From a virus, in IMG/VR virus record IMGVR_UViG_3300031576_000004, positions 64,001 to 128,000 of that record: a stretch of DNA of 64,000 nt; one strand, written 5' to 3'. Below, piece after piece: positions 1 through 64,000 of the stretch; within the stretch, counting starts at the first letter, position 1, and the number at the start of each line of letters is the position of its first letter. The position numbers and the translations under genes are program-made. The notes below the pieces were generated by a model. It ran no database searches, was not told where the DNA came from, and worked only from the letters and a program-made list of their open reading frames with translations.

Positions 1-145
1 GATTAAAGACGTGAAGCATAATATCTCACGTAATTAATCCTTTTGTCGTGCGGCGGCGGGGCAACGTTGAGCCTCGCTGCCGCATCTTATCAGTCACCAA
101 TGTTTATTAGCTTCTATATCCAATTTAACCACACAGGAGGCATCT

Positions 146-394
146 ATGCCTAACATTTGCGGGAGCACGAGGAACCATCATAATGCACAGACAATTATTT
201 TTGATGGATACTCTAACTGCTTTGACGTGAAAACACCGAAAGACAAGTATGACAGAAATTATGTATACGCTGCTCTGCGTTGCGCTTCATGTGGAGCATT
301 AAAATTCCACGTTGGGTCATATACAAGTGGCTGGTTAAAAGCTGGAATAAAAATGTCGAAGCTTAGATGGAAAAAGCATTGGAGCCAAAAATGA
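146..394 (+). CDS. hypothetical protein (CxxC)
   Basis: SD CAGGAGG upstream; CASC motif. Confidence 0.6.
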   Translation: MPNICGSTRNHHNAQTIIFDGYSNCFDVKTPKDKYDRNYVYAALRCASCGALKFHVGSYTSGWLKAGIKMSKLRWKKHWSQK

Positions 395-667
395 ACACGC
401 CAACAACTCCAATCACGCACGGAGGCACAGAGCGCACATATCAATTCTGCAAATGCAGGGAATGCGGCAGAATCGAGCGCTGCACACCAGATTTCGATTT
501 CTATACCACAGCTAGAGACGGAGACACAGGACCGCTTTATTGCGAGAGCTGCATTTACGCTGTCCACGACCGACACAAGGCAGAGGATAAAGCGCGCAAA
601 GAGGCTGAAGGAATAAGGAATATTGGATGGAAAACATTACAACTAACAACATAGATAGGAGACCAGA

Positions 668-946
668 ATGAATTACGCCATGGCTTTGCTCGTCGGCGTT
701 GTTATTGGCTCAGGCCTCTGCAAGCTGACGTGGCTCTATTTCGGGAAGCCATGCAGCCCGATGTGCAATGGAAATGAAAATTACCAAAAGCTCATCGATG
801 CATGCAAATGGTCTAAATGGCTTATTGATCAGAAGGAATACAAAGAAGTGCGCGAGCGTTTAAACGCCACAGGCTGGCAAGACACAGAGATAATTTATGA
901 GATGCTTGAAACCGCGCTTAAACAGGAGAACCCATGCACGACATAA
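668..946 (+). CDS. hypothetical membrane-anchored protein
   Basis: SD AGGAG; hydrophobic N-terminus. Confidence 0.6.
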   Translation: MNYAMALLVGVVIGSGLCKLTWLYFGKPCSPMCNGNENYQKLIDACKWSKWLIDQKEYKEVRERLNATGWQDTEIIYEMLETALKQENPCTT

Positions 947-1091
947 TCCAAAACTGCTGCGTCGCCATTTGCTTTGGGACCACAGCTAATATCCACAGCA
1001 ATAACGATCTTTCCATGAGCTGCTCTTTCGCGATCTTCGGATACATCCTCAGCTCTATTAGGTGTGATATCAGGGATATCAGGAGGAAGTA

Positions 1092-1409
1092 ATGGACGTA
1101 CAAGATCTTTTCGAAAAGCACGAAGATGAATTCATCAAGTTCGACAGGGTGCCTGAGCACACACGCGTGACCAATAGGGCAGACATTAATGCCTTTATCC
1201 TGCTGGATAAGTTTGTTCCTGGAGCCACCGATATGGTGTGCTCCGCTGGGCACGATGAGATCTGGCTGGACGTAAGCCCAGATGATCTGCAGGCAGGACT
1301 CAATGCCGCCGGCCTCTCTGAGCAGGATAAAGAGAATGTGGTCATCACTCTTGCCCGCTGTGGAGTGCGCTACGACAGCGAAACTGATTCATTGGCCATG
1401 TTTGTCTAA
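1092..1409 (+). CDS. hypothetical protein
   Basis: SD AGGAGG; stop overlaps next start. Confidence 0.7.
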   Translation: MDVQDLFEKHEDEFIKFDRVPEHTRVTNRADINAFILLDKFVPGATDMVCSAGHDEIWLDVSPDDLQAGLNAAGLSEQDKENVVITLARCGVRYDSETDSLAMFV

Positions 1410-1643
1410 TGCATCCTCGCTATCTCCATGTTTGCGATGGACACCGGTTCCTGGGATATCACGGCATTACAGATCTGTGGTATTGCCCAGATAAGGCTGG
1501 AGACCATCTGCTAATAGCCAGATACAGCAGTGGGGTGGCTGATTTCTCGTCCTATTCTGTAAGCTCAATATCTCTGAAAGAATTCAATAACTGGAGAGAA
1601 GAGATATTCAGCCGCGTCAGAGAGATGGAGCTGACAGGGTTCT

Positions 1644-2111
1644 ATGTCCCATAATCGCAGGAGAAACATGAAAGTCTACGAAAAAATTGCTCTGCGGGCC
1701 ATTGAGATCGAAAAGATAGACTCAGAGCATTTAGACAAAGCAGTCAGTGCCTCTCTCTTTGGTGCTCTGATGGAATATCTCGACGAAGAGAAAGCTCGCA
1801 CAGACGTCATCGCAGAACAGCTAGTCGATCTGACCGATAGGATTGAAGAGGTTGCAGATGACGTTGAGGAACTATCAGACGAGGACCTTGAACAGTCCGA
1901 AAAGGAACTCAATCTCGCTCTAGCCGTCACGGATGCCCTTAATATTGCTCTCAAATATGGACAGATAGACGGCGCACACCACAAGCTCTGGGTAATCGAT
2001 CAGATGGTCAGAGCACTCACAGGCCATAATTATGATGCCTGGGTAAAGCTGCATTGCGCCGGATCTGACGGACCAAACACACATGGCTGGGATGTTGGGA
2101 TTGCACCATAA
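1644..2111 (+). CDS. hypothetical phage protein
   Basis: Coiled-coil-like acidic region plus C-terminal YGQIDGAHHKLWVIDQMVRAL...WDVGIAP block; true start may be slightly downstream, after the AGGAG site. Confidence 0.65.
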   Translation: MSHNRRRNMKVYEKIALRAIEIEKIDSEHLDKAVSASLFGALMEYLDEEKARTDVIAEQLVDLTDRIEEVADDVEELSDEDLEQSEKELNLALAVTDALNIALKYGQIDGAHHKLWVIDQMVRALTGHNYDAWVKLHCAGSDGPNTHGWDVGIAP

Positions 2112-2131
2112 CAATTTAAGGAGCTAACGAC

Positions 2132-2464
2132 ATGAAACTCCCTCCAAAAGTAAAAGCCGCAATTAAGCGGTATTTCGATAACAGGAACGTGATGAGGTTC
2201 CACGGTCAGCCATGGGATAAGAAAGCAGATCTGGACAACCTGATGGCGATCCTCATGAAGACCAAAGGATTCGGCAATCTCCAGGCAGTTGCTGGAACCT
2301 TCTGGATCTCATGGAAGAATGGCATCCAGACAACCCACAGCGAGAAGAATTATTGGACCTGCAAGGTCCTGTCGCGCAGGAATAAGAAGGGCATTTTCGT
2401 TTCTGTGGACAAAGAATGGCGCAAGAGAGAGCAGGCTAATAAGATTGGGCCATACTTTGCATAA
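2132..2464 (+). CDS. hypothetical protein
   Basis: SD AAGGAG, 110 aa ORF. Confidence 0.65.
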   Translation: MKLPPKVKAAIKRYFDNRNVMRFHGQPWDKKADLDNLMAILMKTKGFGNLQAVAGTFWISWKNGIQTTHSEKNYWTCKVLSRRNKKGIFVSVDKEWRKREQANKIGPYFA

Positions 2465-2656
2465 GTGCTCCAACATTACGTGCAACAATAAAGCCACAGT
2501 CGATGAGGATGCTCACCGGCTATTCGCTGGCGATAAAGATCTCACCTACGTAAGGCTCAAGTTCTGCAGGCGCTGCAGCAATATCTATGAGCATTACCAC
2601 CAAGAGCAACGCAACGATGCATATGAAGCCGGAGCTGATTCTCACGGAGACAACAA

Positions 2657-3043
2657 ATGAGGCATAACTTGCTTACGTGCTGTTCGGAATGCCCTTTCAG
2701 GCGGAACGCAATGCCTGGCTGGCTCGGACCTGACACCATCGAAGCCGTGATGCGCAAAGTCCATGGCGAAGCCGGATATACCTGCCACATGAGTGTCAGC
2801 AGTGAGCTGGCTGGATTACCAGAAGATGAGGCGATTGTTGATATAGACAATATCGAACAATGCGCTGGTGCTTTAATGCATGCGAATAAGACTCATAAGA
2901 TTTATCGCAACCCAGAGCTGCGTGAGCACCAGGAACGCGTGAAAGATATCCCGATCCTTGGCAAGGATTTCTCTGAACATCACAGTGTTTTTGGGAGGAA
3001 GCTCAAATGCAAAAGAAAAAGAAAGAAATCCTCGCGTACTTAG
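2657..3043 (+). CDS. Cys/His metal-binding protein (DUF6283-like)
   Basis: CSECPFR...CH...QCAGA pattern. Confidence 0.5.
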   Translation: MRHNLLTCCSECPFRRNAMPGWLGPDTIEAVMRKVHGEAGYTCHMSVSSELAGLPEDEAIVDIDNIEQCAGALMHANKTHKIYRNPELREHQERVKDIPILGKDFSEHHSVFGRKLKCKRKRKKSSRT

Positions 3044-3570
3044 CTGGTGTGATGGACAGCGATGGTTCGTTCGGAATTAAGAAAGACGGCAACCATGCCA
3101 GGGCAGGCAGGAACGGGAAATCTGAACAGATAAATTATTCCTATAGAATTCGCCTGGCAATAGCACAGGTTTCTTTAGAAGCCATTGCCTTGCTGCAAAT
3201 GACATTCGGGGGATCAATCAGGAGATCAAAGCCATCAACAAAAAATGGCAAACCCATGTTCAGGCTGGATCTTTTTGATCGAAGGGCCGAAACCGCGACA
3301 AGAGCTCTCCTGCCTTATTTGCGCATAAAGAAGCGCCAAGCAGAACTGCTTCTCGAAGTTCGAAAAATCAAGAAACAAGGACTAAAAGGAATTCATCTTG
3401 ATCGCGCAAAAACCAGATGGGGAAAGATTGCGCTTTTCAAGCGACGCTGTTGGTCAAATGAACAGGTCAACGCGATGGATTCCATCAGAGCGCAGGTTAT
3501 GTCTCTTAATGACTGCAGGAGACATCGTCGGTTCCAACCAAAAAGAATTCCACATGTTGTGCATACATAG
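3007..3570 (+). CDS. single-motif LAGLIDADG homing endonuclease
   Basis: LAYLAGVMDSDGSF motif; LLPYLRIKKRQAELL helix. Confidence 0.85.
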   Translation: MQKKKKEILAYLAGVMDSDGSFGIKKDGNHARAGRNGKSEQINYSYRIRLAIAQVSLEAIALLQMTFGGSIRRSKPSTKNGKPMFRLDLFDRRAETATRALLPYLRIKKRQAELLLEVRKIKKQGLKGIHLDRAKTRWGKIALFKRRCWSNEQVNAMDSIRAQVMSLNDCRRHRRFQPKRIPHVVHT

Positions 3571-3579
3571 GCGGAATCG

Positions 3580-3867
3580 ATGAGCAAAGGAAAAGATTTT
3601 AAATTCCTCGGAACTATGGGCGGAATCCATATCGACGACTGGAGCTTGACACTGTGGGGCTGGATTGAAGGCGCGGATTCGTGGATGCCAATATGTCATG
3701 GCAACGACGTAAACGAAATGGTCGATTACTACGAAGGCAGAGTCACGGCAGACGAACGAATCGTTAGTGTTTTCGCAATAAGCCCGCGCCCAGGAAAAGA
3801 TTGGAAGCCTGAAGGACTTATGATTATCAGGATTGGAGATAACCCTCTTCCATTGGTGGTCATATGA
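3580..3867 (+). CDS. hypothetical protein, paralog 1 of a tandem triplet
   Basis: WSLTLWG...FAIS...PLPLVVI shared with the next two ORFs. Confidence 0.7.
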   Translation: MSKGKDFKFLGTMGGIHIDDWSLTLWGWIEGADSWMPICHGNDVNEMVDYYEGRVTADERIVSVFAISPRPGKDWKPEGLMIIRIGDNPLPLVVI

Positions 3868-4145
3868 AAAAGGACTGGACTCTAACTCTCTGGGGATTCC
3901 ATTCTCAATATGGCCATTGGGCTCCGCTAGTCCACGGCTACACCGAAGCTTCAGTGATTGGCGATCTGGACGAATACCCAGATGAATCGCTTGAGCTGTA
4001 TTCCTATTTCGCCATCTCTAAATATAAAGAGGGATGGGACAGGATAGACGGAGATTCCCCAGACAGGTGGCGAGCGCATATCTATGCAAACGTGTTCATT
4101 AAGAACAAGAAGGCCAACAGCCCTCTTCCGCTAGTGATCATATGA
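3864..4145 (+). CDS. hypothetical protein, paralog 2
   Basis: WTLTLWG...FAIS...PLPLVII. Confidence 0.7.
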   Translation: MKKDWTLTLWGFHSQYGHWAPLVHGYTEASVIGDLDEYPDESLELYSYFAISKYKEGWDRIDGDSPDRWRAHIYANVFIKNKKANSPLPLVII

Positions 4146-4435
4146 GCCAAGATCCACCAAGTTTGATATACATGACTCTTTGGGGGTATTCCATTCAGTC
4201 CCAGGTCTGGCAACCGATGTCGGATGGATTTAGCAACTCTATGGAGTCCTTTATAAATAGAGTCTTTGATCCATTAGGCTACAAATCTCTGGAAGACAAA
4301 TACTCTGAATTTGCCATATCTTCTGGGAAAGTAGTCGATGATGGATCTGGGAATACAGAGCTTAGTAGAAACATCCCAAAGAATTATGTTTACCTGGTAC
4401 GAATGCCAGATTGCCCCATCCCATTACAAGTTTAA
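4142..4435 (+). CDS. hypothetical protein, paralog 3
   Basis: MTLWG...FAIS...PIPLQV. Confidence 0.7.
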   Translation: MSQDPPSLIYMTLWGYSIQSQVWQPMSDGFSNSMESFINRVFDPLGYKSLEDKYSEFAISSGKVVDDGSGNTELSRNIPKNYVYLVRMPDCPIPLQV

Positions 4436-4446
4436 TAGGAGCGCAA

Positions 4447-4563
4447 ATGCTTGAGATTCTCAAGTTCGTGTTCTCGTCCTTCTGGATCTGGCTTGGCACC
4501 GCTGTTTTCCTTGGCATCATTGCTGAGGGGCTTAGCGGGATGGTCAGGAGATTCACAAAGTGA
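4447..4563 (+). CDS. small membrane protein (38 aa, below the ORF track cutoff)
   Basis: SD AGGAG; MLEILKFVFSSFWIWLGTAVFLGIIAEGLSGMVRRFTK. Confidence 0.55.
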   Translation: MLEILKFVFSSFWIWLGTAVFLGIIAEGLSGMVRRFTK

Positions 4564-4754
4564 TCGCCGACTTCCTGCGTAAGCTTGCCTCGTGCCTTGA
4601 TGGCAAGACCTACGTATATACAGAAACGACCTACACATGGGACGAAGCAAACAAACACTTCGACAAAGTGTGGGTCCATTTCGACGCTGCCTTTGCTGAA
4701 ATGCATAAGGCTTTCGACACAATACGCAAACAACCACATAAAAAGGAATAAATC

Positions 4755-5405
4755 ATGCAGGAAATGAAAGAGTTCAAGCCAGAGATGCATCGAAGCTACC
4801 TGATTCAGAGACTGGTTAAACCTCATGCACTCTCAATGAAGATCGGCGGGAAGCAGATCGACAACCCATTCTGTTTTGGTGGTGGACTCGTAAATGGCGG
4901 TCTTTCTGATAAAGCCATGGACCTTTTCAGGGAGATCTTCTCATTCGACTATATGGGAGCAGCAGAATTTGAATTTGGATCTATCCCAGCAGCGTTTAAC
5001 GCAATCGCAAAAGAAATCAAGAAATACACCACATTCACGATTAGCCTAAAGCGCTCGGATCTCGGCAGACCTAGCTGGCTAAGTTGGGGACCAGCAAACG
5101 AACAGCTTGAAAAAGATAAGGCTTTTACGGAAATTCGGAAAGGATCAGCCGAGATCTACGTGTTTTGCCGCAAAGAACATGAAGAAGAGGTCCGCAAGCG
5201 CCTTCTTAAGATGGCACATGGCAAAGAGAGAGACACGAAAGAATATGTCGGACTGAGGGAGTCCATACTTCCTGACCCTACCTCTACATCTCGCCATAAT
5301 CCGCATGGATGGATTGAAATTGATAATGGTTTCATGTTCTTCACAGACAAAGAGATGGCTACAAAGACTTGCGGTCTTTTTGGCCTCAAGCTTTCACCAC
5401 ATTAA
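4755..5405 (+). CDS. hypothetical phage protein
   Basis: 216 aa ORF with FDYMGAAEFEFG block. Confidence 0.75.
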   Translation: MQEMKEFKPEMHRSYLIQRLVKPHALSMKIGGKQIDNPFCFGGGLVNGGLSDKAMDLFREIFSFDYMGAAEFEFGSIPAAFNAIAKEIKKYTTFTISLKRSDLGRPSWLSWGPANEQLEKDKAFTEIRKGSAEIYVFCRKEHEEEVRKRLLKMAHGKERDTKEYVGLRESILPDPTSTSRHNPHGWIEIDNGFMFFTDKEMATKTCGLFGLKLSPH

Positions 5406-5419
5406 ATAAGGAGTAATCA

Positions 5420-5620
5420 ATGTTCACCACCTGGTGCAACGTGGACGGGTGCCGCACCCGCTACAAGGGCAACGACAGGCCGAAGGACAGCTACACCTGC
5501 AACAAGCACAAGAGGCTCAAGGCCCGTGCGCCGAAGCAGAAGGCCTACGCCGAGAAGGACGCGGCAAACAAGCTCGCTGCCGAGCAGGCTGGGATCATGG
5601 TCGTCGAGCCGCCCGCCTAG
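5420..5620 (+). CDS. small Cys/His protein
   Basis: SD AAGGAG; CxxxxC...CxxH. Confidence 0.65.
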   Translation: MFTTWCNVDGCRTRYKGNDRPKDSYTCNKHKRLKARAPKQKAYAEKDAANKLAAEQAGIMVVEPPA

Positions 5621-5625
5621 ATAGC

Positions 5626-5635
5626 GGTATAAGAG
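5626..5635 (+). promoter_or_regulatory. recurrent GGTATAAGA motif (putative phage promoter)
   Basis: Also intergenic at 24581, 39514 and 63196, each upstream of a + strand unit. Confidence 0.5.
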
Positions 5636-5871
5636 CATAGAGACAAATCTAACTACACAAAGGAGGATCTATGACAGACTCAATGCCGATCTCTGCCAAT
5701 ATCCTCAGGCTTATGAGGATGCCTACCCAAAAGGAAGCCGACCACAGGATCAAAGCAGATAACTTCCTTCGGGCCAAGATCGCCCATATCACCATGCTCA
5801 AAAAGGATGGCGAGATGGTGTCCTTTGCGGATATGTATCCCCATGACAAAGACCAAATGGATCTGTGATCC

Positions 5872-5901
5872 AAGGCGCGGGCTAACAACCCGCGCTTTTT
5901 T
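5872..5901 (+). terminator. intrinsic terminator
   Basis: GCGCGGG-loop-CCCGCGC followed by a T-tract. Confidence 0.75.
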
Positions 5902-5915
5902 AAATAGGAGAATTA

Positions 5916-6527
5916 ATGCCGTACACAACGGTTACTGATAAAGACGGAAAGAAACATCGACTTAAGCATATGTCCAAAAAAGAAATGAAAGCCCATGGGA
6001 AGCAGAGCGATGGCATGCACCGCGTATGGCATATCTTTAACAAAGAGATCCGCCCTAACGGAAAGTGGATGTACATTGGGTCAGACCTAGAAGACAAGGT
6101 CGAGGAATTCGCTAAGCGATTCCCGAATGATGTCTTTGTTAGCTACTGCGACGACACCACCTTCTGCTCTTCCACCATCGCTTTGTTTGAGCATAAGTGC
6201 GCCACTAAATACATGGGCACAAGCATGCTCCTAATTCCCCAGCACGATGGAGAGCCAAGCGAAGTATTCCTATACCCAGGACATCAGCTTGGATTAATCC
6301 GTAGTCTGCAGGCGCTTGGAAAGCTTCCTGGGAATAAGACAATCTACGGGCTCTATCATAAATCTGTGGGTATGAATAAATTCAGGCATATCTATGATTT
6401 CGAGACCAGAAAGAAAGCAGCAGCTGGCCTTAAGTCTGTCCAGAAGGCTTCAAAGGTTAAGGCTGACAAGACCCAGTGGAGACTCAAGGCATTCGTGGGC
6501 AAGCGCCCAGATTTGGAGATCAAGTGA
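5916..6527 (+). CDS. hypothetical protein
   Basis: SD AGGAG, 203 aa. Confidence 0.7.
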   Translation: MPYTTVTDKDGKKHRLKHMSKKEMKAHGKQSDGMHRVWHIFNKEIRPNGKWMYIGSDLEDKVEEFAKRFPNDVFVSYCDDTTFCSSTIALFEHKCATKYMGTSMLLIPQHDGEPSEVFLYPGHQLGLIRSLQALGKLPGNKTIYGLYHKSVGMNKFRHIYDFETRKKAAAGLKSVQKASKVKADKTQWRLKAFVGKRPDLEIK

Positions 6528-6694
6528 TTACTGAGAAACAATTCAAGGCTTACGTGAAGGTGCAGATGTCAGGTGTAACCAATATGTTCGACCTGCGCAC
6601 GGTCGAAGCGCTCTCAGGCCTTGAAAAGGATGAGATCGAAGAGATCATGGCTAACTACGATGAACTGGATAAGAAGTATGGAACGCCGGTCTAA
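6524..6694 (+). CDS. DUF5049-like small protein
   Basis: GTG start after GGAG; QMSGVTNMFD motif. Confidence 0.55.
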   Translation: MITEKQFKAYVKVQMSGVTNMFDLRTVEALSGLEKDEIEEIMANYDELDKKYGTPV

Positions 6695-7491
6695 TGCTAA
6701 AACTGTTTTGCAACAAGTGTGAAAAGCCACTCGAATATGATGTCAAGAGGTGGGGCAATCTAACGCTTGTCCCAAAGTATTCTTCAGTCCTTCTGATGAA
6801 CACTAATCACGACATGCCTGGAATGGCCACAGACAGATCCATTATGGTTAACGATCTCATGAAGGCAGACTGCATCCGTCTATGCAATAAATGCACCATG
6901 GATGTGAATGATTGGATCAATGGGGACAGCAAGACCTTAGTAACCAAACCAGGCTTCCAAGACATTGGGAATAAGGTTGGGCTGAAAGAGAAGACCTATT
7001 CACATGCCAAACAATATAGAGAGCTTGAGCTTGTGCGTGAAGAGCTCAGACGCATTCGAGCTGATATGGTCGAGGGCAACTATTCCAAGAAAGACGCGGC
7101 TGGCTTCACTCTAGAACACCAACTCAAAGACCTTATCGGAGCGCTTGCACAGCGCCCCTATCCAACGGAAAGATTCGGAGATATAGAGGTCGGCTTCAAA
7201 CAAATCACAGAGGACGCCACAGCTCTTCTGGATAATTTCAGAAAGCTGCCTATCCATGTGAATTATTGGCGCTGGAAGAGAATTCCCGCCAATTTGACCC
7301 ACGATACTCGCACATGGAAAAGGTGTGGCGACGGCGGCACAGGCAAGGTTAGAAGCTTCTTGAGAATGTCTGAGGCTAAAAGAGATCTTAATAAGAATAG
7401 AAACGGAAGGTTTAGCAGCAAGCATTGCGCTTTTATGATGCGCACATATCGTCCTGGACAAGAGATCCTCGACACAATACCGTGTAAGTAA
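6694..7491 (+). CDS. hypothetical protein with N-terminal CxxC...CxxC
   Basis: 265 aa ORF coupled to the upstream stop. Confidence 0.65.
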   Translation: MLKLFCNKCEKPLEYDVKRWGNLTLVPKYSSVLLMNTNHDMPGMATDRSIMVNDLMKADCIRLCNKCTMDVNDWINGDSKTLVTKPGFQDIGNKVGLKEKTYSHAKQYRELELVREELRRIRADMVEGNYSKKDAAGFTLEHQLKDLIGALAQRPYPTERFGDIEVGFKQITEDATALLDNFRKLPIHVNYWRWKRIPANLTHDTRTWKRCGDGGTGKVRSFLRMSEAKRDLNKNRNGRFSSKHCAFMMRTYRPGQEILDTIPCK

Positions 7492-7495
7492 TATT

Positions 7496-7648
7496 GGTGG
7501 CGGCGGCTGGACAGCCTAGCGGTGTAATAGCCGTAGAACATAGTCCAGATTGTTGACAGAACGGCCGAACCTTGGTAGGCCGCGTATGAACAAGAGCAGG
7601 GGGACAAGGTTAGCCATGCGCGCAGGAGTAGCGTCCTGCCCGCCACCA
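7496..7648 (+). ncRNA. tRNA-like structured RNA A
   Basis: 5' GGTGGCGG pairs with 3' CCGCCACC(A); T-arm-like GCAGG-AGTAGCGT-CCTGC; 3' end resembles the element at 18335. Confidence 0.55.
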
Positions 7649-9152
7649 TTCAACTCAAGGAGACAAATGATCGAACTTCCAAAGGTTCCTAAAGGCTTTA
7701 AGCTAATGTTCTGCCGATGCAAAACCAAAGGCTGCAAGCGAGTATATTCTCGAGTTTATCAACCATATTCTTTGGGGAGCCCAATTCTAACAACGCCATG
7801 CGGCCACAGTATTGGACATCAAGATTACAACTTAGTGGAAATCACCAGAAAGCAATTTGAGCTTGTGGAAGGCAGACGACTAAGGCAGCTAAAGCTCGCT
7901 GGATACCAGATGACAGAGAAAGGGTTTTAATGCGCTTCGCAAGAAAGATAAGTAAATTCAAAGCAATCGAGTTAGATGTCCTGCAGTTCAGGTGGTCTAA
8001 GACCGCCCAGGTCTTCACGCCATTCTGCCTGGACTGCAATCTCCATTACAGGGGAGATCATAGTCCATCGTTCTATATCCAGTGCGTCCTGTTGAATATC
8101 AACCTCATCGAATTCAGCTGGCACGACATTAGGCACGAGGAGGATCTTGATGACAGCTTCGACGTCCACGATTAAGTTCAAACCGCATTACTCAGGTCCA
8201 TTATCCAGGAAGTTCTGGAGCCAGGTTAATTCTGTTAAGGGCTCAGCGTGGGGACCAATGTATACGCTTGGCTGCGCCCTGCAGAATCTCGAAGGCCAAG
8301 TGCTTAGAGAGCTAGCGGAGCTTCCTAAGGGCAAGAACCGCGAAGCAGCCATGCGTAGGTGGTGTGATAAGCGATCCTTTTCAATAATTGTGGAGGAGTT
8401 AGGTGGGAAAAATAATAAAAATCGTGAAACGCGACGTTATGGCCCTCAAGGATCTTGCAGAAAGAGCTGATGCTATCCATAAAAGCATAGCGACCACATA
8501 CCATAACGCAGACCCAAAAGTATTAGGTGAAGAAGACTGCTTTGAGCTTCAGGTCGATCTAGAGCAAATTCAAAAATGCTCGGATCACCTTTACGAAAAG
8601 TTCTGCCGCTAATGGCTACATCACCAAAGATTGATTGCACGGATCTTGCATTAAAGATAGATCATATCGAACGCGAGTGTCACGCCCGCGGCTTCCACAT
8701 CACAGGCCATGCTCTCAATGCAGCCAAGAATAAACTTGGCTATGAGACTGTCTACAAGCTGACAGGCAAGCTTGAGAATCTAGATGCTGAAGGCCGCCCG
8801 ACTCGTTAGGTGGATCCTCAAGTGGCGATGCTGGCCTAATTATCACGACTATGACTTCAAGCGTTCCGCATCATGCAATAGATGCGGATTTATTTCGTTG
8901 TCGAGTCTTTATCTGTACCAACATGCCCACTGGGAAGACCACAAATGGCTATTAGGAGGATGGTGATGAAGAAGCTTGAATATGTGTTGTTTGTGCTTGG
9001 GATCTTAATGATATGGTACGGAAGCTTTACTGCTATTACCAACAAACTAGATCATATCGAATCCATGGTAAATATAGAGGCTGATTGCATCAAGGAACAG
9101 AACAAGCTTCTCCGTAGGGGCATTAATCTCATGGGAGGAGGACAGGAAGAGC

Positions 9153-9581
9153 ATGGCCAAGAAAAGCCCGCCAAAGACGCTAGATAAGTACGCCATTAAA
9201 TATAAAGTCGAGACATGGGATCCGCCGCTTTCTTGCGAAGAGGCTCGGGAGCAGGCAGAGAAGCATGGGTGGGGAAGCACTCACGCCATGTTTATGGCCT
9301 CTATTCTTTATCCACCGAATGGCGCTTTGAGCGTTCAGTTCATGTCTAGAGACGGGCGCAATGCCGGCAAGGAGCTAGAGGATAATGAGTGGGTTAAAGT
9401 CTGGTTCCTATTAGGCCAAAGGCTGTCAGCATCTAAGACTCTGCCAGAGTTCAAGAAGCTGCTGTGCGAGAAAGTCACAGAGGCGGCTAGAGAGGTTCTA
9501 TTCGATGGCCATAAGTGCAAAGGCTTAGATTGCGCAACCAACGGTTATCACAATAAAGATAACCATGACTTCGGTGGCTAA
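9153..9581 (+). CDS. hypothetical protein
   Basis: 142 aa ORF in the operon-like run. Confidence 0.65.
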   Translation: MAKKSPPKTLDKYAIKYKVETWDPPLSCEEAREQAEKHGWGSTHAMFMASILYPPNGALSVQFMSRDGRNAGKELEDNEWVKVWFLLGQRLSASKTLPEFKKLLCEKVTEAAREVLFDGHKCKGLDCATNGYHNKDNHDFGG

Positions 9582-10720
9582 TGGATATCACTAGCTCTGA
9601 TAATGCGGCCAGAGTTGAAGAGCTTACTATTGAGAACACATTGCTCGAAAGACAAGTTGCAAGGCTTGAAGCAGAAGCCGGCGTATATAAGGCTGAGTTC
9701 TATTTTGAGATGCAGAAGTTGCTCAGAAAGATCTTGTCTGGAGATGTCCGCAATTGGCGAGACGAATACTTTAAACACGTTCGAGCTCTCCAGAAAACAT
9801 GCCGGCGAGTTAGCGCTGCAATAAAAGACATTGATGATCCCAGGCTAGACCAGGCTAAGAGGGATCTCGGAAAGGTGCTATCTGGTGAGTACGGAAAAGA
9901 CCCAGCCGAAGACTGACATGGCCACTGGCGGATTTACTGCGGCGCAAATTCATAAAATGCCGCTAAGATCTCTAAGGCCTATCTTGGTCATAACTAATAT
10001 CAAGGAGGAACCAATCACTATTCCAGAGGAATACGTAACGTCTCTAGAGAACGCCAGGACGTTCCTTCAGGGCATACTGGCCAATACAAAGCTTCCAATA
10101 AAGATGCGCAAAGAGGCCAGAGCCAGGCTAAAGCATTTACCATCACACATGGATCTTGTAGTCCGCGGCGACGAAATAATTACAGCCGCAAGGGAGTTAT
10201 ATGATCGACGAAAGCAAGCTGCAAATGATCGAGAGCTCCGCGTGTAGCAGGAGCGTAAGTCATCCGCACATGGCTGGAGATACAGACGCAATCTGCCAGC
10301 TCGTGCACGACTACAAACAGCTCAAGGAAGCCGCTGCAAAGGTAATGTTCTCTATCGATGAGCGCATCGAACATTGCTGCGGGAGCGATGAGGCGCAGGC
10401 CCCTAGCTTCTGTGAGAGCTATGGCTGCAGCACTCTTAGAACCTTAGAGAAACCTTTGGTGGAGGCAATGAAGTGAAGAGAAAGCAGAAGAAGGCCCACA
10501 AGGAGCTACCTAAAGAGGCGGTCCTAACTGTCCTAGAAGAAGTAAATTCGTATATTGAATCTGCAATTCACGAGATCCCTAATGAAATGTTTGACAACAA
10601 TTCTCCTTATGGGAAAAGCCTAAGCGAACTCAGGAGCAAACTCTTTGAAGCTCAGGTCGAATATCTAGAAGATCTGAAAGGCACGATCGAGGATGCACTG
10701 CAAGAAGAACAGGACGCGGC

Positions 10721-11176
10721 TTGAAGCTAGTAAATAAGGACATATGGGAGTCAAAAGACAGCGTTATCGCTGTGACCACCAACAGCTTCATAAAGAAGTC
10801 TGGCGATCTGGTTATGGGCCGCGGAGCTGCCTACGAGGCCATGCAGAGATTCCCGTGGCTACCTAAGATCGCCGGCGACCAAATCCTGAAGCATTACAAA
10901 CATCTTGGCGTGTATCACTGGATGGTTCTCGGTCCAATGGGCAATGCACAGGACAGAAGCATTGGCCTATTCCAGGTTAAATACCACTTCAGGGATGCTG
11001 CTAGCCTGCAGCTCATAAAAGAATCTGTGGATAAACTTAATGAATGGGTCCGGATTTCTGATAGAACCGTCTCCCTGAATTTCCCTGGAATAGGGAATGG
11101 CGGGCTTTCGATTGATACCGTACTGCCAGTTGTTTCAAATCTTGATGAAAGGGTTACTGTTTACAAGTGGCCTTGA
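10721..11176 (+). CDS. macrodomain-like (ADP-ribose-binding/processing) protein
   Basis: DIW...VTTN...LVMGRGAA...FQVKYH...PGIGNGGL pattern. Confidence 0.7.
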   Translation: MKLVNKDIWESKDSVIAVTTNSFIKKSGDLVMGRGAAYEAMQRFPWLPKIAGDQILKHYKHLGVYHWMVLGPMGNAQDRSIGLFQVKYHFRDAASLQLIKESVDKLNEWVRISDRTVSLNFPGIGNGGLSIDTVLPVVSNLDERVTVYKWP

Positions 11177-11201
11177 CTCAATGAAGTGGTCTCGATATAA
11201 T
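11173..11201 (+). promoter_or_regulatory. sigma70-type promoter for a leaderless LAGLIDADG mRNA
   Basis: TTGACT-17 bp-TATAAT; ATG begins 7 nt after the -10 box. Confidence 0.65.
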
Positions 11202-11207
11202 GGCTGA

Positions 11208-11981
11208 ATGAAAGCATTCAACATGTCGACGCCAGAGGTTTCTTACTTCTTTGGATTTGCCCAAGCAGACGGGCATCTAGAAGATGGCGCTGGGAACAAG
11301 GGTAGATTCAGGATAGAGATTTCAGCGGAAGACAAATGCATCCTTGAAGCGTTCGCAAAGATAATACCAGCATATACTTCTATCACTGAACGAACGAGAG
11401 ACACTAACTTCAAGAAGGCATCACGTTTAGCGGCATTGGCCGCATACGACCTTGCGTTTAGAGATAGACTGAAATCTCTTGGATTTCCGGCTGGCCGCAA
11501 ATCAAATATCGTCTCAATGCCGGCAGAAGCTATAGAGAAGGATTATCTTCGAGGCTTTGTTGATGCTGATGGCTCTGTTGGGCTAACGCGTGCAAGCATA
11601 CCATTCATAAGCCTATGCACAAGCAGCGAATACATTAAAGACAGCTTTCTGGCATATACCAACAAACTAACTGGCAGGATAAGGCGGCCAGGCAGAAACA
11701 AACGAGACAATATATACAATATTTGCGTGTTTCTGGAAGACGCTCAATTGCTCATCAAGGATCTCTACTACGAAGGGGCATTGGCGCTGCCTAGGAAGGC
11801 CGCTAGCGCACGATCGGCCCTTGCCTGGTCCAGAGAGCCAGGGACGACTCGCCGGTTCAAGATGGCCTGGATTCGGGCCGAAGACGCAACGGTATTAGCT
11901 AACAATAATGCAAAAGCAGCCGAGCTACTCAATAGAACAGTAAGAAGCGTAAAAATGAGGAGATGGAGATTAAATGCCTAA
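11208..11981 (+). CDS. double-motif LAGLIDADG homing endonuclease
   Basis: YFFGFAQADGHL and YLRGFVDADGSV motifs; HTH-like C-terminal tail. Confidence 0.85.
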   Translation: MKAFNMSTPEVSYFFGFAQADGHLEDGAGNKGRFRIEISAEDKCILEAFAKIIPAYTSITERTRDTNFKKASRLAALAAYDLAFRDRLKSLGFPAGRKSNIVSMPAEAIEKDYLRGFVDADGSVGLTRASIPFISLCTSSEYIKDSFLAYTNKLTGRIRRPGRNKRDNIYNICVFLEDAQLLIKDLYYEGALALPRKAASARSALAWSREPGTTRRFKMAWIRAEDATVLANNNAKAAELLNRTVRSVKMRRWRLNA

Positions 11982-12870
11982 GACACCAGTTAAAATTTCT
12001 TATGATTCTTATGACATTCCAATTGTATGGCTAACTTGGGGTCTTCGTTATAACGGCCTAACAGAGATTTGTTCTGTCAGTCTATCGCCAAATCACCGCG
12101 ACTACAGCAGAAATGTAATCGAACAGATGATCGAAAATGGCACAGGGAAACATCTGAACAACCCATTTATCCGGACATGGACTGAACAGCGACAAGCAGA
12201 ACATATCTTTGGAGCGTCTCAAAATGGCGAAATGGTAGCTCTTGCCGCGATGACACAACCTAGAAGAAAGAAGAAACATGCCAAAAAGCAAATGTCAGAA
12301 TTGCCATAAAACTTTCAAACACGACGACGATTTAAACCAAATCAAGGATCTTTATCAGCGAGTGGCTCCTGGTGAACCATTCCCAAGTGGGGAGTGCCCC
12401 AGCTGTGGATGTTTATGCCAACCAATAAGCGATCTTGAACATGAAAATAACGAGCTTGCTGAGGTTAATATCTTCGAGGCTCAACAAGCCAGAAAGCTCT
12501 TAACCCTTCTAGTAGACATCAACGACGATATAAAAGAAGTCGTTGGGGACAAAAAAGAAGATGATCCTCTTAGTGAAGAGACCCGAAAAGAGCTCGACGC
12601 GGCTATATTAGGGTATAAGAGTTAACGTAACCCGTTTAACTAGGAGATCCACATGGCAGAGATGCCGAAGCTTATTCGTAATAGGTTTGGAGAGTCTGCC
12701 ACCTGGGATGCCCGCCAGAAGCCGAACAAGTTCTTTGTCGCTGAGCTGGTATTCGACCTATCTGACGGCAAGGGAATTGAAGGCCTTATTCGTAGCGCAG
12801 AATTCCCATCTGAGGAAGCCGCTCTAAACTCGTTGGAAAAGCACCTCAGAGATATTCTGGGAGAGAAGTA

Positions 12871-13358
12871 ATGAAACAACACGTTAAAGTCTATTGCAGA
12901 TCATGTAGAGGAACCGGACTATATCGCGGATTCGGAGAAAAAGAAGGGGCCGCCGTTTATGCACAACCTGCAAAGGAACTGGTTGCGATGAAATATCATA
13001 TACTGTCTTTGAAAAGAGGCGTAAGAAAGTCGGAGTTAAACGTGTCTTTAGAGCCTGTGGTTACGGATCCACACCAGTCGATCATACTGATCCTGAGACC
13101 GGCATTACCTACGAGTTCTCAAAGGCTGGCTGCTCATATAAAGAGTTCACTCAAGGCGTGCAGCCGCGACCTGTCCGTAATCAATACTGCCCTTACGTCT
13201 GGGAAAATCAACACCTACAGACAACGGATGTAAATAATCTTTATCACGATAGGTGCAGCAAGGGCATGACAGGATGCGGCTTAATTTCAGCATGCACCAA
13301 GTGGCCAGACAAAGCCAAATGCTGGGAGATCTATGAAGGCAAATCAAAGCATGCCTAA
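12871..13358 (+). pseudogene. frameshifted CxxCxGxG zinc-finger protein gene
   Basis: CRSCRGTG in the start frame; CTTCKGTGC in the -1 frame from ~12960, open to 13358. Confidence 0.6.
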
Positions 13359-13600
13359 GTGGAATAAAAAGATCGACTGCTCTGGAGTCCCTCGCGTATG
13401 GGAACGCAAGGAGCGCATGAGGCGCAGAGTTCATTATCCTCCTACGCTTTATGTTAAATGCGGGGACTGTGACGAGCATTTCGAGATCAGCTGCGTAGAC
13501 TCAAAGATAGACATGATCGACGTCAACGGCGTATTAATGAACGCCGACGAGTTCTGGAAGATCATTAAGTGGGTTAAGAAAACGAAAACTAGGAGATAAA

Positions 13601-14074
13601 ATGGACACAGAGACATATACGCAAGGTCTTTACGACTTTGCCATCGAGAGCAATAAGATCGAGGGCATCAAGCTCACCTATCGCCATAAGAACCATTCAG
13701 AAGCGCTGGAGAAGTTCCTCGCGAAGGCTGAGCTTGACATCTCTGCTCTAGAAGAGTTCGTGCACGCCGTCCAGCCTCGAGGTGGCCGGTTCCGCGTTAC
13801 CGAGACGGACATGGTCCAGGTTGGCACCCACATTGCTCCTGCACCAGCCGTAATGAAGCCGATGCTTGAGGAGCTTCTAAAGGAGATCAACACGGGCTCA
13901 GTTGACGAGTGGAACGCCCATGCCCGCTATGAGGTCCTGCATCCATTTATGGATGGCAACGGCCGCAGCGGAAGGGCAATCTGGTTGTGGATGGCAATGA
14001 AGAAGGGCTGGGAGTTCAAGCTTTCATTCCTGCAGATGTATTACTACCAGACTCTCAGCAATTACAGGAAGTAA
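13601..14074 (+). CDS. Fic-domain protein (putative AMP transferase)
   Basis: Canonical HPFMDGNGRSGR motif; N-terminal ESNKIEG. Confidence 0.9.
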   Translation: MDTETYTQGLYDFAIESNKIEGIKLTYRHKNHSEALEKFLAKAELDISALEEFVHAVQPRGGRFRVTETDMVQVGTHIAPAPAVMKPMLEELLKEINTGSVDEWNAHARYEVLHPFMDGNGRSGRAIWLWMAMKKGWEFKLSFLQMYYYQTLSNYRK

Positions 14075-15040
14075 TTATGAAGTACGTTGTGTACACAGTC
14101 TTATGGGCTGCGAGTTGCGCTATTGTCGGTGCAACCCTGTGGGGATTGTCTTTTATCGTCGCATACGGAGCCCATAGTGGCTGGCTTGCTGCGAGATAAA
14201 CTAAAAGATATTAAACAATGGGTTAAAGACCCTTTAAAGTGCAAGTTTGGAAAGCATGTAGTCACAGGAGCAGAGGCCGGCGTCAATATGGACGCCAAGC
14301 ACTCAATTGATCTCTACTGTGACAAGTGCTTAGTCTTTATTCGTACCGTCAAGATGGACGATATGGATAAAGAGCAATTAGAAATCAGAACAAAGCTTCT
14401 GACTTTCGCCGAAGACCTTAGACAGCATCTCAACCAATAAATCGTTCAAACTTGGCCTGAAGCCAAGGGACGGGAGAACCACGCGTGATGGAAGTCGTTG
14501 TATTCACTAACAAGGCAAATAAGACCTGTGCCATTGTCCTCTTGGATAGCAATAACGGGAAGATCATCAAGGATGTTAGAAAGAGGCTTTGGCCAAAGAT
14601 CGCCAAGGTTATGCCCTATCATTCCAAGACAGAGCCTATTATCATCGCCACCTGCACCGAGGGCGTTGCTCGCCTTAACGTGGACAGGGTCATCAAGGAA
14701 TACCTTAAGAACAGGCGAGAGCTCATCTTCAGGAAGGTTGATATGTCCGAATTGAAGAGAAGGCCTGACCACGTCATTGCGAGGTCTTAATGATTAAAAA
14801 CAAACTAAAGTTCACAGAGGCCACCTGTGACGCCTGTAAGTCTGACCTCTTGAAGAAGTTTGGCCCTACAGGCGAGATGTATCCTCAGTATGGACAGCTC
14901 TCTTCGCACTTTGGATATGAGCATCGCTTTGATAGCATCGATACCCGCAGGATCGAGATCTGTGATCTCTGCTGGGAGAAAGCTCTTAAAGCGATCGGTC
15001 TCGACCCAATGGATTACACCGGATGAAAGGAGATGAATTC

Positions 15041-15444
15041 GTGTGGAATTACAGGATCCTGAAGCGCATTAATAAGGTCGACAAGAAGCCTTATTACGCC
15101 ATGATTACGCCATGCACGAAGTCTATTACTCCAAGGACACTAAGACCGGAAAGGCCATCGCTAATGGCTGGACCCAGGATCCTGTAAGCGCCTACGGCGA
15201 TACTCCTAAAGAGGTCGTCGAGGCGCTCACCATGATGCTGAAGGATGCCGTTAAGGCCCCCGTCTTCGATGAGGCAAAGCAGGAAGCGTTTAATAAAAAG
15301 CGCAAGAAGCTTGGCTTCAAGACTGAGATGCAGCTGGCCGAAGAGGAAGCCAAGAAAGAAATGCGCGAAGGAAAGTGTCTCCCGATGGACACTCTCTGGG
15401 ACGATATCATTAAAGAGGGCAAAAAGAAGGAGAAAAAGAAGTGA
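15041..15444 (+). pseudogene. gene frameshifted by an 11-bp tandem duplication
   Basis: GTG 15041 MWNYRILKR...YYAM joins HEVYY... if one ATTACGCCATG copy (15093-15114) is removed. Confidence 0.6.
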
Positions 15445-15881
15445 TTCACTATGACGCCTTGCGCCTCGACTGGCTGGCCAAACAGGAAGGATCTGCTCTT
15501 GTCAGTGACGATAATGGCCATTGGGCTGTTGCAACCACTGGCACACAAAATGTCCCAATGGGGAAGGATCCAGTTGATATCAACACCACCTTCTGGATCA
15601 AGAAACAGGAGTGGCATAATTCCATTCGTGAGGCGCTTGATGCAGCAATGAAGGAGGACGCCGATGCCACATAAGACTGATGCCCAGATCAATGAGGCCT
15701 GCAAGCACCTACATCACGCTGCTACTACTGAGATAGATGTATGCGATGATCTTATCGCCGCCATTGGAGATGCTGTCCTAAGCCCAGAAGACAGAGTCAT
15801 CCTATGGCGGAAGGCAAAGGTCATTAGGGCTAATGTAGCAAGGCTCACGAATGAGATAGACTTCGATGAACCTGAGCTGAC

Positions 15882-17324
15882 GTGAATAAGAAGACGATCC
15901 GTGGCAAGGACTACGAAATCACTATGTCTCCGATGTCTCCAGAAGACATAAAGAAATTAACCGAAAAGACAGATCTCGTAGGCATAGAAGGATTAACAAT
16001 GGATGTTTCATTTGAATGGAGCGAAACAGGAGACAAAATGCAAGGATCGTCAATTGGAGCGATGGAAGCTGTAGAGGTAGCTCGTCCTAGCAACGAGCCT
16101 CCGATGCAGGCAACAAAGGCCGAGAGAAATCGGCCAATGATTAGGAACAAGCTCGATAAATCAAAGATGGTTACACATCCACTTGGCATCCCAGGTGGAT
16201 TTAGCTCTCAGTTCCACTTCAAGCCTCAATCCATGATTGAGTACACCATCGCCATTAAGGGCGCTGCGGATCTCTTCCAGCAAATGGACTATGTCAACGC
16301 TGGACCGAGAAACTACCTGCAAGTGGGACTAATGGAACACCAGGAATGCTTGGCAAATGGAGCAGCCGTTAAGAACATAGATGGGCATCTTACATCAGTT
16401 GTTCTTTCTACGAATCCCGACAACGGTATCTTCTCCGCTTCATTCCATAGTTACAACGAAGATGCCATGCAGAAGATGGCCAGCGAGTTTCATCGCGTTT
16501 GCAGCGAGGGAAACTTTTACCGTGGGAAGCATCTTAAGGCTATGGACTTTGATTGCCCACAGCCTCTGGTATTCCTATCTCCTCCAGCAAATCCTCTAAT
16601 CTACGGATTCAAGGAAGAGCAGGATGCAATTAATATGCATGCTGTTCGGTATTTCGAATGTGAAGAGATCCATAAGATCGCCCCTCAGAGAGGAGTTCTT
16701 CTCTATGGGCGTCCAGGCTCTGGAAAGAGTCTATTGGTCTCAAAGACGAAGTACGAATGCCTACAGAAAGGCATTACAGTGGTTGAGGCAAGCATCGAGG
16801 GTATGCGAGAGATCGGTAAGTGGTTCGCTCTTATCGAAGCATGGCTTGCCCCTGCCCTAGTTGTCCTTGAGGACGTGGATCTTATTGGTGGAGACAGGGA
16901 TATTCCTGAACTGCCCCACCAGCTTACTACAGATCTTCTGTCCAGCCTTGGCGGCAACACCAGGCGCATTAATCCCATCGTGACCATTGCCACGACCAAC
17001 CGCTTGGACTCTCTCGATAACGCATTCCTTCGGGCTCGGCGAATGGACAAGGTTATGGAGATCAATGGTCTCCAGCCTGATTTTAAAGCCGAGTTGTTCC
17101 GCCGGCATGGGATGAAGGTGACAGAACAGGCTCTTCAAGCCGCGGTTACTCAGCTCGGACCAGACACTACTGGAGCCGACGTTGAAGAGATTTCTGTCAG
17201 CACTCTGACCTATAGCCATTTCGGAATGCCACATGAAGAGGCCTTCACCAAGAGCCTGGGAGAATGGGCTAAGGGCCATTCCGCTAAAGCAAATCTTGGC
17301 TTTAACAAGAAGCAGCAAGACTAA
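15882..17324 (+). CDS. AAA+ ATPase (FtsH/Cdc48-like domain)
   Basis: Walker A GRPGSGKS, Walker B VVLEDVD, TTNRLDSLDNAFLRARRMD second region of homology. Confidence 0.9.
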   Translation: MNKKTIRGKDYEITMSPMSPEDIKKLTEKTDLVGIEGLTMDVSFEWSETGDKMQGSSIGAMEAVEVARPSNEPPMQATKAERNRPMIRNKLDKSKMVTHPLGIPGGFSSQFHFKPQSMIEYTIAIKGAADLFQQMDYVNAGPRNYLQVGLMEHQECLANGAAVKNIDGHLTSVVLSTNPDNGIFSASFHSYNEDAMQKMASEFHRVCSEGNFYRGKHLKAMDFDCPQPLVFLSPPANPLIYGFKEEQDAINMHAVRYFECEEIHKIAPQRGVLLYGRPGSGKSLLVSKTKYECLQKGITVVEASIEGMREIGKWFALIEAWLAPALVVLEDVDLIGGDRDIPELPHQLTTDLLSSLGGNTRRINPIVTIATTNRLDSLDNAFLRARRMDKVMEINGLQPDFKAELFRRHGMKVTEQALQAAVTQLGPDTTGADVEEISVSTLTYSHFGMPHEEAFTKSLGEWAKGHSAKANLGFNKKQQD

Positions 17325-17329
17325 CCTAT

Positions 17330-17518
17330 CCGTGTGGCTGCGAGGAAGGACTCGCAACAGTTAATAGAACAGAAAGGCACGGCTATCTGGTGGTTCCAGA
17401 TAGTTGTAATGGTCAATCTCCTATTGGTTGGAATGTGTCGCCAGCGGGCGGCCTCCGCAAATAGCCTCACCAGCCCTGAAAGCGGAAAGCCGGTGTCAAG
17501 TCCGGTCCACACGGGCCA
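17330..17518 (+). ncRNA. tRNA-like structured RNA B
   Basis: CCGTGTGG/CCACACGG stem plus GCCA end; TGCGAG/CTCGCA hairpin; T-arm-like GCCGG-TGTCAAGT-CCGGT; long central insert. Confidence 0.6.
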
Positions 17519-17575
17519 TAGCTACTCAACATATTTATAACTATATTTATAGGAGGATTCGCAGCGGAGACTTAA

Positions 17576-18325
17576 ATGAAACTTACGAGTAAGGATCTTG
17601 AAGAAGTTTATGAGGGCGAGACTCGGTTTGTTAAGGCAAAGGCGATGTTCGTTACCCCTCTGGTTGGCGGCGTTCCTGCCAGCCGTGAGGGTGTAGAGAA
17701 CTATGTCGAGTTCGCCATGAATCTTGTCCGTGACTCCCAGGAGTTCAAGGACAAGGTAGCCGAGATCTTGAAGGAAGAGATCGGCGAGAGAGAGATCAAG
17801 CCAGATGAGGGCGAGAAGGATGAGGTTGCGTCCTATGGCGTTAACTGCATCCGCAAGGATAAGTTCGGCCATTTCCTGATGGACTTCCAGATCAAGGCCA
17901 ACCTGAAGTGCGCTGCATCAAGGATCGGGCTATTCGTGGCCGATAAGGCCGCCGGCCGTAAGGCTGGAGCCAAGGGAGATATGGCTGAGCTCGGACGAGT
18001 TCACGCTATCGGTGCCTCATTGAGGGATGTTGAAAACAAGAGGAAGATCTATCTTCTTCAGAATGGCGGAACCCCAGTAAAGACTGTCTATGAGAAGTTC
18101 ATGGGCAAGGTGAGCAACGCCTCTGGCTCTCACTCCATCGTCCATGACTCTGAGGTCGCCCCTGCTGGAACCTGGTTCGAATTCGAGTTCAGGGCTCCGG
18201 ACAAGCGCCTCAAGGCTGAGGACTTCAAGCGCATCTTCGCGCACTCTGGTATTATCGGCTTCGGTTCCGCTCGTTCTCTGGAGCGCGGCAAGGTCGAGTA
18301 TCAGGAAGTTGAGATCGAGGATTAG
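17576..18325 (+). CDS. stand-alone RAMP/Cas7-group-like protein
   Basis: FVTPLVGG, FQIKANLK, SEVAPAGTWFEFEF and C-terminal Gly-rich loop GFGSARSLERGKV follow the Cas7/Csm3-type motif order. Confidence 0.7.
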   Translation: MKLTSKDLEEVYEGETRFVKAKAMFVTPLVGGVPASREGVENYVEFAMNLVRDSQEFKDKVAEILKEEIGEREIKPDEGEKDEVASYGVNCIRKDKFGHFLMDFQIKANLKCAASRIGLFVADKAAGRKAGAKGDMAELGRVHAIGASLRDVENKRKIYLLQNGGTPVKTVYEKFMGKVSNASGSHSIVHDSEVAPAGTWFEFEFRAPDKRLKAEDFKRIFAHSGIIGFGSARSLERGKVEYQEVEIED

Positions 18326-18334
18326 TTAGTAATT

Positions 18335-18477
18335 GGTTGGCGGCGGCGTGGAGAGCAGACACGCTTAAACAATACTGCGGATCCTACCCAATCACTGGAA
18401 CAGGTAGATTGAAGCCTATTGTTTTGCTGGACCCAGTGAATTCCAGATAGCCAGAGTAGCGCCTGGCCCGCCAACCA
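18335..18477 (+). ncRNA. tRNA-like structured RNA C
   Basis: GGTTGGCGG/CCGCCAACC(A) stem; GCGTG/CACGC hairpin; GCCAG-AGTAGCGC-CTGGC arm. Confidence 0.55.
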
Positions 18478-18497
18478 ATCTTTTTTGAAATTAGTTG

Positions 18498-18526
18498 TTG
18501 ACACCTATCCCATAGAATGCTAAAGT
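18498..18526 (+). promoter_or_regulatory. sigma70-type promoter of the tRNA operon
   Basis: TTGACA-17 bp-TAAAGT with TG extended -10. Confidence 0.75.
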
Positions 18527-18543
18527 TCGCCCCGAGGAGATCC

Positions 18544-18669
18544 ATGCTTTCATATAGGAAACCCTTTATTCAATTGTCGTGCGTGTGGGGAGAAAGCCTC
18601 CCACTACGCCCGATAACGCTCCATTCCGCCGGTCAGGCGGATAATACAAAGGAGCGGAGACTGGGATAA
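18544..18669 (+). CDS. leader peptide of the tRNA array (41 aa)
   Basis: SD GAGGAG 18534-18539; MLSYRKPFIQLSCVWGESLPLRPITLHSAGQADNTKERRLG*; 39 distinct codons, all 20 amino acids. Confidence 0.8.
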   Translation: MLSYRKPFIQLSCVWGESLPLRPITLHSAGQADNTKERRLG

Positions 18670-18736
18670 CGGGTTCCGAACTAGAGATAAAAGGAACCCG
18701 AAATCCCTGAAAAGGAATTTCGGGTTTTTTGTTTTT
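18670..18736 (+). terminator. attenuator: antiterminator versus intrinsic terminator
   Basis: CGGGTTCC(18670-77)/GGAACCCG(18693-700) competes with AACCCGAAAT(18695-704)/ATTTCGGGTT(18717-26) plus T-tract. Confidence 0.8.
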
Positions 18737-18774
18737 ACCTAGGACGACGAAAGGACGGTGCGGAAGAAATAACT

Positions 18775-18849
18775 GGGTCCTAAGCATTAACAGTGATGCA
18801 GTTGGCTCTTAACCAACAGAAGAGGGTGCGATTCCCTCAGGACCCACCA
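18775..18849 (+). tRNA. tRNA-Lys(CUU)
   Basis: cloverleaf, GTTGG-ctCTTaa-CCAAC, CCA. Confidence 0.9.
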
Positions 18850-18851
18850 AT

Positions 18852-18926
18852 GGGCTGTAAGCTTTAAAAGTGAAGCAGTTGGCCTTTAACCAACAGAACT
18901 CGGAGCGTTACCGAGGCGGCCCACCA
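18852..18926 (+). tRNA. tRNA-Lys(UUU)
   Basis: GTTGG-ccTTTaa-CCAAC, CCA. Confidence 0.85.
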
Positions 18927-18941
18927 ACTAATGATTTAAAC

Positions 18942-19017
18942 GGTGCTATGGTGTAGCGGCTCTGCATGCCTGGTTGTCAACCAGTAGGTCCGAGTTCGAC
19001 TCTCGGTAGTACCGCCA
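18942..19017 (+). tRNA. tRNA-Asp(GUC)
   Basis: anticodon loop ttGTCaa, TTCGA T-loop, CCA. Confidence 0.9.
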
Positions 19018-19032
19018 GATTAGATCGGTTCG

Positions 19033-19046
19033 GTTCTTTGAAAACT
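19033..19046 (+). promoter_or_regulatory. rrn-type boxA-like antitermination site
   Basis: GTTCTTTGAAAACT near the start of the tRNA operon. Confidence 0.55.
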
Positions 19047-19109
19047 TTGCGTGCGGGAACACCTGACTGAAGGAACTTCAGTAGGCCCGCATGATGTTGT
19101 GTGGTAAAT

Positions 19110-19185
19110 GCGCGCTTAACTCAGCGGCTAGAGTGCCTCTTTTACACGGAGGAAGTCAGGGGTTCGAGTCCCTTAGCGCGTACCA
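19110..19185 (+). tRNA. tRNA-Val(UAC)
   Basis: ttTACac loop, CCA. Confidence 0.9.
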
Positions 19186-19187
19186 GT

Positions 19188-19262
19188 TGCCCTGTCGTCT
19201 AATTGGCAAGACGCGAGACTTTGGATCTCGCTATTCAGGTTCGAACCCTGGCGGGGCAACCA
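19188..19262 (+). tRNA. tRNA-Gln(UUG)
   Basis: ctTTGga loop, CCA. Confidence 0.9.
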
Positions 19263-19272
19263 ATTTAAATAT

Positions 19273-19347
19273 CGGGCTCTAGGCTCGGAGTGAGCCGCTT
19301 GTTTCGGGAACAAGAGGCGGCGTGTGCAACTCACGCGAGCCCGACCA
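19273..19347 (+). tRNA. tRNA-Pro(CGG)
   Basis: ttCGGga loop, CCA. Confidence 0.85.
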
Positions 19348-19348
19348 T

Positions 19349-19423
19349 TCAGGAGTAGTTCAATTGGTAGAACGACAGACTCTGGATCTGTAGATCTTGG
19401 TTCGATTCCAGGCTCCTGAACCA
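19349..19423 (+). tRNA. tRNA-Gln(CUG)
   Basis: ctCTGga loop, CCA. Confidence 0.9.
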
Positions 19424-19442
19424 ATAGTAAACGATAAAATAT

Positions 19443-19517
19443 GGACCTGTAGCTCAAGGGTCAGAGCACGTGCCTTATAAGCACTAGACGGTGGTTCGAC
19501 TCCACCCAGGTCTACCA
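19443..19517 (+). tRNA. tRNA-Ile(UAU)
   Basis: ctTATaa loop, A73, CCA. Confidence 0.85.
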
Positions 19518-19518
19518 T

Positions 19519-19592
19519 GCGGGTTTAGCTCAAAAGAAGAGTGTTAGCGTGACATGCTAAAGACAGAGGAGCGTTACCTCTAACCCGCACCA
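19519..19592 (+). tRNA. tRNA-Val(GAC)
   Basis: gtGACat loop, CCA. Confidence 0.85.
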
Positions 19593-19593
19593 T

Positions 19594-19668
19594 CCACCCT
19601 TAACATAGAAGTCTATGTGCCTGTCTGATACGCAGGAAATCGTGGAGCGTTACCACGAGGGTGGACCA
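19594..19668 (+). tRNA. tRNA-Ile(GAU)
   Basis: ctGATac loop, CCA. Confidence 0.85.
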
Positions 19669-19687
19669 ATATAACAGGAGTTTATTC

Positions 19688-20056
19688 ATGCCATACAAAG
19701 ACCCAGCCATTCAGAGAGCATTCCAAAACAAATTCTTAAAAGAAAGACGGGATCTATGGCTAGCATCTAATGGCCCATGCTCCTGCGGATCTCGAATAGA
19801 TCTTCAAGTCGACCATGTGGATCCAAGCAAAAAGGTGGATCATAAAGTTTGGTCATGGTCAGAAAAAAGAAGAGCCGAAGAGTTGTCTAAATGCCAAGTT
19901 CTTTGCAAGAAGTGTCATAGAAAAAAGACGAACAAAGACAACAATTATGGACAAATCCACGGCACATATAATTCGTATAAACGATATTGTTGCCGGTGCG
20001 CTCCATGCAAAAAAGCTTCGGCAGAAGATAGAAGAAGGTGGAAGCGAAATAGATAA
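19688..20056 (+). CDS. HNH endonuclease inside the tRNA array
   Basis: SD AGGAG; CSCG...VDHVDP...CQVLCKKCH. Confidence 0.8.
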   Translation: MPYKDPAIQRAFQNKFLKERRDLWLASNGPCSCGSRIDLQVDHVDPSKKVDHKVWSWSEKRRAEELSKCQVLCKKCHRKKTNKDNNYGQIHGTYNSYKRYCCRCAPCKKASAEDRRRWKRNR

Positions 20057-20059
20057 CTT

Positions 20060-20134
20060 CGGGGTGTAGCTCAGAGGAAGAGCGCCTGGTTTGGGACCAG
20101 GAGGCCGAGATATCATAATTCTCCACCCCGACCA
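20060..20134 (+). tRNA. tRNA-Pro(UGG)
   Basis: ttTGGga loop, CCA. Confidence 0.85.
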
Positions 20135-20136
20135 AT

Positions 20137-20212
20137 GGTGGCTATAGCTCAAGTAGTAGAGCACGGGTCTGTGGAACCTGTTATGCGAGTGCAAGTCTCG
20201 CTAGTCACCCCA
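20137..20212 (+). tRNA. tRNA-His(GUG)
   Basis: ctGTGga loop, G-1/C73, CCA. Confidence 0.9.
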
Positions 20213-20221
20213 ACACAAAGT

Positions 20222-20328
20222 GCGCCGACCGATCGGATGGACGATCAGTGGGGATATCCCTTACCCATGAATACGCCCGAAAGGGGAATAGTGGGATAGC
20301 CAGAATCAATCCTGGCGCGGCGTTACCA
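20222..20328 (+). ncRNA. tRNA-like structured RNA D
   Basis: GCGCCG/CGGCGT stem, GATCG/CGATC hairpin, GCCAG-AATCAATC-CTGGC arm, ACCA end; no standard anticodon arm. Confidence 0.5.
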
Positions 20329-20329
20329 A

Positions 20330-27841: not shown

Positions 27842-28072
27842 CTACTTCTTTGTTAACAAGTGCTTGGCGTAAGGATAGGCCAATGTCCCAAGGCCAGCAA
27901 TGTCCATTGCGCGCATCCACTTGCCATGTTTCTTTTCTGCCTTAGGGTTAGTAATTGATAAGGCGGCGGGAGCGGCAATAAGACCAAGACCAATGAGCTC
28001 TCTAATGGCTTCAGGATTGCCTCCAGCAAGCTTGGAGAATTCATCCATGAACCCATCCATCTTCTTACTCAT
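27842..28072 (-). CDS. small putative virion protein
   Basis: GFMDEFSKLA motif plus hydrophobic helices. Confidence 0.6.
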   Translation of the reverse strand: MSKKMDGFMDEFSKLAGGNPEAIRELIGLGLIAAPAALSITNPKAEKKHGKWMRAMDIAGLGTLAYPYAKHLLTKK

Positions 28073-29801
28073 TAGTTCCCCTCAGCATCTTTAGGGCATT
28101 GCTGACCTTAACCAGGGCTTCCATCGCGGTCTTGATTGGCTTCTCTTCGATCTTGGCTCCGATCCTTGAGGCAATCAAAAGATCTGCCAGATGAGAGGCG
28201 GCCTTCTCATACTGAGGAATGTGGCTGACATAATCAGCAACGTTCTCTTCGTTAATAAAGTTAAGACTTAGCACTGTATCAACTACGCCCTGGTCAGGAA
28301 GTTCTGCGGCGCACTTAATAAGTTCGCCACAGTCAAACCGAAGCGAGCCTAAAGTGGTCTGTATCTTGTGGTTAGCTACTTTAACAGGCTCCTCAAGGAT
28401 GACATCGTTAACGACGACTTTCCCATTCTTCATAGCGCGGAACATGGCTTCCTTGATGGCAGGCTCAGTGTAGCGCTCGCGCAGGAAGTTGAGAGCTTCC
28501 TTCCTTGTGACTCCCTCGCGAAGGCTGGAAACCTTAACGCTCTCTCCGCTGAACGAGAATGAGTGCCCGTCGCACTTGATCTCAAGGTTGCGCCCGCCAA
28601 CCTTCCGGATGCCATCCAGCATCGCAATATTGAATGGGTTATCCTCAAGCTTTGTTACGTTCTTCAGGGTCGCGATCTTCATCGCGGTCGGGACATATGT
28701 GATCCCTTCCTGACTGAAGATGTTCTTAACCTTATCACTCTGAACAATCTTGAAGCTGTGGCCGAATGTGTCCTGGACACCCCACTCGCGCACGCCATCA
28801 TTGGCTGTTTTTGCCATGACCTTTACTGGAGTCGTAGCCACGGAAGTCGTGCCGCGCTCAGTGAAGAAGAACATGGTGTCGCCTAGCTTCGGATCTTCGC
28901 TCGGAAGATTGTGAGCAATCCCAGCCTTGAAGCCGGCGAGCTTCTCCTGGATGGCGCAGCGATCACCCTTGAAGATCACTTGGTCCTGGCGGTTCAGGCT
29001 GTAGTCATAAACATTAGGGAATACAACCCCCTCAACACGTTCGCCATTCGGCCTGACTGCAGCATATTTCGCAAAGGTATCAGCCATGACGGGCACTTCA
29101 GATTCCATAATAGAAATGTCATGCCTTACGCGTGGTGTTACCCGCAGTGCTGCGGCAGTCTTCTTTAGGCCAGAGCGCTTCTTAGCGTGGGTGAAGGCCT
29201 CCTTGATGACGCCAATTGTTCCATTAACAGCCATGGCAGCCGTGGACGACTTATCCTCAGCAAACTTCTCAAGCATGAACTTTACCTGGTCCTCGTGTAG
29301 GTCTACGGCCTGCAGGATGGACCCGTATGTCCGACCCTCGATGTGGATCTCCTTCTGCGCGCCATTAACATTGGCATAGGTATATTTGCCATCGTAAGGT
29401 GGCATGGTCCTGTTGTAGATCAGGGAGTCAACGTAGGCGTCCTGCTTCTGGTTCTGTGGCTTGCCCACGTCTGTCTTCATTAGAACCGTCTCTAGGGTAT
29501 CCTTGGTCAGAGGATATGCCGAGCCTGCTTTCAGGAAGACGTCCAGCGGAGACATCTCGCCCTTCTTGATAATCAAAGGTACATTAACATCGACGCCAAG
29601 CTTGATGTACCCGTAGGCATATCCCTTCTTGGCGTCGGCCTTCTTGATAATTACCTCAACATCCTTGTTGGCCATATAAGGGTGCTCTTCATTGAGGATC
29701 TGAATGATCTCGGCATCCCACTGCTCTGGCGTTCCAGAGAGCTGGTGGTTAGCTACCTTCTGAAAAGAGTTCTTCTCAATGAATAGATTTTCGAGATCCA
29801 T
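28065..29801 (-). CDS. putative virion head/internal protein
   Basis: 578 aa; SD GGAGG; repeated KxA motifs. Confidence 0.65.
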   Translation of the reverse strand: MDLENLFIEKNSFQKVANHQLSGTPEQWDAEIIQILNEEHPYMANKDVEVIIKKADAKKGYAYGYIKLGVDVNVPLIIKKGEMSPLDVFLKAGSAYPLTKDTLETVLMKTDVGKPQNQKQDAYVDSLIYNRTMPPYDGKYTYANVNGAQKEIHIEGRTYGSILQAVDLHEDQVKFMLEKFAEDKSSTAAMAVNGTIGVIKEAFTHAKKRSGLKKTAAALRVTPRVRHDISIMESEVPVMADTFAKYAAVRPNGERVEGVVFPNVYDYSLNRQDQVIFKGDRCAIQEKLAGFKAGIAHNLPSEDPKLGDTMFFFTERGTTSVATTPVKVMAKTANDGVREWGVQDTFGHSFKIVQSDKVKNIFSQEGITYVPTAMKIATLKNVTKLEDNPFNIAMLDGIRKVGGRNLEIKCDGHSFSFSGESVKVSSLREGVTRKEALNFLRERYTEPAIKEAMFRAMKNGKVVVNDVILEEPVKVANHKIQTTLGSLRFDCGELIKCAAELPDQGVVDTVLSLNFINEENVADYVSHIPQYEKAASHLADLLIASRIGAKIEEKPIKTAMEALVKVSNALKMLRGTNE

Positions 29802-29811
29802 CGAATCCTCC

Positions 29812-31098
29812 TTAAATTGCTTGCGCTATCGGAGAACCAGTAACTGCAAAGCCTACACATGGCCCAAACGGCCCGTTCACTATTATAATGTCTACGAACG
29901 CCCGAACAATAGGAAGTCCTGATCCAGGGATCTCAGACCCCAATGTTAGCGGTCCGGTGGTCCCAATACCCATTGATTTCGCCCTAATACTCACATCATA
30001 AGCAGCTGCATCTATCGGGATAATTGTTCCAGGCGCAGCTGGGCCATCAGGTGGTGGCTCGTACGGAACGAACTTAATTGGGTTGACGGATATCTCGTGG
30101 AGAATTGCAGAGACATGCCTGGTACCTGAGACATGCTCTCCCCTCAATTCCCCGAATACATCCATCCTGCTTGTCCCAGATACATATTGGGAATGCGTCC
30201 CAGCTGGGTCATATTCGTGATCGTATTTCTTTATTCCGCCAGACTCTACGCGCTCTTTAAAATGCCCGTCCTTTGCGATCTGGCGCTCATAAGTTCTCTT
30301 CCCATGCACCGGATCTGCAGCAGACTCTGCCTGCGATGGGTCCTGCATCCGCTCGGCATAGAAGTTAACCTTGGTTCCAATCTGCCGAATGAACGTCGGG
30401 CGCTTATCAGTTACCAGGTTCCTGTAGGTTGACTCGTGGTCCACATGGTCAGCGTCGTTCGTGACCATATCAGTCATGCCTGGCGTGATCAGCTTGTAAT
30501 TAATGCAGATGTCTGCAATTGTGTTCTTGAGAACTGAGAACACGCGCTGACATACCGCATTAGCATAATGAAGGATATCGCCGCTGGCATATACGATCGA
30601 CTTGTTCCCAGCCTTAGTTTTGCTGATAGAGTCGCCTGGCTGGAGATCCTCGTCTGTGTTGTTATAGGAGACCTTCCTTGATCTAGACGAAGACTTGGAT
30701 GTCCTGTTGGCAGACTTCTCTGGGAATACGTCTTTCAGTCTGTCATTGATGGCTGTTTCGTTAGTGGTCTGAATCCTTCCGTTCTCCTGAGTCGCCGCAA
30801 ACGTGGCATCTCGGTTAACTCGTGGAAGGAAACCAATAACAAAATAGGTATCAATTGTCCTAGCCATGACAACCTTAGAATCTATCTCTGGAACAACGTA
30901 AGTGCCATATCCACCAAGAGATTGGTAGTATGACCTCATTACTGGGATGTCTTTTATAATTGAGCCGCTGGAAGTGGACCTAACTGTCACGAGCCCTCGG
31001 CTAGCATCGACGTCAAGAACAGTCCCGACAGTTATCTCTGTCTCTTTCGGGAAGTAAAAGTCTTCCCTCTGTGGCTTCTTTTCCTGGGTATAAATCAT
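29812..31098 (-). CDS. baseplate spike/gp5-gpV-like protein
   Basis: N-terminal OB-fold-like GTVLDVD...PEIDSKVV...VIGFL followed by beta-rich repeats. Confidence 0.55.
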   Translation of the reverse strand: MIYTQEKKPQREDFYFPKETEITVGTVLDVDASRGLVTVRSTSSGSIIKDIPVMRSYYQSLGGYGTYVVPEIDSKVVMARTIDTYFVIGFLPRVNRDATFAATQENGRIQTTNETAINDRLKDVFPEKSANRTSKSSSRSRKVSYNNTDEDLQPGDSISKTKAGNKSIVYASGDILHYANAVCQRVFSVLKNTIADICINYKLITPGMTDMVTNDADHVDHESTYRNLVTDKRPTFIRQIGTKVNFYAERMQDPSQAESAADPVHGKRTYERQIAKDGHFKERVESGGIKKYDHEYDPAGTHSQYVSGTSRMDVFGELRGEHVSGTRHVSAILHEISVNPIKFVPYEPPPDGPAAPGTIIPIDAAAYDVSIRAKSMGIGTTGPLTLGSEIPGSGLPIVRAFVDIIIVNGPFGPCVGFAVTGSPIAQAI

Positions 31099-31485
31099 TT
31101 CAACCTAACATTTTATCCAGATTGCTCCCTATGGTCAATCAGTCTAACAAGCTCCTGCACAAAGGCATGTTTAGAGTGAACGTTTGTAAATTCAGTCACA
31201 TTATATATTTCGGTTCCATTGTGCAATGGGATCTGACCCCAGCTCACGCTTTCGGCATGGGTTGGACGCCCTTGTCTCCAATCACTAGTGGCAGGCCCAG
31301 GCCCACCGCCATGAAGACCTTTAACGCCAAGTATCTTCTTTTTCAGCTTTTCTTTGTTTTTCATTCTTCTGAACTTCTCTTAGAAGATCTTCGTCTAGCA
31401 TTATCTCCCTAGTGTCACAGACGACACAGACCTTAAAATCTTCTATATTCGCTCCGCACTTCGAACAGGTTGCCATTTGTTTCTC

Positions 31486-33057
31486 TCATTTCATTGGTGA
31501 ATTCTCGGGGACGCTGCCAGCCTCATCGGCCCCGATGGTTTTTAGTGCCGGTGCTCTTAGAGCTCCGGATGGGAACTGCTCCTGAGCCTGGACCTTGGCA
31601 TAAAGACCTCTGTATGCCTTCGGGTTCTCCCACATCTTCTTCCTAAGCGCATGAGAGAATCCGGTCCCGACTTTGCCGACGACATCCGAAGTAGGCTTCA
31701 TGCTATATGTGAAGCCGCCAGCCATCTTTCCTTTCATGCCGCCGCCTGCAGGGAACACATCCCTGATGACGACATCATAAACTGGCTTTATTTTAGCTTT
31801 AATTGGTGTCTTGGGTTCATCTAGGTTCCAGAGAACTACGCCCTCCTTTGTCTCCGGATGCCTCCCAGCTTTGATCTTCTCAAGGAGCTTTTCTTTTTCG
31901 CTTGGCCCGTGTGCTTCCGCTGGGAGCTCGAAGATCTTGGGTAGCAACTTTCTAACTTCCTTAAGAGCTTCGAGCCTTTCTCTGTAAGGCTTTTTAGAGT
32001 AGTCCTCTCCTCGAAATCGCTCCACATCAAAGACAGCGTTTGCCATTTCGACAGCTTGCTGCTTTTGCTTTGTTCTACTGAGGAAAACCCCGCTATTAAG
32101 GAGCCCGCCCAAGTCCTTAGCTGGGATAGCTTTTCCTGAACTATGTTTGCGGGCATATACTTCTCCCCTCAGAATTGTGTCTCCCAGTTCCTTGGGAGCT
32201 CTCTGGCCTACGAGCTTTGGAATCCTATACGTGTGCTGGATAATACCTGTTTCTCGCTCTGTTGGTCTATGGGAAAAGGCCTTAATCTGTTTCCCTGGAG
32301 TGAGGTGATAGCTCAAATGAGCCCCATCAATCTTTGCCTGCATTAGATGTGACTTGTCTTCCATGTTGATCTGGTCTGGCTTTATATCTTTATAGTCCTG
32401 CTTGCTCGTTGGAACCTGTGGGTGCGTTTCCTTGGTTGGCGTCCGATTCATTAGAAGCCAGCCTTTATCCTTCAGCCTGACAAGCGTGTATTCCTCTGTG
32501 TCTTTGCCTGGATATAGGTTGAAGTTAATCTTATTGTTTGTGGCCTCAACAACCTCGGCGTCTTCCCTGCGATGCCGATAGACCATGCCTTTCCCGTACC
32601 CAGTCTTTAGCTCTCCGGCAAAGTCAAAGTACGGGATAGTGTGGGTCGGCTGCTGGACGGCATAGGTTGACTTGCCAGGTTTCGGAAGCTCTCTGGTAGC
32701 CCAGGAATGCCCATAGCCAGTCTGAGGATCTCCGAGCCTAACATCAAAGTGCTTTCCGGCCCTTGCAGCATGATGCTCCTGCACAACGAACGGCCAGAAG
32801 TCCTCAGTCTCCGTGGTTACCTTCCTAATTGGATGAAGCTTCTTGTCTAGAGGTATTCCTGGGGCGAATTCGCGATATTTTTTATTCGGATTCTCGGTGG
32901 ATATCTTCGTGAATTCTTCCACGAACCCGCTCATCATCGCCTTCTTAACATGCTCCGGAAGGTTCTTCTGGCCTGGATGCTCATGAGCCCACCTAGAGGC
33001 GATGTCTGGTTTCTTTGCCCATAGTAGCCTGCGCTGGGCTTCTGAGCGAAACGGCAT
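31486..33057 (-). CDS. LigD-type 3'-phosphoesterase fused to an ATP-dependent DNA ligase
   Basis: FVVQEHHA...HFDVRL...SWA (PE domain); AKIDG, LRGE, VFDV, EGVV, VGTGFS (ligase and OB fold). Confidence 0.85.
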   Translation of the reverse strand: MPFRSEAQRRLLWAKKPDIASRWAHEHPGQKNLPEHVKKAMMSGFVEEFTKISTENPNKKYREFAPGIPLDKKLHPIRKVTTETEDFWPFVVQEHHAARAGKHFDVRLGDPQTGYGHSWATRELPKPGKSTYAVQQPTHTIPYFDFAGELKTGYGKGMVYRHRREDAEVVEATNNKINFNLYPGKDTEEYTLVRLKDKGWLLMNRTPTKETHPQVPTSKQDYKDIKPDQINMEDKSHLMQAKIDGAHLSYHLTPGKQIKAFSHRPTERETGIIQHTYRIPKLVGQRAPKELGDTILRGEVYARKHSSGKAIPAKDLGGLLNSGVFLSRTKQKQQAVEMANAVFDVERFRGEDYSKKPYRERLEALKEVRKLLPKIFELPAEAHGPSEKEKLLEKIKAGRHPETKEGVVLWNLDEPKTPIKAKIKPVYDVVIRDVFPAGGGMKGKMAGGFTYSMKPTSDVVGKVGTGFSHALRKKMWENPKAYRGLYAKVQAQEQFPSGALRAPALKTIGADEAGSVPENSPMK

Positions 33058-33059
33058 GA

Positions 33060-36000
33060 CTATTCCTTCTGATCTCTCTGGTCGAATAGCGCTCTAGCTG
33101 GACTCTTGTCTTCCTCTTCCGCTGGAGTGTCCCCACGCGCATGCCCTTTAGCCTTTAAGCCTTTCTTAGGATCAGTCCCAGCATTAGCCGCGCCCTTGCT
33201 GGTCTTCTTTGTTTCTCCAAGATTACTTCCTGAGGCTTCAAGATCTCTGCCCTTCATTCCAGGCTTATCATTGAAGTTCCCATCTCCTCCAAATTCCCTA
33301 ACACCGGCTTCATCTGGCTGACGCGCTCCGAGCCCCTTGTAGCCTCCGCCACTAAGCTTTTCCATCTCTTCAAATTCAATCTCATCAACAAGCTTTAGCT
33401 CGGCTGTCTTCCCGAAGTTAGCGCCATAGGCATAGGCAGCAACTGGGCTCCCACCTACGATATCGGACTTCCATCCCTGCGAAGCGCCTTCCGTTAGGGT
33501 CCCTGCAAGGCGCTGGAAATTAAGCCTGGATAGCCAGTCCTCGCTCATTAGCGGGAATGTATTAATGCCCTTCATTACTGATTCGAACTTGATCGGGCTC
33601 TTCGCAGTCTCGTTGTGCTTCTCAAGATGACTGACTGTTGTGTAATCCCCAGGAGAGAACGTGGCATGGTCGCCTGGATCTAGAATCCTTGCCTGGTTCG
33701 TGAGTGGACGAACAATCGTCTCAAGAAGGCGCTTCTTAACGCCAACTCCCTGCCCAGCATACTCCTTATGTAACTCATCAACGAGATACCTCTGGGCGGA
33801 GAAGACTCCTTTAAGCTCCATTAATTCCTGAGGCTTAAGAACTCCGTCGCTCAGAGAATCCCCCTTAATGACCTTATCGCCAACATTAACCTTCATTGTC
33901 CTGCTGGCTGGAACATGATGCTCTTCCCCGCCAACGCTGATATGCCAACCTCCAACAGGAGCCTTCTTAATTGTGTCTACCTTGCCAGAGACTGTAGAGA
34001 GTGTTGCCTTGTCTCTTACGATCTTTGGCATCTCAAGAAGCTGTTTCACCCTGGTGAAGCCGGACAGAATGCCGCCCTGTTCACCAGCGATGCCTCCAGT
34101 GTGGAATGTCTTCATGGTCATCTGTGTGGCCGGCTCTGTAATTGTATGCCCAGCAATAACACCGATGTTTTCGCCTGTCCTAAGAAGCTGGCCATTCTCG
34201 GTAAGACCAAAGCACGTCGCACATGTTCCATGCATCGATTCGCAGGTAAGAGGTGATCTGACCATCAGGCTCTTTATCAATGGATTCTTTGACAGAATAT
34301 TCGGAGTAATTAACGTGCCTCGTGTAATCGGGCCTGACGTTTCGGATACATATCGATCCAGAATATCCTTGTCAGAAGTGCTCATGCTAATGCCGCGCTT
34401 TGTTCCGCAATCCTGCTCTGTTATGCGATGAGATACCGTAGAGTTCATTAGCTCTTTAGCGAACGCTCCTGGCTCACTGGTCTGCAGAGCGCGGTCCATC
34501 ATGCCTTTACGGGCTCCTGCAGTAGAGATCCAGTAATCCCCCATGTCCAAGCCCTCTGCGTAGGACTTTGTAATGGGCATCGCAACCGTGCGGTCGCTTG
34601 TATCCTTAACAAGAATAGGAGCAACAACCATCTGACGCAAGTTACCCATGGATCCCTTAGCGCCTGAATCCTGCATGTCATACAAAGAGTTCTGCTTCAG
34701 GCTGAAGACGCTCTTCAGAGCCGTATTGATCCTAGTCGTCGCCTTGTCGTACGCTCCGATAATAGATTCCTTCGTGTTCCCGCCCTTCTTTGCCTCTGCT
34801 GCGGCTTCATCGAAGATGTCTCCCTTAATCTTAGGATCGAACTTGAAGTCATCCAAGCCAACAGAGAATCCCTGCTCATAGACAGTCTGGTTACCAAGGT
34901 TCTTTAGCTTGTGTACGACTTCGGCAAAAAGCTTCGGGTCGTCTTTGTTAATAGAATCGAGAAGATCATTTAGCGCCTTGCTGGTTAGGATAAGGTCATT
35001 GTTCCTATACTTCTGTGGAATGACTGCATTAACAACAAGCTTTCCAACGGTTGTCTTTAGGCCGCGGATAGTTACCAGATCAGAGGGCTTTATCTTCCCG
35101 TTCTTGTATTCCTCTAGAGCCTGCTCCGCTGTAGTGAATACCTTCTTAGTGTCTACGCCGCCCTTGGTAAGCATATAGAGACCCAGCACAGCCTCCTGAC
35201 CTGGGACATGCATAACCTGGTTGTTTCTTGGATTATAAACGTTGTTGCTAGGCAACATCGAGAAGGACTCCTTGCGGGCCTCCTCAGTTACAGGAACATG
35301 GATAGCCATGGTATCGCCGTCGAAGTCAGCGTTGAACCCCTTAACAACGAGAGGGTTCAGGCGTATGGCTTTCCCTTCAACAAGCTTTGGCTGGAACGAC
35401 ATAATGGAGAACTTGTGCAGAGTCGGAGCCCTGTTTGCCATCACCGGTCTATCCCGCATGGCGATCTCAAGAGCCTTTCGTGCAACAGGAGACTTGTCCT
35501 CAAGTTCCTTGCGGGCATCAAGCGGCTTGTAGCCCTGCTGGTGTAGTTCTTTAATCGCGAACGGCCTGTAGATCTTCCAGGCCATGTCCTCAGGAATCCC
35601 GATCTCATCCAGCGTCAGCTGTGGCTCAGGGATAATTGTGGACCTGCCTGAAATCTCTTGTCTGCGACTAATGATCCGGTTCTGGAAGAATCCTTCCTTG
35701 TTCCTATTGCCTTTAATGGTCTCAATGAGTCCGCGGTATTCTCTATTGGTTAGGGTATCACCTAGACCAGAGACGCCCTTCATCCCCTGGTAGAGATCCT
35801 TCCTCAGATTCTTCAACTCAGAATCAGGAATACCTGCGGCCTTTGAGTCCTTGATCGAGTTATTAACTGCGATCAGATCCTTGTAGAGAGCGTTAACGTC
35901 AGAGACAACGAGGTTCCCGTCTTCAAGCGGATAGATCGGACGGAACTTCGGCGGGATAACAGGAACGTTCTTTGTTATGTAAACATTCGGATCCTGCTTG

Positions 36001-39000
36001 TTATCCTTCAGGGCCTTAAGGTAGCGGATCTTCTTGTTTGCCTTATCGAGCTCGTCACCAGTCAAACCCTTTGCATCACCAACTGCTCCGGCTAGATCCT
36101 TTGTGACGTTAACCTTATCAAGCAGCTTTTTAATGGCGACGCCGCCAGTTACAGATCCAGCTTCATGGGTCGCAGTAAATCCATGCTTCTCTGAGTAGTA
36201 AAGCTCACCAGAGATTAACGCGTCGTACTGAGACCCAGTCAGGCCTGTAATCGTTTTAATGGCGTTCTCAAACATCGGGTTAGGGAGAGCCTCTGAGAGC
36301 TCGATGTGGGACCACTTAGACCCAGCATGCCCGCCGGTAATATTGGGATCGAACAAGCCATCCTTCTCTGGCTGTAGGTTCTTTCCCTTGATGATCTTTG
36401 GCTCCTTAATTTCGCCAGAGCTCATCGAGCGCACTTCTTTATCGGTCATGGGAACAAGCTGCATGTTGTTCCCGTCTTTCTTGACATCTACGCCGGTGCC
36501 CTTCACCATCGTTATGAACTTCTCGAATGCGAAGGGGACCTTTGGCGCTGGAAGTGACTGGCCTGTCTGAATGGCGCGCCAGAACTCCTCGTTCTTCTCG
36601 CTCTTGTGCGTAGCCATTTCACGAAGGTTATGTTTTGCTCCGTGGGCAAGCATGGCGTAAAGATCTAGGGTTCCGATGGACTGGCCACCTTCTCCGCCAC
36701 CTTGTCCAGGCTGCATATCGGCCGTATAGCCGTCACGATCTCTCGCAGAGAACTTCTTCCTTGTCGGATGGTCAAGCTTCAAGATGTACTGCCTGCCAAC
36801 AAGAACAGGCGGAAGCTTCCTGTTGAGTTCTGGATCAAATATAGTTTCTTTGTCCGTAAGGCCAGCGTCCTTGAGGTCTTTCTGAACCTTCTCAAGGTAA
36901 TTGTCCTCAGAGAAGTTCCTAACTACATATGGCTTGCCAGTCTTATCAGCAATCTTGCCAGCTACGGTCTCGAGAACCTGCCCAACGTTAACGCGGGACG
37001 GAATCCCGTGAGGGTTCATTAGGATGTCTATCTTCGTTCCGTCGTTAAGAGTTGGGGTCTCAGCGTCAGATAGGATCTTCCCAATAATGCCCTTGTTTCC
37101 GTGCCGACCAACTAGCTTATCCCCTACTTTGGCTGGCTCTTCCGTAGAGATAAGGACCTCGATCTTTCCACCAGTCTTAACAACGTCGGTAACTGTCCCG
37201 ACGTCATCCTCTTCCCATGTGACGGATCGATTCTTATATGGCTTGATAAACGCCTTGTGCAGCTTGGAAAGGAGCACGTCGTCAGTTGTCTTCTCTTCCT
37301 TCCGCATTAGGGCAATAACGATTTCTCCATAAGCGACCTTTTCGCCCTTCTTAATTACTCCATCGGCATCATATTTTCCAGACTGCGCAACGCTGATGTT
37401 CTCTGGGTAATACGCCTTGAATTTGTCCAGGTTTAGAAGGGCATTCTGATCCAGCTGCGCCGACATGCGATGCATGTGCAATGACGTCAGCTTCTTCGCC
37501 GCACTCTCGGAGACAACAATGGCGTCTTCGAAATTGTAGCCCTTATATGGGACGTATGCCGTTACAAGGTTAGTCCCTAGGGCGATATGCCCGTCCTTCG
37601 TGTAATTAAGTTCATCAAGAAGCTGGCCCTTGGTTACCTTGTCCCCAACCTTAACCTGTGGGGCAGAGTCCAGATAGACCTTAGAGTTAAGTGGGTAGTG
37701 ATCATAAAGCGGATAACGATTTGTCTTCCCTGATTTCCCCTTAACAAAAACAGCGTCCTCGGTGACCTTTGTGACGGTCCCATCCTCATGGGACTTGCTC
37801 GTGTATCCAGCGCCAATCTTGCTCTCATAGGTGCTGCCCTGTTTATCTTCAACCTGAACAAGCGGGCGCTCTCTATGAAGAAGCGGGAGGGCCTGCTCCA
37901 TCATCTTTGAGGCCATCATGGCCCTGTTACCCTGGTCATTCTGCAGAAACGGGACCATATTTGTCGAAACGTCAAACATCGAGCTCGGTGATGGAATTAT
38001 ATATTGAACCTGTTCTGGCTTTACCTTGGCCACCTCGCCCTTATGAATTGCCTTAACTAATGGATATTTCGTGACGAATTTCCCGCCCTTAAGCTCATCC
38101 TGATATTGATCCCTAAACCCAACAACGACATCAAATACTTGGTTCGGAGACAGTTCTTCTTTAAGTCCAGTCTTGGCATTAAACAGGGCCGTCTTTAGGC
38201 TGTTACCTACCTTTGAAGCATTAAGCGCTAAGTGCAGAGTGGTTCCGATGGCCCCTGATTCTGGCGAATGAAGCGGGTCCAGGAATCCGATTGAAGAAGG
38301 GTGAACAGCTCGCGCCTCTGCGGTGACGGCATGCTCATTTCCAATGCCGCCCTCGCCCATGATGGTGACCTTGGTTGTCTCTCCTAGCATATGCAGAGGA
38401 TTAGTCTGCTCTGGTGTGTTGGATAGCGTCGTAGAGGTAAAGAAATCCTGGATGGGGGCATTGAGGGTATCAATCCCGATGATGTCCCTAATCCTGTCTT
38501 TCTTATCAATTACAAAGCCAATTCTAGCTTTAATCCTATTAGCGCTTTTTGTAATACGCTCAGCCACAAAGTCGTCTGTGGAATGTATTGTCTTGAACTC
38601 CAGTGAGTCCCTGTCATCAGGGGCTCTTTCGTTCCTGGATACGGTCAGGATGCGCGCAGACGTGCTGAGAAGCATATCTGCCGTCACGCTGGCGAACGCC
38701 GTCCCCAGCGTCATTTTTGTCGTCTCTGGGTCGATCTTGGTGTCGTTGAAATAGTTTGATATCGCGGCGATTGAAGTAGCTAGATCTGGGGCTGCCTTAT
38801 CGAAAATAGCCCTATAAAGCTTGGCTATTTCCTTGTCGTAATTACCACCTTTGTTCTGTGCGGCTAGATCATTACCCCAAGCGCCAGCGATCTTGGCCTC
38901 TGTAATCCCAAGGGCCATGAGAGCGTGGTATAGCTTTACGTTGGATGTCCCTACATTTAAATAGAATGTTCCGCTTGTAGGATCAAGGATAATCTTGAAA

Positions 39001-39419
39001 TTCCTGCCCTTAGCAAGGTTGACCTGAGACTCTAACTCTCCATTATCTTTAATTCTTGTGTAAACTCCTGGCTTTAATCTGAGCTGGTTTGTTACCTGAT
39101 ATTCATTTCCCTTAACAATGTAAGAGCCCCTAGGCGTTAGCTTCGGAAGATTGGCAACCTTGATCTTCCTGGCGTGATCTATCGTTTTCCCAGTGGCGTT
39201 ATCCTTTAGGGAGAAGTCTCCGTAGACCTGTGCAGCCCACGACTTCCCCCTAAGTTTGGCGTCCTTCTGCCCAGCGAAATCATGCGCGGCCTGGGTATCC
39301 TCAACCCAGACATTATTAAGGACCAGAGTTTGATTGGTGCCCTTATATGGGAAAAGGGCTGCAACTGACTCTAAGAACCTGCGCTTTATGCTCTCGTATT
39401 GCGCCTGGAAATCAAGCAT
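33060..39419 (-). CDS. rpoBC: DNA-directed RNA polymerase, beta and beta' fused in one chain
   Basis: beta motifs GYNFEDAI, GDKLVGRHGNKG, NPHGIPSR; beta' motifs NRAPTLH, NADFDGD, EPATQMTMKTFHTGG. Confidence 0.95.
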   Translation of the reverse strand: MLDFQAQYESIKRRFLESVAALFPYKGTNQTLVLNNVWVEDTQAAHDFAGQKDAKLRGKSWAAQVYGDFSLKDNATGKTIDHARKIKVANLPKLTPRGSYIVKGNEYQVTNQLRLKPGVYTRIKDNGELESQVNLAKGRNFKIILDPTSGTFYLNVGTSNVKLYHALMALGITEAKIAGAWGNDLAAQNKGGNYDKEIAKLYRAIFDKAAPDLATSIAAISNYFNDTKIDPETTKMTLGTAFASVTADMLLSTSARILTVSRNERAPDDRDSLEFKTIHSTDDFVAERITKSANRIKARIGFVIDKKDRIRDIIGIDTLNAPIQDFFTSTTLSNTPEQTNPLHMLGETTKVTIMGEGGIGNEHAVTAEARAVHPSSIGFLDPLHSPESGAIGTTLHLALNASKVGNSLKTALFNAKTGLKEELSPNQVFDVVVGFRDQYQDELKGGKFVTKYPLVKAIHKGEVAKVKPEQVQYIIPSPSSMFDVSTNMVPFLQNDQGNRAMMASKMMEQALPLLHRERPLVQVEDKQGSTYESKIGAGYTSKSHEDGTVTKVTEDAVFVKGKSGKTNRYPLYDHYPLNSKVYLDSAPQVKVGDKVTKGQLLDELNYTKDGHIALGTNLVTAYVPYKGYNFEDAIVVSESAAKKLTSLHMHRMSAQLDQNALLNLDKFKAYYPENISVAQSGKYDADGVIKKGEKVAYGEIVIALMRKEEKTTDDVLLSKLHKAFIKPYKNRSVTWEEDDVGTVTDVVKTGGKIEVLISTEEPAKVGDKLVGRHGNKGIIGKILSDAETPTLNDGTKIDILMNPHGIPSRVNVGQVLETVAGKIADKTGKPYVVRNFSEDNYLEKVQKDLKDAGLTDKETIFDPELNRKLPPVLVGRQYILKLDHPTRKKFSARDRDGYTADMQPGQGGGEGGQSIGTLDLYAMLAHGAKHNLREMATHKSEKNEEFWRAIQTGQSLPAPKVPFAFEKFITMVKGTGVDVKKDGNNMQLVPMTDKEVRSMSSGEIKEPKIIKGKNLQPEKDGLFDPNITGGHAGSKWSHIELSEALPNPMFENAIKTITGLTGSQYDALISGELYYSEKHGFTATHEAGSVTGGVAIKKLLDKVNVTKDLAGAVGDAKGLTGDELDKANKKIRYLKALKDNKQDPNVYITKNVPVIPPKFRPIYPLEDGNLVVSDVNALYKDLIAVNNSIKDSKAAGIPDSELKNLRKDLYQGMKGVSGLGDTLTNREYRGLIETIKGNRNKEGFFQNRIISRRQEISGRSTIIPEPQLTLDEIGIPEDMAWKIYRPFAIKELHQQGYKPLDARKELEDKSPVARKALEIAMRDRPVMANRAPTLHKFSIMSFQPKLVEGKAIRLNPLVVKGFNADFDGDTMAIHVPVTEEARKESFSMLPSNNVYNPRNNQVMHVPGQEAVLGLYMLTKGGVDTKKVFTTAEQALEEYKNGKIKPSDLVTIRGLKTTVGKLVVNAVIPQKYRNNDLILTSKALNDLLDSINKDDPKLFAEVVHKLKNLGNQTVYEQGFSVGLDDFKFDPKIKGDIFDEAAAEAKKGGNTKESIIGAYDKATTRINTALKSVFSLKQNSLYDMQDSGAKGSMGNLRQMVVAPILVKDTSDRTVAMPITKSYAEGLDMGDYWISTAGARKGMMDRALQTSEPGAFAKELMNSTVSHRITEQDCGTKRGISMSTSDKDILDRYVSETSGPITRGTLITPNILSKNPLIKSLMVRSPLTCESMHGTCATCFGLTENGQLLRTGENIGVIAGHTITEPATQMTMKTFHTGGIAGEQGGILSGFTRVKQLLEMPKIVRDKATLSTVSGKVDTIKKAPVGGWHISVGGEEHHVPASRTMKVNVGDKVIKGDSLSDGVLKPQELMELKGVFSAQRYLVDELHKEYAGQGVGVKKRLLETIVRPLTNQARILDPGDHATFSPGDYTTVSHLEKHNETAKSPIKFESVMKGINTFPLMSEDWLSRLNFQRLAGTLTEGASQGWKSDIVGGSPVAAYAYGANFGKTAELKLVDEIEFEEMEKLSGGGYKGLGARQPDEAGVREFGGDGNFNDKPGMKGRDLEASGSNLGETKKTSKGAANAGTDPKKGLKAKGHARGDTPAEEEDKSPARALFDQRDQKE

Positions 39420-39582
39420 TAGGCCTCCAATATAACAGAGATCTTGGACCCAATCAACGCCATAGATGTTACCGTAAGTAGAGTAAGAAAGGGAAGTGGA
39501 ACCTTTAATTTTGGGTATAAGAATATGGCAAGGAAAGTCTTAGTTCAGCCAGCCTCAAAAACTGGTGGAAAGGAGATACTCC

Positions 39583-40128
39583 ATGTTCCTGTCACTAAAG
39601 GTTCTGGTGGCATACCCAGCCGTAGGAATCGTAGCTGTAGCTTTGGGAATCATCCCAGAGATACAGACAGAGATGCACGCGAGGGCGCTCGGGTTCGACA
39701 CGTCTAAGAAGCTCGAGTTTCTGCCCCTAGAAGAGCGGGCAATGCCTGCTGCGAAGCCGGAAGCATTGATCAACAACAAGTTCGTCAACGCCGTCATAAA
39801 TGTGGAGAGCGGCTGGGATCCGAACGCTGTGAGCAGGTGCGGTGCCAGGGGCCTCATGCAAATCATGGAACCAACCTGGAAGGACATGACTGATCGCCCG
39901 TGGGAAGAAGCATTTAACCCGACGACCAATAGGGATGTCGGAACTAAATATCTTCACTGGATCGAGAAGTACATTCAGAAGAACGGGGGGATCCCTACGC
40001 GGAATCTGATCGCAGCCGCATACAATGGCGGAGTCGGAAGACTGAAGAAGTTCGGCTGGGACATCAGCAAGATGCCGACCGAAACAAGGCAATACATCCA
40101 CAAAGTCAACGCCGCCTACGACAAGTAG
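39583..40128 (+). CDS. SLT-family lytic transglycosylase with hydrophobic N-terminus
   Basis: VESGWDPNAVS..GARGLMQIM, AAYNGG; SD AAGGAG. Confidence 0.9.
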   Translation: MFLSLKVLVAYPAVGIVAVALGIIPEIQTEMHARALGFDTSKKLEFLPLEERAMPAAKPEALINNKFVNAVINVESGWDPNAVSRCGARGLMQIMEPTWKDMTDRPWEEAFNPTTNRDVGTKYLHWIEKYIQKNGGIPTRNLIAAAYNGGVGRLKKFGWDISKMPTETRQYIHKVNAAYDK

Positions 40129-40541
40129 GCCGGTGTAGACTATGGGGTGCGATCGCCAGCGACCATGAAAGTGGGCGCGGAATAAGAGAGGCTGTTGTAC
40201 CAACGACGGCAGCTGAAAGGATCGGCCCCACCTTTAATAATGCGGTGTGGGGCATAAACAAAAAGGAGGTGATATACTAGATGGGAGACTGGCTGATCGG
40301 AGTTTGGAAGGTTCTTAAAGAACTTTCTGAGTCGGCAAAATCATGGCGATGAGGTGACACATGGACCTACTCGCGTACTTGATTCTTCTCTATTGTTGCG
40401 TAGGCGCATACAAAGGGGTCATCGCATCTATTCACGGATTACCAATCCTAAATAGAGATTGCGATGGCAGTCCAGACTTTGAAGACAAAACATGGTTTTT
40501 CGCAACAGTTATGTTTCTAGATATATTTCTTTGGCCACTTC

Positions 40542-40982
40542 ATGAGAGGGGGGGGTAATGGTGACGTGAGAGTACAACAATCATTTGGGACTGCCTTTGC
40601 AAGCATTCCTGCATTCCAAGAACTGAAAAGGAAGCAGGAAGAGTTCACCAAAGACAGCATCAAAAAGGAACAAGCGGCTGCCCTGGCGCATGTCGAATCC
40701 ATGCGTCAGGAGCGGCTCTCAAAAAAGAACGCAGCTCTTCACAGAGTTCGCGTAGCTTCTATCGACCAGAATATCGAGAACATCAATCCAAACAACTCAA
40801 CCGCTCTAGACAACGCGGCAAATCACCTCCTAAGAAGGGGTAGCGTTTGGATCCATGAAGGCTATATCGGCTCCAATCGGGAGCAGATTGCCTTCGAGCT
40901 TGAGATGCAGCTTGTCGGGGTATTGCTCGATGAGCACGAGCTCGAAAACAGAATGAAGCTCCGCTGTGAAGCGGAATTCTAG
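40542..40982 (+). CDS. hypothetical protein
   Basis: ORF ends at a long hairpin; start uncertain. Confidence 0.55.
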   Translation: MRGGGNGDVRVQQSFGTAFASIPAFQELKRKQEEFTKDSIKKEQAAALAHVESMRQERLSKKNAALHRVRVASIDQNIENINPNNSTALDNAANHLLRRGSVWIHEGYIGSNREQIAFELEMQLVGVLLDEHELENRMKLRCEAEF

Positions 40983-40994
40983 TTAGGCGTTGGA

Positions 40995-41034
40995 CAGAGG
41001 GAGTTTTGGCCGGCAACGGCCGAGACTCCCTCTG
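40995..41034. terminator. long hairpin between convergent genes
   Basis: CAGAGGGAGTTTTGGCCG-GCAA-CGGCCGAGACTCCCTCTG. Confidence 0.6.
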
Positions 41035-41058
41035 CGGGCCGAGGCATTTATTTAGCTA

Positions 41059-41421
41059 TTAAAGTATTTGAGTCTTAGCCTTCTCTAGAGATACCCAGGA
41101 TCTACGCGCCTCAAAGTGGTTCTTTAGGGTCTCGTAATGCGTCCTGGCTCCAAGTTCAGCCCCAACAGCATCTGCATACACCTTTATATATTCGCCATAC
41201 TCTTTAGAGGCTAAAGCCTCTCTCTCTATCCTGGACTCTGTGACCTTCGTCCCAGTGGTCTCGTAGGTGGCCGAAATCGTGTTCATAAGCTTCGCTAGCA
41301 TGGTCTTCCGACCTTCCTCTAGCCTGGTAGACAATTGCTTCACCTTGGCCCATTCCTGACCCGCCTTCTCCTGCTCAGCGATGATGTCTTCCAGGAACCT
41401 AAGGTCTATTTCGACTTCCAT
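41059..41421 (-). CDS. UvsY-like helical protein (possible recombination mediator)
   Basis: All-helical 120 aa with KVTESRIE...EY pattern; weak similarity only. Confidence 0.45.
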   Translation of the reverse strand: MEVEIDLRFLEDIIAEQEKAGQEWAKVKQLSTRLEEGRKTMLAKLMNTISATYETTGTKVTESRIEREALASKEYGEYIKVYADAVGAELGARTHYETLKNHFEARRSWVSLEKAKTQIL

Positions 41422-41501
41422 GTAGACCCCCTAAAACAAAGTGGCGACCGAGAGCATGATAGCCCTCGATCGCCACATTTACAACACTTACTTTACTTAT
41501 T

Positions 41502-42596
41502 CTATTCTTCGCGGATATTATGAATGTTGTCTACGTGCATGATCCCGTCCCCAGTACCCTTCATCGTGAACTCCTGCCTGTACCCGAGATCATCCGTGGA
41601 TTTGAGAGCAACAACCCTCGTGGCAGTGTAGGTGTTATCAACATACAAATCCTGCACACCGGTTAGAGGATAGTGTTCAACATGGACCTTGTGTTGTCCG
41701 GCTGGCAAGGCAATCGGATCGGGAGTCCAGCCACGGATTCCACGGATGGCCACGACTGGCGGTGCACCAAACAGATTTACCCCAGCCCCACCATTCCAAA
41801 GATCCGTGATCTCTGTGTTAGACAGAACCCGCTTCCATATGAAGACTTCGTCGATTTTACCTTCGAAAGTAAGCCCGGCTGGACCCACGAGACCATTAAA
41901 ATTGCCGCAGCAGTTGTGGTCGTAATAGTCACCGATGGCGATTTCGCCAAGCTGTTGATAAGATGGGCCATCAAAGCCCTCATCGGAACCAAAGTCCATA
42001 AGAGAATAGACGGTGTGGTTCACATCCCCATCAACAACCAAGTTGCCCTTAATCCCGCTCAGGGGGCCATCCGTGTTGTAATCGTAAGTGACTACGATGT
42101 GATGATAATTACCGTCCCCAAGGGCGAATGAGCTCACGTCAAAACCGATAAATGTGGCCGGGCCGTTGGTCACCTGCAGCACGAGAGTGCTACCCTGCAA
42201 GCTAATAAGCGCACCACTGCTGCCGGTATTCAAATCGCCGATAGACCACATAACCCCATAACTTTGCGGGGATGGGACTGTTGCTGGATTCACCCAAGCT
42301 GAGATTGACCAAGTCTCCCCGAGATAAGAATTTCCGAACTCAAGATCAGTGCGCTCGATACCGCCCCAATAGAGTCCGTAATGGCCACCCGGAGCTGTGT
42401 GGGTAATGTCACCCGTGACGGCAACAGCACCAGGACCAGTCCCGATCCCAGTGCCGAACTTGCCAACTACTCCATGGGAAGCCCCAACGTTAGTAAGTTC
42501 GAAATCCCCTGAAGTCGGAACCCCTGCAACAGAGGCAAAGTTCCCGGTCAGTTCATTAAACTTCCATCCTGCGATAATATCATCGGTAAGAGCCAT
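41502..42596 (-). CDS. LamG/ConA-like virion appendage protein
   Basis: WKFNE, SISAWV, YHHIVVTYD, FEGKIDEVFIW. Confidence 0.8.
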   Translation of the reverse strand: MALTDDIIAGWKFNELTGNFASVAGVPTSGDFELTNVGASHGVVGKFGTGIGTGPGAVAVTGDITHTAPGGHYGLYWGGIERTDLEFGNSYLGETWSISAWVNPATVPSPQSYGVMWSIGDLNTGSSGALISLQGSTLVLQVTNGPATFIGFDVSSFALGDGNYHHIVVTYDYNTDGPLSGIKGNLVVDGDVNHTVYSLMDFGSDEGFDGPSYQQLGEIAIGDYYDHNCCGNFNGLVGPAGLTFEGKIDEVFIWKRVLSNTEITDLWNGGAGVNLFGAPPVVAIRGIRGWTPDPIALPAGQHKVHVEHYPLTGVQDLYVDNTYTATRVVALKSTDDLGYRQEFTMKGTGDGIMHVDNIHNIREE

Positions 42597-42631
42597 TTAT
42601 AGTCCTCCCATGTCTTGTGTATTGATAGGGA

Positions 42632-42910
42632 TTAAGCCGTCTTCTTGAGCCACTTCATGTTCGCGTTAACTGAGCCCGGATGGAACGTGTGGTTACCTTC
42701 CGTGTAAGTCTTCAGCTTGGCTTTAGCCGCGACACCTGTGAGTAGCGTCTTGCTTGCAGCAATCAATGTAGTTATCTGAGTCGCATCGAAATCACCACGG
42801 ACAACTCCAAGAGCGCCAGCAAGATTCTTTCTAACGACGCGATAATTAGGGGCTGTGCTTACATTAACGTCCGGCGTGTCTCCCGAAAATGCAAGTTCTA
42901 CGTAGAGCAT
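42632..42910 (-). CDS. small partner protein, paralog of 46372-46629
   Basis: FSGDTPDVNVSTAPNY...GDFDATQI. Confidence 0.7.
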   Translation of the reverse strand: MLYVELAFSGDTPDVNVSTAPNYRVVRKNLAGALGVVRGDFDATQITTLIAASKTLLTGVAAKAKLKTYTEGNHTFHPGSVNANMKWLKKTA

Positions 42911-42935
42911 TATTTAAACTCCTTTAGTTTTGAGC

Positions 42936-45182
42936 TTACTCTTCTCTAACCATATGGATGTTATCAGTATGCATGACACCGTTACCAGTGCCAGCCCTCG
43001 TAAACTCCTGGCGATAGCTCAGGTCATCCGTGGACTTGAGGACTACGATCCTAGTAGCCACGAACACGTTATCCACGTAGAGATCCTGGATGCCAGTAAG
43101 CGGCTGGTGATCAACATGGACCTTGTGCTGGCCTGTGGAGAGGATGATAGGATCAGGCGACCACCCACGAATACCACGAATAGCCGTTACCACATAGGTG
43201 AATCCGTTCACCAAAGTACCAAACTGAGTATCCGGATTCGTCACACGCACGTTTACGGGACCAACCCCTTGAGCTGGTGTATCACAGAAAATCGTATTTC
43301 CATCACCAAAGACGACATTGTCTGCCGGTGTGCTTCCGAAAAGAACTGTGCACCCAGACTGGAAATTACCAGGGTTACCATAGATCGTAACAGAAGTTCC
43401 TCCTGCTGTATCTCCAGTGTTCGGCACAACAAGCTGTGGATTAGGAGCCGGGAATGTATAAGTATAACCGTTAACAAGAGTCCCAGACTGCCCGTCAGAG
43501 TTGGTGACAACTACGTTTACCTGACCAGCCGCATGTAGAGGAGCATCGCAGGTTAGCGACCCCTCATTGAGAACCACCACATTTGTCGCAGGTGTTCCAC
43601 CAAAGGAAACAGTTGGGGTCGTAAACGTCTGGAAGAATCCAGTCGGGGAATTGATAATAACCCCGAAGTGGAAGTGAGTACCATTAAGCGTTACAGGAGT
43701 ACCGCCAGAGTTTATACCTGTAGCGGGGAATGCAACCGTGACGGTGGGTGCAGCATGGTAAGCAAACACATTGGACGGAGCATTACTACCCTGACCATCT
43801 GGATTCTGAACGAACAGGTTTACCAGACCGTCAGAGGTTGTTCCGCCTGGGCTCGGCGGCATAACCCCGGTCAGAGTCGTCGAGCTTTGAAATACTAAGC
43901 TCTGGACGTTAACCCCGTTTACTGTCGCAAAGCAACCAGACTGGAATCCGGTACCAGAAATCGTGACAGCCGTTCCGCCGACAGATGGCCCGTAGGCTGG
44001 CGAAATTGGAGCTGGGGTGTTTACCGTCGGAGCCGCATTATAAGTGTAACCGTTAATAAGCGAACCAAACTGGCTGTCTGGATTTGCTACGTTTATGGTA
44101 GCCAAACCAGATGCGTGAGCTGGCATGTTGCAAGTTATTGTGTTTGCATCCACGACGACCACGTTCGTCGCCTCTGTCCCAGGGGGCGCGAAGAATGGCT
44201 CGTCTGCGCCAATCGCAGGGGAAGACAAGCGAACATCGCCATCCATATCCTCTGTCAAACCAGCAATAGCCACACCAGCACCTATAGCTGGAGATCCTGC
44301 CATCAAGTGCGGATTAGCAAAGCTAGTCAGCAAAGGATCCGCTGTAAACGAATTAGCTTCCTTACCTACTGCCTGGAAATCTGCAAGTGTCACATAGGCA
44401 GTTGGAGGGTCTACGTTGTGGAAGAGTTTAGCATATTGAAGAACTGGAATATTAAAAGTCAAGTTATTGGAAGCACTAAAGTTATCTGCAAGTCCAGTAG
44501 GAGTATTAGCAGAAAGAACATATATAGCGCGGTGACTAGAGTTAGAAACGATAGTGTGATAGATATTGTCCTTAAACATAGTCTTCCAAGCGTTCTCAAC
44601 GCTTGAGCTTAGAACGCCAGCATAGTTCCTGACCGTGTTGCCGAAGGCTTTGAAGTTCAATACCGACACGAACGCAACGTCGCCCTCAGAAACGACCCTA
44701 GGACGGATATAGCAGTTCCTGACTATGATTGGCTCTGTGTTAAAGTCTACACCTTCCATCGCATAGAACGCATAATGCCCGCCGTTAGTCACTACCTCCA
44801 TCTGCTCGAAGATAACGTGTCTTAATAGATTAAACCCGCCCTGGAAGGAAGGAAGGGACGGATTACAGTTCTTAGTATTGAACCACTTAATTGTGACCCT
44901 GGCCGTGGAAGAGCCAATGACTCCTATGCCATTGACATTCTGGCCATCAAGAATAGAACGATTGGCATTGCTTTGCCCTCGAACTGTAAGCCTGAAAGCA
45001 CCGGTATTAATTCCACCAAAAAACATAACTTCAACATTAGAGCCTGCCTGAGAAAACGTCTCACCACCGTTACAAACGATTTCCCAGTCCTCAGTGAATG
45101 GGGTGTGGTTCAGAACCAAATCAGCGATAGCTGCCTGAATGGTTGTGAACGGCTTATCTGAACCTACCAGCGACATTCCCAT
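42936..45182 (-). CDS. beta-helix plus IPT/TIG-repeat appendage protein
   Basis: FTTIQAAI, GSPAIGAG..DMDG..R..AIGADE; repeats of GGTxVTI...V.V.NPDGQ. Confidence 0.8.
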   Translation of the reverse strand: MGMSLVGSDKPFTTIQAAIADLVLNHTPFTEDWEIVCNGGETFSQAGSNVEVMFFGGINTGAFRLTVRGQSNANRSILDGQNVNGIGVIGSSTARVTIKWFNTKNCNPSLPSFQGGFNLLRHVIFEQMEVVTNGGHYAFYAMEGVDFNTEPIIVRNCYIRPRVVSEGDVAFVSVLNFKAFGNTVRNYAGVLSSSVENAWKTMFKDNIYHTIVSNSSHRAIYVLSANTPTGLADNFSASNNLTFNIPVLQYAKLFHNVDPPTAYVTLADFQAVGKEANSFTADPLLTSFANPHLMAGSPAIGAGVAIAGLTEDMDGDVRLSSPAIGADEPFFAPPGTEATNVVVVDANTITCNMPAHASGLATINVANPDSQFGSLINGYTYNAAPTVNTPAPISPAYGPSVGGTAVTISGTGFQSGCFATVNGVNVQSLVFQSSTTLTGVMPPSPGGTTSDGLVNLFVQNPDGQGSNAPSNVFAYHAAPTVTVAFPATGINSGGTPVTLNGTHFHFGVIINSPTGFFQTFTTPTVSFGGTPATNVVVLNEGSLTCDAPLHAAGQVNVVVTNSDGQSGTLVNGYTYTFPAPNPQLVVPNTGDTAGGTSVTIYGNPGNFQSGCTVLFGSTPADNVVFGDGNTIFCDTPAQGVGPVNVRVTNPDTQFGTLVNGFTYVVTAIRGIRGWSPDPIILSTGQHKVHVDHQPLTGIQDLYVDNVFVATRIVVLKSTDDLSYRQEFTRAGTGNGVMHTDNIHMVREE

Positions 45183-45217
45183 TTTCTATTCCTCCGTATT
45201 TCTTACGTTAAATTTAA

Positions 45218-45502
45218 TTAAGGAGCAGGAAGTGGCGCTGGCGGCGGTTGTGGCCGATCCGCAACATTTACGGACAACAGTGCCCCAGTCGTGGCCGCTG
45301 AATCAATCGCCTTGATAAGCCCCATAAGATCATTAGCATCCTGTGACCCGAGAGTAATGTCTGGACGGTTAATCAAATCAAACAATACCTTCTCATTAAC
45401 AGAAAACGATTCCTGAGCCCTCATGGCCACTGTCTTTCTGCAGTTAGCATGGGAGTTAGGAAACCAAGGCCCGGCAATCTTCGCAACCAATAGATAAGCC
45501 AT
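45218..45502 (-). CDS. small hypothetical protein
   Basis: SD AGGAG; precedes the beta-helix gene. Confidence 0.6.
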   Translation of the reverse strand: MAYLLVAKIAGPWFPNSHANCRKTVAMRAQESFSVNEKVLFDLINRPDITLGSQDANDLMGLIKAIDSAATTGALLSVNVADRPQPPPAPLPAP

Positions 45503-45542
45503 TTACTTCTCTCCTTGTATTATCGTATTATCGTGCTGTCTT

Positions 45543-46355
45543 TTAGGCTACGAAAACCCTAGCCCCAGCAGCGAAGTTAGCTCCAGCAATTGTTACAGGA
45601 GTCCCACCAGCTACAGGGCCGGAAACCGGGACGATAGTGGCCAACGAAGGAGCTGGAGCAAGAGCCCACAGATTCGTCCCGGCCCCACCGTTCCACAGTC
45701 CTGCTCGTTCCGTTGAAGTAATAACTCTATCCCATGTTATCATCTCATCAATAACCCCATTGAAGAATGCCGAAGCCGCGTAGCTTGATCTGCCTACACG
45801 GAATGGGGTCGTAAGAACAATCTCATCGATAAGCGATGTACTTACTCCGCTTCCAGCATCTTCCACATTGTCTACATACATTCTAAAACCGCCAGCAACA
45901 CCAGCGATGAACGTGATAACTCCAAGGTGGAAGACATTGTCATTGACGGTGGCAGTCGATCCATGGATTAATACTTGATTCGCGCCTTTCTGGAAAACTG
46001 TCCGCAGGACGCCAGTATAAACAGACGCCTGGAACATGCTATCAACCGGAACGCCGAGAGGGTTCCTCTTGGAGAATATCATATCCTCAAAGAATGGATT
46101 GCTTGGTGATGCCGTTTTGAACCAAAAAGAAATAGAGAAGTTCTTCCCAATAGGGATATTCAGATTCGGCGAGCTAGCATTATCTATTGCGGCAAAGCTA
46201 GTAGAGCCATTGAATAAAGCCCCATACCCAACTTTCCCTGCCGCCTGATAGCCAACAGAAGTTGGGACAAGCGCGTGTGCTGCTACCTTTGATATAAAGT
46301 TGCCGGAAGCCTCGTCGAGCTTCCAGGCATCTATGATGTTGTCTGTAATCGGCAT
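45543..46355 (-). CDS. LamG/ConA-like protein ending in half an IPT domain
   Basis: WKLDE, FSISFWFK, FNGVIDEMITW; terminal SGPVAGGTPVTIAGANF. Confidence 0.8.
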   Translation of the reverse strand: MPITDNIIDAWKLDEASGNFISKVAAHALVPTSVGYQAAGKVGYGALFNGSTSFAAIDNASSPNLNIPIGKNFSISFWFKTASPSNPFFEDMIFSKRNPLGVPVDSMFQASVYTGVLRTVFQKGANQVLIHGSTATVNDNVFHLGVITFIAGVAGGFRMYVDNVEDAGSGVSTSLIDEIVLTTPFRVGRSSYAASAFFNGVIDEMITWDRVITSTERAGLWNGGAGTNLWALAPAPSLATIVPVSGPVAGGTPVTIAGANFAAGARVFVA

Positions 46356-46371
46356 TTTATGCTCCCGTTTA

Positions 46372-46629
46372 TTAGATGCCAGTGATCATAGTCGGGTAGG
46401 CGGCAACCCAAGCATCACCCCAAGCCCTGGCTTGCGCGGTAGCTTGCGCTGCGGTCAGCAGCGTCTTCGGGGCTGCGATTAACGCATTGATCTGAGCAGC
46501 GTCAAAGTCACCGGACACGACCTTCTCTGTCCCGTCAACTTTTGCCGCCCCAACGGTATAATTTGGAGCCGCCGATACATCGACATCCGGCGTATCCCCA
46601 GTAAAGTTTAGCACTGTGAAGATTGACAT
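46372..46629 (-). CDS. small partner protein
   Basis: FTGDTPDVDVSAAPNY...GDFDAAQI. Confidence 0.7.
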   Translation of the reverse strand: MSIFTVLNFTGDTPDVDVSAAPNYTVGAAKVDGTEKVVSGDFDAAQINALIAAPKTLLTAAQATAQARAWGDAWVAAYPTMITGI

Positions 46630-46640
46630 TGAATTTTCTC

Positions 46641-47264
46641 CTAGGAAGGTGACCCGTCAGAGATGACCAATGCAGCTCCGAATCCGGCAGGAGCGGAGCC
46701 GACGGAGACCACCAACTCCACACCACTCGGAGCAGCGGGAATGTTGATATTGGTCCCGAACTCCACCCTCTTGATAACGGATTGCTTGATAGCCGTGCAC
46801 TGATGCTCCCAGGAAACCTGAGAGCCAAGGGCAGCGTTGAGAGTAGCCTTGAGAGACTTGGCCCCAATAGCCGTGGTGCCGCCGTCAGAGGCGACGACCA
46901 GCGTCCCGCCCGCAGTGTCCATCGCATTGGCAAACCCGGCCTGGAGAGGAGTCTGACCGACGGTTGCAGTCTCCATATCCACCAGACCAGTTGTCACGTT
47001 GTGCGTTTCGATTGGGTACTGAGGGAACGTCTCGTGACGGGCAACGCCACCGTTGCCATTAATGGCAGCCTGAGCATTCGCAATGCCCTGAGATGTCGTG
47101 TTTGCTGGAAGGTTTACTTCAACAGCGACCAGCTTTCCGTTGACGTCACGGATAATAGTGGAAGCGTTGTTTGGGTGCGCAGCATTAACAGCATTTTGGA
47201 TCGCGGTCAGCGTTAAATCGCTTGCCTGAGCCCCAGGATCACAGATTATATTAATCTTCGGCAT
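46641..47264 (-). CDS. putative virion protein, paralog of 47441-48340 lacking the C-terminal part
   Basis: Shared AAHPN...IRDVNGK..V.VNLP N-terminal module. Confidence 0.7.
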   Translation of the reverse strand: MPKINIICDPGAQASDLTLTAIQNAVNAAHPNNASTIIRDVNGKLVAVEVNLPANTTSQGIANAQAAINGNGGVARHETFPQYPIETHNVTTGLVDMETATVGQTPLQAGFANAMDTAGGTLVVASDGGTTAIGAKSLKATLNAALGSQVSWEHQCTAIKQSVIKRVEFGTNINIPAAPSGVELVVSVGSAPAGFGAALVISDGSPS

Positions 47265-47288
47265 TGTCTACTCCCCTTTCTTTTAAAG

Positions 47289-47319
47289 AAAATGTGGGCG
47301 ATGTCAATATCGCCCACAT
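47289..47319 (-). terminator. intrinsic terminator
   Basis: ATGTGGGCGAT/ATCGCCCACAT hairpin with a T-tract on the - strand. Confidence 0.65.
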
Positions 47320-47440
47320 ACTTAACACACTATTTATGTAATGTTGTGTAGTTATTGTTTGTCTTTGCATTTTATAATACGTTTATTACAAGTTCCGGCC
47401 GAGCCATGAACGCGTCTCCTAAATTCTGGCTAACTGCAGC

Positions 47441-48340
47441 CTAAGCAATACGATCCATGATCAGGTTGTCGATGTAGCTCCTCCCAGCCCCAGAAGTTCC
47501 GCTTGGGTAACGCGTGCGAGAGACATACTCCCAGATCGTTCTTGGGCTCAGTGCTCCCATGACAGTTTCCTTCAGAACGCCATCAACCCAGAGAGCGTAT
47601 GTTCCAGTCATGAGATCACAATCCATATACGCTGTGTGATGCGCGCCAGCAGACATAGTATATAACGCGGAAGGCGTCCCATCCGGCGTAGTTAGATACA
47701 CTCCACGGCCTACTGGAGCAGTCGGCGCGAAACCAACAGGGTAATCATGGAATGTAAGACGCATAGCACCATCCCTATCTCCAACTTCAAGTTCATTTCC
47801 GCTCTCGCTTCCAAGAGCTGGCCAGAAAACACTGTAGCCAATCCTCAGGCGCTTGAATGGCGAAGGTGTCGGAACAAAGGTGCACATCCAGCCATTGCCA
47901 TCATCCGGAGCAGAGACACAGAACTGTTCCAAGCACTTCGTTCCGGTAGCCGGATGATCTAAAGAAACCGTGTTAGAAATCGAAGCTGGGCCACCCTGAG
48001 GGCTAACTACTAGTCCCTGAGTAAGGCCCCAATCGTAAACCTCTTGAGCTAAAGGCGCGCCTTCGAAACCAGTATCTGCGAATAGGGGTACCGGCATGAA
48101 CGAGGCCGATGCAGTAGCCACACCAGGATTGGCATTAATCGCAGCGGCAGCAACATCCAGATTCCCCTGTGATACGCCGAACGGAAGATTGACCTTCACC
48201 TCCACAACCTTGCCATTCACGTCACGAATGACTTCGGCGGCAAAGTTAGGATGCGCTGCGGCGGCCGCGGCCCGCACCTCATTGAGTGTCTTCTCGCTAG
48301 ACTGAGAATACGGATCAATCGGGACGTTAATAGATGGCAT
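47441..48340 (-). CDS. putative virion protein with beta-sandwich C-domain
   Basis: N-module as above; C-terminal LWVDG...YIDNL. Confidence 0.7.
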   Translation of the reverse strand: MPSINVPIDPYSQSSEKTLNEVRAAAAAAHPNFAAEVIRDVNGKVVEVKVNLPFGVSQGNLDVAAAAINANPGVATASASFMPVPLFADTGFEGAPLAQEVYDWGLTQGLVVSPQGGPASISNTVSLDHPATGTKCLEQFCVSAPDDGNGWMCTFVPTPSPFKRLRIGYSVFWPALGSESGNELEVGDRDGAMRLTFHDYPVGFAPTAPVGRGVYLTTPDGTPSALYTMSAGAHHTAYMDCDLMTGTYALWVDGVLKETVMGALSPRTIWEYVSRTRYPSGTSGAGRSYIDNLIMDRIA

Positions 48341-48355
48341 TCTTTTTCTCCTTTT

Positions 48356-48730
48356 CTACTTTGCTAAGTTGTAATTAACTACTAGCGTATTACCGAGCTG
48401 ATTCGTAAGGATTGTAATGACTTTGCCGCCGGAAACAAAAGAGTAATCCGTGTTCAATGTTAATAGTGCTGTGGCGGCTGGAGCGCCGGTCGCAGTAACG
48501 AAAGCCATTATAGAGTTGATTGACGCCGCATTTGTCTGAAGAGTAAGCGTCCCGCTGACATTGACTCCGGCGAATGTCTCTTGGCAATCTATTAGTAGCG
48601 TCTTCCGATAAGATCTGACGGCAACTGTTTCGACATCTTCTACTACGGCAGCCATTTCATGTCTTCCGACTTTATCGTCAACATCTCTAAGAGCTCCCTT
48701 GTTGTCGAAGTAATATGCTTTGTCTTTCAT
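48356..48730 (-). CDS. putative structural protein
   Basis: beta-rich ORF in the late operon. Confidence 0.6.
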   Translation of the reverse strand: MKDKAYYFDNKGALRDVDDKVGRHEMAAVVEDVETVAVRSYRKTLLIDCQETFAGVNVSGTLTLQTNAASINSIMAFVTATGAPAATALLTLNTDYSFVSGGKVITILTNQLGNTLVVNYNLAK

Positions 48731-48750
48731 TTGCCTATATCTCCGTTAAA

Positions 48751-49335
48751 TTAAACAAAGTTTATTTGAGCCGTGTCAACAACAGCAAGGCCAGATGGCG
48801 TCGGGGCGCTAAGTGTTAATGTCACCATCTGCACGACCGAGTCTTTGACTTGAACCGTTGCCTCGCCATTGGTGAATGTTACTGGCTGAGAAGTCACAAT
48901 CACTGCGCTTCCGCTAACAGAGACAGTTACCATGCTTGTATTGTTAAATGGATTTGTCACTCCAAATCCATTCGCAACCCTAACAACGACCGGCGTCAGC
49001 GTGGACCCGTCTGCTGTCCCAGAGAACGGGGAGCCATTCTCGAATAGGACTTGCGCGTCAGTTGATACAATGTAATTCAGAAGCTCGTTAAACTCGGCCT
49101 GTGTTACAGGAGAGTCTGAGTCTTGAGAGAAGCTTATGATCTGGAGTTTGCCAGCTGTAACGAGACGTTGAATTTCTTCGCTGGATGCATATGTATCCGG
49201 AATTGTTCCGGTGTCTCCCGCAGTCCCAAATGGATTTAATTTTCTCTGAACATCCGGAGTTCCAAGCGGAGCCCCAGCTGCACGTCGTTCGATAAGAACG
49301 ATCTTTCCTGCTGTTAAGTTTTTTACTGTTGCCAT
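48751..49335 (-). CDS. putative decoration protein with Ig-like C-terminus
   Basis: N-terminus paralogous to 49345-49839; ADG...VTFTNGEATV. Confidence 0.65.
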   Translation of the reverse strand: MATVKNLTAGKIVLIERRAAGAPLGTPDVQRKLNPFGTAGDTGTIPDTYASSEEIQRLVTAGKLQIISFSQDSDSPVTQAEFNELLNYIVSTDAQVLFENGSPFSGTADGSTLTPVVVRVANGFGVTNPFNNTSMVTVSVSGSAVIVTSQPVTFTNGEATVQVKDSVVQMVTLTLSAPTPSGLAVVDTAQINFV

Positions 49336-49344
49336 TTTTACTCC

Positions 49345-49839
49345 TTAGGCGATAACGGTATAGCTAAACACTTCAGCGCCAGCCGCCATGCCTGGGGTTG
49401 ACACAGCAAAGCTAACCCCAGGAACTATGCCGCCAATGCCGGCGAACGCTCCAGGAGGAGTCGAAAGAAGAATGGCCGCAGAAGCGTTCTGCGCAAACAG
49501 GAAGATCTTTGATCCTGCAGCGATGTTAGCCGCTGGGACAACAGACACGGGACCTGGTGTAGCCATAAAAGAACCGCGGATAACAGCCCTGTTAAATTCG
49601 TCCTGGCCGAAATCGCTGTCAGCGGCTGTGCTGTAAGAAAGGATTGCTAGCTTGCCTGCGGTTACAAGATTGGTGATCTCTGTTGAGCGGGCGAAGGAGT
49701 CCGGAATCGTTCCAGTATCTCCTGGCGCTCCAAAAGCAGTAAGCCGAACTTCAACATCAGGAGTTCCAACTGGAGATCCTAGCGGCCTACGCTCGATTAA
49801 AGCCAATGTGCCAGTGGTCAGGTTCTGTACGCTTGCCAT
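49345..49839 (-). CDS. putative decoration protein
   Basis: V.NLT.G...IERR...GTPDV...GDTGTIPD. Confidence 0.65.
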   Translation of the reverse strand: MASVQNLTTGTLALIERRPLGSPVGTPDVEVRLTAFGAPGDTGTIPDSFARSTEITNLVTAGKLAILSYSTAADSDFGQDEFNRAVIRGSFMATPGPVSVVPAANIAAGSKIFLFAQNASAAILLSTPPGAFAGIGGIVPGVSFAVSTPGMAAGAEVFSYTVIA

Positions 49840-50120
49840 TTAAATCCTCCCTTAAGAAAGAAGTTTATTTTCTGGCTTTTGCCAGACAACAATATACCGG
49901 ACGCTTCAGTTTGACGCAACACCATTCTCCCTGCTAGGAACATCGTCTTCTATGAAAGCCGTGTCTACATAACGAATAATGACGTTAGCCTCGCCGCGGT
50001 TGGTGTGGAATACCTCTTCTTTAAGTATTTTAATAGATGGGTCGTTTACGAGCTTTTCGTACTCGGCTCTGCCAAGGGATGAATCCAGGGACAGCTTTAT
50101 GATCGACTTTTTCCCAATCA

Positions 50121-53105
50121 TCATGTTGTCGTCTCCAGGAATTCCTTTTGGCCAGAGGTCTCAGCATTATAGATGAGAGTGGGCACCATCGTTAGGGCTA
50201 CCTTCTCGTTCTTCCACCTGGAGACCATTTCAAAATCATGCGCGTAGCCAACTTCAGTGCGATTCTTCCACCATCCATATTTCTCTATTAGACTCTTCTT
50301 ATGAAGCACCTCTGATGTATCCACCTGGAACTTCTCTGGGGCAGTACAGAACCTAGGCTTGCCATCTACAAGCATGGATGATAATGCGTAGCTTGCTCCC
50401 TCAAATTTCATCTTATCGTGTAGGCATGATAAATGGTCCGACATAACCGTGTTATCGTCATCTACATACGCTATTAAGTTGGCTGACGACAACATGATCC
50501 CGTAATTCCTAGGAATAGCCCCGCCTGCTCCATGGTTATTGGGCAGGTTAAATATGCGGGCCTTTTCGCAGGCATAATCCTGTAATTCTGGACAATTGTC
50601 CCCAACAATAATTATCTCTTTGGAGAAATAGTCCTGCTCCAAGACGGACGCCACGGCCTTCCCTAGAAGCAGGTTCTTCACCCTCTTGTGAGTCGGGATA
50701 ATCACAGAGATCTTCGGGCCTAAATAGAACTCCTTGATCCGCGGATCTGATGGATGAGCATAATTAAGGATCGGATATTCCTTCAGGGTCTCCTCGAAGA
50801 GCTCGCTGTCCGTATCGAATTCCCCACCCAGCTCTCGGTATTGCGCTATGGATTTAATGCGCCTTGTTGCGTCGTGAAACCCCAGGTGGTGAGTTATTAA
50901 GGAATTCTTAAGTACTACGACTCTATTCGATCCGATAAGCTTCTCATGCACAGGGAAGACCCACCTGATATCAGGCTTGTTCCTGTGCATGAACGGCTTC
51001 GCAATATGCTCCTTGCCGTTTGTGTCCACAAGCTTCGCCAGGAAGATGTCGTATTCATCCTGATCAACGAGCTCCCAAATATTCTCCAGCGTGGACTTGT
51101 CGAGGCGCTCGTCCGGATCAAACATAATGATCCAATCACAGCTGAGCGCAAACTTGCCAATGGCATGATTTCTGGCTCTTGAAAAAGCTGTAAACTCATA
51201 GTCCTCTATGATGGCAACGCCATTATTTTTAGCCCATTCGACGGTGCCGTCTGTGGAGCCAGAATCCAATATCGATATATCATTAGTAATCCCTTTGAAC
51301 TGTTCAACAAATCCTGGAAGCGCCTCGATCTCATCCTTTGTGATCGCAATGACCTTAATCTTTGGGTGCTTCCTGTGGAATGGAGCCCTGTTCTCCTCTA
51401 GGATTTTGTTAATATCGAGATCGTTGGCTTTGAAGGTGGCGTGTCCCTCATGGTGGATCCACGCCCGCTCAACTATCTTGCAGATATACCCAGCCTTGCG
51501 AACTCGAGCGCAGTAATCTGTGTCTTCAAAGTTAACGAACCTCGTGTCGAATCCTCCGAGCTTCTTGAACATGTCTGTCCTGGTCATCATGCAGACACCC
51601 ACTACAGAATCCACGACAAGGCTTCCATGCCTGAAAGCGTCTTCCTTCTGAACGTATCCCTGAGGGGGACAAGCATAGTTTGAGTACGGGCCAACAACCG
51701 CTGTTGCTTGGGAATCATTTAATCCAATAAGAAGCCTGTCTAGAACTCCAGGCTCTACGACTGTGTCGCTGTTAAGGAAACAGATATATGGCGACGTCAC
51801 TTCCATCGCCGCCCTATTGCACCCAGCGGCATAGCCGATATTCGCCTCTAGGTTGATGACCTTGGTTGCCGGCCCTTCAACCGGAACTTTGGATCCGTTG
51901 TTAAGAAGGATAACTGGCAGCGTCGGGTAGTGCTTCTTAACTGATTCAAGGCACCGCTTCGTGAGCTCCGGGGTATTCCAATCAAGGACAACAATGGAGA
52001 TACATCCTTCCCGATGTCTCCTGTTATTGAATTCCTCAAACTCATGGCGGTAATTGTTGCGGCCAATCTCAAGGTTATCCTGAATCGCCTTATTCTTTGT
52101 AAACGTTGTGTTCTGGAAGGCGTCTAGGAAGCGATAGAGGTATAGACATTTGTCCAGGTGGAAACACTTGGACCTAAGGAAAAAGCGAGCATAGAGGTCC
52201 CAATCGTCTGCGATCGCTAATTGCGGATTGTACCCACCAAGCTCTCTGAATGTCTTAGCTCGGTAAGCTCTGATGTGGTTCGGCCCAACCGTCAGAAACC
52301 AACCGAACTGCTTGTAGTACTCTGGGCCAAATCTGTCATAGATATTCGGATTAACAGCCTCCATATACTTCTTCCCGTTGTACTCAAACTCCCTATACCT
52401 TCCATCCTTAACCCACTCTGGGAAGGTGTGCGGGGAACCGTCCTGGAAGAAGCTGGCGCAGTTCGTATAAACCATCCCAGCTTCTGGATGCGATTTAAAT
52501 GCCGCGGCGACATCATAGACCGCATCACGAGTAAGCATATCGTCATGATCCAACTCGATCAGGTAAACGCCTGTGCATAGGCGTGTGGCCATGTCCTTTA
52601 GTGCGCCAACCTTGCCTATGTGGTTAACCTTGATCGGCCTGACCCTGTGGTCAATTTTAGCGAACTCTAAGAGGCGCTCGTATGTCCCATCGGTAGATCC
52701 ATCGTCAACGACAACCCATTCCCAGTTCGGATACGTTTGATCTCTGAGAGAGTAGTAGGTGTCCAGGATCATGCCGCCAGTGTTAAATGTCGGCGTATAG
52801 ACCGAAACAAGCGGCTGAACATCATCTTCTTTTGGCGCTGTCCAAATATTGTTTATGTAAACGTTCTGGATCGATTGCGCCACAGCTTCTGGAGTGGCTT
52901 TAGGGTCGCTTACATTCATCCACTTTTTCCGCAGATCGTAGCCCGCTGCGTTGAGCTCACCAGGGAAGAATCCAGTGGTAACAATAACATCTGGCCTGAA
53001 CCTGGCTATCGCAGGAAGCAGATCCTTAATGTCTGTTACTGTGCAGGATTCGGCAGGGACATCCCACTGCCGCAAGACAAACAGGACTCTTATTCCACTT
53101 ATCAT
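50121..53105 (-). CDS. multidomain glycosyltransferase with four GT2 (GT-A) domains
   Basis: VSVYTP..DDGSTD..LDHDD; ISIVVL..NNGS..LNSD; IAITKDE..DSGSTD..FDPDE; ISVIIP..GDNC..YVDDD. Confidence 0.9.
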   Translation of the reverse strand: MISGIRVLFVLRQWDVPAESCTVTDIKDLLPAIARFRPDVIVTTGFFPGELNAAGYDLRKKWMNVSDPKATPEAVAQSIQNVYINNIWTAPKEDDVQPLVSVYTPTFNTGGMILDTYYSLRDQTYPNWEWVVVDDGSTDGTYERLLEFAKIDHRVRPIKVNHIGKVGALKDMATRLCTGVYLIELDHDDMLTRDAVYDVAAAFKSHPEAGMVYTNCASFFQDGSPHTFPEWVKDGRYREFEYNGKKYMEAVNPNIYDRFGPEYYKQFGWFLTVGPNHIRAYRAKTFRELGGYNPQLAIADDWDLYARFFLRSKCFHLDKCLYLYRFLDAFQNTTFTKNKAIQDNLEIGRNNYRHEFEEFNNRRHREGCISIVVLDWNTPELTKRCLESVKKHYPTLPVILLNNGSKVPVEGPATKVINLEANIGYAAGCNRAAMEVTSPYICFLNSDTVVEPGVLDRLLIGLNDSQATAVVGPYSNYACPPQGYVQKEDAFRHGSLVVDSVVGVCMMTRTDMFKKLGGFDTRFVNFEDTDYCARVRKAGYICKIVERAWIHHEGHATFKANDLDINKILEENRAPFHRKHPKIKVIAITKDEIEALPGFVEQFKGITNDISILDSGSTDGTVEWAKNNGVAIIEDYEFTAFSRARNHAIGKFALSCDWIIMFDPDERLDKSTLENIWELVDQDEYDIFLAKLVDTNGKEHIAKPFMHRNKPDIRWVFPVHEKLIGSNRVVVLKNSLITHHLGFHDATRRIKSIAQYRELGGEFDTDSELFEETLKEYPILNYAHPSDPRIKEFYLGPKISVIIPTHKRVKNLLLGKAVASVLEQDYFSKEIIIVGDNCPELQDYACEKARIFNLPNNHGAGGAIPRNYGIMLSSANLIAYVDDDNTVMSDHLSCLHDKMKFEGASYALSSMLVDGKPRFCTAPEKFQVDTSEVLHKKSLIEKYGWWKNRTEVGYAHDFEMVSRWKNEKVALTMVPTLIYNAETSGQKEFLETTT

Positions 53106-53150
53106 GCTTACACCATAGCATGATCCTGCCTGCGATGGAAGCCTAAAGTC

Positions 53151-53657
53151 CTACCATTCGGCAGCGACTGAAACTCCTGGCGTAGCCAAGAGAAGATCCT
53201 CTCCCTGCCCTGGAGTCATGGTGTCTCTATCGAATCTCTCAATCCCAGGAATGTGGAGGGCGTTCAAAAGCCTCCAAATCAGCTCTGAACAAACAACCCC
53301 CTTTGATATCGGGTTCTTTTTACAAAGCCTAAAAACAAGAACAAACACAAAACCAACTAGCTGAGCGTAGCCATATGGCTCATCCTCAAACTTAAGAACG
53401 TAGGAGAGTGCTTCCTTCTCAGTCTCTGGATTGCAGTCTATTTTGTATATTATTCCGTTTGTTTTTCTGTTTACTAGAGAGCCAAGTTTAGCCCTATGGA
53501 CTGTAAACCCAGATGCATGGATGATGGGTACATCTGGGTTGTTGTGTGGATCGCCAAGACACACAAATGTGTGGCTATGCTTTGACTTTGTTATCCGTCT
53601 GATAAGCCAAGAAAGCAGATTGTATTTCCTGGCTTCAAATCCCACATATGCCGGCAT
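53151..53657 (-). CDS. permuted NlpC/P60 papain-like enzyme (YiiX/YaeF-like)
   Basis: SHTF...IHA near the N-terminus, CSELI near the C-terminus. Confidence 0.75.
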   Translation of the reverse strand: MPAYVGFEARKYNLLSWLIRRITKSKHSHTFVCLGDPHNNPDVPIIHASGFTVHRAKLGSLVNRKTNGIIYKIDCNPETEKEALSYVLKFEDEPYGYAQLVGFVFVLVFRLCKKNPISKGVVCSELIWRLLNALHIPGIERFDRDTMTPGQGEDLLLATPGVSVAAEW

Positions 53658-53658
53658 G

Positions 53659-54447
53659 TTAGTACAGAACCGCTAGAATTCCCCTTAGGGTTCTAGCTAC
53701 GCCAGACACTGGAGTGGCCGTTACCTTTAGAATCATGCCGGCTGGCAGGTAAGACCCGCCAAAGGCTTCTTCGCCTATTTCATAGATTTCAATGGGCTCA
53801 ATAGTGAGGTCGCCCCTAATGAAGTCCACCTGAACCTTCACCGCGTCGCTGGATGCAAAGGCAGCGACAAGCGGGGTATCAAGCGTCACGACTTTCGTTG
53901 TTGTATTTACTGCTTTCACAAGATGCCTGCTTGTGTTTGCAGCAAACGTCAAAAGATACCCAACATCAATATTCGCAACGCTATTAACGGTTACCGTTGT
54001 GTCGTTCTGAGCGGCTGCAGCTGTCAGCACCCCGACTTGGCCAACCATCACCTTTACAGAGAGCTTATCTCCAGATAGAAGATTATTGGCCACGACCTTT
54101 CCAGAAAGCATTTCAACTGGGAACGGGAACGACACATCTAGCGCAACGGGATCTGTGCTATTGGCAGGAAGATCAATATTTATTGGGTAGGTCCAATAAT
54201 GCCCCTTAACCGTTTCGGCGGTCTTAAGGAGGGTTACTGGAGTCTCCACAAGCGAGTTCGCAGACGGCTTATAGCTTGCCTCGAACTCAACCTGGTCTGC
54301 TCCGCTGTCCTTAAGAATAGACGTCTCGAATGCTCCGCCTACATCTTGATAGGTGATCACATAAAACGAATCTCGGTCGATATAGCGGACCTTTTTAGCG
54401 TTAGATACTCTCGCCTTAAAGTCAGCCCAAGACAGTGATACGATCAT
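53659..54447 (-). CDS. putative structural protein
   Basis: Likely start MIVSLSW; LTAAAAQNDTTVTVNS ubiquitin-activating/FCCH-like fibre motif. Confidence 0.6.
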   Translation of the reverse strand: MIVSLSWADFKARVSNAKKVRYIDRDSFYVITYQDVGGAFETSILKDSGADQVEFEASYKPSANSLVETPVTLLKTAETVKGHYWTYPINIDLPANSTDPVALDVSFPFPVEMLSGKVVANNLLSGDKLSVKVMVGQVGVLTAAAAQNDTTVTVNSVANIDVGYLLTFAANTSRHLVKAVNTTTKVVTLDTPLVAAFASSDAVKVQVDFIRGDLTIEPIEIYEIGEEAFGGSYLPAGMILKVTATPVSGVARTLRGILAVLY

Positions 54448-54457
54448 TTTTTCAACC

Positions 54458-54871
54458 TTAATAAAGTGTGTAGTAGATAATATAGTTCCACAAAGCATTC
54501 GTTCCGGTATTGCTTCTAATTCGAAGCCACAGCTTTTCTACTCCTGTGCTTGCAACGCTAACCGGAGCAAGCCATGTGATGATCCCGCCTAGGTATGTAT
54601 CAACATCTCTCGATTCTCCGCCAGGGACAGAGGTGAACGCCCTAAGCTGCGTATCTGTCGTGTTGCCTGCGCTCTTAGTGGTGAGGTTTGGTCTCAGCTC
54701 AAAAATCAAACTCTTATCTTCTGAAATGAATGTAGAGTACCCAAGCCAAAGATGCTTTCCGCTAGGAATCACTCCGCCTGAGATCTGGGCGGTTACATCA
54801 TGCCATGTTTCGCTAGTGACAGACCCGTTCCCAAGCAGCTGCAACTCAAACAGAGGAATAATTACGGCCAT
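54458..54871 (-). CDS. putative structural protein, paralog of the next ORF
   Basis: IPSGKHLWLG..SEDKS...GVEKLWL. Confidence 0.65.
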   Translation of the reverse strand: MAVIIPLFELQLLGNGSVTSETWHDVTAQISGGVIPSGKHLWLGYSTFISEDKSLIFELRPNLTTKSAGNTTDTQLRAFTSVPGGESRDVDTYLGGIITWLAPVSVASTGVEKLWLRIRSNTGTNALWNYIIYYTLY

Positions 54872-54878
54872 TTTTTAC

Positions 54879-55271
54879 CTACTCGTTAGTATAGTTTATT
54901 GAGTAAAGATAAGAACCAGCAGAGCCCTTGGCTTTTAGATATAGCCACCAATGCTCAACCCCTGTCCCGACAACTGTTGCTATATGTAATCTTCCCTTGC
55001 GATAAAGATCGCGCGTTACCGTCCCACTTCTTGTAGAAACAAAACAGCTATCCAATGACGCCGAAGCGCCAAGTGTCGCAGCGCTTTGCCCAACAAGACT
55101 CGTCCTCAGATTATATGAAATAGACTTGTCTGGAGAGGTATACTGAGCATTCCCAATCCAGATCCTCTGCCCAGTCGGGATAAGCCCGAGATCAACCCAC
55201 AGCTCAGTTGCAACCGTGAGGTCCCCTGGAGGTGGCCCGAGTATATTGCTCGTGAACAGATTAACTGCCAT
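54879..55271 (-). CDS. putative structural protein
   Basis: IPTGQRIWIG..SPDKS...GVEHWWL. Confidence 0.65.
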   Translation of the reverse strand: MAVNLFTSNILGPPPGDLTVATELWVDLGLIPTGQRIWIGNAQYTSPDKSISYNLRTSLVGQSAATLGASASLDSCFVSTRSGTVTRDLYRKGRLHIATVVGTGVEHWWLYLKAKGSAGSYLYSINYTNE

Positions 55272-55685
55272 TTATGCCTCTATCCCAGCATATGAACCCC
55301 AAACGGTTCCTTTAATCAACGATGTTTCTGCGGTGAGCTTGAACACGTCTCCAGCGTCACCAATATAAATCCCATTGCCCATCTCTAGCGGGACTGTTGC
55401 CTGCCCTTGCCCGCCAACAGCGAGCAATATCTTCTGGACAAGATTGAAGGCCCCAGCTCCGCCGGTTTGTTTCTTGAGTCTAATGATTACTGTTGAACCA
55501 GAGTCATAGTTAGCAACAAAGGCTGTAACCGCGAATCTCTTCCCAGCAGCAACGGTGTAGGAAGTGTTCGCGATGTCCATCTCCGTCTTTGCTGATATCA
55601 CAAGCTCATTCTGCCTGAGGATATTTGCGCTTATAACGCCGATGCCTGAGTCAGCCGGCTGACGCGGGATTACTTCAAGGCTCAT
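55272..55685 (-). CDS. putative structural protein
   Basis: YTVAAGK beta-sandwich pattern. Confidence 0.6.
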   Translation of the reverse strand: MSLEVIPRQPADSGIGVISANILRQNELVISAKTEMDIANTSYTVAAGKRFAVTAFVANYDSGSTVIIRLKKQTGGAGAFNLVQKILLAVGGQGQATVPLEMGNGIYIGDAGDVFKLTAETSLIKGTVWGSYAGIEA

Positions 55686-56017
55686 TAGACAACCTCCACG
55701 CCTGACGCGGTCACCACAATCTGGCTTGCTACGCTAGCAAATGATCTAAGCGTTTCTGCTGCGCTTAACACTATCGATCCCGTCAGGCTCACAACACCAT
55801 TGGCCGGAACCAACGTGCCGGAAAATATCCTTGTTCCAGCTGCATCAGCGCCAATCGATATCGTTATCGTCCTTGCGACGTTTTCGTTATTCGTAACGAT
55901 TATGTGTCTGACGATTGTAGTTGCTGAGGCCGGCACTGTATAGAGCGTCTGGGCGGTCCCAGATGTTGTCGCCGTTATTAGCGCTGGCCCAGCTAGGCGT
56001 TTGGCTGTATCGGCCAT
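55685..56017 (-). CDS. putative structural protein
   Basis: TLYTVPASATTIVRHIIVTN pattern typical of small virion proteins. Confidence 0.65.
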   Translation of the reverse strand: MADTAKRLAGPALITATTSGTAQTLYTVPASATTIVRHIIVTNNENVARTITISIGADAAGTRIFSGTLVPANGVVSLTGSIVLSAAETLRSFASVASQIVVTASGVEVV

Positions 56018-56302
56018 TTAACTTTCTCCCCACTTCCAAATTGAGACAAATCTGTCAGCCACTTGCAGGCCAGATATTAAACCAGGAGGAATATCATTTA
56101 CTCCATCGTTAAGCTTCAACGTAGACACCCCAGGACTAACGGCATTATCAGTGCAATAAGCTATTAAATCTGAAGATCCAGCAATTTCCTCTGGTTCAAG
56201 AAAACCTGATAGCGTCTCGCTCCCAGATCCAGGAATGATTATACCAAGATCCCTGATGAGAACGTTAGATGCTGTGTTGTTAAAGCAAATAATCGTTGCC
56301 AC
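56018..56302 (-). CDS. hypothetical structural protein
   Basis: Coupled ORF in the late operon. Confidence 0.55.
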   Translation of the reverse strand: MATIICFNNTASNVLIRDLGIIIPGSGSETLSGFLEPEEIAGSSDLIAYCTDNAVSPGVSTLKLNDGVNDIPPGLISGLQVADRFVSIWKWGES

Positions 56303-56309
56303 AATTCAC

Positions 56310-58628
56310 CTATACAGTCAGTTCTGCCGACACAACTTCGCTATTAAATGTCGAAGGCCCAGACCCGCTCGTTCTAACGATCCTGATACCTATCTCATCC
56401 CCAGCAGCAATAGCTACAGATAGAGAACTACTATAAGCGGATGTCGCTGATACGGCAAGAGCGATAGTCGCCAAGACTGTAGGCGTGCCGGATGAATCCT
56501 TTAATATCTCCATATCGAAAGCTCTCGATGCATCAGCAGCGTTAACTTTAATGCTTCCACCAGTAAGTGTACATGCTCTCGGAATAATTATTCCAGCGGT
56601 GGACCCAACAACACCATCTTCTGTTGCCATATATAACGTTCCGCCAGCAGGAACACCATTGTTACGACTCATGCCGACAAGGAATCGTCCAGACGTTCCT
56701 ATTATTCCTTGCCAACCCTGATTACCTTGGTTGCCCTGAGGACCCTGAAAACCTTGGACTCCTTGGAATCCCTGATATCCCTGCCAGCCCTGGAAGCCCT
56801 GATTACCTTGGTTGCCCTGGAATCCAGCATTTCCTTGGTTGCCCTGATTACCTTGGTTCCCCTGGTTTCCTTGAGCTCCCTGAACTCCTTGCCAGCCCTG
56901 CCAACCTTGCCAACCTTGATTACCCTGATTCCCCTGGTTTCCTTGGTTACCCTGGAAGCCCTCGTTGCCTTGGTTACCCTGATTTCCTTGAGCTCCCTGA
57001 ACTCCTTGCCAGCCTTGATTCCCTTGATTGCCCTGGAACCCTTGCCAACCTTGGTTGCCCTGATTTCCCTGATTTCCTTGAGCTCCCTGAACGCCCTGGA
57101 AACCCTGAGCCCCCTGAACTCCCTGCCAACCTTGGTTGCCTTGCCAACCCTGATTTCCTTGAGCGCCAGTGTCTCCGACATTTCCTTGGTTACCTTGATT
57201 TCCCTGGTTACCTTGCCATCCCTGGTTTCCCTGGAAACCCTGAGGACCCTGGATCCCTTGCCAACCTTGGTTCCCCTGATTTCCCTGCCAGCCCTGGTTT
57301 CCTTGAAAACCATCTGCTCCATCAATGCCGGCATTTCCCTGGTTCCCTTGGTTACCCTGATTTCCTTGGTTGCCTTGGAATCCCTGCCAGCCTTGGTTGC
57401 CCTGGTTGCCTTGATTTCCCTGGTTGCCTTGATTGCCCTGCCATCCCTGGTTCCCCTGGAATCCATCTGTGCCGGCAATTCCTTGGTTTCCTTGATTGCC
57501 TTGGAAACCTTGATTGCCTTGATTGCCCTGATTCCCTTGAGGCCCCTGAATGCCCTGCCAACCTTGATTCCCCTGCCAGCCTTGATTGCCCTGGAAACCC
57601 TGGTTGCCTTGGAAACCCTGATTCCCTTGGTTCCCTTGGTTACCCTGGTTCCCCTGATTGCCCTGTGGGCCTTGTATCCCTTGCCAGCCCTGATTGCCTT
57701 GCCAACCCTGAGGCCCTTGCCATCCCTGATTGCCGTCAATGCCCGCGTTTCCCTGGTTTCCTTGATTGCCTTGATTACCTTGGTTTCCTTGATTGCCTTG
57801 ATTACCCTGAAAGCCCTGAGGTCCAGTAAAACCTTGGTTGCCTTGGTTTCCTTGATTGCCCTGGTTACCTTGATTCCCTTGGTTGCCCTGGCTACCCTGA
57901 TTCCCCTGATTACCTTGCGAGCCTTGGAAACCAAGAACAACGTCTGTATCAACCTGGTCGCTATAAGATCTCAGAGGTGCGGGTATAACTGGCTTTGTCG
58001 CTAGGTTGAATACCTGTAGGTATATCCAATCAATATCTACCGTCGCTGGAATCAGTGGGAATGCAAATGTAGTTTCAACTCCTCCGTCAAAAACATAGAA
58101 GCTAAGAGTCCATACGCCAGCTGACTCTGTTAGGCGTCCATAGACCTCGTTACCCATCGAGTCTACGAACGCGTTCTGGTTAAGAGGCTTCCTTAACGGA
58201 GCTCTGTTAAAAGGCAGGGCTGTGACGACGCCCTCTGTTGATACCGTGCCGCCAGGCGTTGCTATTGTGAACTGCGACGAGACGTTAACAGATATTGCGC
58301 CGCCGACGATAGTCGTGGTAAGCGCCTGGACATAGTCGGCTGTCTTAACATCTGTTAAAGGCGTTCCTGGAAATGCCGACAGCTCCGCATGAGTTACGAT
58401 TGTGTCAACAAGCGGAGAGAAGCTGACCAGCTCAAGCTTCCCCTGATCGATAAGGTTCCTTATCTCTGACTTATTTATCGGATTCGCTGGGTCGTAACGA
58501 GTCCTGTTCGTCCTCTCCATGAGGATGAAGAAGTCATCGAATTCTTTGCTTATCTCACCAGGGACTAGATGTATCCCAGGCTTGGTGAGATATATGTCTT
58601 CAGTTAATGATATGTTTTTAACTTTCAC
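56310..58628 (-). CDS. collagen-like fibre protein
   Basis: Long Gly-X-Y tract dominated by GNQ/GWQ/GFQ. Confidence 0.9.
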   Translation of the reverse strand: MKVKNISLTEDIYLTKPGIHLVPGEISKEFDDFFILMERTNRTRYDPANPINKSEIRNLIDQGKLELVSFSPLVDTIVTHAELSAFPGTPLTDVKTADYVQALTTTIVGGAISVNVSSQFTIATPGGTVSTEGVVTALPFNRAPLRKPLNQNAFVDSMGNEVYGRLTESAGVWTLSFYVFDGGVETTFAFPLIPATVDIDWIYLQVFNLATKPVIPAPLRSYSDQVDTDVVLGFQGSQGNQGNQGSQGNQGNQGNQGNQGNQGNQGFTGPQGFQGNQGNQGNQGNQGNQGNQGNAGIDGNQGWQGPQGWQGNQGWQGIQGPQGNQGNQGNQGNQGNQGFQGNQGFQGNQGWQGNQGWQGIQGPQGNQGNQGNQGFQGNQGNQGIAGTDGFQGNQGWQGNQGNQGNQGNQGNQGWQGFQGNQGNQGNQGNQGNAGIDGADGFQGNQGWQGNQGNQGWQGIQGPQGFQGNQGWQGNQGNQGNQGNVGDTGAQGNQGWQGNQGWQGVQGAQGFQGVQGAQGNQGNQGNQGWQGFQGNQGNQGWQGVQGAQGNQGNQGNEGFQGNQGNQGNQGNQGWQGWQGWQGVQGAQGNQGNQGNQGNQGNAGFQGNQGNQGFQGWQGYQGFQGVQGFQGPQGNQGNQGWQGIIGTSGRFLVGMSRNNGVPAGGTLYMATEDGVVGSTAGIIIPRACTLTGGSIKVNAADASRAFDMEILKDSSGTPTVLATIALAVSATSAYSSSLSVAIAAGDEIGIRIVRTSGSGPSTFNSEVVSAELTV
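56703..57932 (-). repeat. 9-bp-period coding repeat (Gly-X-Gln)
   Basis: Roughly 135-140 collagen triplets. Confidence 0.9.
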
Positions 58629-58639
58629 AGCTTATTATC

Positions 58640-60562
58640 CTAAATAGGTGAATTCGTCCTACGAGGTGGCTTCTGTTCAGGAAGCGGCCTCATATCAACT
58701 GTGTCTTTTGACATTCTTGTCATAAGTCTCTTAACGAGCGCCGCAACCTGGGGCGTGCTCTGCGCAATCCTAGCTAGAGCCGCTTCCCTTTGATCCGGAG
58801 CAAGACGCATTAGCTGCTGCGCGTATGCCTGAGCGCCCTGGATTGCCTGCTGGTTAGTTTCCTGTCCCTGAGCTTGGGTTGCGGCCTGTGCCTTTGGATC
58901 CTGCTGCGGCTTCTGGGCTGGCTTGCCCTTACCAGGCTTTCCATTCTGCCCGCCATTTGCCTTGGCCTGCTCAGCCTGCATCTGTTCCTGCTTTTGCTGG
59001 GCATTCATGTTTTCTTCATGAACCTCTGGAGGAGTTGCCGCCTGCTCTGCTTCTGCGGCCTGCATTTGTGCCTGGGCCTGGTACTTCGCAGTGATAAGGG
59101 CGGCCTCTCCCTGGATGTCAGCGATGAGAAGCTGCTTCTTCCGATCGATCTTCTCGCGATCGTCGATCTCTTTCTCCATCTCAGCAATCTCGTGCTCATA
59201 ATCATAACCAAGCTCATTGATAAGCGTCTTGGTTGACATGTCGCCAGAAGCCTTAAGGTTAATGGCGATCTGCTTCTTCTGGATATCCTCGGCCATCTTG
59301 AAGTCCTGAAGGCGAACATTGACCACAGGAAGCCGGAAATACCTGCGTAGATTAGGGACAAGGAAGTCTGATAGGAACTCCTGGATCATCTCCCTATAGC
59401 TCAAGAAGCCGTTCTCAACTACGCGCAAAGACACGCTAGAGCCGCTATAGGACATTCCTCCGTATAGCAACTCCTGCGGGATCCCAAGACCGCCAGCAAT
59501 CATCTGGCCTGATAGTTTGAACTCCTCAACCATCTGCAGCGCCTTGGCGTCTCCACCGATATTCTCGACGCCCATAGGCACTGGGAACACGCTGATATAG
59601 TTCGGGTCCTGACGCCACTTATTGATCTCTTCCTCAACCTTGCCCTTCCATGTCTGCAGGTTGATGTTCACATACGGAGTGACGTCCGCATTCATAGAAG
59701 GGAACACAATCCTGAGAGGCGTGATGTGGTCCATAGCGATGGCCTCTTGGGCCTTGCGTAGGACCTGGTTGTAGAAGAGATCCTTCATGACGGGCATGAT
59801 CAAAGGCATGCCCCAGCCCATGTCGTTATCAGCTATCGACGGGCGCTTGAAGTGATATAGGTTGCCCTTATCGATCTCGACATCCCTATTGGAAATGGCC
59901 GCTTCGATGAAGACTTTTGGTGTGGTCTCCATGATGTTCTTCATTCCGGCCAAAACAGAGCGCCGCATCTTAGGTGGTATGCGGTAGGTATAGAACGACT
60001 CGCCAGTGATATCGTTGTAGTCGATGTCTATGTTGAACGGATTCCACCGGACAACGCTGATCTTGGTCCGGTTCTTAACCTTAACGTCATCGATCTCGTG
60101 AACCGTCCCAGTCTTGCAGTGCGGGCAGATGGCTTCAAACTTGTTGTTCTGCCACTTCCACTTCATCTTGTTCATGAGAGTGGCGGTCTTGCACTGCAGG
60201 CACTTCAGGTTGCGAACAAACGGGTAGTTAATCGAGATAAGGCAGTTCCCATATACATGGTAGTCCAGCCCAATCTCAATCAATAGCCGCTTAATATGAA
60301 GAGTGTTCTCTAGGAGCTTCTTATAGGTCTGCTTCGCAGGCTCCTCTGCGTCTTCATAGATGAGGCGAGTAATCGGATACTCCGACATCTTATAGATGAT
60401 CGGGGAGACGACGGAGTTAGAGTAGTAGAGGTACTTAACCCACTTGAACATCTCTTTGAGAGATGGCGGCACATAAGTTGACGCGATGTCAAAAAAAGGT
60501 GAAGGATAATTCTTGAATCTCCCTAGCCTGTCTCTGCTCGTGTTAAATGTTGAGCCAGCCAT
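58640..60562 (-). CDS. probable portal protein
   Basis: HFKR...WGMPLI...AQEAIA; GLGIPQELL.G..SYS; CxxC...CxxC insert; Gln-rich tail. Confidence 0.7.
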   Translation of the reverse strand: MAGSTFNTSRDRLGRFKNYPSPFFDIASTYVPPSLKEMFKWVKYLYYSNSVVSPIIYKMSEYPITRLIYEDAEEPAKQTYKKLLENTLHIKRLLIEIGLDYHVYGNCLISINYPFVRNLKCLQCKTATLMNKMKWKWQNNKFEAICPHCKTGTVHEIDDVKVKNRTKISVVRWNPFNIDIDYNDITGESFYTYRIPPKMRRSVLAGMKNIMETTPKVFIEAAISNRDVEIDKGNLYHFKRPSIADNDMGWGMPLIMPVMKDLFYNQVLRKAQEAIAMDHITPLRIVFPSMNADVTPYVNINLQTWKGKVEEEINKWRQDPNYISVFPVPMGVENIGGDAKALQMVEEFKLSGQMIAGGLGIPQELLYGGMSYSGSSVSLRVVENGFLSYREMIQEFLSDFLVPNLRRYFRLPVVNVRLQDFKMAEDIQKKQIAINLKASGDMSTKTLINELGYDYEHEIAEMEKEIDDREKIDRKKQLLIADIQGEAALITAKYQAQAQMQAAEAEQAATPPEVHEENMNAQQKQEQMQAEQAKANGGQNGKPGKGKPAQKPQQDPKAQAATQAQGQETNQQAIQGAQAYAQQLMRLAPDQREAALARIAQSTPQVAALVKRLMTRMSKDTVDMRPLPEQKPPRRTNSPI

Positions 60563-61467
60563 TACGTGATCTCCTTAGCCAGCCGTGCGTCAACGTACAG
60601 CTGAACCGCGTTTAACCTTGCAAAGAGAACGCCTATAGCGTTTTCTTCAAGGGGATCCATAATGAAATTTGGATTCTCGCGATGCATCTGCTCCCATGCT
60701 TCTTTCATCTGTTTGACTTCTTCGGACTCCACTGGCTGAGCAAATGCAAGCTGGCTAGGATAAACTGTAAACCCATTATCAGACATTACAGCACGAACAT
60801 AACTCTTGATCTCGTCCGAGAATGCATTATCTCTTATTCTCTTGGCCATCTCAATACCAAAGGCCAACTGAGCTGGACTTGCTGGCTGGGTCATAGAGAA
60901 ATCTGGGATTTCTCCATTTAAAGCCTGGATACAGTTCTCGAAAACTGGGTATTCCTTCCAGAAGGCGTCAGTTAATAGGAGAGTCTTGATTGCATTAATC
61001 GTGTTCTTTGTTTGTTCGCCTAATGCGCCGCCAAAGTCTTTCTGTATCATTGTCCAGAGCGTCTCAGGCTCCCACTCCAACCAAGCTTTCTTATAGCGCT
61101 CGATTAGCATGTTCCCAAGGACATCAGGATTCGTGTCTGTCCGAACAAATGGATTCTCCGAGCTCTGCTTTCCCATTAGCGCCAGAGCTATACTTGCCGG
61201 CATAGACCTTAAAGAGGCTGCTGGTCTTACTGCTGATAAAGGCCTTACGATTGACGTTATCCCAGATGATATTTGCCTGCCACGCATAATGGCATCTTCC
61301 CTTGGGATCACATCCTCAGGAAGCATTTCAACGACCTGCTCTAGCTCTTTCTTCTTAAGTCTGCGCTGCTTTTCGGCTGCAAACTTAGTTGCCGCAGAAA
61401 GAAAGGCTTCCTCTGGCGTTAGTGGCTCGCCACCTGGATGAAGGGGATCTACGTAGATTTCATTCAT
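60562..61467 (-). CDS. hypothetical virion-associated protein
   Basis: 301 aa, coupled to the portal gene. Confidence 0.65.
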   Translation of the reverse strand: MNEIYVDPLHPGGEPLTPEEAFLSAATKFAAEKQRRLKKKELEQVVEMLPEDVIPREDAIMRGRQISSGITSIVRPLSAVRPAASLRSMPASIALALMGKQSSENPFVRTDTNPDVLGNMLIERYKKAWLEWEPETLWTMIQKDFGGALGEQTKNTINAIKTLLLTDAFWKEYPVFENCIQALNGEIPDFSMTQPASPAQLAFGIEMAKRIRDNAFSDEIKSYVRAVMSDNGFTVYPSQLAFAQPVESEEVKQMKEAWEQMHRENPNFIMDPLEENAIGVLFARLNAVQLYVDARLAKEIT

Positions 61468-62027
61468 CCGAGCGTCTCCAGGAAGCCAGCCATCATCTCA
61501 CTCTTTATAGGACTTATCTTCTTTAGTGTAAGTGGTCTAAGTATAGCAGAAGTGAGAGCCGTTGCGAAATCTTCTCTTGGATCTGTCTTTGAATATTCAT
61601 AAACAAACCCAGGATTCTTGCTGTGTCCCCACTTGCCGCCGGATCGCTCCCACCCAGAAGCGGCAAGCCACCGACGCCAGAACACTGGATTTGAATGCTC
61701 AACCGTGTGAGCAATCTCGTGTATTACTGACTCAGGAAGCATGTCGCCTTTTGCCCCCTGGTCGTAAATGGTTATCTTGCTCCCAGTGCGCTTTGCGTCA
61801 CCAGGCGCTCCTGGCGGGCTCGCTTGCTTGTGTGCCCTAACAAAAGCCTTTAGCTTCGGATTAAACTTAACCAAGCTATCGGGAAGCTTCGAAAGCGTTC
61901 TATCTAGCTTCTTTAATTCTGCTGGTGCCCAGCTAGCGTCTTCTTTGGCAAGCTGGATATTATGCTTATTCTCAACCTGGCGCTTGAGGGCCTCAGCCGC
62001 CATTTTCGATGGCCAGACGCATGGCAT
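61464..62027 (-). CDS. zincin-like metallopeptidase domain protein
   Basis: IHEIAH (HExxH) and downstream YS..DPREDFA. Confidence 0.7.
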   Translation of the reverse strand: MPCVWPSKMAAEALKRQVENKHNIQLAKEDASWAPAELKKLDRTLSKLPDSLVKFNPKLKAFVRAHKQASPPGAPGDAKRTGSKITIYDQGAKGDMLPESVIHEIAHTVEHSNPVFWRRWLAASGWERSGGKWGHSKNPGFVYEYSKTDPREDFATALTSAILRPLTLKKISPIKSEMMAGFLETLG

Positions 62028-62032
62028 CTAGA

Positions 62033-63088
62033 TTAACCATCGATCAGCGATACTAGCAGCCGCTTGTCTGGATATGGCAGACTAGAGAAAACCGCCATGG
62101 CATCCTTCTCAAAAGCGCTAATAAAGTTGCTATCGAAATGCTTCTGTAGAACGTCCTTGTTAGACGCTAGGGCAGCCAGCTTCTCTAGGGTGATCGCCTT
62201 GCCGTCAAAATTGACGCTGGTTGCGACCTTTATGTGCTGGAAGGTCACACGGTAGGGATCCGTGATTCCGCGGTCCCAGTAGGCATCTAGGCCGTTCATC
62301 TTATCGAAGCGCTCTAGAGCTTCGGCAAAGGCGATTGGCTTCAGCGAGGCGCGCTTCTCCATAAGCTGGTCAAGAACCCTATGGGAGTCAGCATCTCCAG
62401 GCAGAGCTTCCTTACGCTGAATAGAAGCGACTTTAATAGCGTTAGAATAAACAGTTGGGTTATATGCGTTAAGATTATGCATCTTAGATACGTCGATATC
62501 GAACGCGTTCGCCTTAACGCAGATAGCAGATGCCATCTTGGCTCTATAAGCTGGCTCGAAATGCTTGTAATACTCCTCGAAATACTCAGCAGCTTTTTCC
62601 GTATTCTCTGGTGTATCAATAGGATAGCGACGTTCGTCATTCCTTGTAATTAGAGCGAAGTCAGTATCTGGTTGGATGCCAGCGGTCTTACTGAATACCA
62701 TGGGAGCCTCAACCTCATTAATTTCGTTGGACTTTATGCTATTCCTGGCGTTATCCATAACGCAGTCCGGAACGATGAGGTTAAACTTCTGTGACGCCTT
62801 CTTTAGGAAAGTCGCTGCAGTCTGCTTATATACATCTGGCAGCTTAGAAGAGGTCTTTTCGAAATACCACATAGATGCAAGAGTGTCCCCCGCTGTGGTG
62901 CATGGGAATTTACGGACCAGAGCGCCTGTCTTCGTTAGAACAGACAGGGCGAAATCCGTGTCTTTTGCCTTTTCTAGCTCTTCTCTGCTGGAGACCTTGA
63001 TGCTGCCGAGTTTCTGGATATGCCCCTTGATTAGCTCGCCAGACAGATCGTCATAAAGGTCGAGTCTCTTGCCGCCGATGGTCCACAT
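62033..63088 (-). CDS. putative head protein with two DFAL...[FY]P repeats (DUF6582-like)
   Basis: DTDFALS...RKFP and DTDFALI...RRYPID; SD AGGAGG before MWTIGG. Confidence 0.6.
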   Translation of the reverse strand: MWTIGGKRLDLYDDLSGELIKGHIQKLGSIKVSSREELEKAKDTDFALSVLTKTGALVRKFPCTTAGDTLASMWYFEKTSSKLPDVYKQTAATFLKKASQKFNLIVPDCVMDNARNSIKSNEINEVEAPMVFSKTAGIQPDTDFALITRNDERRYPIDTPENTEKAAEYFEEYYKHFEPAYRAKMASAICVKANAFDIDVSKMHNLNAYNPTVYSNAIKVASIQRKEALPGDADSHRVLDQLMEKRASLKPIAFAEALERFDKMNGLDAYWDRGITDPYRVTFQHIKVATSVNFDGKAITLEKLAALASNKDVLQKHFDSNFISAFEKDAMAVFSSLPYPDKRLLVSLIDG

Positions 63089-63253
63089 ACGAGGATGCCT
63101 CCTGGTGCTAATTCCACTCATTTTAGTCAGGGACACGCTCCAAGTCAACGTGTTTTGGGGCTGTTTCAAAATGGCTCATTTACCTTATATTTTGTGGTAT
63201 AAGAATTTGTGGTCTAGTGATAACTTCTAATCCTTGAAAGGGGGTGAGTTACA

Positions 63254-63709
63254 GTGACGGAAGAAGAAGAAAACGAGGAAGAGCTTGGTCCAGTCGTGGA
63301 CGGAGAGGAGCACAAGGAACCGCCGCCACCGCCAAAGAGACGCGGGCGGCCGCCAGGCAAGACAAAAAAGCCCGTAGTAGAACTGGTTGAAAAACCTGAC
63401 CGAGCAACAGAAATGCGCGAAGAAACACCGGAACCAGAGCCAGAGCCAGAGCCAGAGGTGGAAGAGAAGCCAGAAGAAGACGGCGATCTTCGCTTTGAAG
63501 ATCAAACTTTTATGGTGCAGGCTCCGCTCGCGGATCCTGAGGCCGGCGAGATGAACAGCGTTATTTTTACATCAAACTACGACGACCTAATTGAAACAAT
63601 GAAAAAGGCCAAGGCCATCGATGGGGTTGATGTCAACGCCGTTCGGATCTTCATTATCGGCCCAGAGGTAAAGGTAAACGGCTACAGGCTGAACCTGGAG
63701 TTGCTGTAG
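63254..63709 (+). CDS. acidic low-complexity protein with AT-hook-like RRGRP
   Basis: PKRRGRPP, EPEPEP; preceded by the GGTATAAGAA motif. Confidence 0.65.
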   Translation: MTEEEENEEELGPVVDGEEHKEPPPPPKRRGRPPGKTKKPVVELVEKPDRATEMREETPEPEPEPEPEVEEKPEEDGDLRFEDQTFMVQAPLADPEAGEMNSVIFTSNYDDLIETMKKAKAIDGVDVNAVRIFIIGPEVKVNGYRLNLELL

Positions 63710-63715
63710 AAATTA

Positions 63716-63919
63716 ATGGGAAAACTAATCTGTACCAACTGCCACAACTCAGACCGATTCGTAGCACTTATCCGACCATCATCACTTGAGCTTGTAATCA
63801 ACTCAGACGGAGATCCTGTTTCAGTATCCGACCAGGATATTGGAGACGATTACGAGGTCATCAAGGTAGCACGCTGTGAAGTGTGCCGGTCCACAGCCAT
63901 TGAAGAATCTCTCTGTTGA
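63716..63919 (+). CDS. small zinc-ribbon protein
   Basis: CTNC...CEVC. Confidence 0.6.
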   Translation: MGKLICTNCHNSDRFVALIRPSSLELVINSDGDPVSVSDQDIGDDYEVIKVARCEVCRSTAIEESLC

Positions 63920-64000
63920 ATCTAATTTACCTATTTACAGTAGAGTTAATAAAGCAGACGCATTCTGATGGAGTCAACTAGATGCCAGATTTCGAAATAG

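Follow-up and report, generated by a model that had tools for sequence, protein, structure and literature searches.

The 249-aa protein analysed here is very probably the effector (Vipr) of a non-canonical VIPR system, with a split locus and a remote array of 35 guides. VIPR, a relative of CRISPR that was described in 2026 and silences rival phages, combines a stand-alone viral RAMP with pentamer-repeat vrRNAs and reads DNA with a 1-nt skip (2026 preprints). The system presented here is assigned to this known kind, with a split gene/array locus. The gene is carried by a 163-kb phage record that is estimated to be 88% complete, and a stretch of 64,000 nucleotides of this record is referred to below as the window. 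The original prediction had envisaged a minimal non-CRISPR RNA-guided or RNA-coating complex. An RNA-guided complex gains support from the pentamer array that is present in 11/11 gene-carrying genomes and from the alignment to Vipr, but the RNAs flanking the gene are not its guides.

Fold, motifs and relatives of the vipr-like protein

The vipr-like gene occupies positions 17576–18325 of the window (genome 81,576–82,325) on the plus strand, starts with ATG and is preceded by a Shine-Dalgarno-like GGAG (17567–17570, plus strand), read directly from the sequence 5 nt ahead of the start codon; the originally predicted position of this open reading frame proved exact. The frame is intact, and all family-invariant residues are kept. 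The bias toward C-ending, AAG and GAG codons that had been noticed in the gene is real, as it ranks 5th in GC3, 4th in C3, 12th in AAG and 5th in GAG among the genome's 106 ORFs with a length of 150 aa or more.

According to its AF2 model (pLDDT 84.2, pTM 0.78), the gene product is a stand-alone single-RRM RAMP with a Cas7-like fold. The top Foldseek matches of the model were all Csm3, type VII Cas7, Cmr4 or Csf2 (best E 5.5e-7), and its best VIA-align Z-scores to Cas7-type RAMPs were 10.5 in a wide search and 11.6 in a second look, while sequence identity to the structural matches was only 9–16%. Comparison of the same model with Cas6 gave a Z of about 6, clearly below the Cas7 matches (Z 10–11.6). 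Structure prediction and fold comparison thus upheld the RAMP/Cas7-like assignment made from the sequence, and a non-RAMP fold was not the outcome.

Helix-1 of the RRM (residues 103–116; 17882–17923, plus strand) was delineated by DSSP on the model, column conservation and the hhalign alignment to helix-1 of Vipr. It displays a conserved basic face comprising K107, A108, K111, A113, A114, S/T115 and R116; for the RNA-binding role of this helix we rely on the VIPR cryo-EM preprint (2026). A long beta-hairpin (residues 171–195; 18086–18160, plus strand), defined by the secondary structure of the model and by conservation, contains an invariant G177 and near-invariant V179, G184, S187, I188 and E193. 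In hhalign, this hairpin is set opposite the hairpin of the Vipr of phage SUSP1 that bears the thumb residue R138, and we infer that it is the thumb. The C-terminal glycine-rich loop (G-loop) that had been reported for the protein is real and conserved: it spans residues 228–238 (18257–18289, plus strand) with the consensus G-[LVI]-G-S-[AVC]-[KR]-[SA]-x-E-x-G, and across 67 family members G228, G230 and G238 are invariant, S231 is found in 63/67 and K/R233 in 61/67. The G-loop residues D177-W178-R179 of SUSP1 Vipr correspond, in the hhalign alignment, to S231-A232-R233 of the vipr-like protein. A candidate counterpart of the catalytic Asp of Csm3 (D32/D33; beta1-alpha1 loop, type III RNA cleavage) is position 36, where 32 of the 67 members have D, 12 have G, 10 have S and 7 have T; the residue of the vipr-like protein itself is S.

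Profile searches assigned the protein to no family in Pfam, PHROG, NCBIfam or PADLOC, nothing matched it in a tblastn search of 50,697 phage records or in a profile search of PDB sequences, and ten distant family members had no Pfam family either. The C-terminal (G-loop) part of distant members gave weak, sub-threshold matches to Cas6 and Csm4 profiles (E 0.004–0.04). The gene family is diverse (123 clusters at 50% identity) and almost exclusively viral, with a single cellular match among about 185,000 species genomes, located on a 5.4-kb contig of a Rhodospirillales MAG.

When the 67 family members were compared by hhalign with 31 Viprs of the SUSP1 clade, the two profiles aligned over 128 columns, helix-1 and G-loop included, with a Prob of 87.3% and an E of 3.7e-6. 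Pairwise similarity between the vipr-like protein and SUSP1 Vipr is nil, and the family profile reached a Prob of only 1.9% against the single SUSP1 Vipr sequence, so that the proposed homology rests on one profile–profile comparison (87%). On these sequence comparisons, homology of the vipr-like family to established Viprs finds moderate support only. PDB entry 36pp, titled 'SUSP1 Vipr protein', and YNNGG arrays that flank the gene on both sides confirm the identity of the SUSP1 vipr gene itself. As a fold control we used the model of a Vipr that is 97% identical to that of SUSP1 (pLDDT 94.5). Its secondary-structure elements follow the same order as those of the vipr-like model, and its PDB neighbours (9g9a_D, Z 11.0; 6s6b_I, Z 10.6; 6ae2_B, Z 10.4) are ranked nearly as those of the vipr-like model. 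With this case, the VIPR kind would come to include a family whose tie to Vipr escapes sequence searches.

Gene neighbourhood and the remote pentamer array

Both flanks of the gene had been described as tRNA-like, a description that was not borne out. Neither ARAGORN nor Rfam, the latter also at a permissive threshold, called a tRNA or tRNA-like element at 17325–17575 or 18326–18480, and the homolog loci have no such structured flanks and no conserved tRNA neighbours. Each flank can be folded into a closed multi-branch structure with a terminal stem followed by CCA; the fold energy of the upstream structure is unremarkable (z −1.6), that of the downstream one moderate (z −3.1). Past the stop codon lies a structured element (18332–18486, plus strand; MFE −54.6 kcal/mol, z −3.06) composed of a 12-bp closing stem, a multi-branch insert and then a U-run; it contains no pentamer repeats and is probably the terminator of the vipr-like gene. 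The immediate flanks hold no pentamers. Real tRNAs begin at 18775, and an array of 33 tRNAs together with a tmRNA is found near the gene.

In agreement with the original prediction, no CRISPR array and no match to PF03787, the Pfam RAMP family, were found in the window, and the same held for the whole 163-kb record, where a k-mer scan for CRISPR-like repeats identified only a repetitive coding gene at 56.7–57.8 kb of the window. Cas neighbours were likewise not found in 10 other loci of the family, including two whose records have an estimated completeness of 100%. At BLAST level, these 10 loci share no conserved neighbour gene or accessory vap, which counts against the VIPR reading. A weak family of small helical ORFs occurs upstream of the arrays in 5/10 relatives and is absent from the phage's own genome, and integrase and HTH genes lie downstream of the gene in two relatives. 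The AAA+ ATPase encoded upstream, weighed as a possible accessory protein, was rejected, having no counterpart in the relatives.

The element found elsewhere in the genome is not a complete CRISPR-Cas locus but an array of the VIPR type. It comprises 35 units at genome 40,027–41,420, outside the window, and lies about 40 kb upstream of the vipr-like gene on the same strand. The array is built of NNNAY pentamers punctuated by AGCRGC and is the sole one of its kind in the genome: all 25 matches to the pattern AGCRGC+(NNNAY)n fall within 40,027–41,398, making up the 35 units, and reversed-pattern controls gave 0–1 matches. Well-formed units of the type AGCRGC + (NN-x-A-Y)5–9 follow one another in register, and the resulting guides of 33–54 nt are tail-less and arranged head-to-tail. 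That they possess no structured 3′ tail of the type II vrRNA sort counts against the VIPR reading. A GATATAAG promoter-like motif is located just upstream of the array. A 185-aa ORF beside the array was ruled out as a RAMP (hhalign Prob 0.09%) and has no convincing Pfam match.

In 10/10 other homolog-bearing records, AGCRGC+(NNNAY)n arrays directly adjoin the homolog on the same strand, so that gene and array are adjacent and co-oriented in 10/11 genomes; the separation of about 40 kb is found in this phage alone. The relatives L009, L010 and L003 carry roughly 100 guides. With an array beside its homologs and a 35-unit array in its own genome, the Cas7-like gene is no longer the orphan it was first taken for. 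The window contains no NNNAY or AGCRGC tracts anywhere, so the vrRNAs do not lie in the intergenic regions flanking the gene. The 40-kb distance deprives this genome of the local linkage that normally serves as evidence, so that linkage is borrowed from the relatives, which counts against the VIPR reading.

The pentamer logo was clear in 6/7 arrays examined, with positions 1 and 2 random, position 3 weakly S-biased, position 4 occupied by A in 62–82% of the in-register units and position 5 by Y; it is weak in the short tract of L007, where position 4 is A in 53%. The commonest fixed triplets are GAC and CAC, and the triplet is degenerate inside one array (GAC, CAC, GAT, CAT, AAC and others). 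A strict YNNGG scan of the phage's own genome found no run of at least 4 units, and this absence of the canonical GGY/NN motif counts against the VIPR reading. However, the VIPR discovery paper allows 'a related consensus' beside GGY/NN, and GAC/NN and CAC/NN arrays have been reported; what is excluded is therefore the canonical subtype and not the VIPR kind.

Guide matches, proposed mechanism and alternative readings

Matches to the guides were found in a 13.5-kb phage (contig L015). Guide 40930 (9 NN) equals codons 2–10 of the L015 ORF 4887–5138(−), the adjacent guide 40892 (6 NN) equals codons 7–12 of the next ORF, 5414–5935(−), and guide 40657 matches the SSB gene at 13/14 bases. In each of these in-frame matches, the skipped base is at the codon wobble position. 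The chance of an extra perfect 6-unit match in 13.5 kb is estimated at about 0.015. The matches involve one contig, short guides and a small sample, which counts against the VIPR reading. Self-targeting in the phage's own genome did not rise above shuffled controls, and the target scan for guide 40604 returned no match. Two single matches of guide 40550 were at chance level, unsupported by other guides above controls, and were discarded.

By analogy with SUSP1, protomers of the vipr-like protein would polymerise as a filament on short guide RNAs, one protomer per 5-nt repeat. The guides would be cut or transcribed from the AGCRGC + (NN-x-A-Y)5–9 array, presumably becoming separated at AGCRGC. 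Helix-1, the thumb hairpin and the G-loop may grip the x-A-Y bases, and in each repeat the variable NN dinucleotide would be displayed and pair with double-stranded DNA, with every third base skipped. Such guide binding is predicted to silence transcription of competing-phage genes. Given the positions of the gene and of the only array in the genome, the protein would have to act in trans.

The protein might instead be a Cas6-like RAMP endoribonuclease or an RNA chaperone that mainly cuts or coats structured phage RNAs, be it the array transcript at AGCRGC or the tRNA-like elements and tRNA precursors around the gene, with no RNA-guided DNA recognition. The G-loop, which Cas6 RAMPs share, the weak Cas6 and Csm4 matches of distant relatives, the placement of the gene between structured RNAs near the 33-tRNA array and tmRNA, and the AGCRGC punctuation, which suggests a processing site, all speak for this reading. 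It is nevertheless unlikely: the fold matches Cas7 clearly better than Cas6 in Z-score, neither the tRNA neighbours nor the structured flanks are conserved among relatives, and in-frame, wobble-skipping guide matches to foreign genes would be unexpected if the array were no more than a substrate for processing. The same protein could both process the RNA and form filaments. The 40-kb separation, peculiar to this genome among 11, could also mark a decoupled remnant, in which a VIPR-derived gene and array have split and only one still works, for example as solo vrRNAs that hijack the Vipr of another phage; solo vrRNAs have been reported in phages that carry no vipr. We consider this very unlikely in view of the intact ORF with its family-invariant residues and strongly biased, expression-like codon usage, the well-formed, in-register units behind a promoter-like motif, and the shared strand of gene and array.

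The original prediction had also offered an anti-CRISPR decoy subunit. On this reading, a viral Cas7 copy would take the place of the native backbone subunit in a type III, IV or I effector complex of the host and disable it, in the way that AcrIB3 substitutes for Cas5. There are documented cases of orphan viral cas genes that work as anti-CRISPRs, the fold is Cas7-like, and D at position 36 in only 32/67 members is as expected of an inactive subunit. Known Cas-derived anti-CRISPRs, however, keep about 24–40% identity to host Cas proteins, whereas this family yields no Cas profile match in Pfam, NCBIfam or PADLOC, has an old and diverse presence among viruses, conserves its RNA-binding motifs and always comes with its own guide-like array, whose guides match a rival phage and not a host; we regard the decoy as highly improbable. 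Huge phages sometimes carry partial CRISPR-Cas loci, and with a record that is 88% complete the gene could in principle be a stray part of a conventional type III, IV or VII system, the rest of which lies in the missing phage genome or in the host. Against this stand the lack of a PF03787 match or CRISPR-like repeats in 163 kb, the lack of cas neighbours in the 10 other loci, including the two from records estimated as complete, and the near absence of the family from cellular genomes, which leave this explanation with hardly any probability.

Under the favoured assignment as a VIPR effector, an effector gene and its guide array can sit 40 kb apart, so that seemingly orphan RAMP genes and pentamer arrays of phages should be paired across the whole genome instead of one locus at a time. 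The assignment also predicts a conflict between the 163-kb phage, which probably comes from a cave metagenome, and the 13.5-kb phage. In addition, the G-loop and repeat pairs D-W/GGY and S-A/xAY provide a natural contrast for testing how the fixed repeat bases are read, which bears on re-engineering of the code. It has been proposed that the RAMPs of CRISPR descend from VIPR as their viral ancestor.

Comparison with known systems

The type III backbone proteins Csm3 and Cmr4 polymerise along the guide in a fixed repeat register, which is 6 nt in CRISPR and 5 nt in VIPR. They are the best structural matches of the vipr-like model (Z 10.5–11.6) and share its layout of helix-1, thumb and G-loop. 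In contrast to them, the vipr-like gene does not neighbour Cas10, Csm2, Csm4, Csm5 or Cas6, CRISPR repeats are absent, its product matches no Pfam/TIGRFAM family, the residue at the candidate position of the catalytic Asp varies, and the family is viral rather than cellular. The Cas-derived anti-CRISPRs AcrIB3, AcrIB4 and AcrVIA2, which keep clear identity to host Cas (Katz et al., bioRxiv 10.1101/2023.06.24.545427), resemble the present case as lone cas-like genes in a phage genome. They have host Cas identity and no guide array of their own, whereas the vipr-like family is the reverse on both counts.

Closer parallels are offered by the non-canonical GAC/NN, CAC/NN, WGT/NN and TGH/NN arrays that were identified in October 2026 by entropy periodicity beside a Vipr-like fold (bioRxiv 10.64898/2026.10.21.760802). 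Compared by description, these are likewise period-5 arrays with a fixed trinucleotide other than GGY, and GAC and CAC are common here too. The survey describes clusters only, whereas here the AGCRGC punctuation, the degenerate triplet, the remote array and the natural targets were worked out.

The type II VIPR system of Escherichia phage SUSP1 comprises Vipr (PDB 36pp), vap1 and four vrRNAs (bioRxiv 10.64898/2026.04.26.720920, 10.64898/2026.04.26.720927). In both systems, the phage encodes a stand-alone single-RRM RAMP in which helix-1, a thumb hairpin and a G-loop can be recognised. The two proteins have a common secondary-structure order and common PDB neighbours and are linked by profile–profile homology. 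Both systems also have guides of 5-nt repeats with three bases constrained and two free, and natural matches that obey the 1-nt-skip rule at wobble positions of a competing phage. They differ in the fixed motif, which is xAY here and GGY in SUSP1, and in the G-loop, where S-A-R stands in place of D177-W178-R179, the SUSP1 residues responsible for reading G1 and G2 and for clamping Y3. At 249 aa versus 195, the protein described here is also longer, and it has one more helix at the N-terminus and one more hairpin ahead of helix-1. It is accompanied by 35 guides instead of 4, which are 33–54 nt in length, tail-less, head-to-tail and AGCRGC-punctuated, no vap1 homolog was found, and the array is 40 kb from the gene. 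We tentatively raise the possibility that these differences mark a VIPR type of its own, in addition to the seven types already published, in which the change of the G-loop from D-W to S-A would re-specify GGY to xAY, guides would be tail-less and AGCRGC-delimited, and gene–array separation would be tolerated, with the 35-guide library acting in trans.

Fold and surroundings of the RAMP gene

The gene under study (window 17576–18325, + strand, GGAG 5 nt upstream) encodes a 249-aa RAMP protein and is present as a single copy in an IMG/VR virus record of 163,302 bp from a cave metagenome, with an estimated completeness of 88%. The window covers positions 64,001–128,000 of this record. The protein belongs to no Pfam, PHROG, NCBIfam or PADLOC family and has no match among deposited phages. 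A word-indexed search revealed 17 relatives at 38–48% identity and an exhaustive search 123 clusters at 50% identity, while the nearest ESM Atlas clusters were 88–100% viral. Structural comparison of its AlphaFold2 model (18-sequence alignment; pLDDT 84.2, pTM 0.78) showed that the best Foldseek matches in the PDB were all Cas7-type RAMPs, namely Csm3, type VII Cas7, Cmr4, Csf2 and Cas7-11 (E down to 5.5e-7). An all-against-all structural search recovered Csm3 (9g9a_D; Z 10.5, 159 residues, rmsd 4.1) and 6ae2_B (Z 10.3), and a second search reached a top Z of 11.6 and gave 195 chains with Z ≥ 8. The C-terminal glycine-rich loop noted in the original prediction is invariant across the family, and the gene does favor C-ending, AAG and GAG codons, with ranks from 4th to 12th among the 106 ORFs of at least 150 aa in the genome. 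The RAMP identification of this ORF is therefore correct.

Transcription around the gene runs mostly on the + strand. Small ORFs are followed by a 157-aa Fic/DOC-domain protein (13601–14074; Pfam E 2.6e-8), a 480-aa AAA+ ATPase (15882–17324), the RAMP gene, a tRNA array interrupted by HNH endonuclease genes (19661–20056, 21715–22113 and 23976–24575), and a tmRNA (25105–25495) with the tag ANSNVINGSFGSRAGVVAMAA. The tRNA array (18775–25495 together with the tmRNA) comprises 33 tRNA genes by ARAGORN, with two more added by Rfam (19519–19589 and 20060–20131). The AAA+ protein carries a classic C-terminal AAA+ domain resembling proteasome-activating nucleotidase/CDC48, an N-terminal half of ~250 aa without annotation, and weak IetA and TRIP13 matches in PADLOC; it has no counterpart beside the RAMP homologs. 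Elsewhere in the window, a 2119-aa ORF without annotation (33060–39419, − strand) neighbors a 523-aa ORF matching ATP-dependent DNA ligase (31486–33057).

The description of both flanks as tRNA-like RNAs was upheld in part. Neither ARAGORN nor Rfam recognized a tRNA or tRNA-like RNA in 17325–17575 or 18326–18480, but both spacers (17325–17575 and 18326–18486) can adopt closed folds in which a terminal stem lies beside a 5-bp hairpin with an 8-nt loop, directly followed by CCA (fold-energy z −1.6 upstream and −3.1 downstream of the gene). These spacers may be tRNA-like processing signals and have no relation to the pentamer guides. Directly before the tRNA array, ~220 nt within 18498–18745 are strongly structured (z −5.4), and this stretch, which has its own promoter-like (sigma70-like, TTGACA-17-TAAAGT) and intrinsic terminator-like sequences and contains a 50-codon ORF (18517–18669), is part of the tRNA array and not of the RAMP gene.

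A putative pentamer guide array coupled to the RAMP gene

The original prediction regarded the gene as an orphan. Our analysis overturned this view, as the same genome carries a remote array of 35 head-to-tail units (positions 40,027–41,420 of the whole record, + strand). Each unit opens with AGC[AG]GC and continues with 5–9 pentamers ending in A-Y, giving unit lengths that are mostly 5n+3; in the pentamer logo, positions 1–2 are free, position 3 is weakly G/C, position 4 is A and position 5 is a pyrimidine. An anchored pattern (AGCRGC followed by four NNNAY, with up to one mismatch) has 25 matches in this genome, all of them inside the remote array, so that the window contains none. A 185-aa ORF adjoining the array proved unrelated to the RAMP family. 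The array and a 772-aa ORF with many short in-frame DNA repeats and extreme GC skew (−0.2; window 56310–58628, − strand) are the only repeat-rich regions of the genome.

Homologs of the RAMP gene were found in nine viral loci and one MAG contig, which share no protein-coding neighbor and no tRNA context. Scanning for seven AY units in phase identified clusters beside the homolog in the records of two of these loci (L009 and L010), with no hits for the reversed-pattern control; a scoring scan located arrays also at L002, L005, L007 and L011, and the anchored pattern revealed an array adjacent to the homolog in each of the other four (L003, L004, L006 and L008). The array thus abuts the homolog on the same strand in 10/10 records, and its final unit often stops a few bases 5′ of the ribosome-binding site. 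Just upstream of the arrays, five of the ten relatives carry a weakly conserved small helical ORF of 76–110 aa (L002 2247–2510; L005 5841–6071; L006 582–902; L009 9269–9580; L010 8858–9190), one member of which has a C-terminal zinc ribbon. This ORF, a candidate accessory gene, is absent from the genome studied here. In L003 (6308–8043) and L005 (7134–8570), a tyrosine integrase follows the vipr-like gene, in L003 with an HTH_17 protein in between, which places these two systems at the integration module of temperate phages.

Across the whole genome, 15 copies of the octamer GGTATAAG lie on the + strand (for example at window 12612 and 24581) and none on the − strand, which makes it a likely phage promoter element. 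A variant, GATATAAG, lies just before the guide array (record position 39,982).

Predicted target and proposed mode of action

Taking positions 1–2 of each pentamer as the NN bases and applying a 1-nt-skip rule, we searched IMG/VR for matches to the three longest guides, named here by their record positions. Guide 40930, with nine NN, matched in one contig, L015 (IMGVR_UViG_3300032038_001269; 13,554 bp), a small phage encoding a major head protein, terminase, DNA polymerase, SSB and tail protein. On the same contig, the adjacent guide 40892 gave a perfect 6/6 NN match and guide 40657 matched at 13/14 bases, both above shuffled-order controls. Guide 40930 corresponds to codons 2–10 of an 83-aa gene and guide 40892 to codons 7–12 of the gene that follows it on that strand, while the register of guide 40657 fits the wobble positions of the SSB gene on the opposite strand; the matched genes encode a nucleotide-kinase-like protein (83 aa), a Q-rich 173-aa protein and SSB. 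The chance of an extra perfect 6-unit match was estimated at ~0.015 (27 kb of two-stranded sequence, nine 6-unit guides). No guide matched the genome that carries the array above controls. Matches of guide 40550 were at chance level, without support from other guides, and were rejected as targets.

Precedents exist for the anti-CRISPR decoy put forward in the original prediction, in which a viral Cas7-like protein would act against host CRISPR. This reading is disfavored because the RAMP protein has no detectable similarity to Cas proteins at the sequence level and because its gene has a guide array of its own in every genome examined. A role limited to Cas6-like processing is less likely, since the fold is Cas7-like (Cas6 scored Z about 6 against the model) and the guides match foreign genes, although self-processing at AGCRGC by the RAMP protein is possible. 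The absence of a CRISPR array, noted for the window, extends to the rest of the record, in which neither CRISPR-like repeats nor a Pfam RAMP match (PF03787, the sole cas family searched genome-wide) could be found, and it is unlikely that a conventional CRISPR-Cas locus lies outside the record. The gene and array might also be remnants that were split apart and no longer form a working pair, a reading made less likely by an ORF that is intact and conserved and by an array that is well formed.

We favor a guide-directed system of the VIPR kind (compared below), in which the array, with the GATATAAG motif just upstream, would be transcribed on the + strand and its transcript would give rise to guides of 33–54 nt bounded by AGCRGC. 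The RAMP protein, supplied from a gene 40 kb away, would polymerize along the guide with one protomer per pentamer, burying x-A-Y and displaying NN. The resulting filament would bind double-stranded DNA rather than RNA, close to gene 5′ ends in a competing phage, and thereby block transcription. The analysis itself shows the fold, the Vipr homology, the gene-array coupling, the pentamer logo and the register of the target matches, whereas assembly, DNA targeting, silencing and guide processing are inferred.

Comparison with VIPR systems

Systems of this kind are already known from preprints of April–October 2026. VIPR, a CRISPR relative (bioRxiv 10.64898/2026.04.26.720920 and 10.64898/2026.04.26.720927), was described in the discovery preprint as a stand-alone, mostly viral RAMP effector (Vipr) with an RRM core, G-loop and thumb, guided by vrRNAs of 9–16 YNNGG repeats, in which the NN bases recognize DNA and one target base is skipped per repeat, usually at the codon wobble. 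Competing phages and satellites are the natural targets, and array architecture varies among seven types, staggered arrays included. The structural preprint reported one protomer per repeat, with H17, D177, R138 and W178 reading G1 and G2, and helix-1 and R179 holding Y3.

In the SUSP1 locus (KT454805), vipr lies at 28474–29061 (−) with YNNGG tracts on either side, and its identity is confirmed by PDB 36pp, titled 'SUSP1 Vipr protein'. The RAMP protein shows zero pairwise similarity to SUSP1 Vipr, yet profile-profile comparison of 67 RAMP family members against 31 SUSP1-clade Viprs supports homology (probability 87%, E 3.7e-6, 128 columns) from helix-1 to the G-loop. A control model of a 97%-identical relative of SUSP1 Vipr (pLDDT 94.5) displayed the same order of secondary-structure elements as the RAMP model, and nearly the same PDB list and scores. 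In the profile alignment, D177-W178-R179 of SUSP1 stand opposite S231-A232-R233. Within the RAMP family S231 hardly varies, and 61/67 members have K or R at position 233. The alignment thus suggests that the guanine-reading residues have been replaced and the pyrimidine-clamping residue kept. These apparent G-loop changes fit the shift of the fixed motif from GGY to xAY.

GAC/NN and CAC/NN arrays beside Vipr-like folds, compared here by description only, have been reported in a language-model survey (bioRxiv 10.64898/2026.10.21.760802). To these known systems, our analysis adds the gene-array pairing of this RAMP family across 11 genomes, a tail-less array architecture punctuated by AGCRGC, a G-loop unlike that of SUSP1 Vipr, a locus split between the gene and its 35 guides, and a predicted natural target.

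Follow-up and report, generated by a model that had tools for sequence, protein, structure and literature searches.

What controls the expression of a large tRNA array in a phage genome? To our knowledge, the regulation of phage tRNA genes is essentially unknown, and the retention of large arrays is itself debated, the proposals being that they compensate for codon usage, replace a degraded host pool or permit escape from anticodon nucleases. The stretch of DNA analysed here (the window) comprises 64,000 nucleotides, bases 64001-128000 of a 163,302-bp IMG/VR phage record (49% G+C), and derives from an uncultured phage that we label G000. It contains a short leader ORF that sits about 10 nt downstream of a sigma70-like promoter and upstream of a strong terminator and 41 tRNA genes. 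Our analysis shows that this leader is real and conserved; it is built like an attenuator, and the diversity of its codons, which is frame-specific and matched to the tRNAs, exceeds chance. We propose, with a probability of roughly 0.5, that it constitutes a ribosome-mediated attenuator of the trp/his type that gates the tRNA array, and that its regulatory codons are a near-non-redundant sample of the tRNA species encoded in the array.

The elements of the locus are collected in Table 1. An original prediction, made from the sequence alone, had listed a promoter, a Shine-Dalgarno (SD) sequence, an ORF, two pairing strands and a terminator, and all were found in place. A minor correction concerns the start of the ORF: an ORF listing lengthens the frame upstream to an ATG at 18517, and since that codon lies within the promoter spacer, the usable start is the ATG at 18544. 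The promoter matches the consensus at 10 of 12 positions, carries a TG preceding the -10 element and is the top + strand site within 17300-25700; judging from its sequence, the transcript probably starts at about 18533-18535. The order and spacing of promoter, SD, ORF, antiterminator arm and terminator are those of classical attenuators.

Table 1. Elements of the leader and tRNA array in the window, and of the homologous leader in the relative L009.
Feature	Position	Strand	Basis and remarks
sigma70-type promoter, TTGACA-17 nt-TAAAGT, extended -10	18498-18526	+	consensus scan; -35 at 18498-18503, -10 at 18521-18526
Shine-Dalgarno, GAGGAG	18534-18539	+	4 nt ahead of the ATG; at the very start of the predicted RNA
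Leader ORF, 41 sense codons + TAA	18544-18669	+	sequence; ATG at 18544, TAA at 18667-18669
Segment 1, predicted anti-antiterminator	18557-18570	+	truncated (to 18680) and full-length folds; codons 5-9; pairs with the stop-codon region and segment 2
Hairpin A, within the ORF	18574-18616	+	folds; present also in L009
Hairpin B, within the ORF	18617-18656	+	folds; holds the 12-nt block AGGCGGATAATA common to both phages
Segment 2, CGGGTTCC	18670-18677	+	sequence, folds; immediately 3' of TAA
Segment 3, GGAACCCG	18694-18701	+	perfect complement of segment 2; overlaps the terminator 5' arm
Predicted 2:3 antiterminator	18670-18677 : 18694-18701		-14.3 kcal/mol
Intrinsic terminator	18691-18738	+	folds, terminator scan; 14-pair stem 18695-18726, then the T run TTTTTTGTTTTT
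tRNA array, 41 genes, 40 anticodons, 20/20 amino acids	18775-23421	+	ARAGORN, Rfam and two loops read by eye
tRNA-Pro-TGG	20060-20131		Rfam only, read by eye
tRNA-Cys-GCA	21593-21666		Rfam only, read by eye
L009 leader ORF, 45 codons	L009 5955-6092		called by a gene caller
L009 segment 2, GCTTCTTT			folds; directly past the stop codon, as in G000

The size of the array was established with ARAGORN at default and relaxed thresholds and with Rfam, the anticodon loops of the two tRNAs found by Rfam only being read by eye, and the recount returned the numbers of genes and anticodons originally claimed. The first gene of the array, a tRNA-Lys at 18775, is separated from the terminator by 39 nt that hold no promoter-like site. 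A consensus scan of 17300-25700 found no further strong + strand promoter ahead of or within the array, and array transcription must therefore cross the leader terminator. A second strong sigma70-like promoter (TTGACA-17-CATTAT, 23453-23481) lies past the last tRNA and before an ORF at 23465-23974, so that the array looks like a single unit between two promoters.

Several tRNA genes have features of their own. The array includes a tRNA-Ile with a genome-encoded TAT anticodon (19443-19517), which reads ATA, a codon that occurs once in the leader, and the relative described below has a counterpart at L009 7396-7470. The T-arm of the tRNA-Phe (20371-20393) reads CCAGG-AGCGTTA-CCTGG, AGCGTTA standing where a TTCRANY loop is usual; L009 shares this motif, and exact copies are present in 66 IMG/VR contigs, the majority with tRNA arrays of unrelated phages, which indicates a widespread phage tRNA variant. 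A weak, sub-cut-off match to YrlA, a Y RNA-like family (32 bits, 20507-20620), overlaps two tRNA-Gly genes.

The leader ORF of G000 uses 39 distinct codons in 41 positions, repeats only CTC and GGA, and encodes all 20 amino acids; these counts agree with those first reported, and the codon list likewise bears out the pattern described with them, in which a single codon is used from each two-fold NNY pair and both from AAR, CAR, GAR and AGR. For 41 draws from 61 equal codons, the exact probability of obtaining at least 39 distinct ones is 9.5e-6. As one G34 tRNA reads both codons of an NNY pair, such pairs can be merged, and the leader then samples 38 of 45 decoding units against an expectation of 26.2 +/- 2.1 (P = 4.9e-9, or 1.3e-8 under the ORF's own position-specific base composition). 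By ordinary wobble rules, it samples 36 of the 40 anticodons of the array, compared with a random value of 23.9 +/- 2.1 (P = 1.7e-9). The four anticodons not sampled are Val-GAC, Gly-CCC, Thr-GGT and Leu-TAA, so that both the match and the misses named in the prediction hold against the confirmed array set. For two leader codons, CCC and GCC, the array provides no Watson-Crick cognate. No cluster of regulatory codons is present in the G000 leader, and the analogous feature is its match to the downstream tRNA set.

This codon content stands out against the rest of the genome and against the other frames of the same DNA. Among 86,029 stop-free stretches of 41 codons, taken from the whole genome in six frames, 38-39 distinct codons are reached only at the leader locus, as are 33-36 sampled tRNAs, and the highest distinct-codon count elsewhere is 37, in a single stretch. 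The other two sense frames of the leader hold 32-33 distinct triplets and 27-28 decoding units, equal to the random expectation, and the antisense frames hold 28-33 units, against 38 in the frame of the ORF. Because the excess is confined to that frame, a general demand for non-repetitive RNA is not the explanation. The frame-specific statistics and the conservation described below exclude a chance ORF, and an antisense ORF at 18566-18787 is unsupported, all features of the element being on the + strand.

The RNA downstream of the ORF is arranged as a switch. As the original prediction had pointed out, the strand adjacent to the stop codon can pair with the 5' arm of the terminator; the complementarity is perfect, and a T run follows the terminator stem. 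When the 27 nt upstream, from the stop codon to the terminator arm, were shuffled, 0 of 3000 shuffles matched the antiterminator, and folding of the whole leader RNA departs from that of dinucleotide shuffles by z = -5.1. The A-rich 5' flank makes the hairpin terminator-like on the - strand too. The three-strand model put forward at first lacked segment 1, which is predicted here. In folds at growing length, 1:2 pairing appears once segment 2 is out and 2:3 pairing once segment 3 is out, and the full-length fold combines 1:2 with the terminator (3:4). The predicted 1:2 helix has imperfections, and at intermediate lengths the RNAs of both G000 and L009 reach their energy minimum with 2:3 paired, so that thermodynamics does not decide whether an untranslated leader terminates or is read through. 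Hairpin B is a possible pause hairpin. A cmscan of 18000-26000 against Rfam 15 at E <= 1 gave no match in 18498-18740, and a T-box riboswitch (RF00230) was rejected on the same grounds, its covariance model having no match there at E <= 1.

Conservation of the element could be assessed in a single relative, found via homologues of the AAA ATPase encoded two genes upstream of the leader. This relative, which we refer to by its locus L009, is also an uncultured phage; L009, L005 and L015 are loci of one 190,922-bp Logan contig from a sample unrelated to that of G000. Protein identity between the two phages is 56% for the AAA ATPase and 73% for an HNH protein encoded where the array ends, and the order of the tRNA genes is shared (Lys, Lys, Asp, Val, Gln, Pro, Gln, Pro, Ile, Val, Ile, Pro, His, Phe, Ala ... 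Leu, Arg blocks). A homologous leader lies directly ahead of the first tRNA-Lys of L009. Its promoter, TTGACA-18-TAAACT with TG, occupies the same place as in G000, GAGGAGA is identical in both phages, and the distance from SD to ATG is kept. The leader peptides are 41% identical, their difference in length is due to in-frame indels of 3 and 9 nt, and nucleotide differences fall on codon positions 1, 2 and 3 in the numbers 16, 16 and 22. By this sequence comparison the peptide appears weakly constrained, as leader peptides usually are, and its fast change fits an ORF in which translation matters and the product does not.

The RNA switch has been preserved through turnover of its sequence. Segments 2, 3 and 4 of the two phages are unrelated in sequence, and the pairing logic is kept. 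The predicted 2:3 antiterminator of L009 has an energy of -17.7 kcal/mol, matched by 2 of 3000 shuffles; its leader folds with z = -6.0 relative to dinucleotide shuffles, and stepwise folding gives the same order as in G000 (1:2, then 2:3, then 1:2 with the terminator). Segment 1 of L009 lies in the SD/start region instead of codons 5-9. RNAalifold on the two sequences recovered hairpin A and the terminator, and over the consensus as a whole both partners have changed in six pairs; hairpin A contains one compensatory pair and several one-sided changes. The terminator hairpin of L009 is strong (-24 kcal/mol), with only four U, five nt past the stem, and it fails a simple terminator scan. Rfam at the gathering score matched only tRNAs and the tmRNA on L009.

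Codon diversity is the property in which the two leaders differ. The L009 leader has 34 distinct codons in 45 (P 0.25 uniform, 0.04 under its own composition) and 33 decoding units (P 0.011 and 0.005, respectively), and it samples 33 of about 43 array tRNAs (P 0.004), leaving 10 unsampled; Val and Cys codons are missing altogether. A few stretches inside tRNA genes at this locus score as high as the leader, and the frame control has the same sense as in G000, with 33 units in the ORF frame against 22-26 in other sense frames and 23-27 in antisense. Spreading of the leader over many tRNA species thus seems common to both phages, and of the two only G000 has near-limit codon sampling. The prediction had expected related leaders to retain the hairpin pair and the codon diversity as the peptide changed. 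The hairpin pair, together with promoter, SD and ORF, has been kept and the peptide has diverged, but codon diversity is modest in L009, and the proposed 'pan-codon' property is extreme only in G000. Two variants of L009, L016 and L017, are on contigs that stop short of the leader. The element is represented by two genomes that share ancestry.

Neighbouring genes and RNAs show further parallels between these phages. A long tRNA-like element precedes the leader promoter in both (window 18335-18477; L009 5647-5830); it begins GGCGGCGGCGTGG and ends near CCA and a T run, and the transcription unit upstream may terminate there. A tmRNA lies past the array in G000 (25105-25495; Rfam, 103 bits) and just ahead of the leader in L009 (5240-5632; 82 bits). 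The tag encoded by the G000 tmRNA is ANSNVINGSFGSRAGVVAMAA, and reading the resume frame of L009 by eye gives a closely similar tag ending in VAMAA; the differing tag reported by ARAGORN for L009 is probably wrong. The HNH endonuclease at the array end of G000 (199 aa, 23976-24575) shares about 50% identity with thousands of HNH proteins, many labelled Planctomycetota, a hint at the host phylum. Just upstream of the element, a 249-aa protein without a Pfam match (17576-18325) has 18 homologues at 38-48% identity, which sit in unrelated phage-like contexts without tRNA arrays. The contig of L009 also encodes a Ro60/TROVE-vWA protein (L005 13550-15109), a few kb from the array.

What has been observed here, namely the elements of the locus, the conservation they show, the pairings open to them and codon statistics specific to one frame, leads us to infer translation of the ORF, its coupling to transcription, a choice between termination and readthrough, and a physiological trigger. 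The attenuation model postulates that host RNA polymerase would start at the leader promoter and that a ribosome would load at the SD, which lies at the transcript's 5' end. In both phages the stop codon is directly followed by segment 2, which a ribosome positioned on that codon would cover. With prompt decoding, the ribosome at TAA would mask segment 2 and, after release, segment 1 would recapture it; whether masked or captured, segment 2 would leave segment 3 free, the terminator would be completed, and transcription would stop near 18735 with the array off. A ribosome held before about codon 37 would instead disrupt segment 1 and leave segment 2 free, so that 2:3 could form, no terminator would arise, and polymerase would enter the 41 tRNA genes. 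On this model the phage probably makes array tRNAs only while ribosomes decode slowly. Because tRNAs are both the product and the leader's own reading requirement, the arrangement would exert negative feedback on decoding capacity, matching tRNA supply to decoding demand and responding to the loss of almost any single tRNA.

More tentatively, and with somewhat less confidence than we place in attenuation as such, the leader may be a sensor of the whole code, which would detect the shortage of any single tRNA, bring about transcription of the full replacement set and be turned down again as the phage's own tRNAs restore decoding. Proposed triggers are host anticodon nucleases, tRNA degradation during takeover and over-demand; the tie to anticodon nucleases is purely conjectural. 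Single codons cause little delay under partial tRNA depletion, and classical attenuators use tandem codons. Delays at single codons would be small unless a tRNA is nearly absent, which is a weak point and counts against the attenuator reading. The outcome of a stall in the middle of the ORF is also not obvious, since neither segment 1 nor segment 2 is covered once the ribosome has stopped past segment 1, and the claim that a stall at any upstream codon would signal has to be narrowed, the last three or four codons being too near segment 2 to do so. In sum, the attenuator as originally read gains from the conserved unit, the stepwise 1:2, 2:3 and 3:4 order and the frame-specific diversity, and the extremeness of its codon sampling is not seen beyond G000.

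Among the alternatives, the one that survives best is that the attenuator senses overall translation speed or ribosome availability, near-complete codon sampling being a lineage-specific accident or a by-product of non-repetitive RNA. Leaders that sense general stalling are known, antibiotic-responsive leaders for example, and it is the switch architecture that is common to both phages, not the extreme diversity (34 codons in 45 in L009). We nevertheless regard this explanation as unlikely: probabilities of 1e-9 to 1e-8 are hard to call an accident, the excess is limited to the ORF frame in both phages whereas non-repetitive RNA would lift all frames, and the use of one codon per NNY pair and both per NNR pair tracks the tRNA set.

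Hairpins A and B, including the identical 12-nt block, are the best conserved part of the leader, the whole of which is strongly structured (z = -5 to -6), and classical attenuators do not need internal hairpins of this kind. These features would be expected of an RNA switch that works without translation, in which a protein, a tRNA or a small molecule is the signal read by the hairpins and alternative pairings, the ORF being incidental. Such a switch would leave unexplained why SD and ATG are kept at the same spacing, why indels are in frame and preserve the open frame, why segment 2 begins exactly past the stop codon in both phages and why codon diversity is frame-specific; neither a T-box nor any other Rfam family matches the leader, and we give this reading a still lower probability than general stalling.

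Least probable of all, and in our view quite doubtful, is a free-standing small gene, for a 41-aa protein or an sRNA of about 200 nt, with some other route of expression for the array, such as a phage polymerase or processing of longer transcripts: promoter and terminator do delimit a complete unit of about 200 nt, the ORF of L009 was called as a gene by a gene caller, and terminated attenuator RNAs can act in trans, as outlined for rnTrpL (PMC6614838), but the peptide is poorly conserved and lacks the third-position bias typical of a functional protein, has no relative in 1.84 billion representative proteins except that of L009, and would account neither for a stop-adjacent antiterminator kept through sequence turnover nor for tRNA-matched codon diversity, and the first tRNA begins just 39 nt past the terminator, with no promoter-like site in the gap.

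Attenuation by a translated leader has close parallels in known systems. The trpL, hisL and pheL leaders of E. coli and Salmonella share with the G000 element a promoter-proximal short ORF with an SD, four RNA segments, predicted in G000 to form a 1:2 pairing, a 2:3 antiterminator and a 3:4 intrinsic terminator, a segment 2 within the footprint of the ribosome at the stop, and a controlled product that is needed for translation of the leader. In contrast to them, the G000 leader has no run of codons for a single amino acid, its 41 codons sampling 36 tRNAs mostly once each; it is phage-borne, would control tRNAs instead of biosynthetic enzymes and has two conserved hairpins within its ORF. Multivalent attenuators, such as the ilvGMEDA leader (Ile/Leu/Val) and the thr leader (Thr/Ile), resemble it in sensing several aminoacyl-tRNAs with one leader, but they do so for two or three amino acids by means of clustered repeated codons, whereas G000 samples nearly the whole code without repeats. 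In ermC-type leaders, vmlR, bmrB and PA5471.1 (upstream of armZ/mexXY), a stall anywhere in a short leader ORF likewise changes the state of an RNA switch and activates the genes downstream. Those leaders respond to drug-bound ribosomes, often at particular peptide motifs, and control resistance genes; we know of no codon-diversity signature described for them. T-boxes are also transcription attenuators that read the state of tRNA, but they bind uncharged tRNA directly, do not involve an ORF and control aminoacyl-tRNA synthetase and amino-acid genes, whereas the G000 element has an ORF. Full-text searches of the literature found neither leader-peptide attenuation of tRNA genes nor a leader that samples the whole genetic code. 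The best reading of the G000 leader is that the logic of the trp operon has been extended from one amino acid to nearly the whole code.

Searches for further relatives define how widely this element is distributed. Among 50,697 deposited phage records, blastn with 18300-19100 gave no match, no close relative of G000 was found, and tblastn with the neighbouring AAA ATPase returned only domain matches of at most 39% identity; G001-G009 are not close kin of G000. Among viral contigs, no related loci were retrieved with the 249-aa protein, with the AAA ATPase or with an HNH alignment, and an AAA profile found only distant cellular AAA proteins in genome contigs. A profile of the two leader peptides, run against the 1.84 billion representatives, retrieved only L009's own peptide, whose cluster has one member. 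DNA patterns for the conserved leader blocks had 5 hits among viral contigs and 58 among metagenome contigs, all of which we attribute to chance, there being no wider similarity and no tRNAs nearby. No tRNA array was within reach in the contexts of homologues of the 249-aa protein (L002-L004) or of distant AAA homologues (L006-L008, L232, L233). In the 66 IMG/VR contigs that share the tRNA-Phe T-arm motif, blastn and tblastn found no homologous leader, and in one such array family (L183) obvious matched leader ORFs were not seen. Generality was also approached with a crude, scripted screen, in which short ORFs preceded by an SD were rated by their agreement with the amino acids of the following tRNA block: across 71 tRNA blocks in five further phages, the true pairings scored no better than permuted ones, and no codon-matched leader ORFs emerged. 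Together with the L183 family, this result indicates that the device is not general and is at most lineage-restricted.

The statistical signal in G000, 36 of 40 tRNAs sampled in 41 codons and in one frame only, is strong enough to warrant a test at the bench. If the attenuation model is true, classical attenuation would be widened from one amino acid to the whole code, and the leader would offer, in a single transcript, a natural readout of tRNA availability for use in cell-free systems with defined tRNA sets. For the phages themselves, an array made on demand as decoding slows would provide a direct and testable answer to the question of why such arrays are kept.

Follow-up and report, generated by a model that had tools for sequence, protein, structure and literature searches.

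Several adhesin-type genes at this locus encode only part of a beta-sandwich domain, and the question was where the missing parts are encoded and whether the separated parts could belong together. The window analysed here, a stretch of 64,000 nucleotides (positions 64,001 to 128,000 of IMG/VR record IMGVR_UViG_3300031576_000004), comes from an uncultured phage of ~163 kb; the adhesin-type genes described here all lie on the minus strand, to which the coordinates below refer unless otherwise stated. Seven genes, from 46641–47264 through to 41502–42596, form a block flanked by two strong terminator hairpins, one with an 11-bp stem and a T run (47292–47319) between the genes of the 299-aa (47441–48340) and 207-aa (46641–47264) proteins, the other with a 15-bp stem and a T run (41441–41476) at the end of the block. 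Every gene of the block has a Shine-Dalgarno sequence and an ATG of its own. An ORF check of the window reproduced the reading frames and stops of a preliminary description, including a small gene after each break: S (85 aa; 46372–46629) ahead of the gene of a 270-aa LamG protein (45543–46355), T (94 aa; 45218–45502) ahead of that of a 748-aa beta-helix protein (42936–45182), and S', a 92-aa paralogue of S (42632–42910; S vs S', E 2e-18), ahead of that of a 364-aa LamG protein (41502–42596). T differs from S and S' and is a separate protein; it matched no family. Weak matches of S were found to small genes preceding LamG genes in L011 and L010, and a possible counterpart of T lies at the start of L006, its similarity not being significant. 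For the 299-aa, 207-aa, S, T and 124-aa proteins and for the C-terminal tails described below, no family scored above the cutoff in Pfam, PHROGs or NCBIfam.

The first split concerns an IPT/TIG domain. Matches were scored with the Pfam profiles TIG/IPT (PF01833; 84 positions, cutoff 20.9 bits), which both halves and all full copies exceeded, and Laminin_G_3 (PF13385, of the ConA-like lectin/glucanase superfamily; gathering score 27.6 bits). The 270-aa protein consists of a LamG lectin domain (45651–46355; E 1.9e-14, 54.5 bits) followed by positions 1–35 of the 84-position TIG profile (45546–45650; 27 bits), corresponding to strands A-B-C, after which the chain ends with ...ARVFVA and the stop codon; the same C-terminal end also matches positions 1–37 of the 88 of NF058597. 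In the 748-aa protein, a right-handed beta-helix module (residues 1–332; 44187–45182), with a weak choice-of-anchor Q motif at its end (residues 292–326), directly precedes an orphan second IPT half (residues 333–385; 44028–44186; strands C'-G), of which residues ~335–381 match TIG positions 38–84 of 84 (26.3 bits) and ahead of which there is no first IPT half. Three complete TIG copies, which make up the stalk (43191–44027; profile 3–84, E ~1e-10 each), and an 84-aa C-terminal tail (42939–43190) follow. When the halves were joined at their junctions (...ARVFVA of the 270-aa end and ...FFAPPGTEAT... of the 748-aa protein) and compared with the canonical tandem IPT proteins P0030 and P0031, a complete repeat resulted, with at most one residue overlapping or doubtful. 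The profile positions thereby bear out the preliminary claim that the first frame stops in mid-domain and that its complement lies right after the beta-helix of the other; read from them, an IPT/TIG domain is divided between two polypeptides at complementary points.

The second split concerns a lectin-type jelly roll. The 207-aa protein, here called the socket, comprises a ferredoxin-like N-domain and the first ~60% of a jelly roll and ends with ...SDGSPS. As had been described, it matches its 299-aa neighbour from the N-terminus and stops short, aligning with residues 1–224 (34% identity, E 9e-19). The part that it lacks, ~75–84 residues, resembles an 84-aa tail, or plug, that is common to the 748-aa protein and to the 364-aa protein, in which it (41505–41756) follows a LamG domain (41757–42596) passing the Laminin_G_3 gathering score with 42.1 bits. 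The two tails are 75% identical (E 1e-42; dN 0.21, pS 0.79, synonymous sites saturated) and are homologues of the final ~5 strands in the 299-aa jelly roll, one tail aligning with residues 212–297 of that protein at 29% identity (pairwise E 9e-6). This resemblance, also part of the preliminary description, stands in pairwise alignment and through common third-party matches, and is marginal genome-wide: a tails-only profile retrieved the 299-aa protein at E 0.046, one unrelated ORF (plus strand, 14081–14437; E 0.003), judged to be a chance match, scoring better. In favour of the link, the same stretches of third-party proteins are matched independently by the tails and by the C-terminal part of the 299-aa protein. 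In third-party giant proteins such tail-like stretches recur every ~300 aa and overlap weak matches to PF22585 (Sialidase-like CBM, profile 95–139 of 156), which we count as support for the tail being a portion of a jelly roll and not a free-standing domain. In full-length MAFFT alignments the tails were not alignable to the 299-aa C-terminal part, and trimmed tails were used instead; a profile–profile comparison of the tails with the LamG set was circular (the 364-aa protein in that set carries a tail), and one of the sockets with LamG gave no signal.

With the socket ending at the equivalent of residue 224 of the 299-aa protein and the tail alignment beginning at residue 212, the first strand of the tail apparently duplicates the last strand of the socket. 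A clean split would not have predicted such a duplicated strand. The alignments nonetheless indicate that a lectin jelly roll is divided between polypeptides at complementary points. An uninterrupted homologue, which the preliminary description had proposed to look for, adjoins the split set in the form of the unsplit 299-aa paralogue of socket plus tail; a set of 5.8 billion proteins held no homologue of similar length.

Structure predictions of that paralogue, all of low confidence, give a ferredoxin-like N-domain (residues 1–80) and a complete ConA/legume-lectin-like jelly roll (residues ~92–299). Residues 92–299 of the AlphaFold2 model (pLDDT 59, below 50 at residues 81–161) retrieved whole legume-lectin domains with Z ~11 (1sbf_A residues 12–233: Z 11.2, rmsd 3.8, 178 aligned), and residues 80–299 of the ESM Atlas model (pLDDT 63) retrieved LamG, DUF1080 and CBM jelly rolls with TM 0.54–0.61. 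Both predictors, in models of low confidence, thus place residues ~92–299 in a single legume-lectin-like jelly roll. For the Atlas model of the 207-aa protein, structural neighbours were found for the N-domain only.

Conservation was assessed with the few homologues available. The only known orthologue of the 748-aa protein (P0004; 50% identical, from an independent sample) retains the orphan half IPT at 72% identity, with dN 0.185 and saturated dS; complete IPT copies of the same pair gave dN 0.21–0.25 against 0.19 for the half, which is at least as constrained as the full copies IPT1 and IPT2. The beta-helix is fast-evolving (30% identity, dN 0.83). Three socket homologues (P0025, P0026 and P0027; 200–208 aa) share the end motif of the 207-aa protein, so that four sockets from different phages all end with ...SDG[SA]PS. 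Degenerate and unconserved orphan halves, which the preliminary description had named as evidence against itself, were not what was found: the half IPT and the tails are constrained, the socket end is identical in four phages, and the orphan half IPT and the tails are under purifying selection. Within the socket, the N-domain is 50% identical between the 207-aa and 299-aa proteins of this phage vs 32% between the 207-aa protein and its orthologue, and the jelly-roll part shows the reverse (32% vs 43%), a pattern that fits a phage-specific anchor combined with a conserved joint. The search for orthologues of the 270-aa protein turned up none with the half IPT; P0029 is a 39% identical LamG protein with a different C-terminal end, which was considered as a diverged tail and rejected, since the match derives from the last part of the LamG domain. 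The LamG proteins of the phage have varied short C-terminal ends.

Plug and socket co-occur in two phages, the tail being carried by one relative only. In that relative (L006) the socket gene directly follows the gene that bears the tail, in contrast to the window, where the socket gene opens the operon. The preliminary proposal of strictly nested cassette insertion becomes doubtful because of this difference in gene order; the apparent duplication of the last socket strand at the start of the tail adds to the doubt. A read-through of the L006 pair (P0032: tail, a 10-residue linker from three TAG codons, socket) was modelled with AlphaFold2, and the model is uninformative on docking because its pLDDT was 48.7. 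IMG/VR searches with the 270-aa and 748-aa proteins, the RNAP N-terminal part, the 748/739 alignment and the socket alignment returned no close relatives, no GenBank phage matched the 748-aa protein, and two JGI metagenome scans yielded nothing or only a duplicate of L007.

The earlier observation of both splits is confirmed, and the cuts, their complementarity, their conservation and the purifying selection on the pieces can be read directly from the genes. Because both domains are cut cleanly between separate conserved genes, the proteins probably snap together by rebuilding them. We therefore prefer, at about an even chance, the reading that two gene-split beta-sandwich domains are rebuilt in trans as assembly joints; this evenly weighted estimate is a joint one and includes the block being a single transcription unit of virion-surface adhesin genes. 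From the sequences we infer physical association of the chains and the polarity, that is, which end faces the virion. At the first joint, the 207-aa adaptor would probably dock on the virion via its ferredoxin-like N-domain and contribute ~60% of a jelly roll of the legume-lectin type, and the 84-aa tail of one of two proteins, the 748-aa one (beta-helix and IPT stalk) or the 364-aa LamG one, would supply the final ~5 strands; the 299-aa neighbour, with both parts within one chain, would serve as reference by the 'Rosetta stone' logic of fusions. At the second joint, strands A-C at the end of the 270-aa LamG protein would be completed by strands C'-G of the 748-aa protein at the base of its beta-helix, and docking there would put a second lectin on the 748-aa fibre, giving a branched adhesin. 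The arrangement may have arisen when gene cassettes were inserted in frame or recombined illegitimately.

A serious, if less probable, competitor is that the partial domains are recombination scars without assembly in trans, left by modular exchange between appendage genes with breakpoints inside repeated beta-sandwich domains. What remains of each domain would then persist by packing in cis, as the half IPT might against the beta-helix cap; the tail would be an anchoring or oligomerisation module in its own right, and the 207-aa protein a paralogue that is simply shorter and forms a smaller sandwich. Mosaicism is well known in phage fibre genes, and this explanation accommodates the gene order that differs between the window and L006, the apparent strand duplication (as expected of independent modules), the lack of docking in the low-pLDDT fusion model and the varied short C-terminal ends of the LamG proteins. 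It offers no account, however, of three observations: constraint on a half IPT equals that on whole IPTs across saturated divergence, the chains of four diverged sockets terminate at one and the same residue within the jelly roll, and both cuts are complementary at the residue level; half sandwiches would moreover expose their hydrophobic core, and stability on their own is not expected of them.

Improbable, in our estimate, is a reversed polarity, in which the 207-type protein would bind the C-terminal tail of a fibre as Tfa or gp38 do and act as an assembly factor or tip adhesin, not as a virion-proximal adaptor. Fibre-assembly genes usually lie downstream of the fibre gene (Mu, P2, lambda, T4), as the socket gene of L006 does, immediately, and the tails are the most widely shared portion of otherwise different fibres; in the window, though, the socket gene leads the operon, the LamG and beta-helix modules at the N-terminal ends look distal and ligand-binding, the socket N-domain is shared with the self-contained 299-aa protein, and none of the known Tfa or gp38 families was matched. 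An artefact (assembly chimera, decaying pseudogenes, or one gene with an intron, intein or recoding), to which the common frame of the 270-aa and 748-aa ORFs could point, is very hard to credit given the twelve stops that separate these ORFs in that frame and rule out read-through from one to the other, the separate Shine-Dalgarno sequence and ATG of each gene, the recurrence of the beta-helix/half-IPT junction and of the socket end in an independent sample, the strong purifying selection on the pieces, and the lack of any intein or intron family among the Pfam matches to these proteins. Two further mechanisms were considered and rejected: a split intein with protein trans-splicing (no Pfam intein family, no intein motifs, no Cys/Ser/Thr at +1) and deletion switching via direct DNA repeats, for which only diverged matches between IPT repeats were present (at most 76% over 38 nt).

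Rebuilding in trans, the reading preferred above, may reach beyond this phage. We regard it as possible, somewhat short of an even chance, that gene-split beta-sandwich domains (Ig/IPT and ~200-residue lectin jelly rolls) are a general plug-and-socket code for exchangeable adhesins in large phages. If so, a single adaptor could accept alternative plugs, a joint could nest inside another fibre, and the sugar site of a lectin might form only upon assembly of both chains. Apparently truncated domains at the ends of appendage genes could then be annotated as interaction partners, so that fibre architecture could be predicted from sequence, and modular engineering of phages and proteins could draw on natural, orthogonal split-domain pairs. 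The unsplit 299-aa paralogue next to the split pair is a built-in control for experiments.

Known systems offer partial parallels. Legume lectins of the two-chain type (pea, lentil, favin) build a single ConA-like jelly roll from two chains held by non-covalent contacts, so the fold tolerates such a cut; those chains arise by post-folding proteolysis of one precursor, whereas here the products of two separate genes would need to co-fold. In chaperone-usher pili (Fim, Pap, Caf1), too, fold completion, here predicted, is the assembly principle, an incomplete Ig-like fold being completed by a strand of another subunit. The pilus donates a single G strand from an N-terminal extension and requires a periplasmic chaperone and an usher; here the setting is a phage virion, the pieces are large half-domains, the missing parts amount to 3–5 strands, and the donor pieces are C-terminal or internal, so that this is not donor-strand complementation of the pilus type, and chaperone or usher families were absent from the Pfam, PHROG and NCBIfam matches to the proteins of the cluster. 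The branched anchor-branch receptor-binding protein systems of Klebsiella phages and Ackermannviridae are described as mounting several adhesins on one particle via conserved docking modules, namely a branching domain with a short conserved N-terminal peptide or XD domains (PMC6872550, PMC13352976, PMC11414711). Conserved docking modules would make host-range modules exchangeable in the present system too; unlike in those descriptions, the fold itself is split and the conserved shared docking pieces are C-terminal, and a T4 gp10-like branching domain is not listed among the Pfam, PHROG and NCBIfam family matches of any cluster protein.

The closest solved precedent, by analogy, is the baseplate tripod of Lactococcus phage Tuc2009, in whose crystal structure a hairpin of BppU completes the beta-sheet of a BppA domain, the C-terminal extension of one protein thus completing the sheet of the other, and the composite domain is similar to an Ig domain of titin (PMC4742702). 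In both cases an accessory carbohydrate-binding protein is, or is here predicted to be, fixed to the adsorption device by completion of a beta-sandwich across proteins. Tuc2009 donates a 25-residue hairpin, whereas the donated pieces here comprise 4–5 strands, that is, half an IPT domain or 84 aa of a ~200-aa lectin jelly roll; an unsplit paralogue and a plug common to two different adhesins further distinguish the present locus. If the halves reassemble, fold complementation in phage adsorption devices would exceed the donated hairpin of Tuc2009: half domains, the lectin jelly roll included, could be usable, one socket could serve several adhesins, and a second joint could branch the fibre.

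All genes of the finding lie on the minus strand and, in transcription order, encode a 299-aa protein (47441-48340), a 207-aa protein termed the socket (46641-47264), S (85 aa, 46372-46629), a 270-aa protein (45543-46355), T (94 aa, 45218-45502), a 748-aa protein (42936-45182), S' (92 aa, 42632-42910) and a 364-aa protein (41502-42596), each gene being preceded by its own Shine-Dalgarno sequence and starting with ATG. Two strong terminator-like hairpins with a T run, at 47319-47292 (minus, 11-bp stem) and 41476-41441 (minus, 15-bp stem), enclose exactly the seven genes from the 207-aa to the 364-aa protein; the overall count of terminator-like sites was not above shuffled expectation, and only these two were exceptional, by stem length.

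The source is an uncultured jumbo-type phage, with an IMG/VR record of 163,302 bases that is 88% complete (CheckV). The window also carries a portal gene, a collagen-like fibre gene, a 33-gene tRNA array and, after it, a tmRNA gene (18775-25495; tag peptide ending ...VVAMAA), and a fused beta-beta' RNA polymerase as a single 2119-aa ORF (33060-39419, minus). The nearest GenBank phage matches of this ORF were only ~32% identical (Vibrio phages D181, D148 and D69), the matching region there being split or interrupted by a homing endonuclease, and searches of GenBank phages and IMG/VR found no close sequenced relative of the phage. In the stretch from the portal gene to the adhesin cluster lie a 994-aa ORF (50121-53105, minus) and the gene of the 772-aa collagen-like fibre protein (56310-58628, minus).

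Both domain splits noticed in the preliminary description were confirmed. For the IPT domain, the last 35 residues of the 270-aa protein, which also contains a Laminin_G_3 lectin match (E 1.9e-14), correspond to positions 1-35 of the 84-position TIG profile and are followed by a stop codon. In the 748-aa protein, a right-handed beta-helix makes up the N-terminal third, with a weak choice-of-anchor Q motif at its end (residues 292-326); directly after it, residues ~335-381 correspond to TIG positions 38-84 without a first half, and the rest of the chain consists of three complete TIG domains and an 84-aa tail. Compared with the canonical tandem IPT proteins P0030 and P0031, the C-terminus of the 270-aa protein (...AGARVFVA) and the beginning of the orphan half (GTEATNVVVV...) together make up a single repeat, one residue at most being uncertain. 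By our estimate, two independent truncations would coincide this closely in only a few percent of cases, and the simplest history would be one ancestral IPT domain cut once, in the C-C' hairpin. In an Ig-like sandwich, the halves A, B, C and C', E, F, G each contribute to both sheets, so that neither half is expected to be stable alone. Protein searches found no orthologue of the 270-aa protein with a half IPT; the only relative, the LamG protein P0029 of a distantly related phage, has a different C-terminal part of ~100 aa.

For the lectin, the whole length of the socket aligns to residues 1-224 of the 299-aa protein (E 9e-19), and the 84-aa tail common to the 748-aa and 364-aa proteins (75% identity, E 1e-42) aligns to its residues 212-297 (29% identity, pairwise E 9e-6), one strand being apparently duplicated as the last of the socket and the first of the tail. 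The tail-to-299 link is the least secure element of this split: when a tails-only profile was run over the genome's 1402 ORFs, the 299-aa protein came out at E 0.046, behind one unrelated ORF. This higher-scoring match, a 117-aa Cys-containing early-region ORF (14081-14437, plus; E 0.003), was rejected as a tail homologue, being probably a chance match that marks the noise level of this profile. The link is strengthened since the match covers exactly the part absent from the socket, and since tails and 299-aa C-part each match the same ~57-residue stretches of third-party giant proteins (10-20 bits each), these matches not being fully independent because the giant proteins were chosen with a joint profile. 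It is further strengthened by the recurrence of these stretches about every 300 residues and by their overlap with weak Sialidase-like CBM matches (PF22585, positions 95-139/156); they thus correspond to the last third of a LamG-like jelly roll and not to a small domain standing on its own.

The AlphaFold2 model of the 299-aa protein had a mean pLDDT of only 59, with residues 81-161 below 50, and is thus of low confidence; its residues 92-299 nevertheless superposed on entire legume-lectin domains, e.g. 1sbf_A residues 12-233 (Z 11.2, rmsd 3.8 Å, 178 residues). In an independent ESM Atlas model, residues 80-299 matched LamG, DUF1080 and CBM jelly rolls (TM 0.54-0.61); residues 1-80 are confidently predicted as a beta-alpha-beta-beta-alpha-beta domain. 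The ESM Atlas model of the socket had structural neighbours only for its HMA-like N-domain and none for the other 130 residues, which fits an incomplete sandwich or could be due to poor modelling. A natural tail-socket read-through from contig L006 of a relative (P0032; 10-residue linker, three TAG codons read as Gly) was modelled at pLDDT 48.7, with the jelly part of the socket unmodelled.

An exhaustive search with a profile, covering 1.84 billion representatives, returned only one further tail-bearing protein, P0004 (739 aa), encoded on L006, a 3.2-kb ENA contig. P0004 is orthologous to the 748-aa protein over its full length (50% identity) and shares with it both the tail and the junction between beta-helix and half IPT. 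Between the two, at saturated synonymous sites (pS 0.65-0.75), dN was 0.83 for the beta-helix, 0.185 for the orphan half IPT, 0.25, 0.21 and 0.44 for the full IPT1, IPT2 and IPT3, and 0.42 for the tail, so the orphan half is constrained at least as much as the complete domains. The two window tails (dN 0.21, pS 0.79, third codon positions 39% identical) represent an old duplication under purifying selection. Three socket homologues from other samples (P0025 and P0026, 208 aa each; P0027, 200 aa) are 36-47% identical to the 207-aa socket, and all four share an invariant SDG[SA]PS end, which indicates that the short form is the norm; among known members, only the 299-aa protein has the C-part in the same chain. 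The 207-aa and 299-aa proteins are 50% identical in their N-domains and 32% in the rest, and the pattern is reversed between the 207-aa socket and its L006 orthologue (32% and 43%), a pattern compatible with a conserved jelly-roll part linked to an N-domain for anchoring that is specific to each phage. Degenerate orphan halves, which would speak against re-association, were thus not what was found.

On L006, the end of a possible T-like gene is followed by the 739-aa gene, the 208-aa socket gene and a gene homologous to the 124-aa gene of the window. Tail-bearing and socket genes are adjacent here too, in the order opposite to the window, which argues against a fixed nested-insertion layout and for functionally linked genes that get shuffled. 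On two other socket contigs, L007 and L008, unrelated putative fibre genes follow the socket; these contigs are too short to show tails. The 124-aa family, for which no database annotation was found, adjoins the socket gene in three phages, upstream in the window (48356-48730) and L007 (401-805) and downstream in L006 (3018-3248). Nearby, a 194-aa and a 164-aa protein (48751-49335 and 49345-49839, minus) have their N-terminal 84 residues in common (60% identity) and unrelated C-terminal parts, presumably another case of a common docking module with variable distal parts.

An S-type small gene was found ahead of a LamG gene four times: S/270-aa and S'/364-aa in the window, an 84-aa/271-aa pair at genome positions 140.4-141.4 kb and, on L010, the contig encoding P0029, an 85-aa/335-aa pair next to the gene for the major capsid protein, the last two with weak similarity (E ~5e-4 pairwise). 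On L010 (Logan contig SRR21686402_77702, 7971-11008), a GIY-YIG homing-endonuclease gene lies between the capsid gene and this pair, whose location would be compatible with appendages on the head as well as on the tail. The 84-aa gene and the 271-aa protein, which has a short 25-aa C-extension, belong to a second appendage cluster of the same genome (L011, genome 136000-152000; 2471-3715, 4421-5451, 5476-8087 and 8333-9655), together with two pairs of paralogues, one of beta-helix proteins (431 and 438 aa) and one of proteins of 414 and 440 aa.

The proposal that cassettes were inserted into beta-sandwich genes whose halves re-associate in trans was partly upheld: complementarity, conservation and gene linkage support trans-complementation, as does a Rosetta-stone argument, the fused 299-aa form holding both parts in one fold, and the fixed nested layout is doubtful. 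The 207-aa adaptor would be completed by the tail of either the 748-aa or the 364-aa protein, and the 270-aa lectin would dock on the 748-aa fibre by completing its orphan IPT, giving a branched, modular adhesin set in which the 299-aa protein would be a self-contained variant at the same virion site. From sequence, such assembly is predicted with roughly even confidence for the lectin joint and with somewhat less for the IPT joint. That the cuts are recombination scars without assembly is a less probable but serious reading; the shuffled gene order speaks for it, and the constraint on the orphan half IPT against it. A chaperone or tip-adhesin relationship of reversed polarity is unlikely, and an artefact very improbable, the beta-helix/half-IPT junction and the socket end recurring in an independent sample.

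Donor-strand complementation in pili and two-chain legume lectins show that, respectively, the principle and such a cut are physically feasible. A solved precedent for a composite beta-sandwich joint is described for Tuc2009 BppU-BppA (PMC4742702), where a hairpin donated by BppU fills in a beta-sheet of a BppA domain, and the branched anchor-branch RBP systems outlined in PMC6872550, PMC13352976 and PMC11414711 are functional analogies to this adhesin set. New here are the size of the donated pieces, the splitting of a lectin jelly roll instead of an Ig domain, two predicted alternative plugs for one socket, the unsplit 299-aa paralogue next door and a second split, the predicted IPT joint, within the plug-bearing 748-aa fibre.
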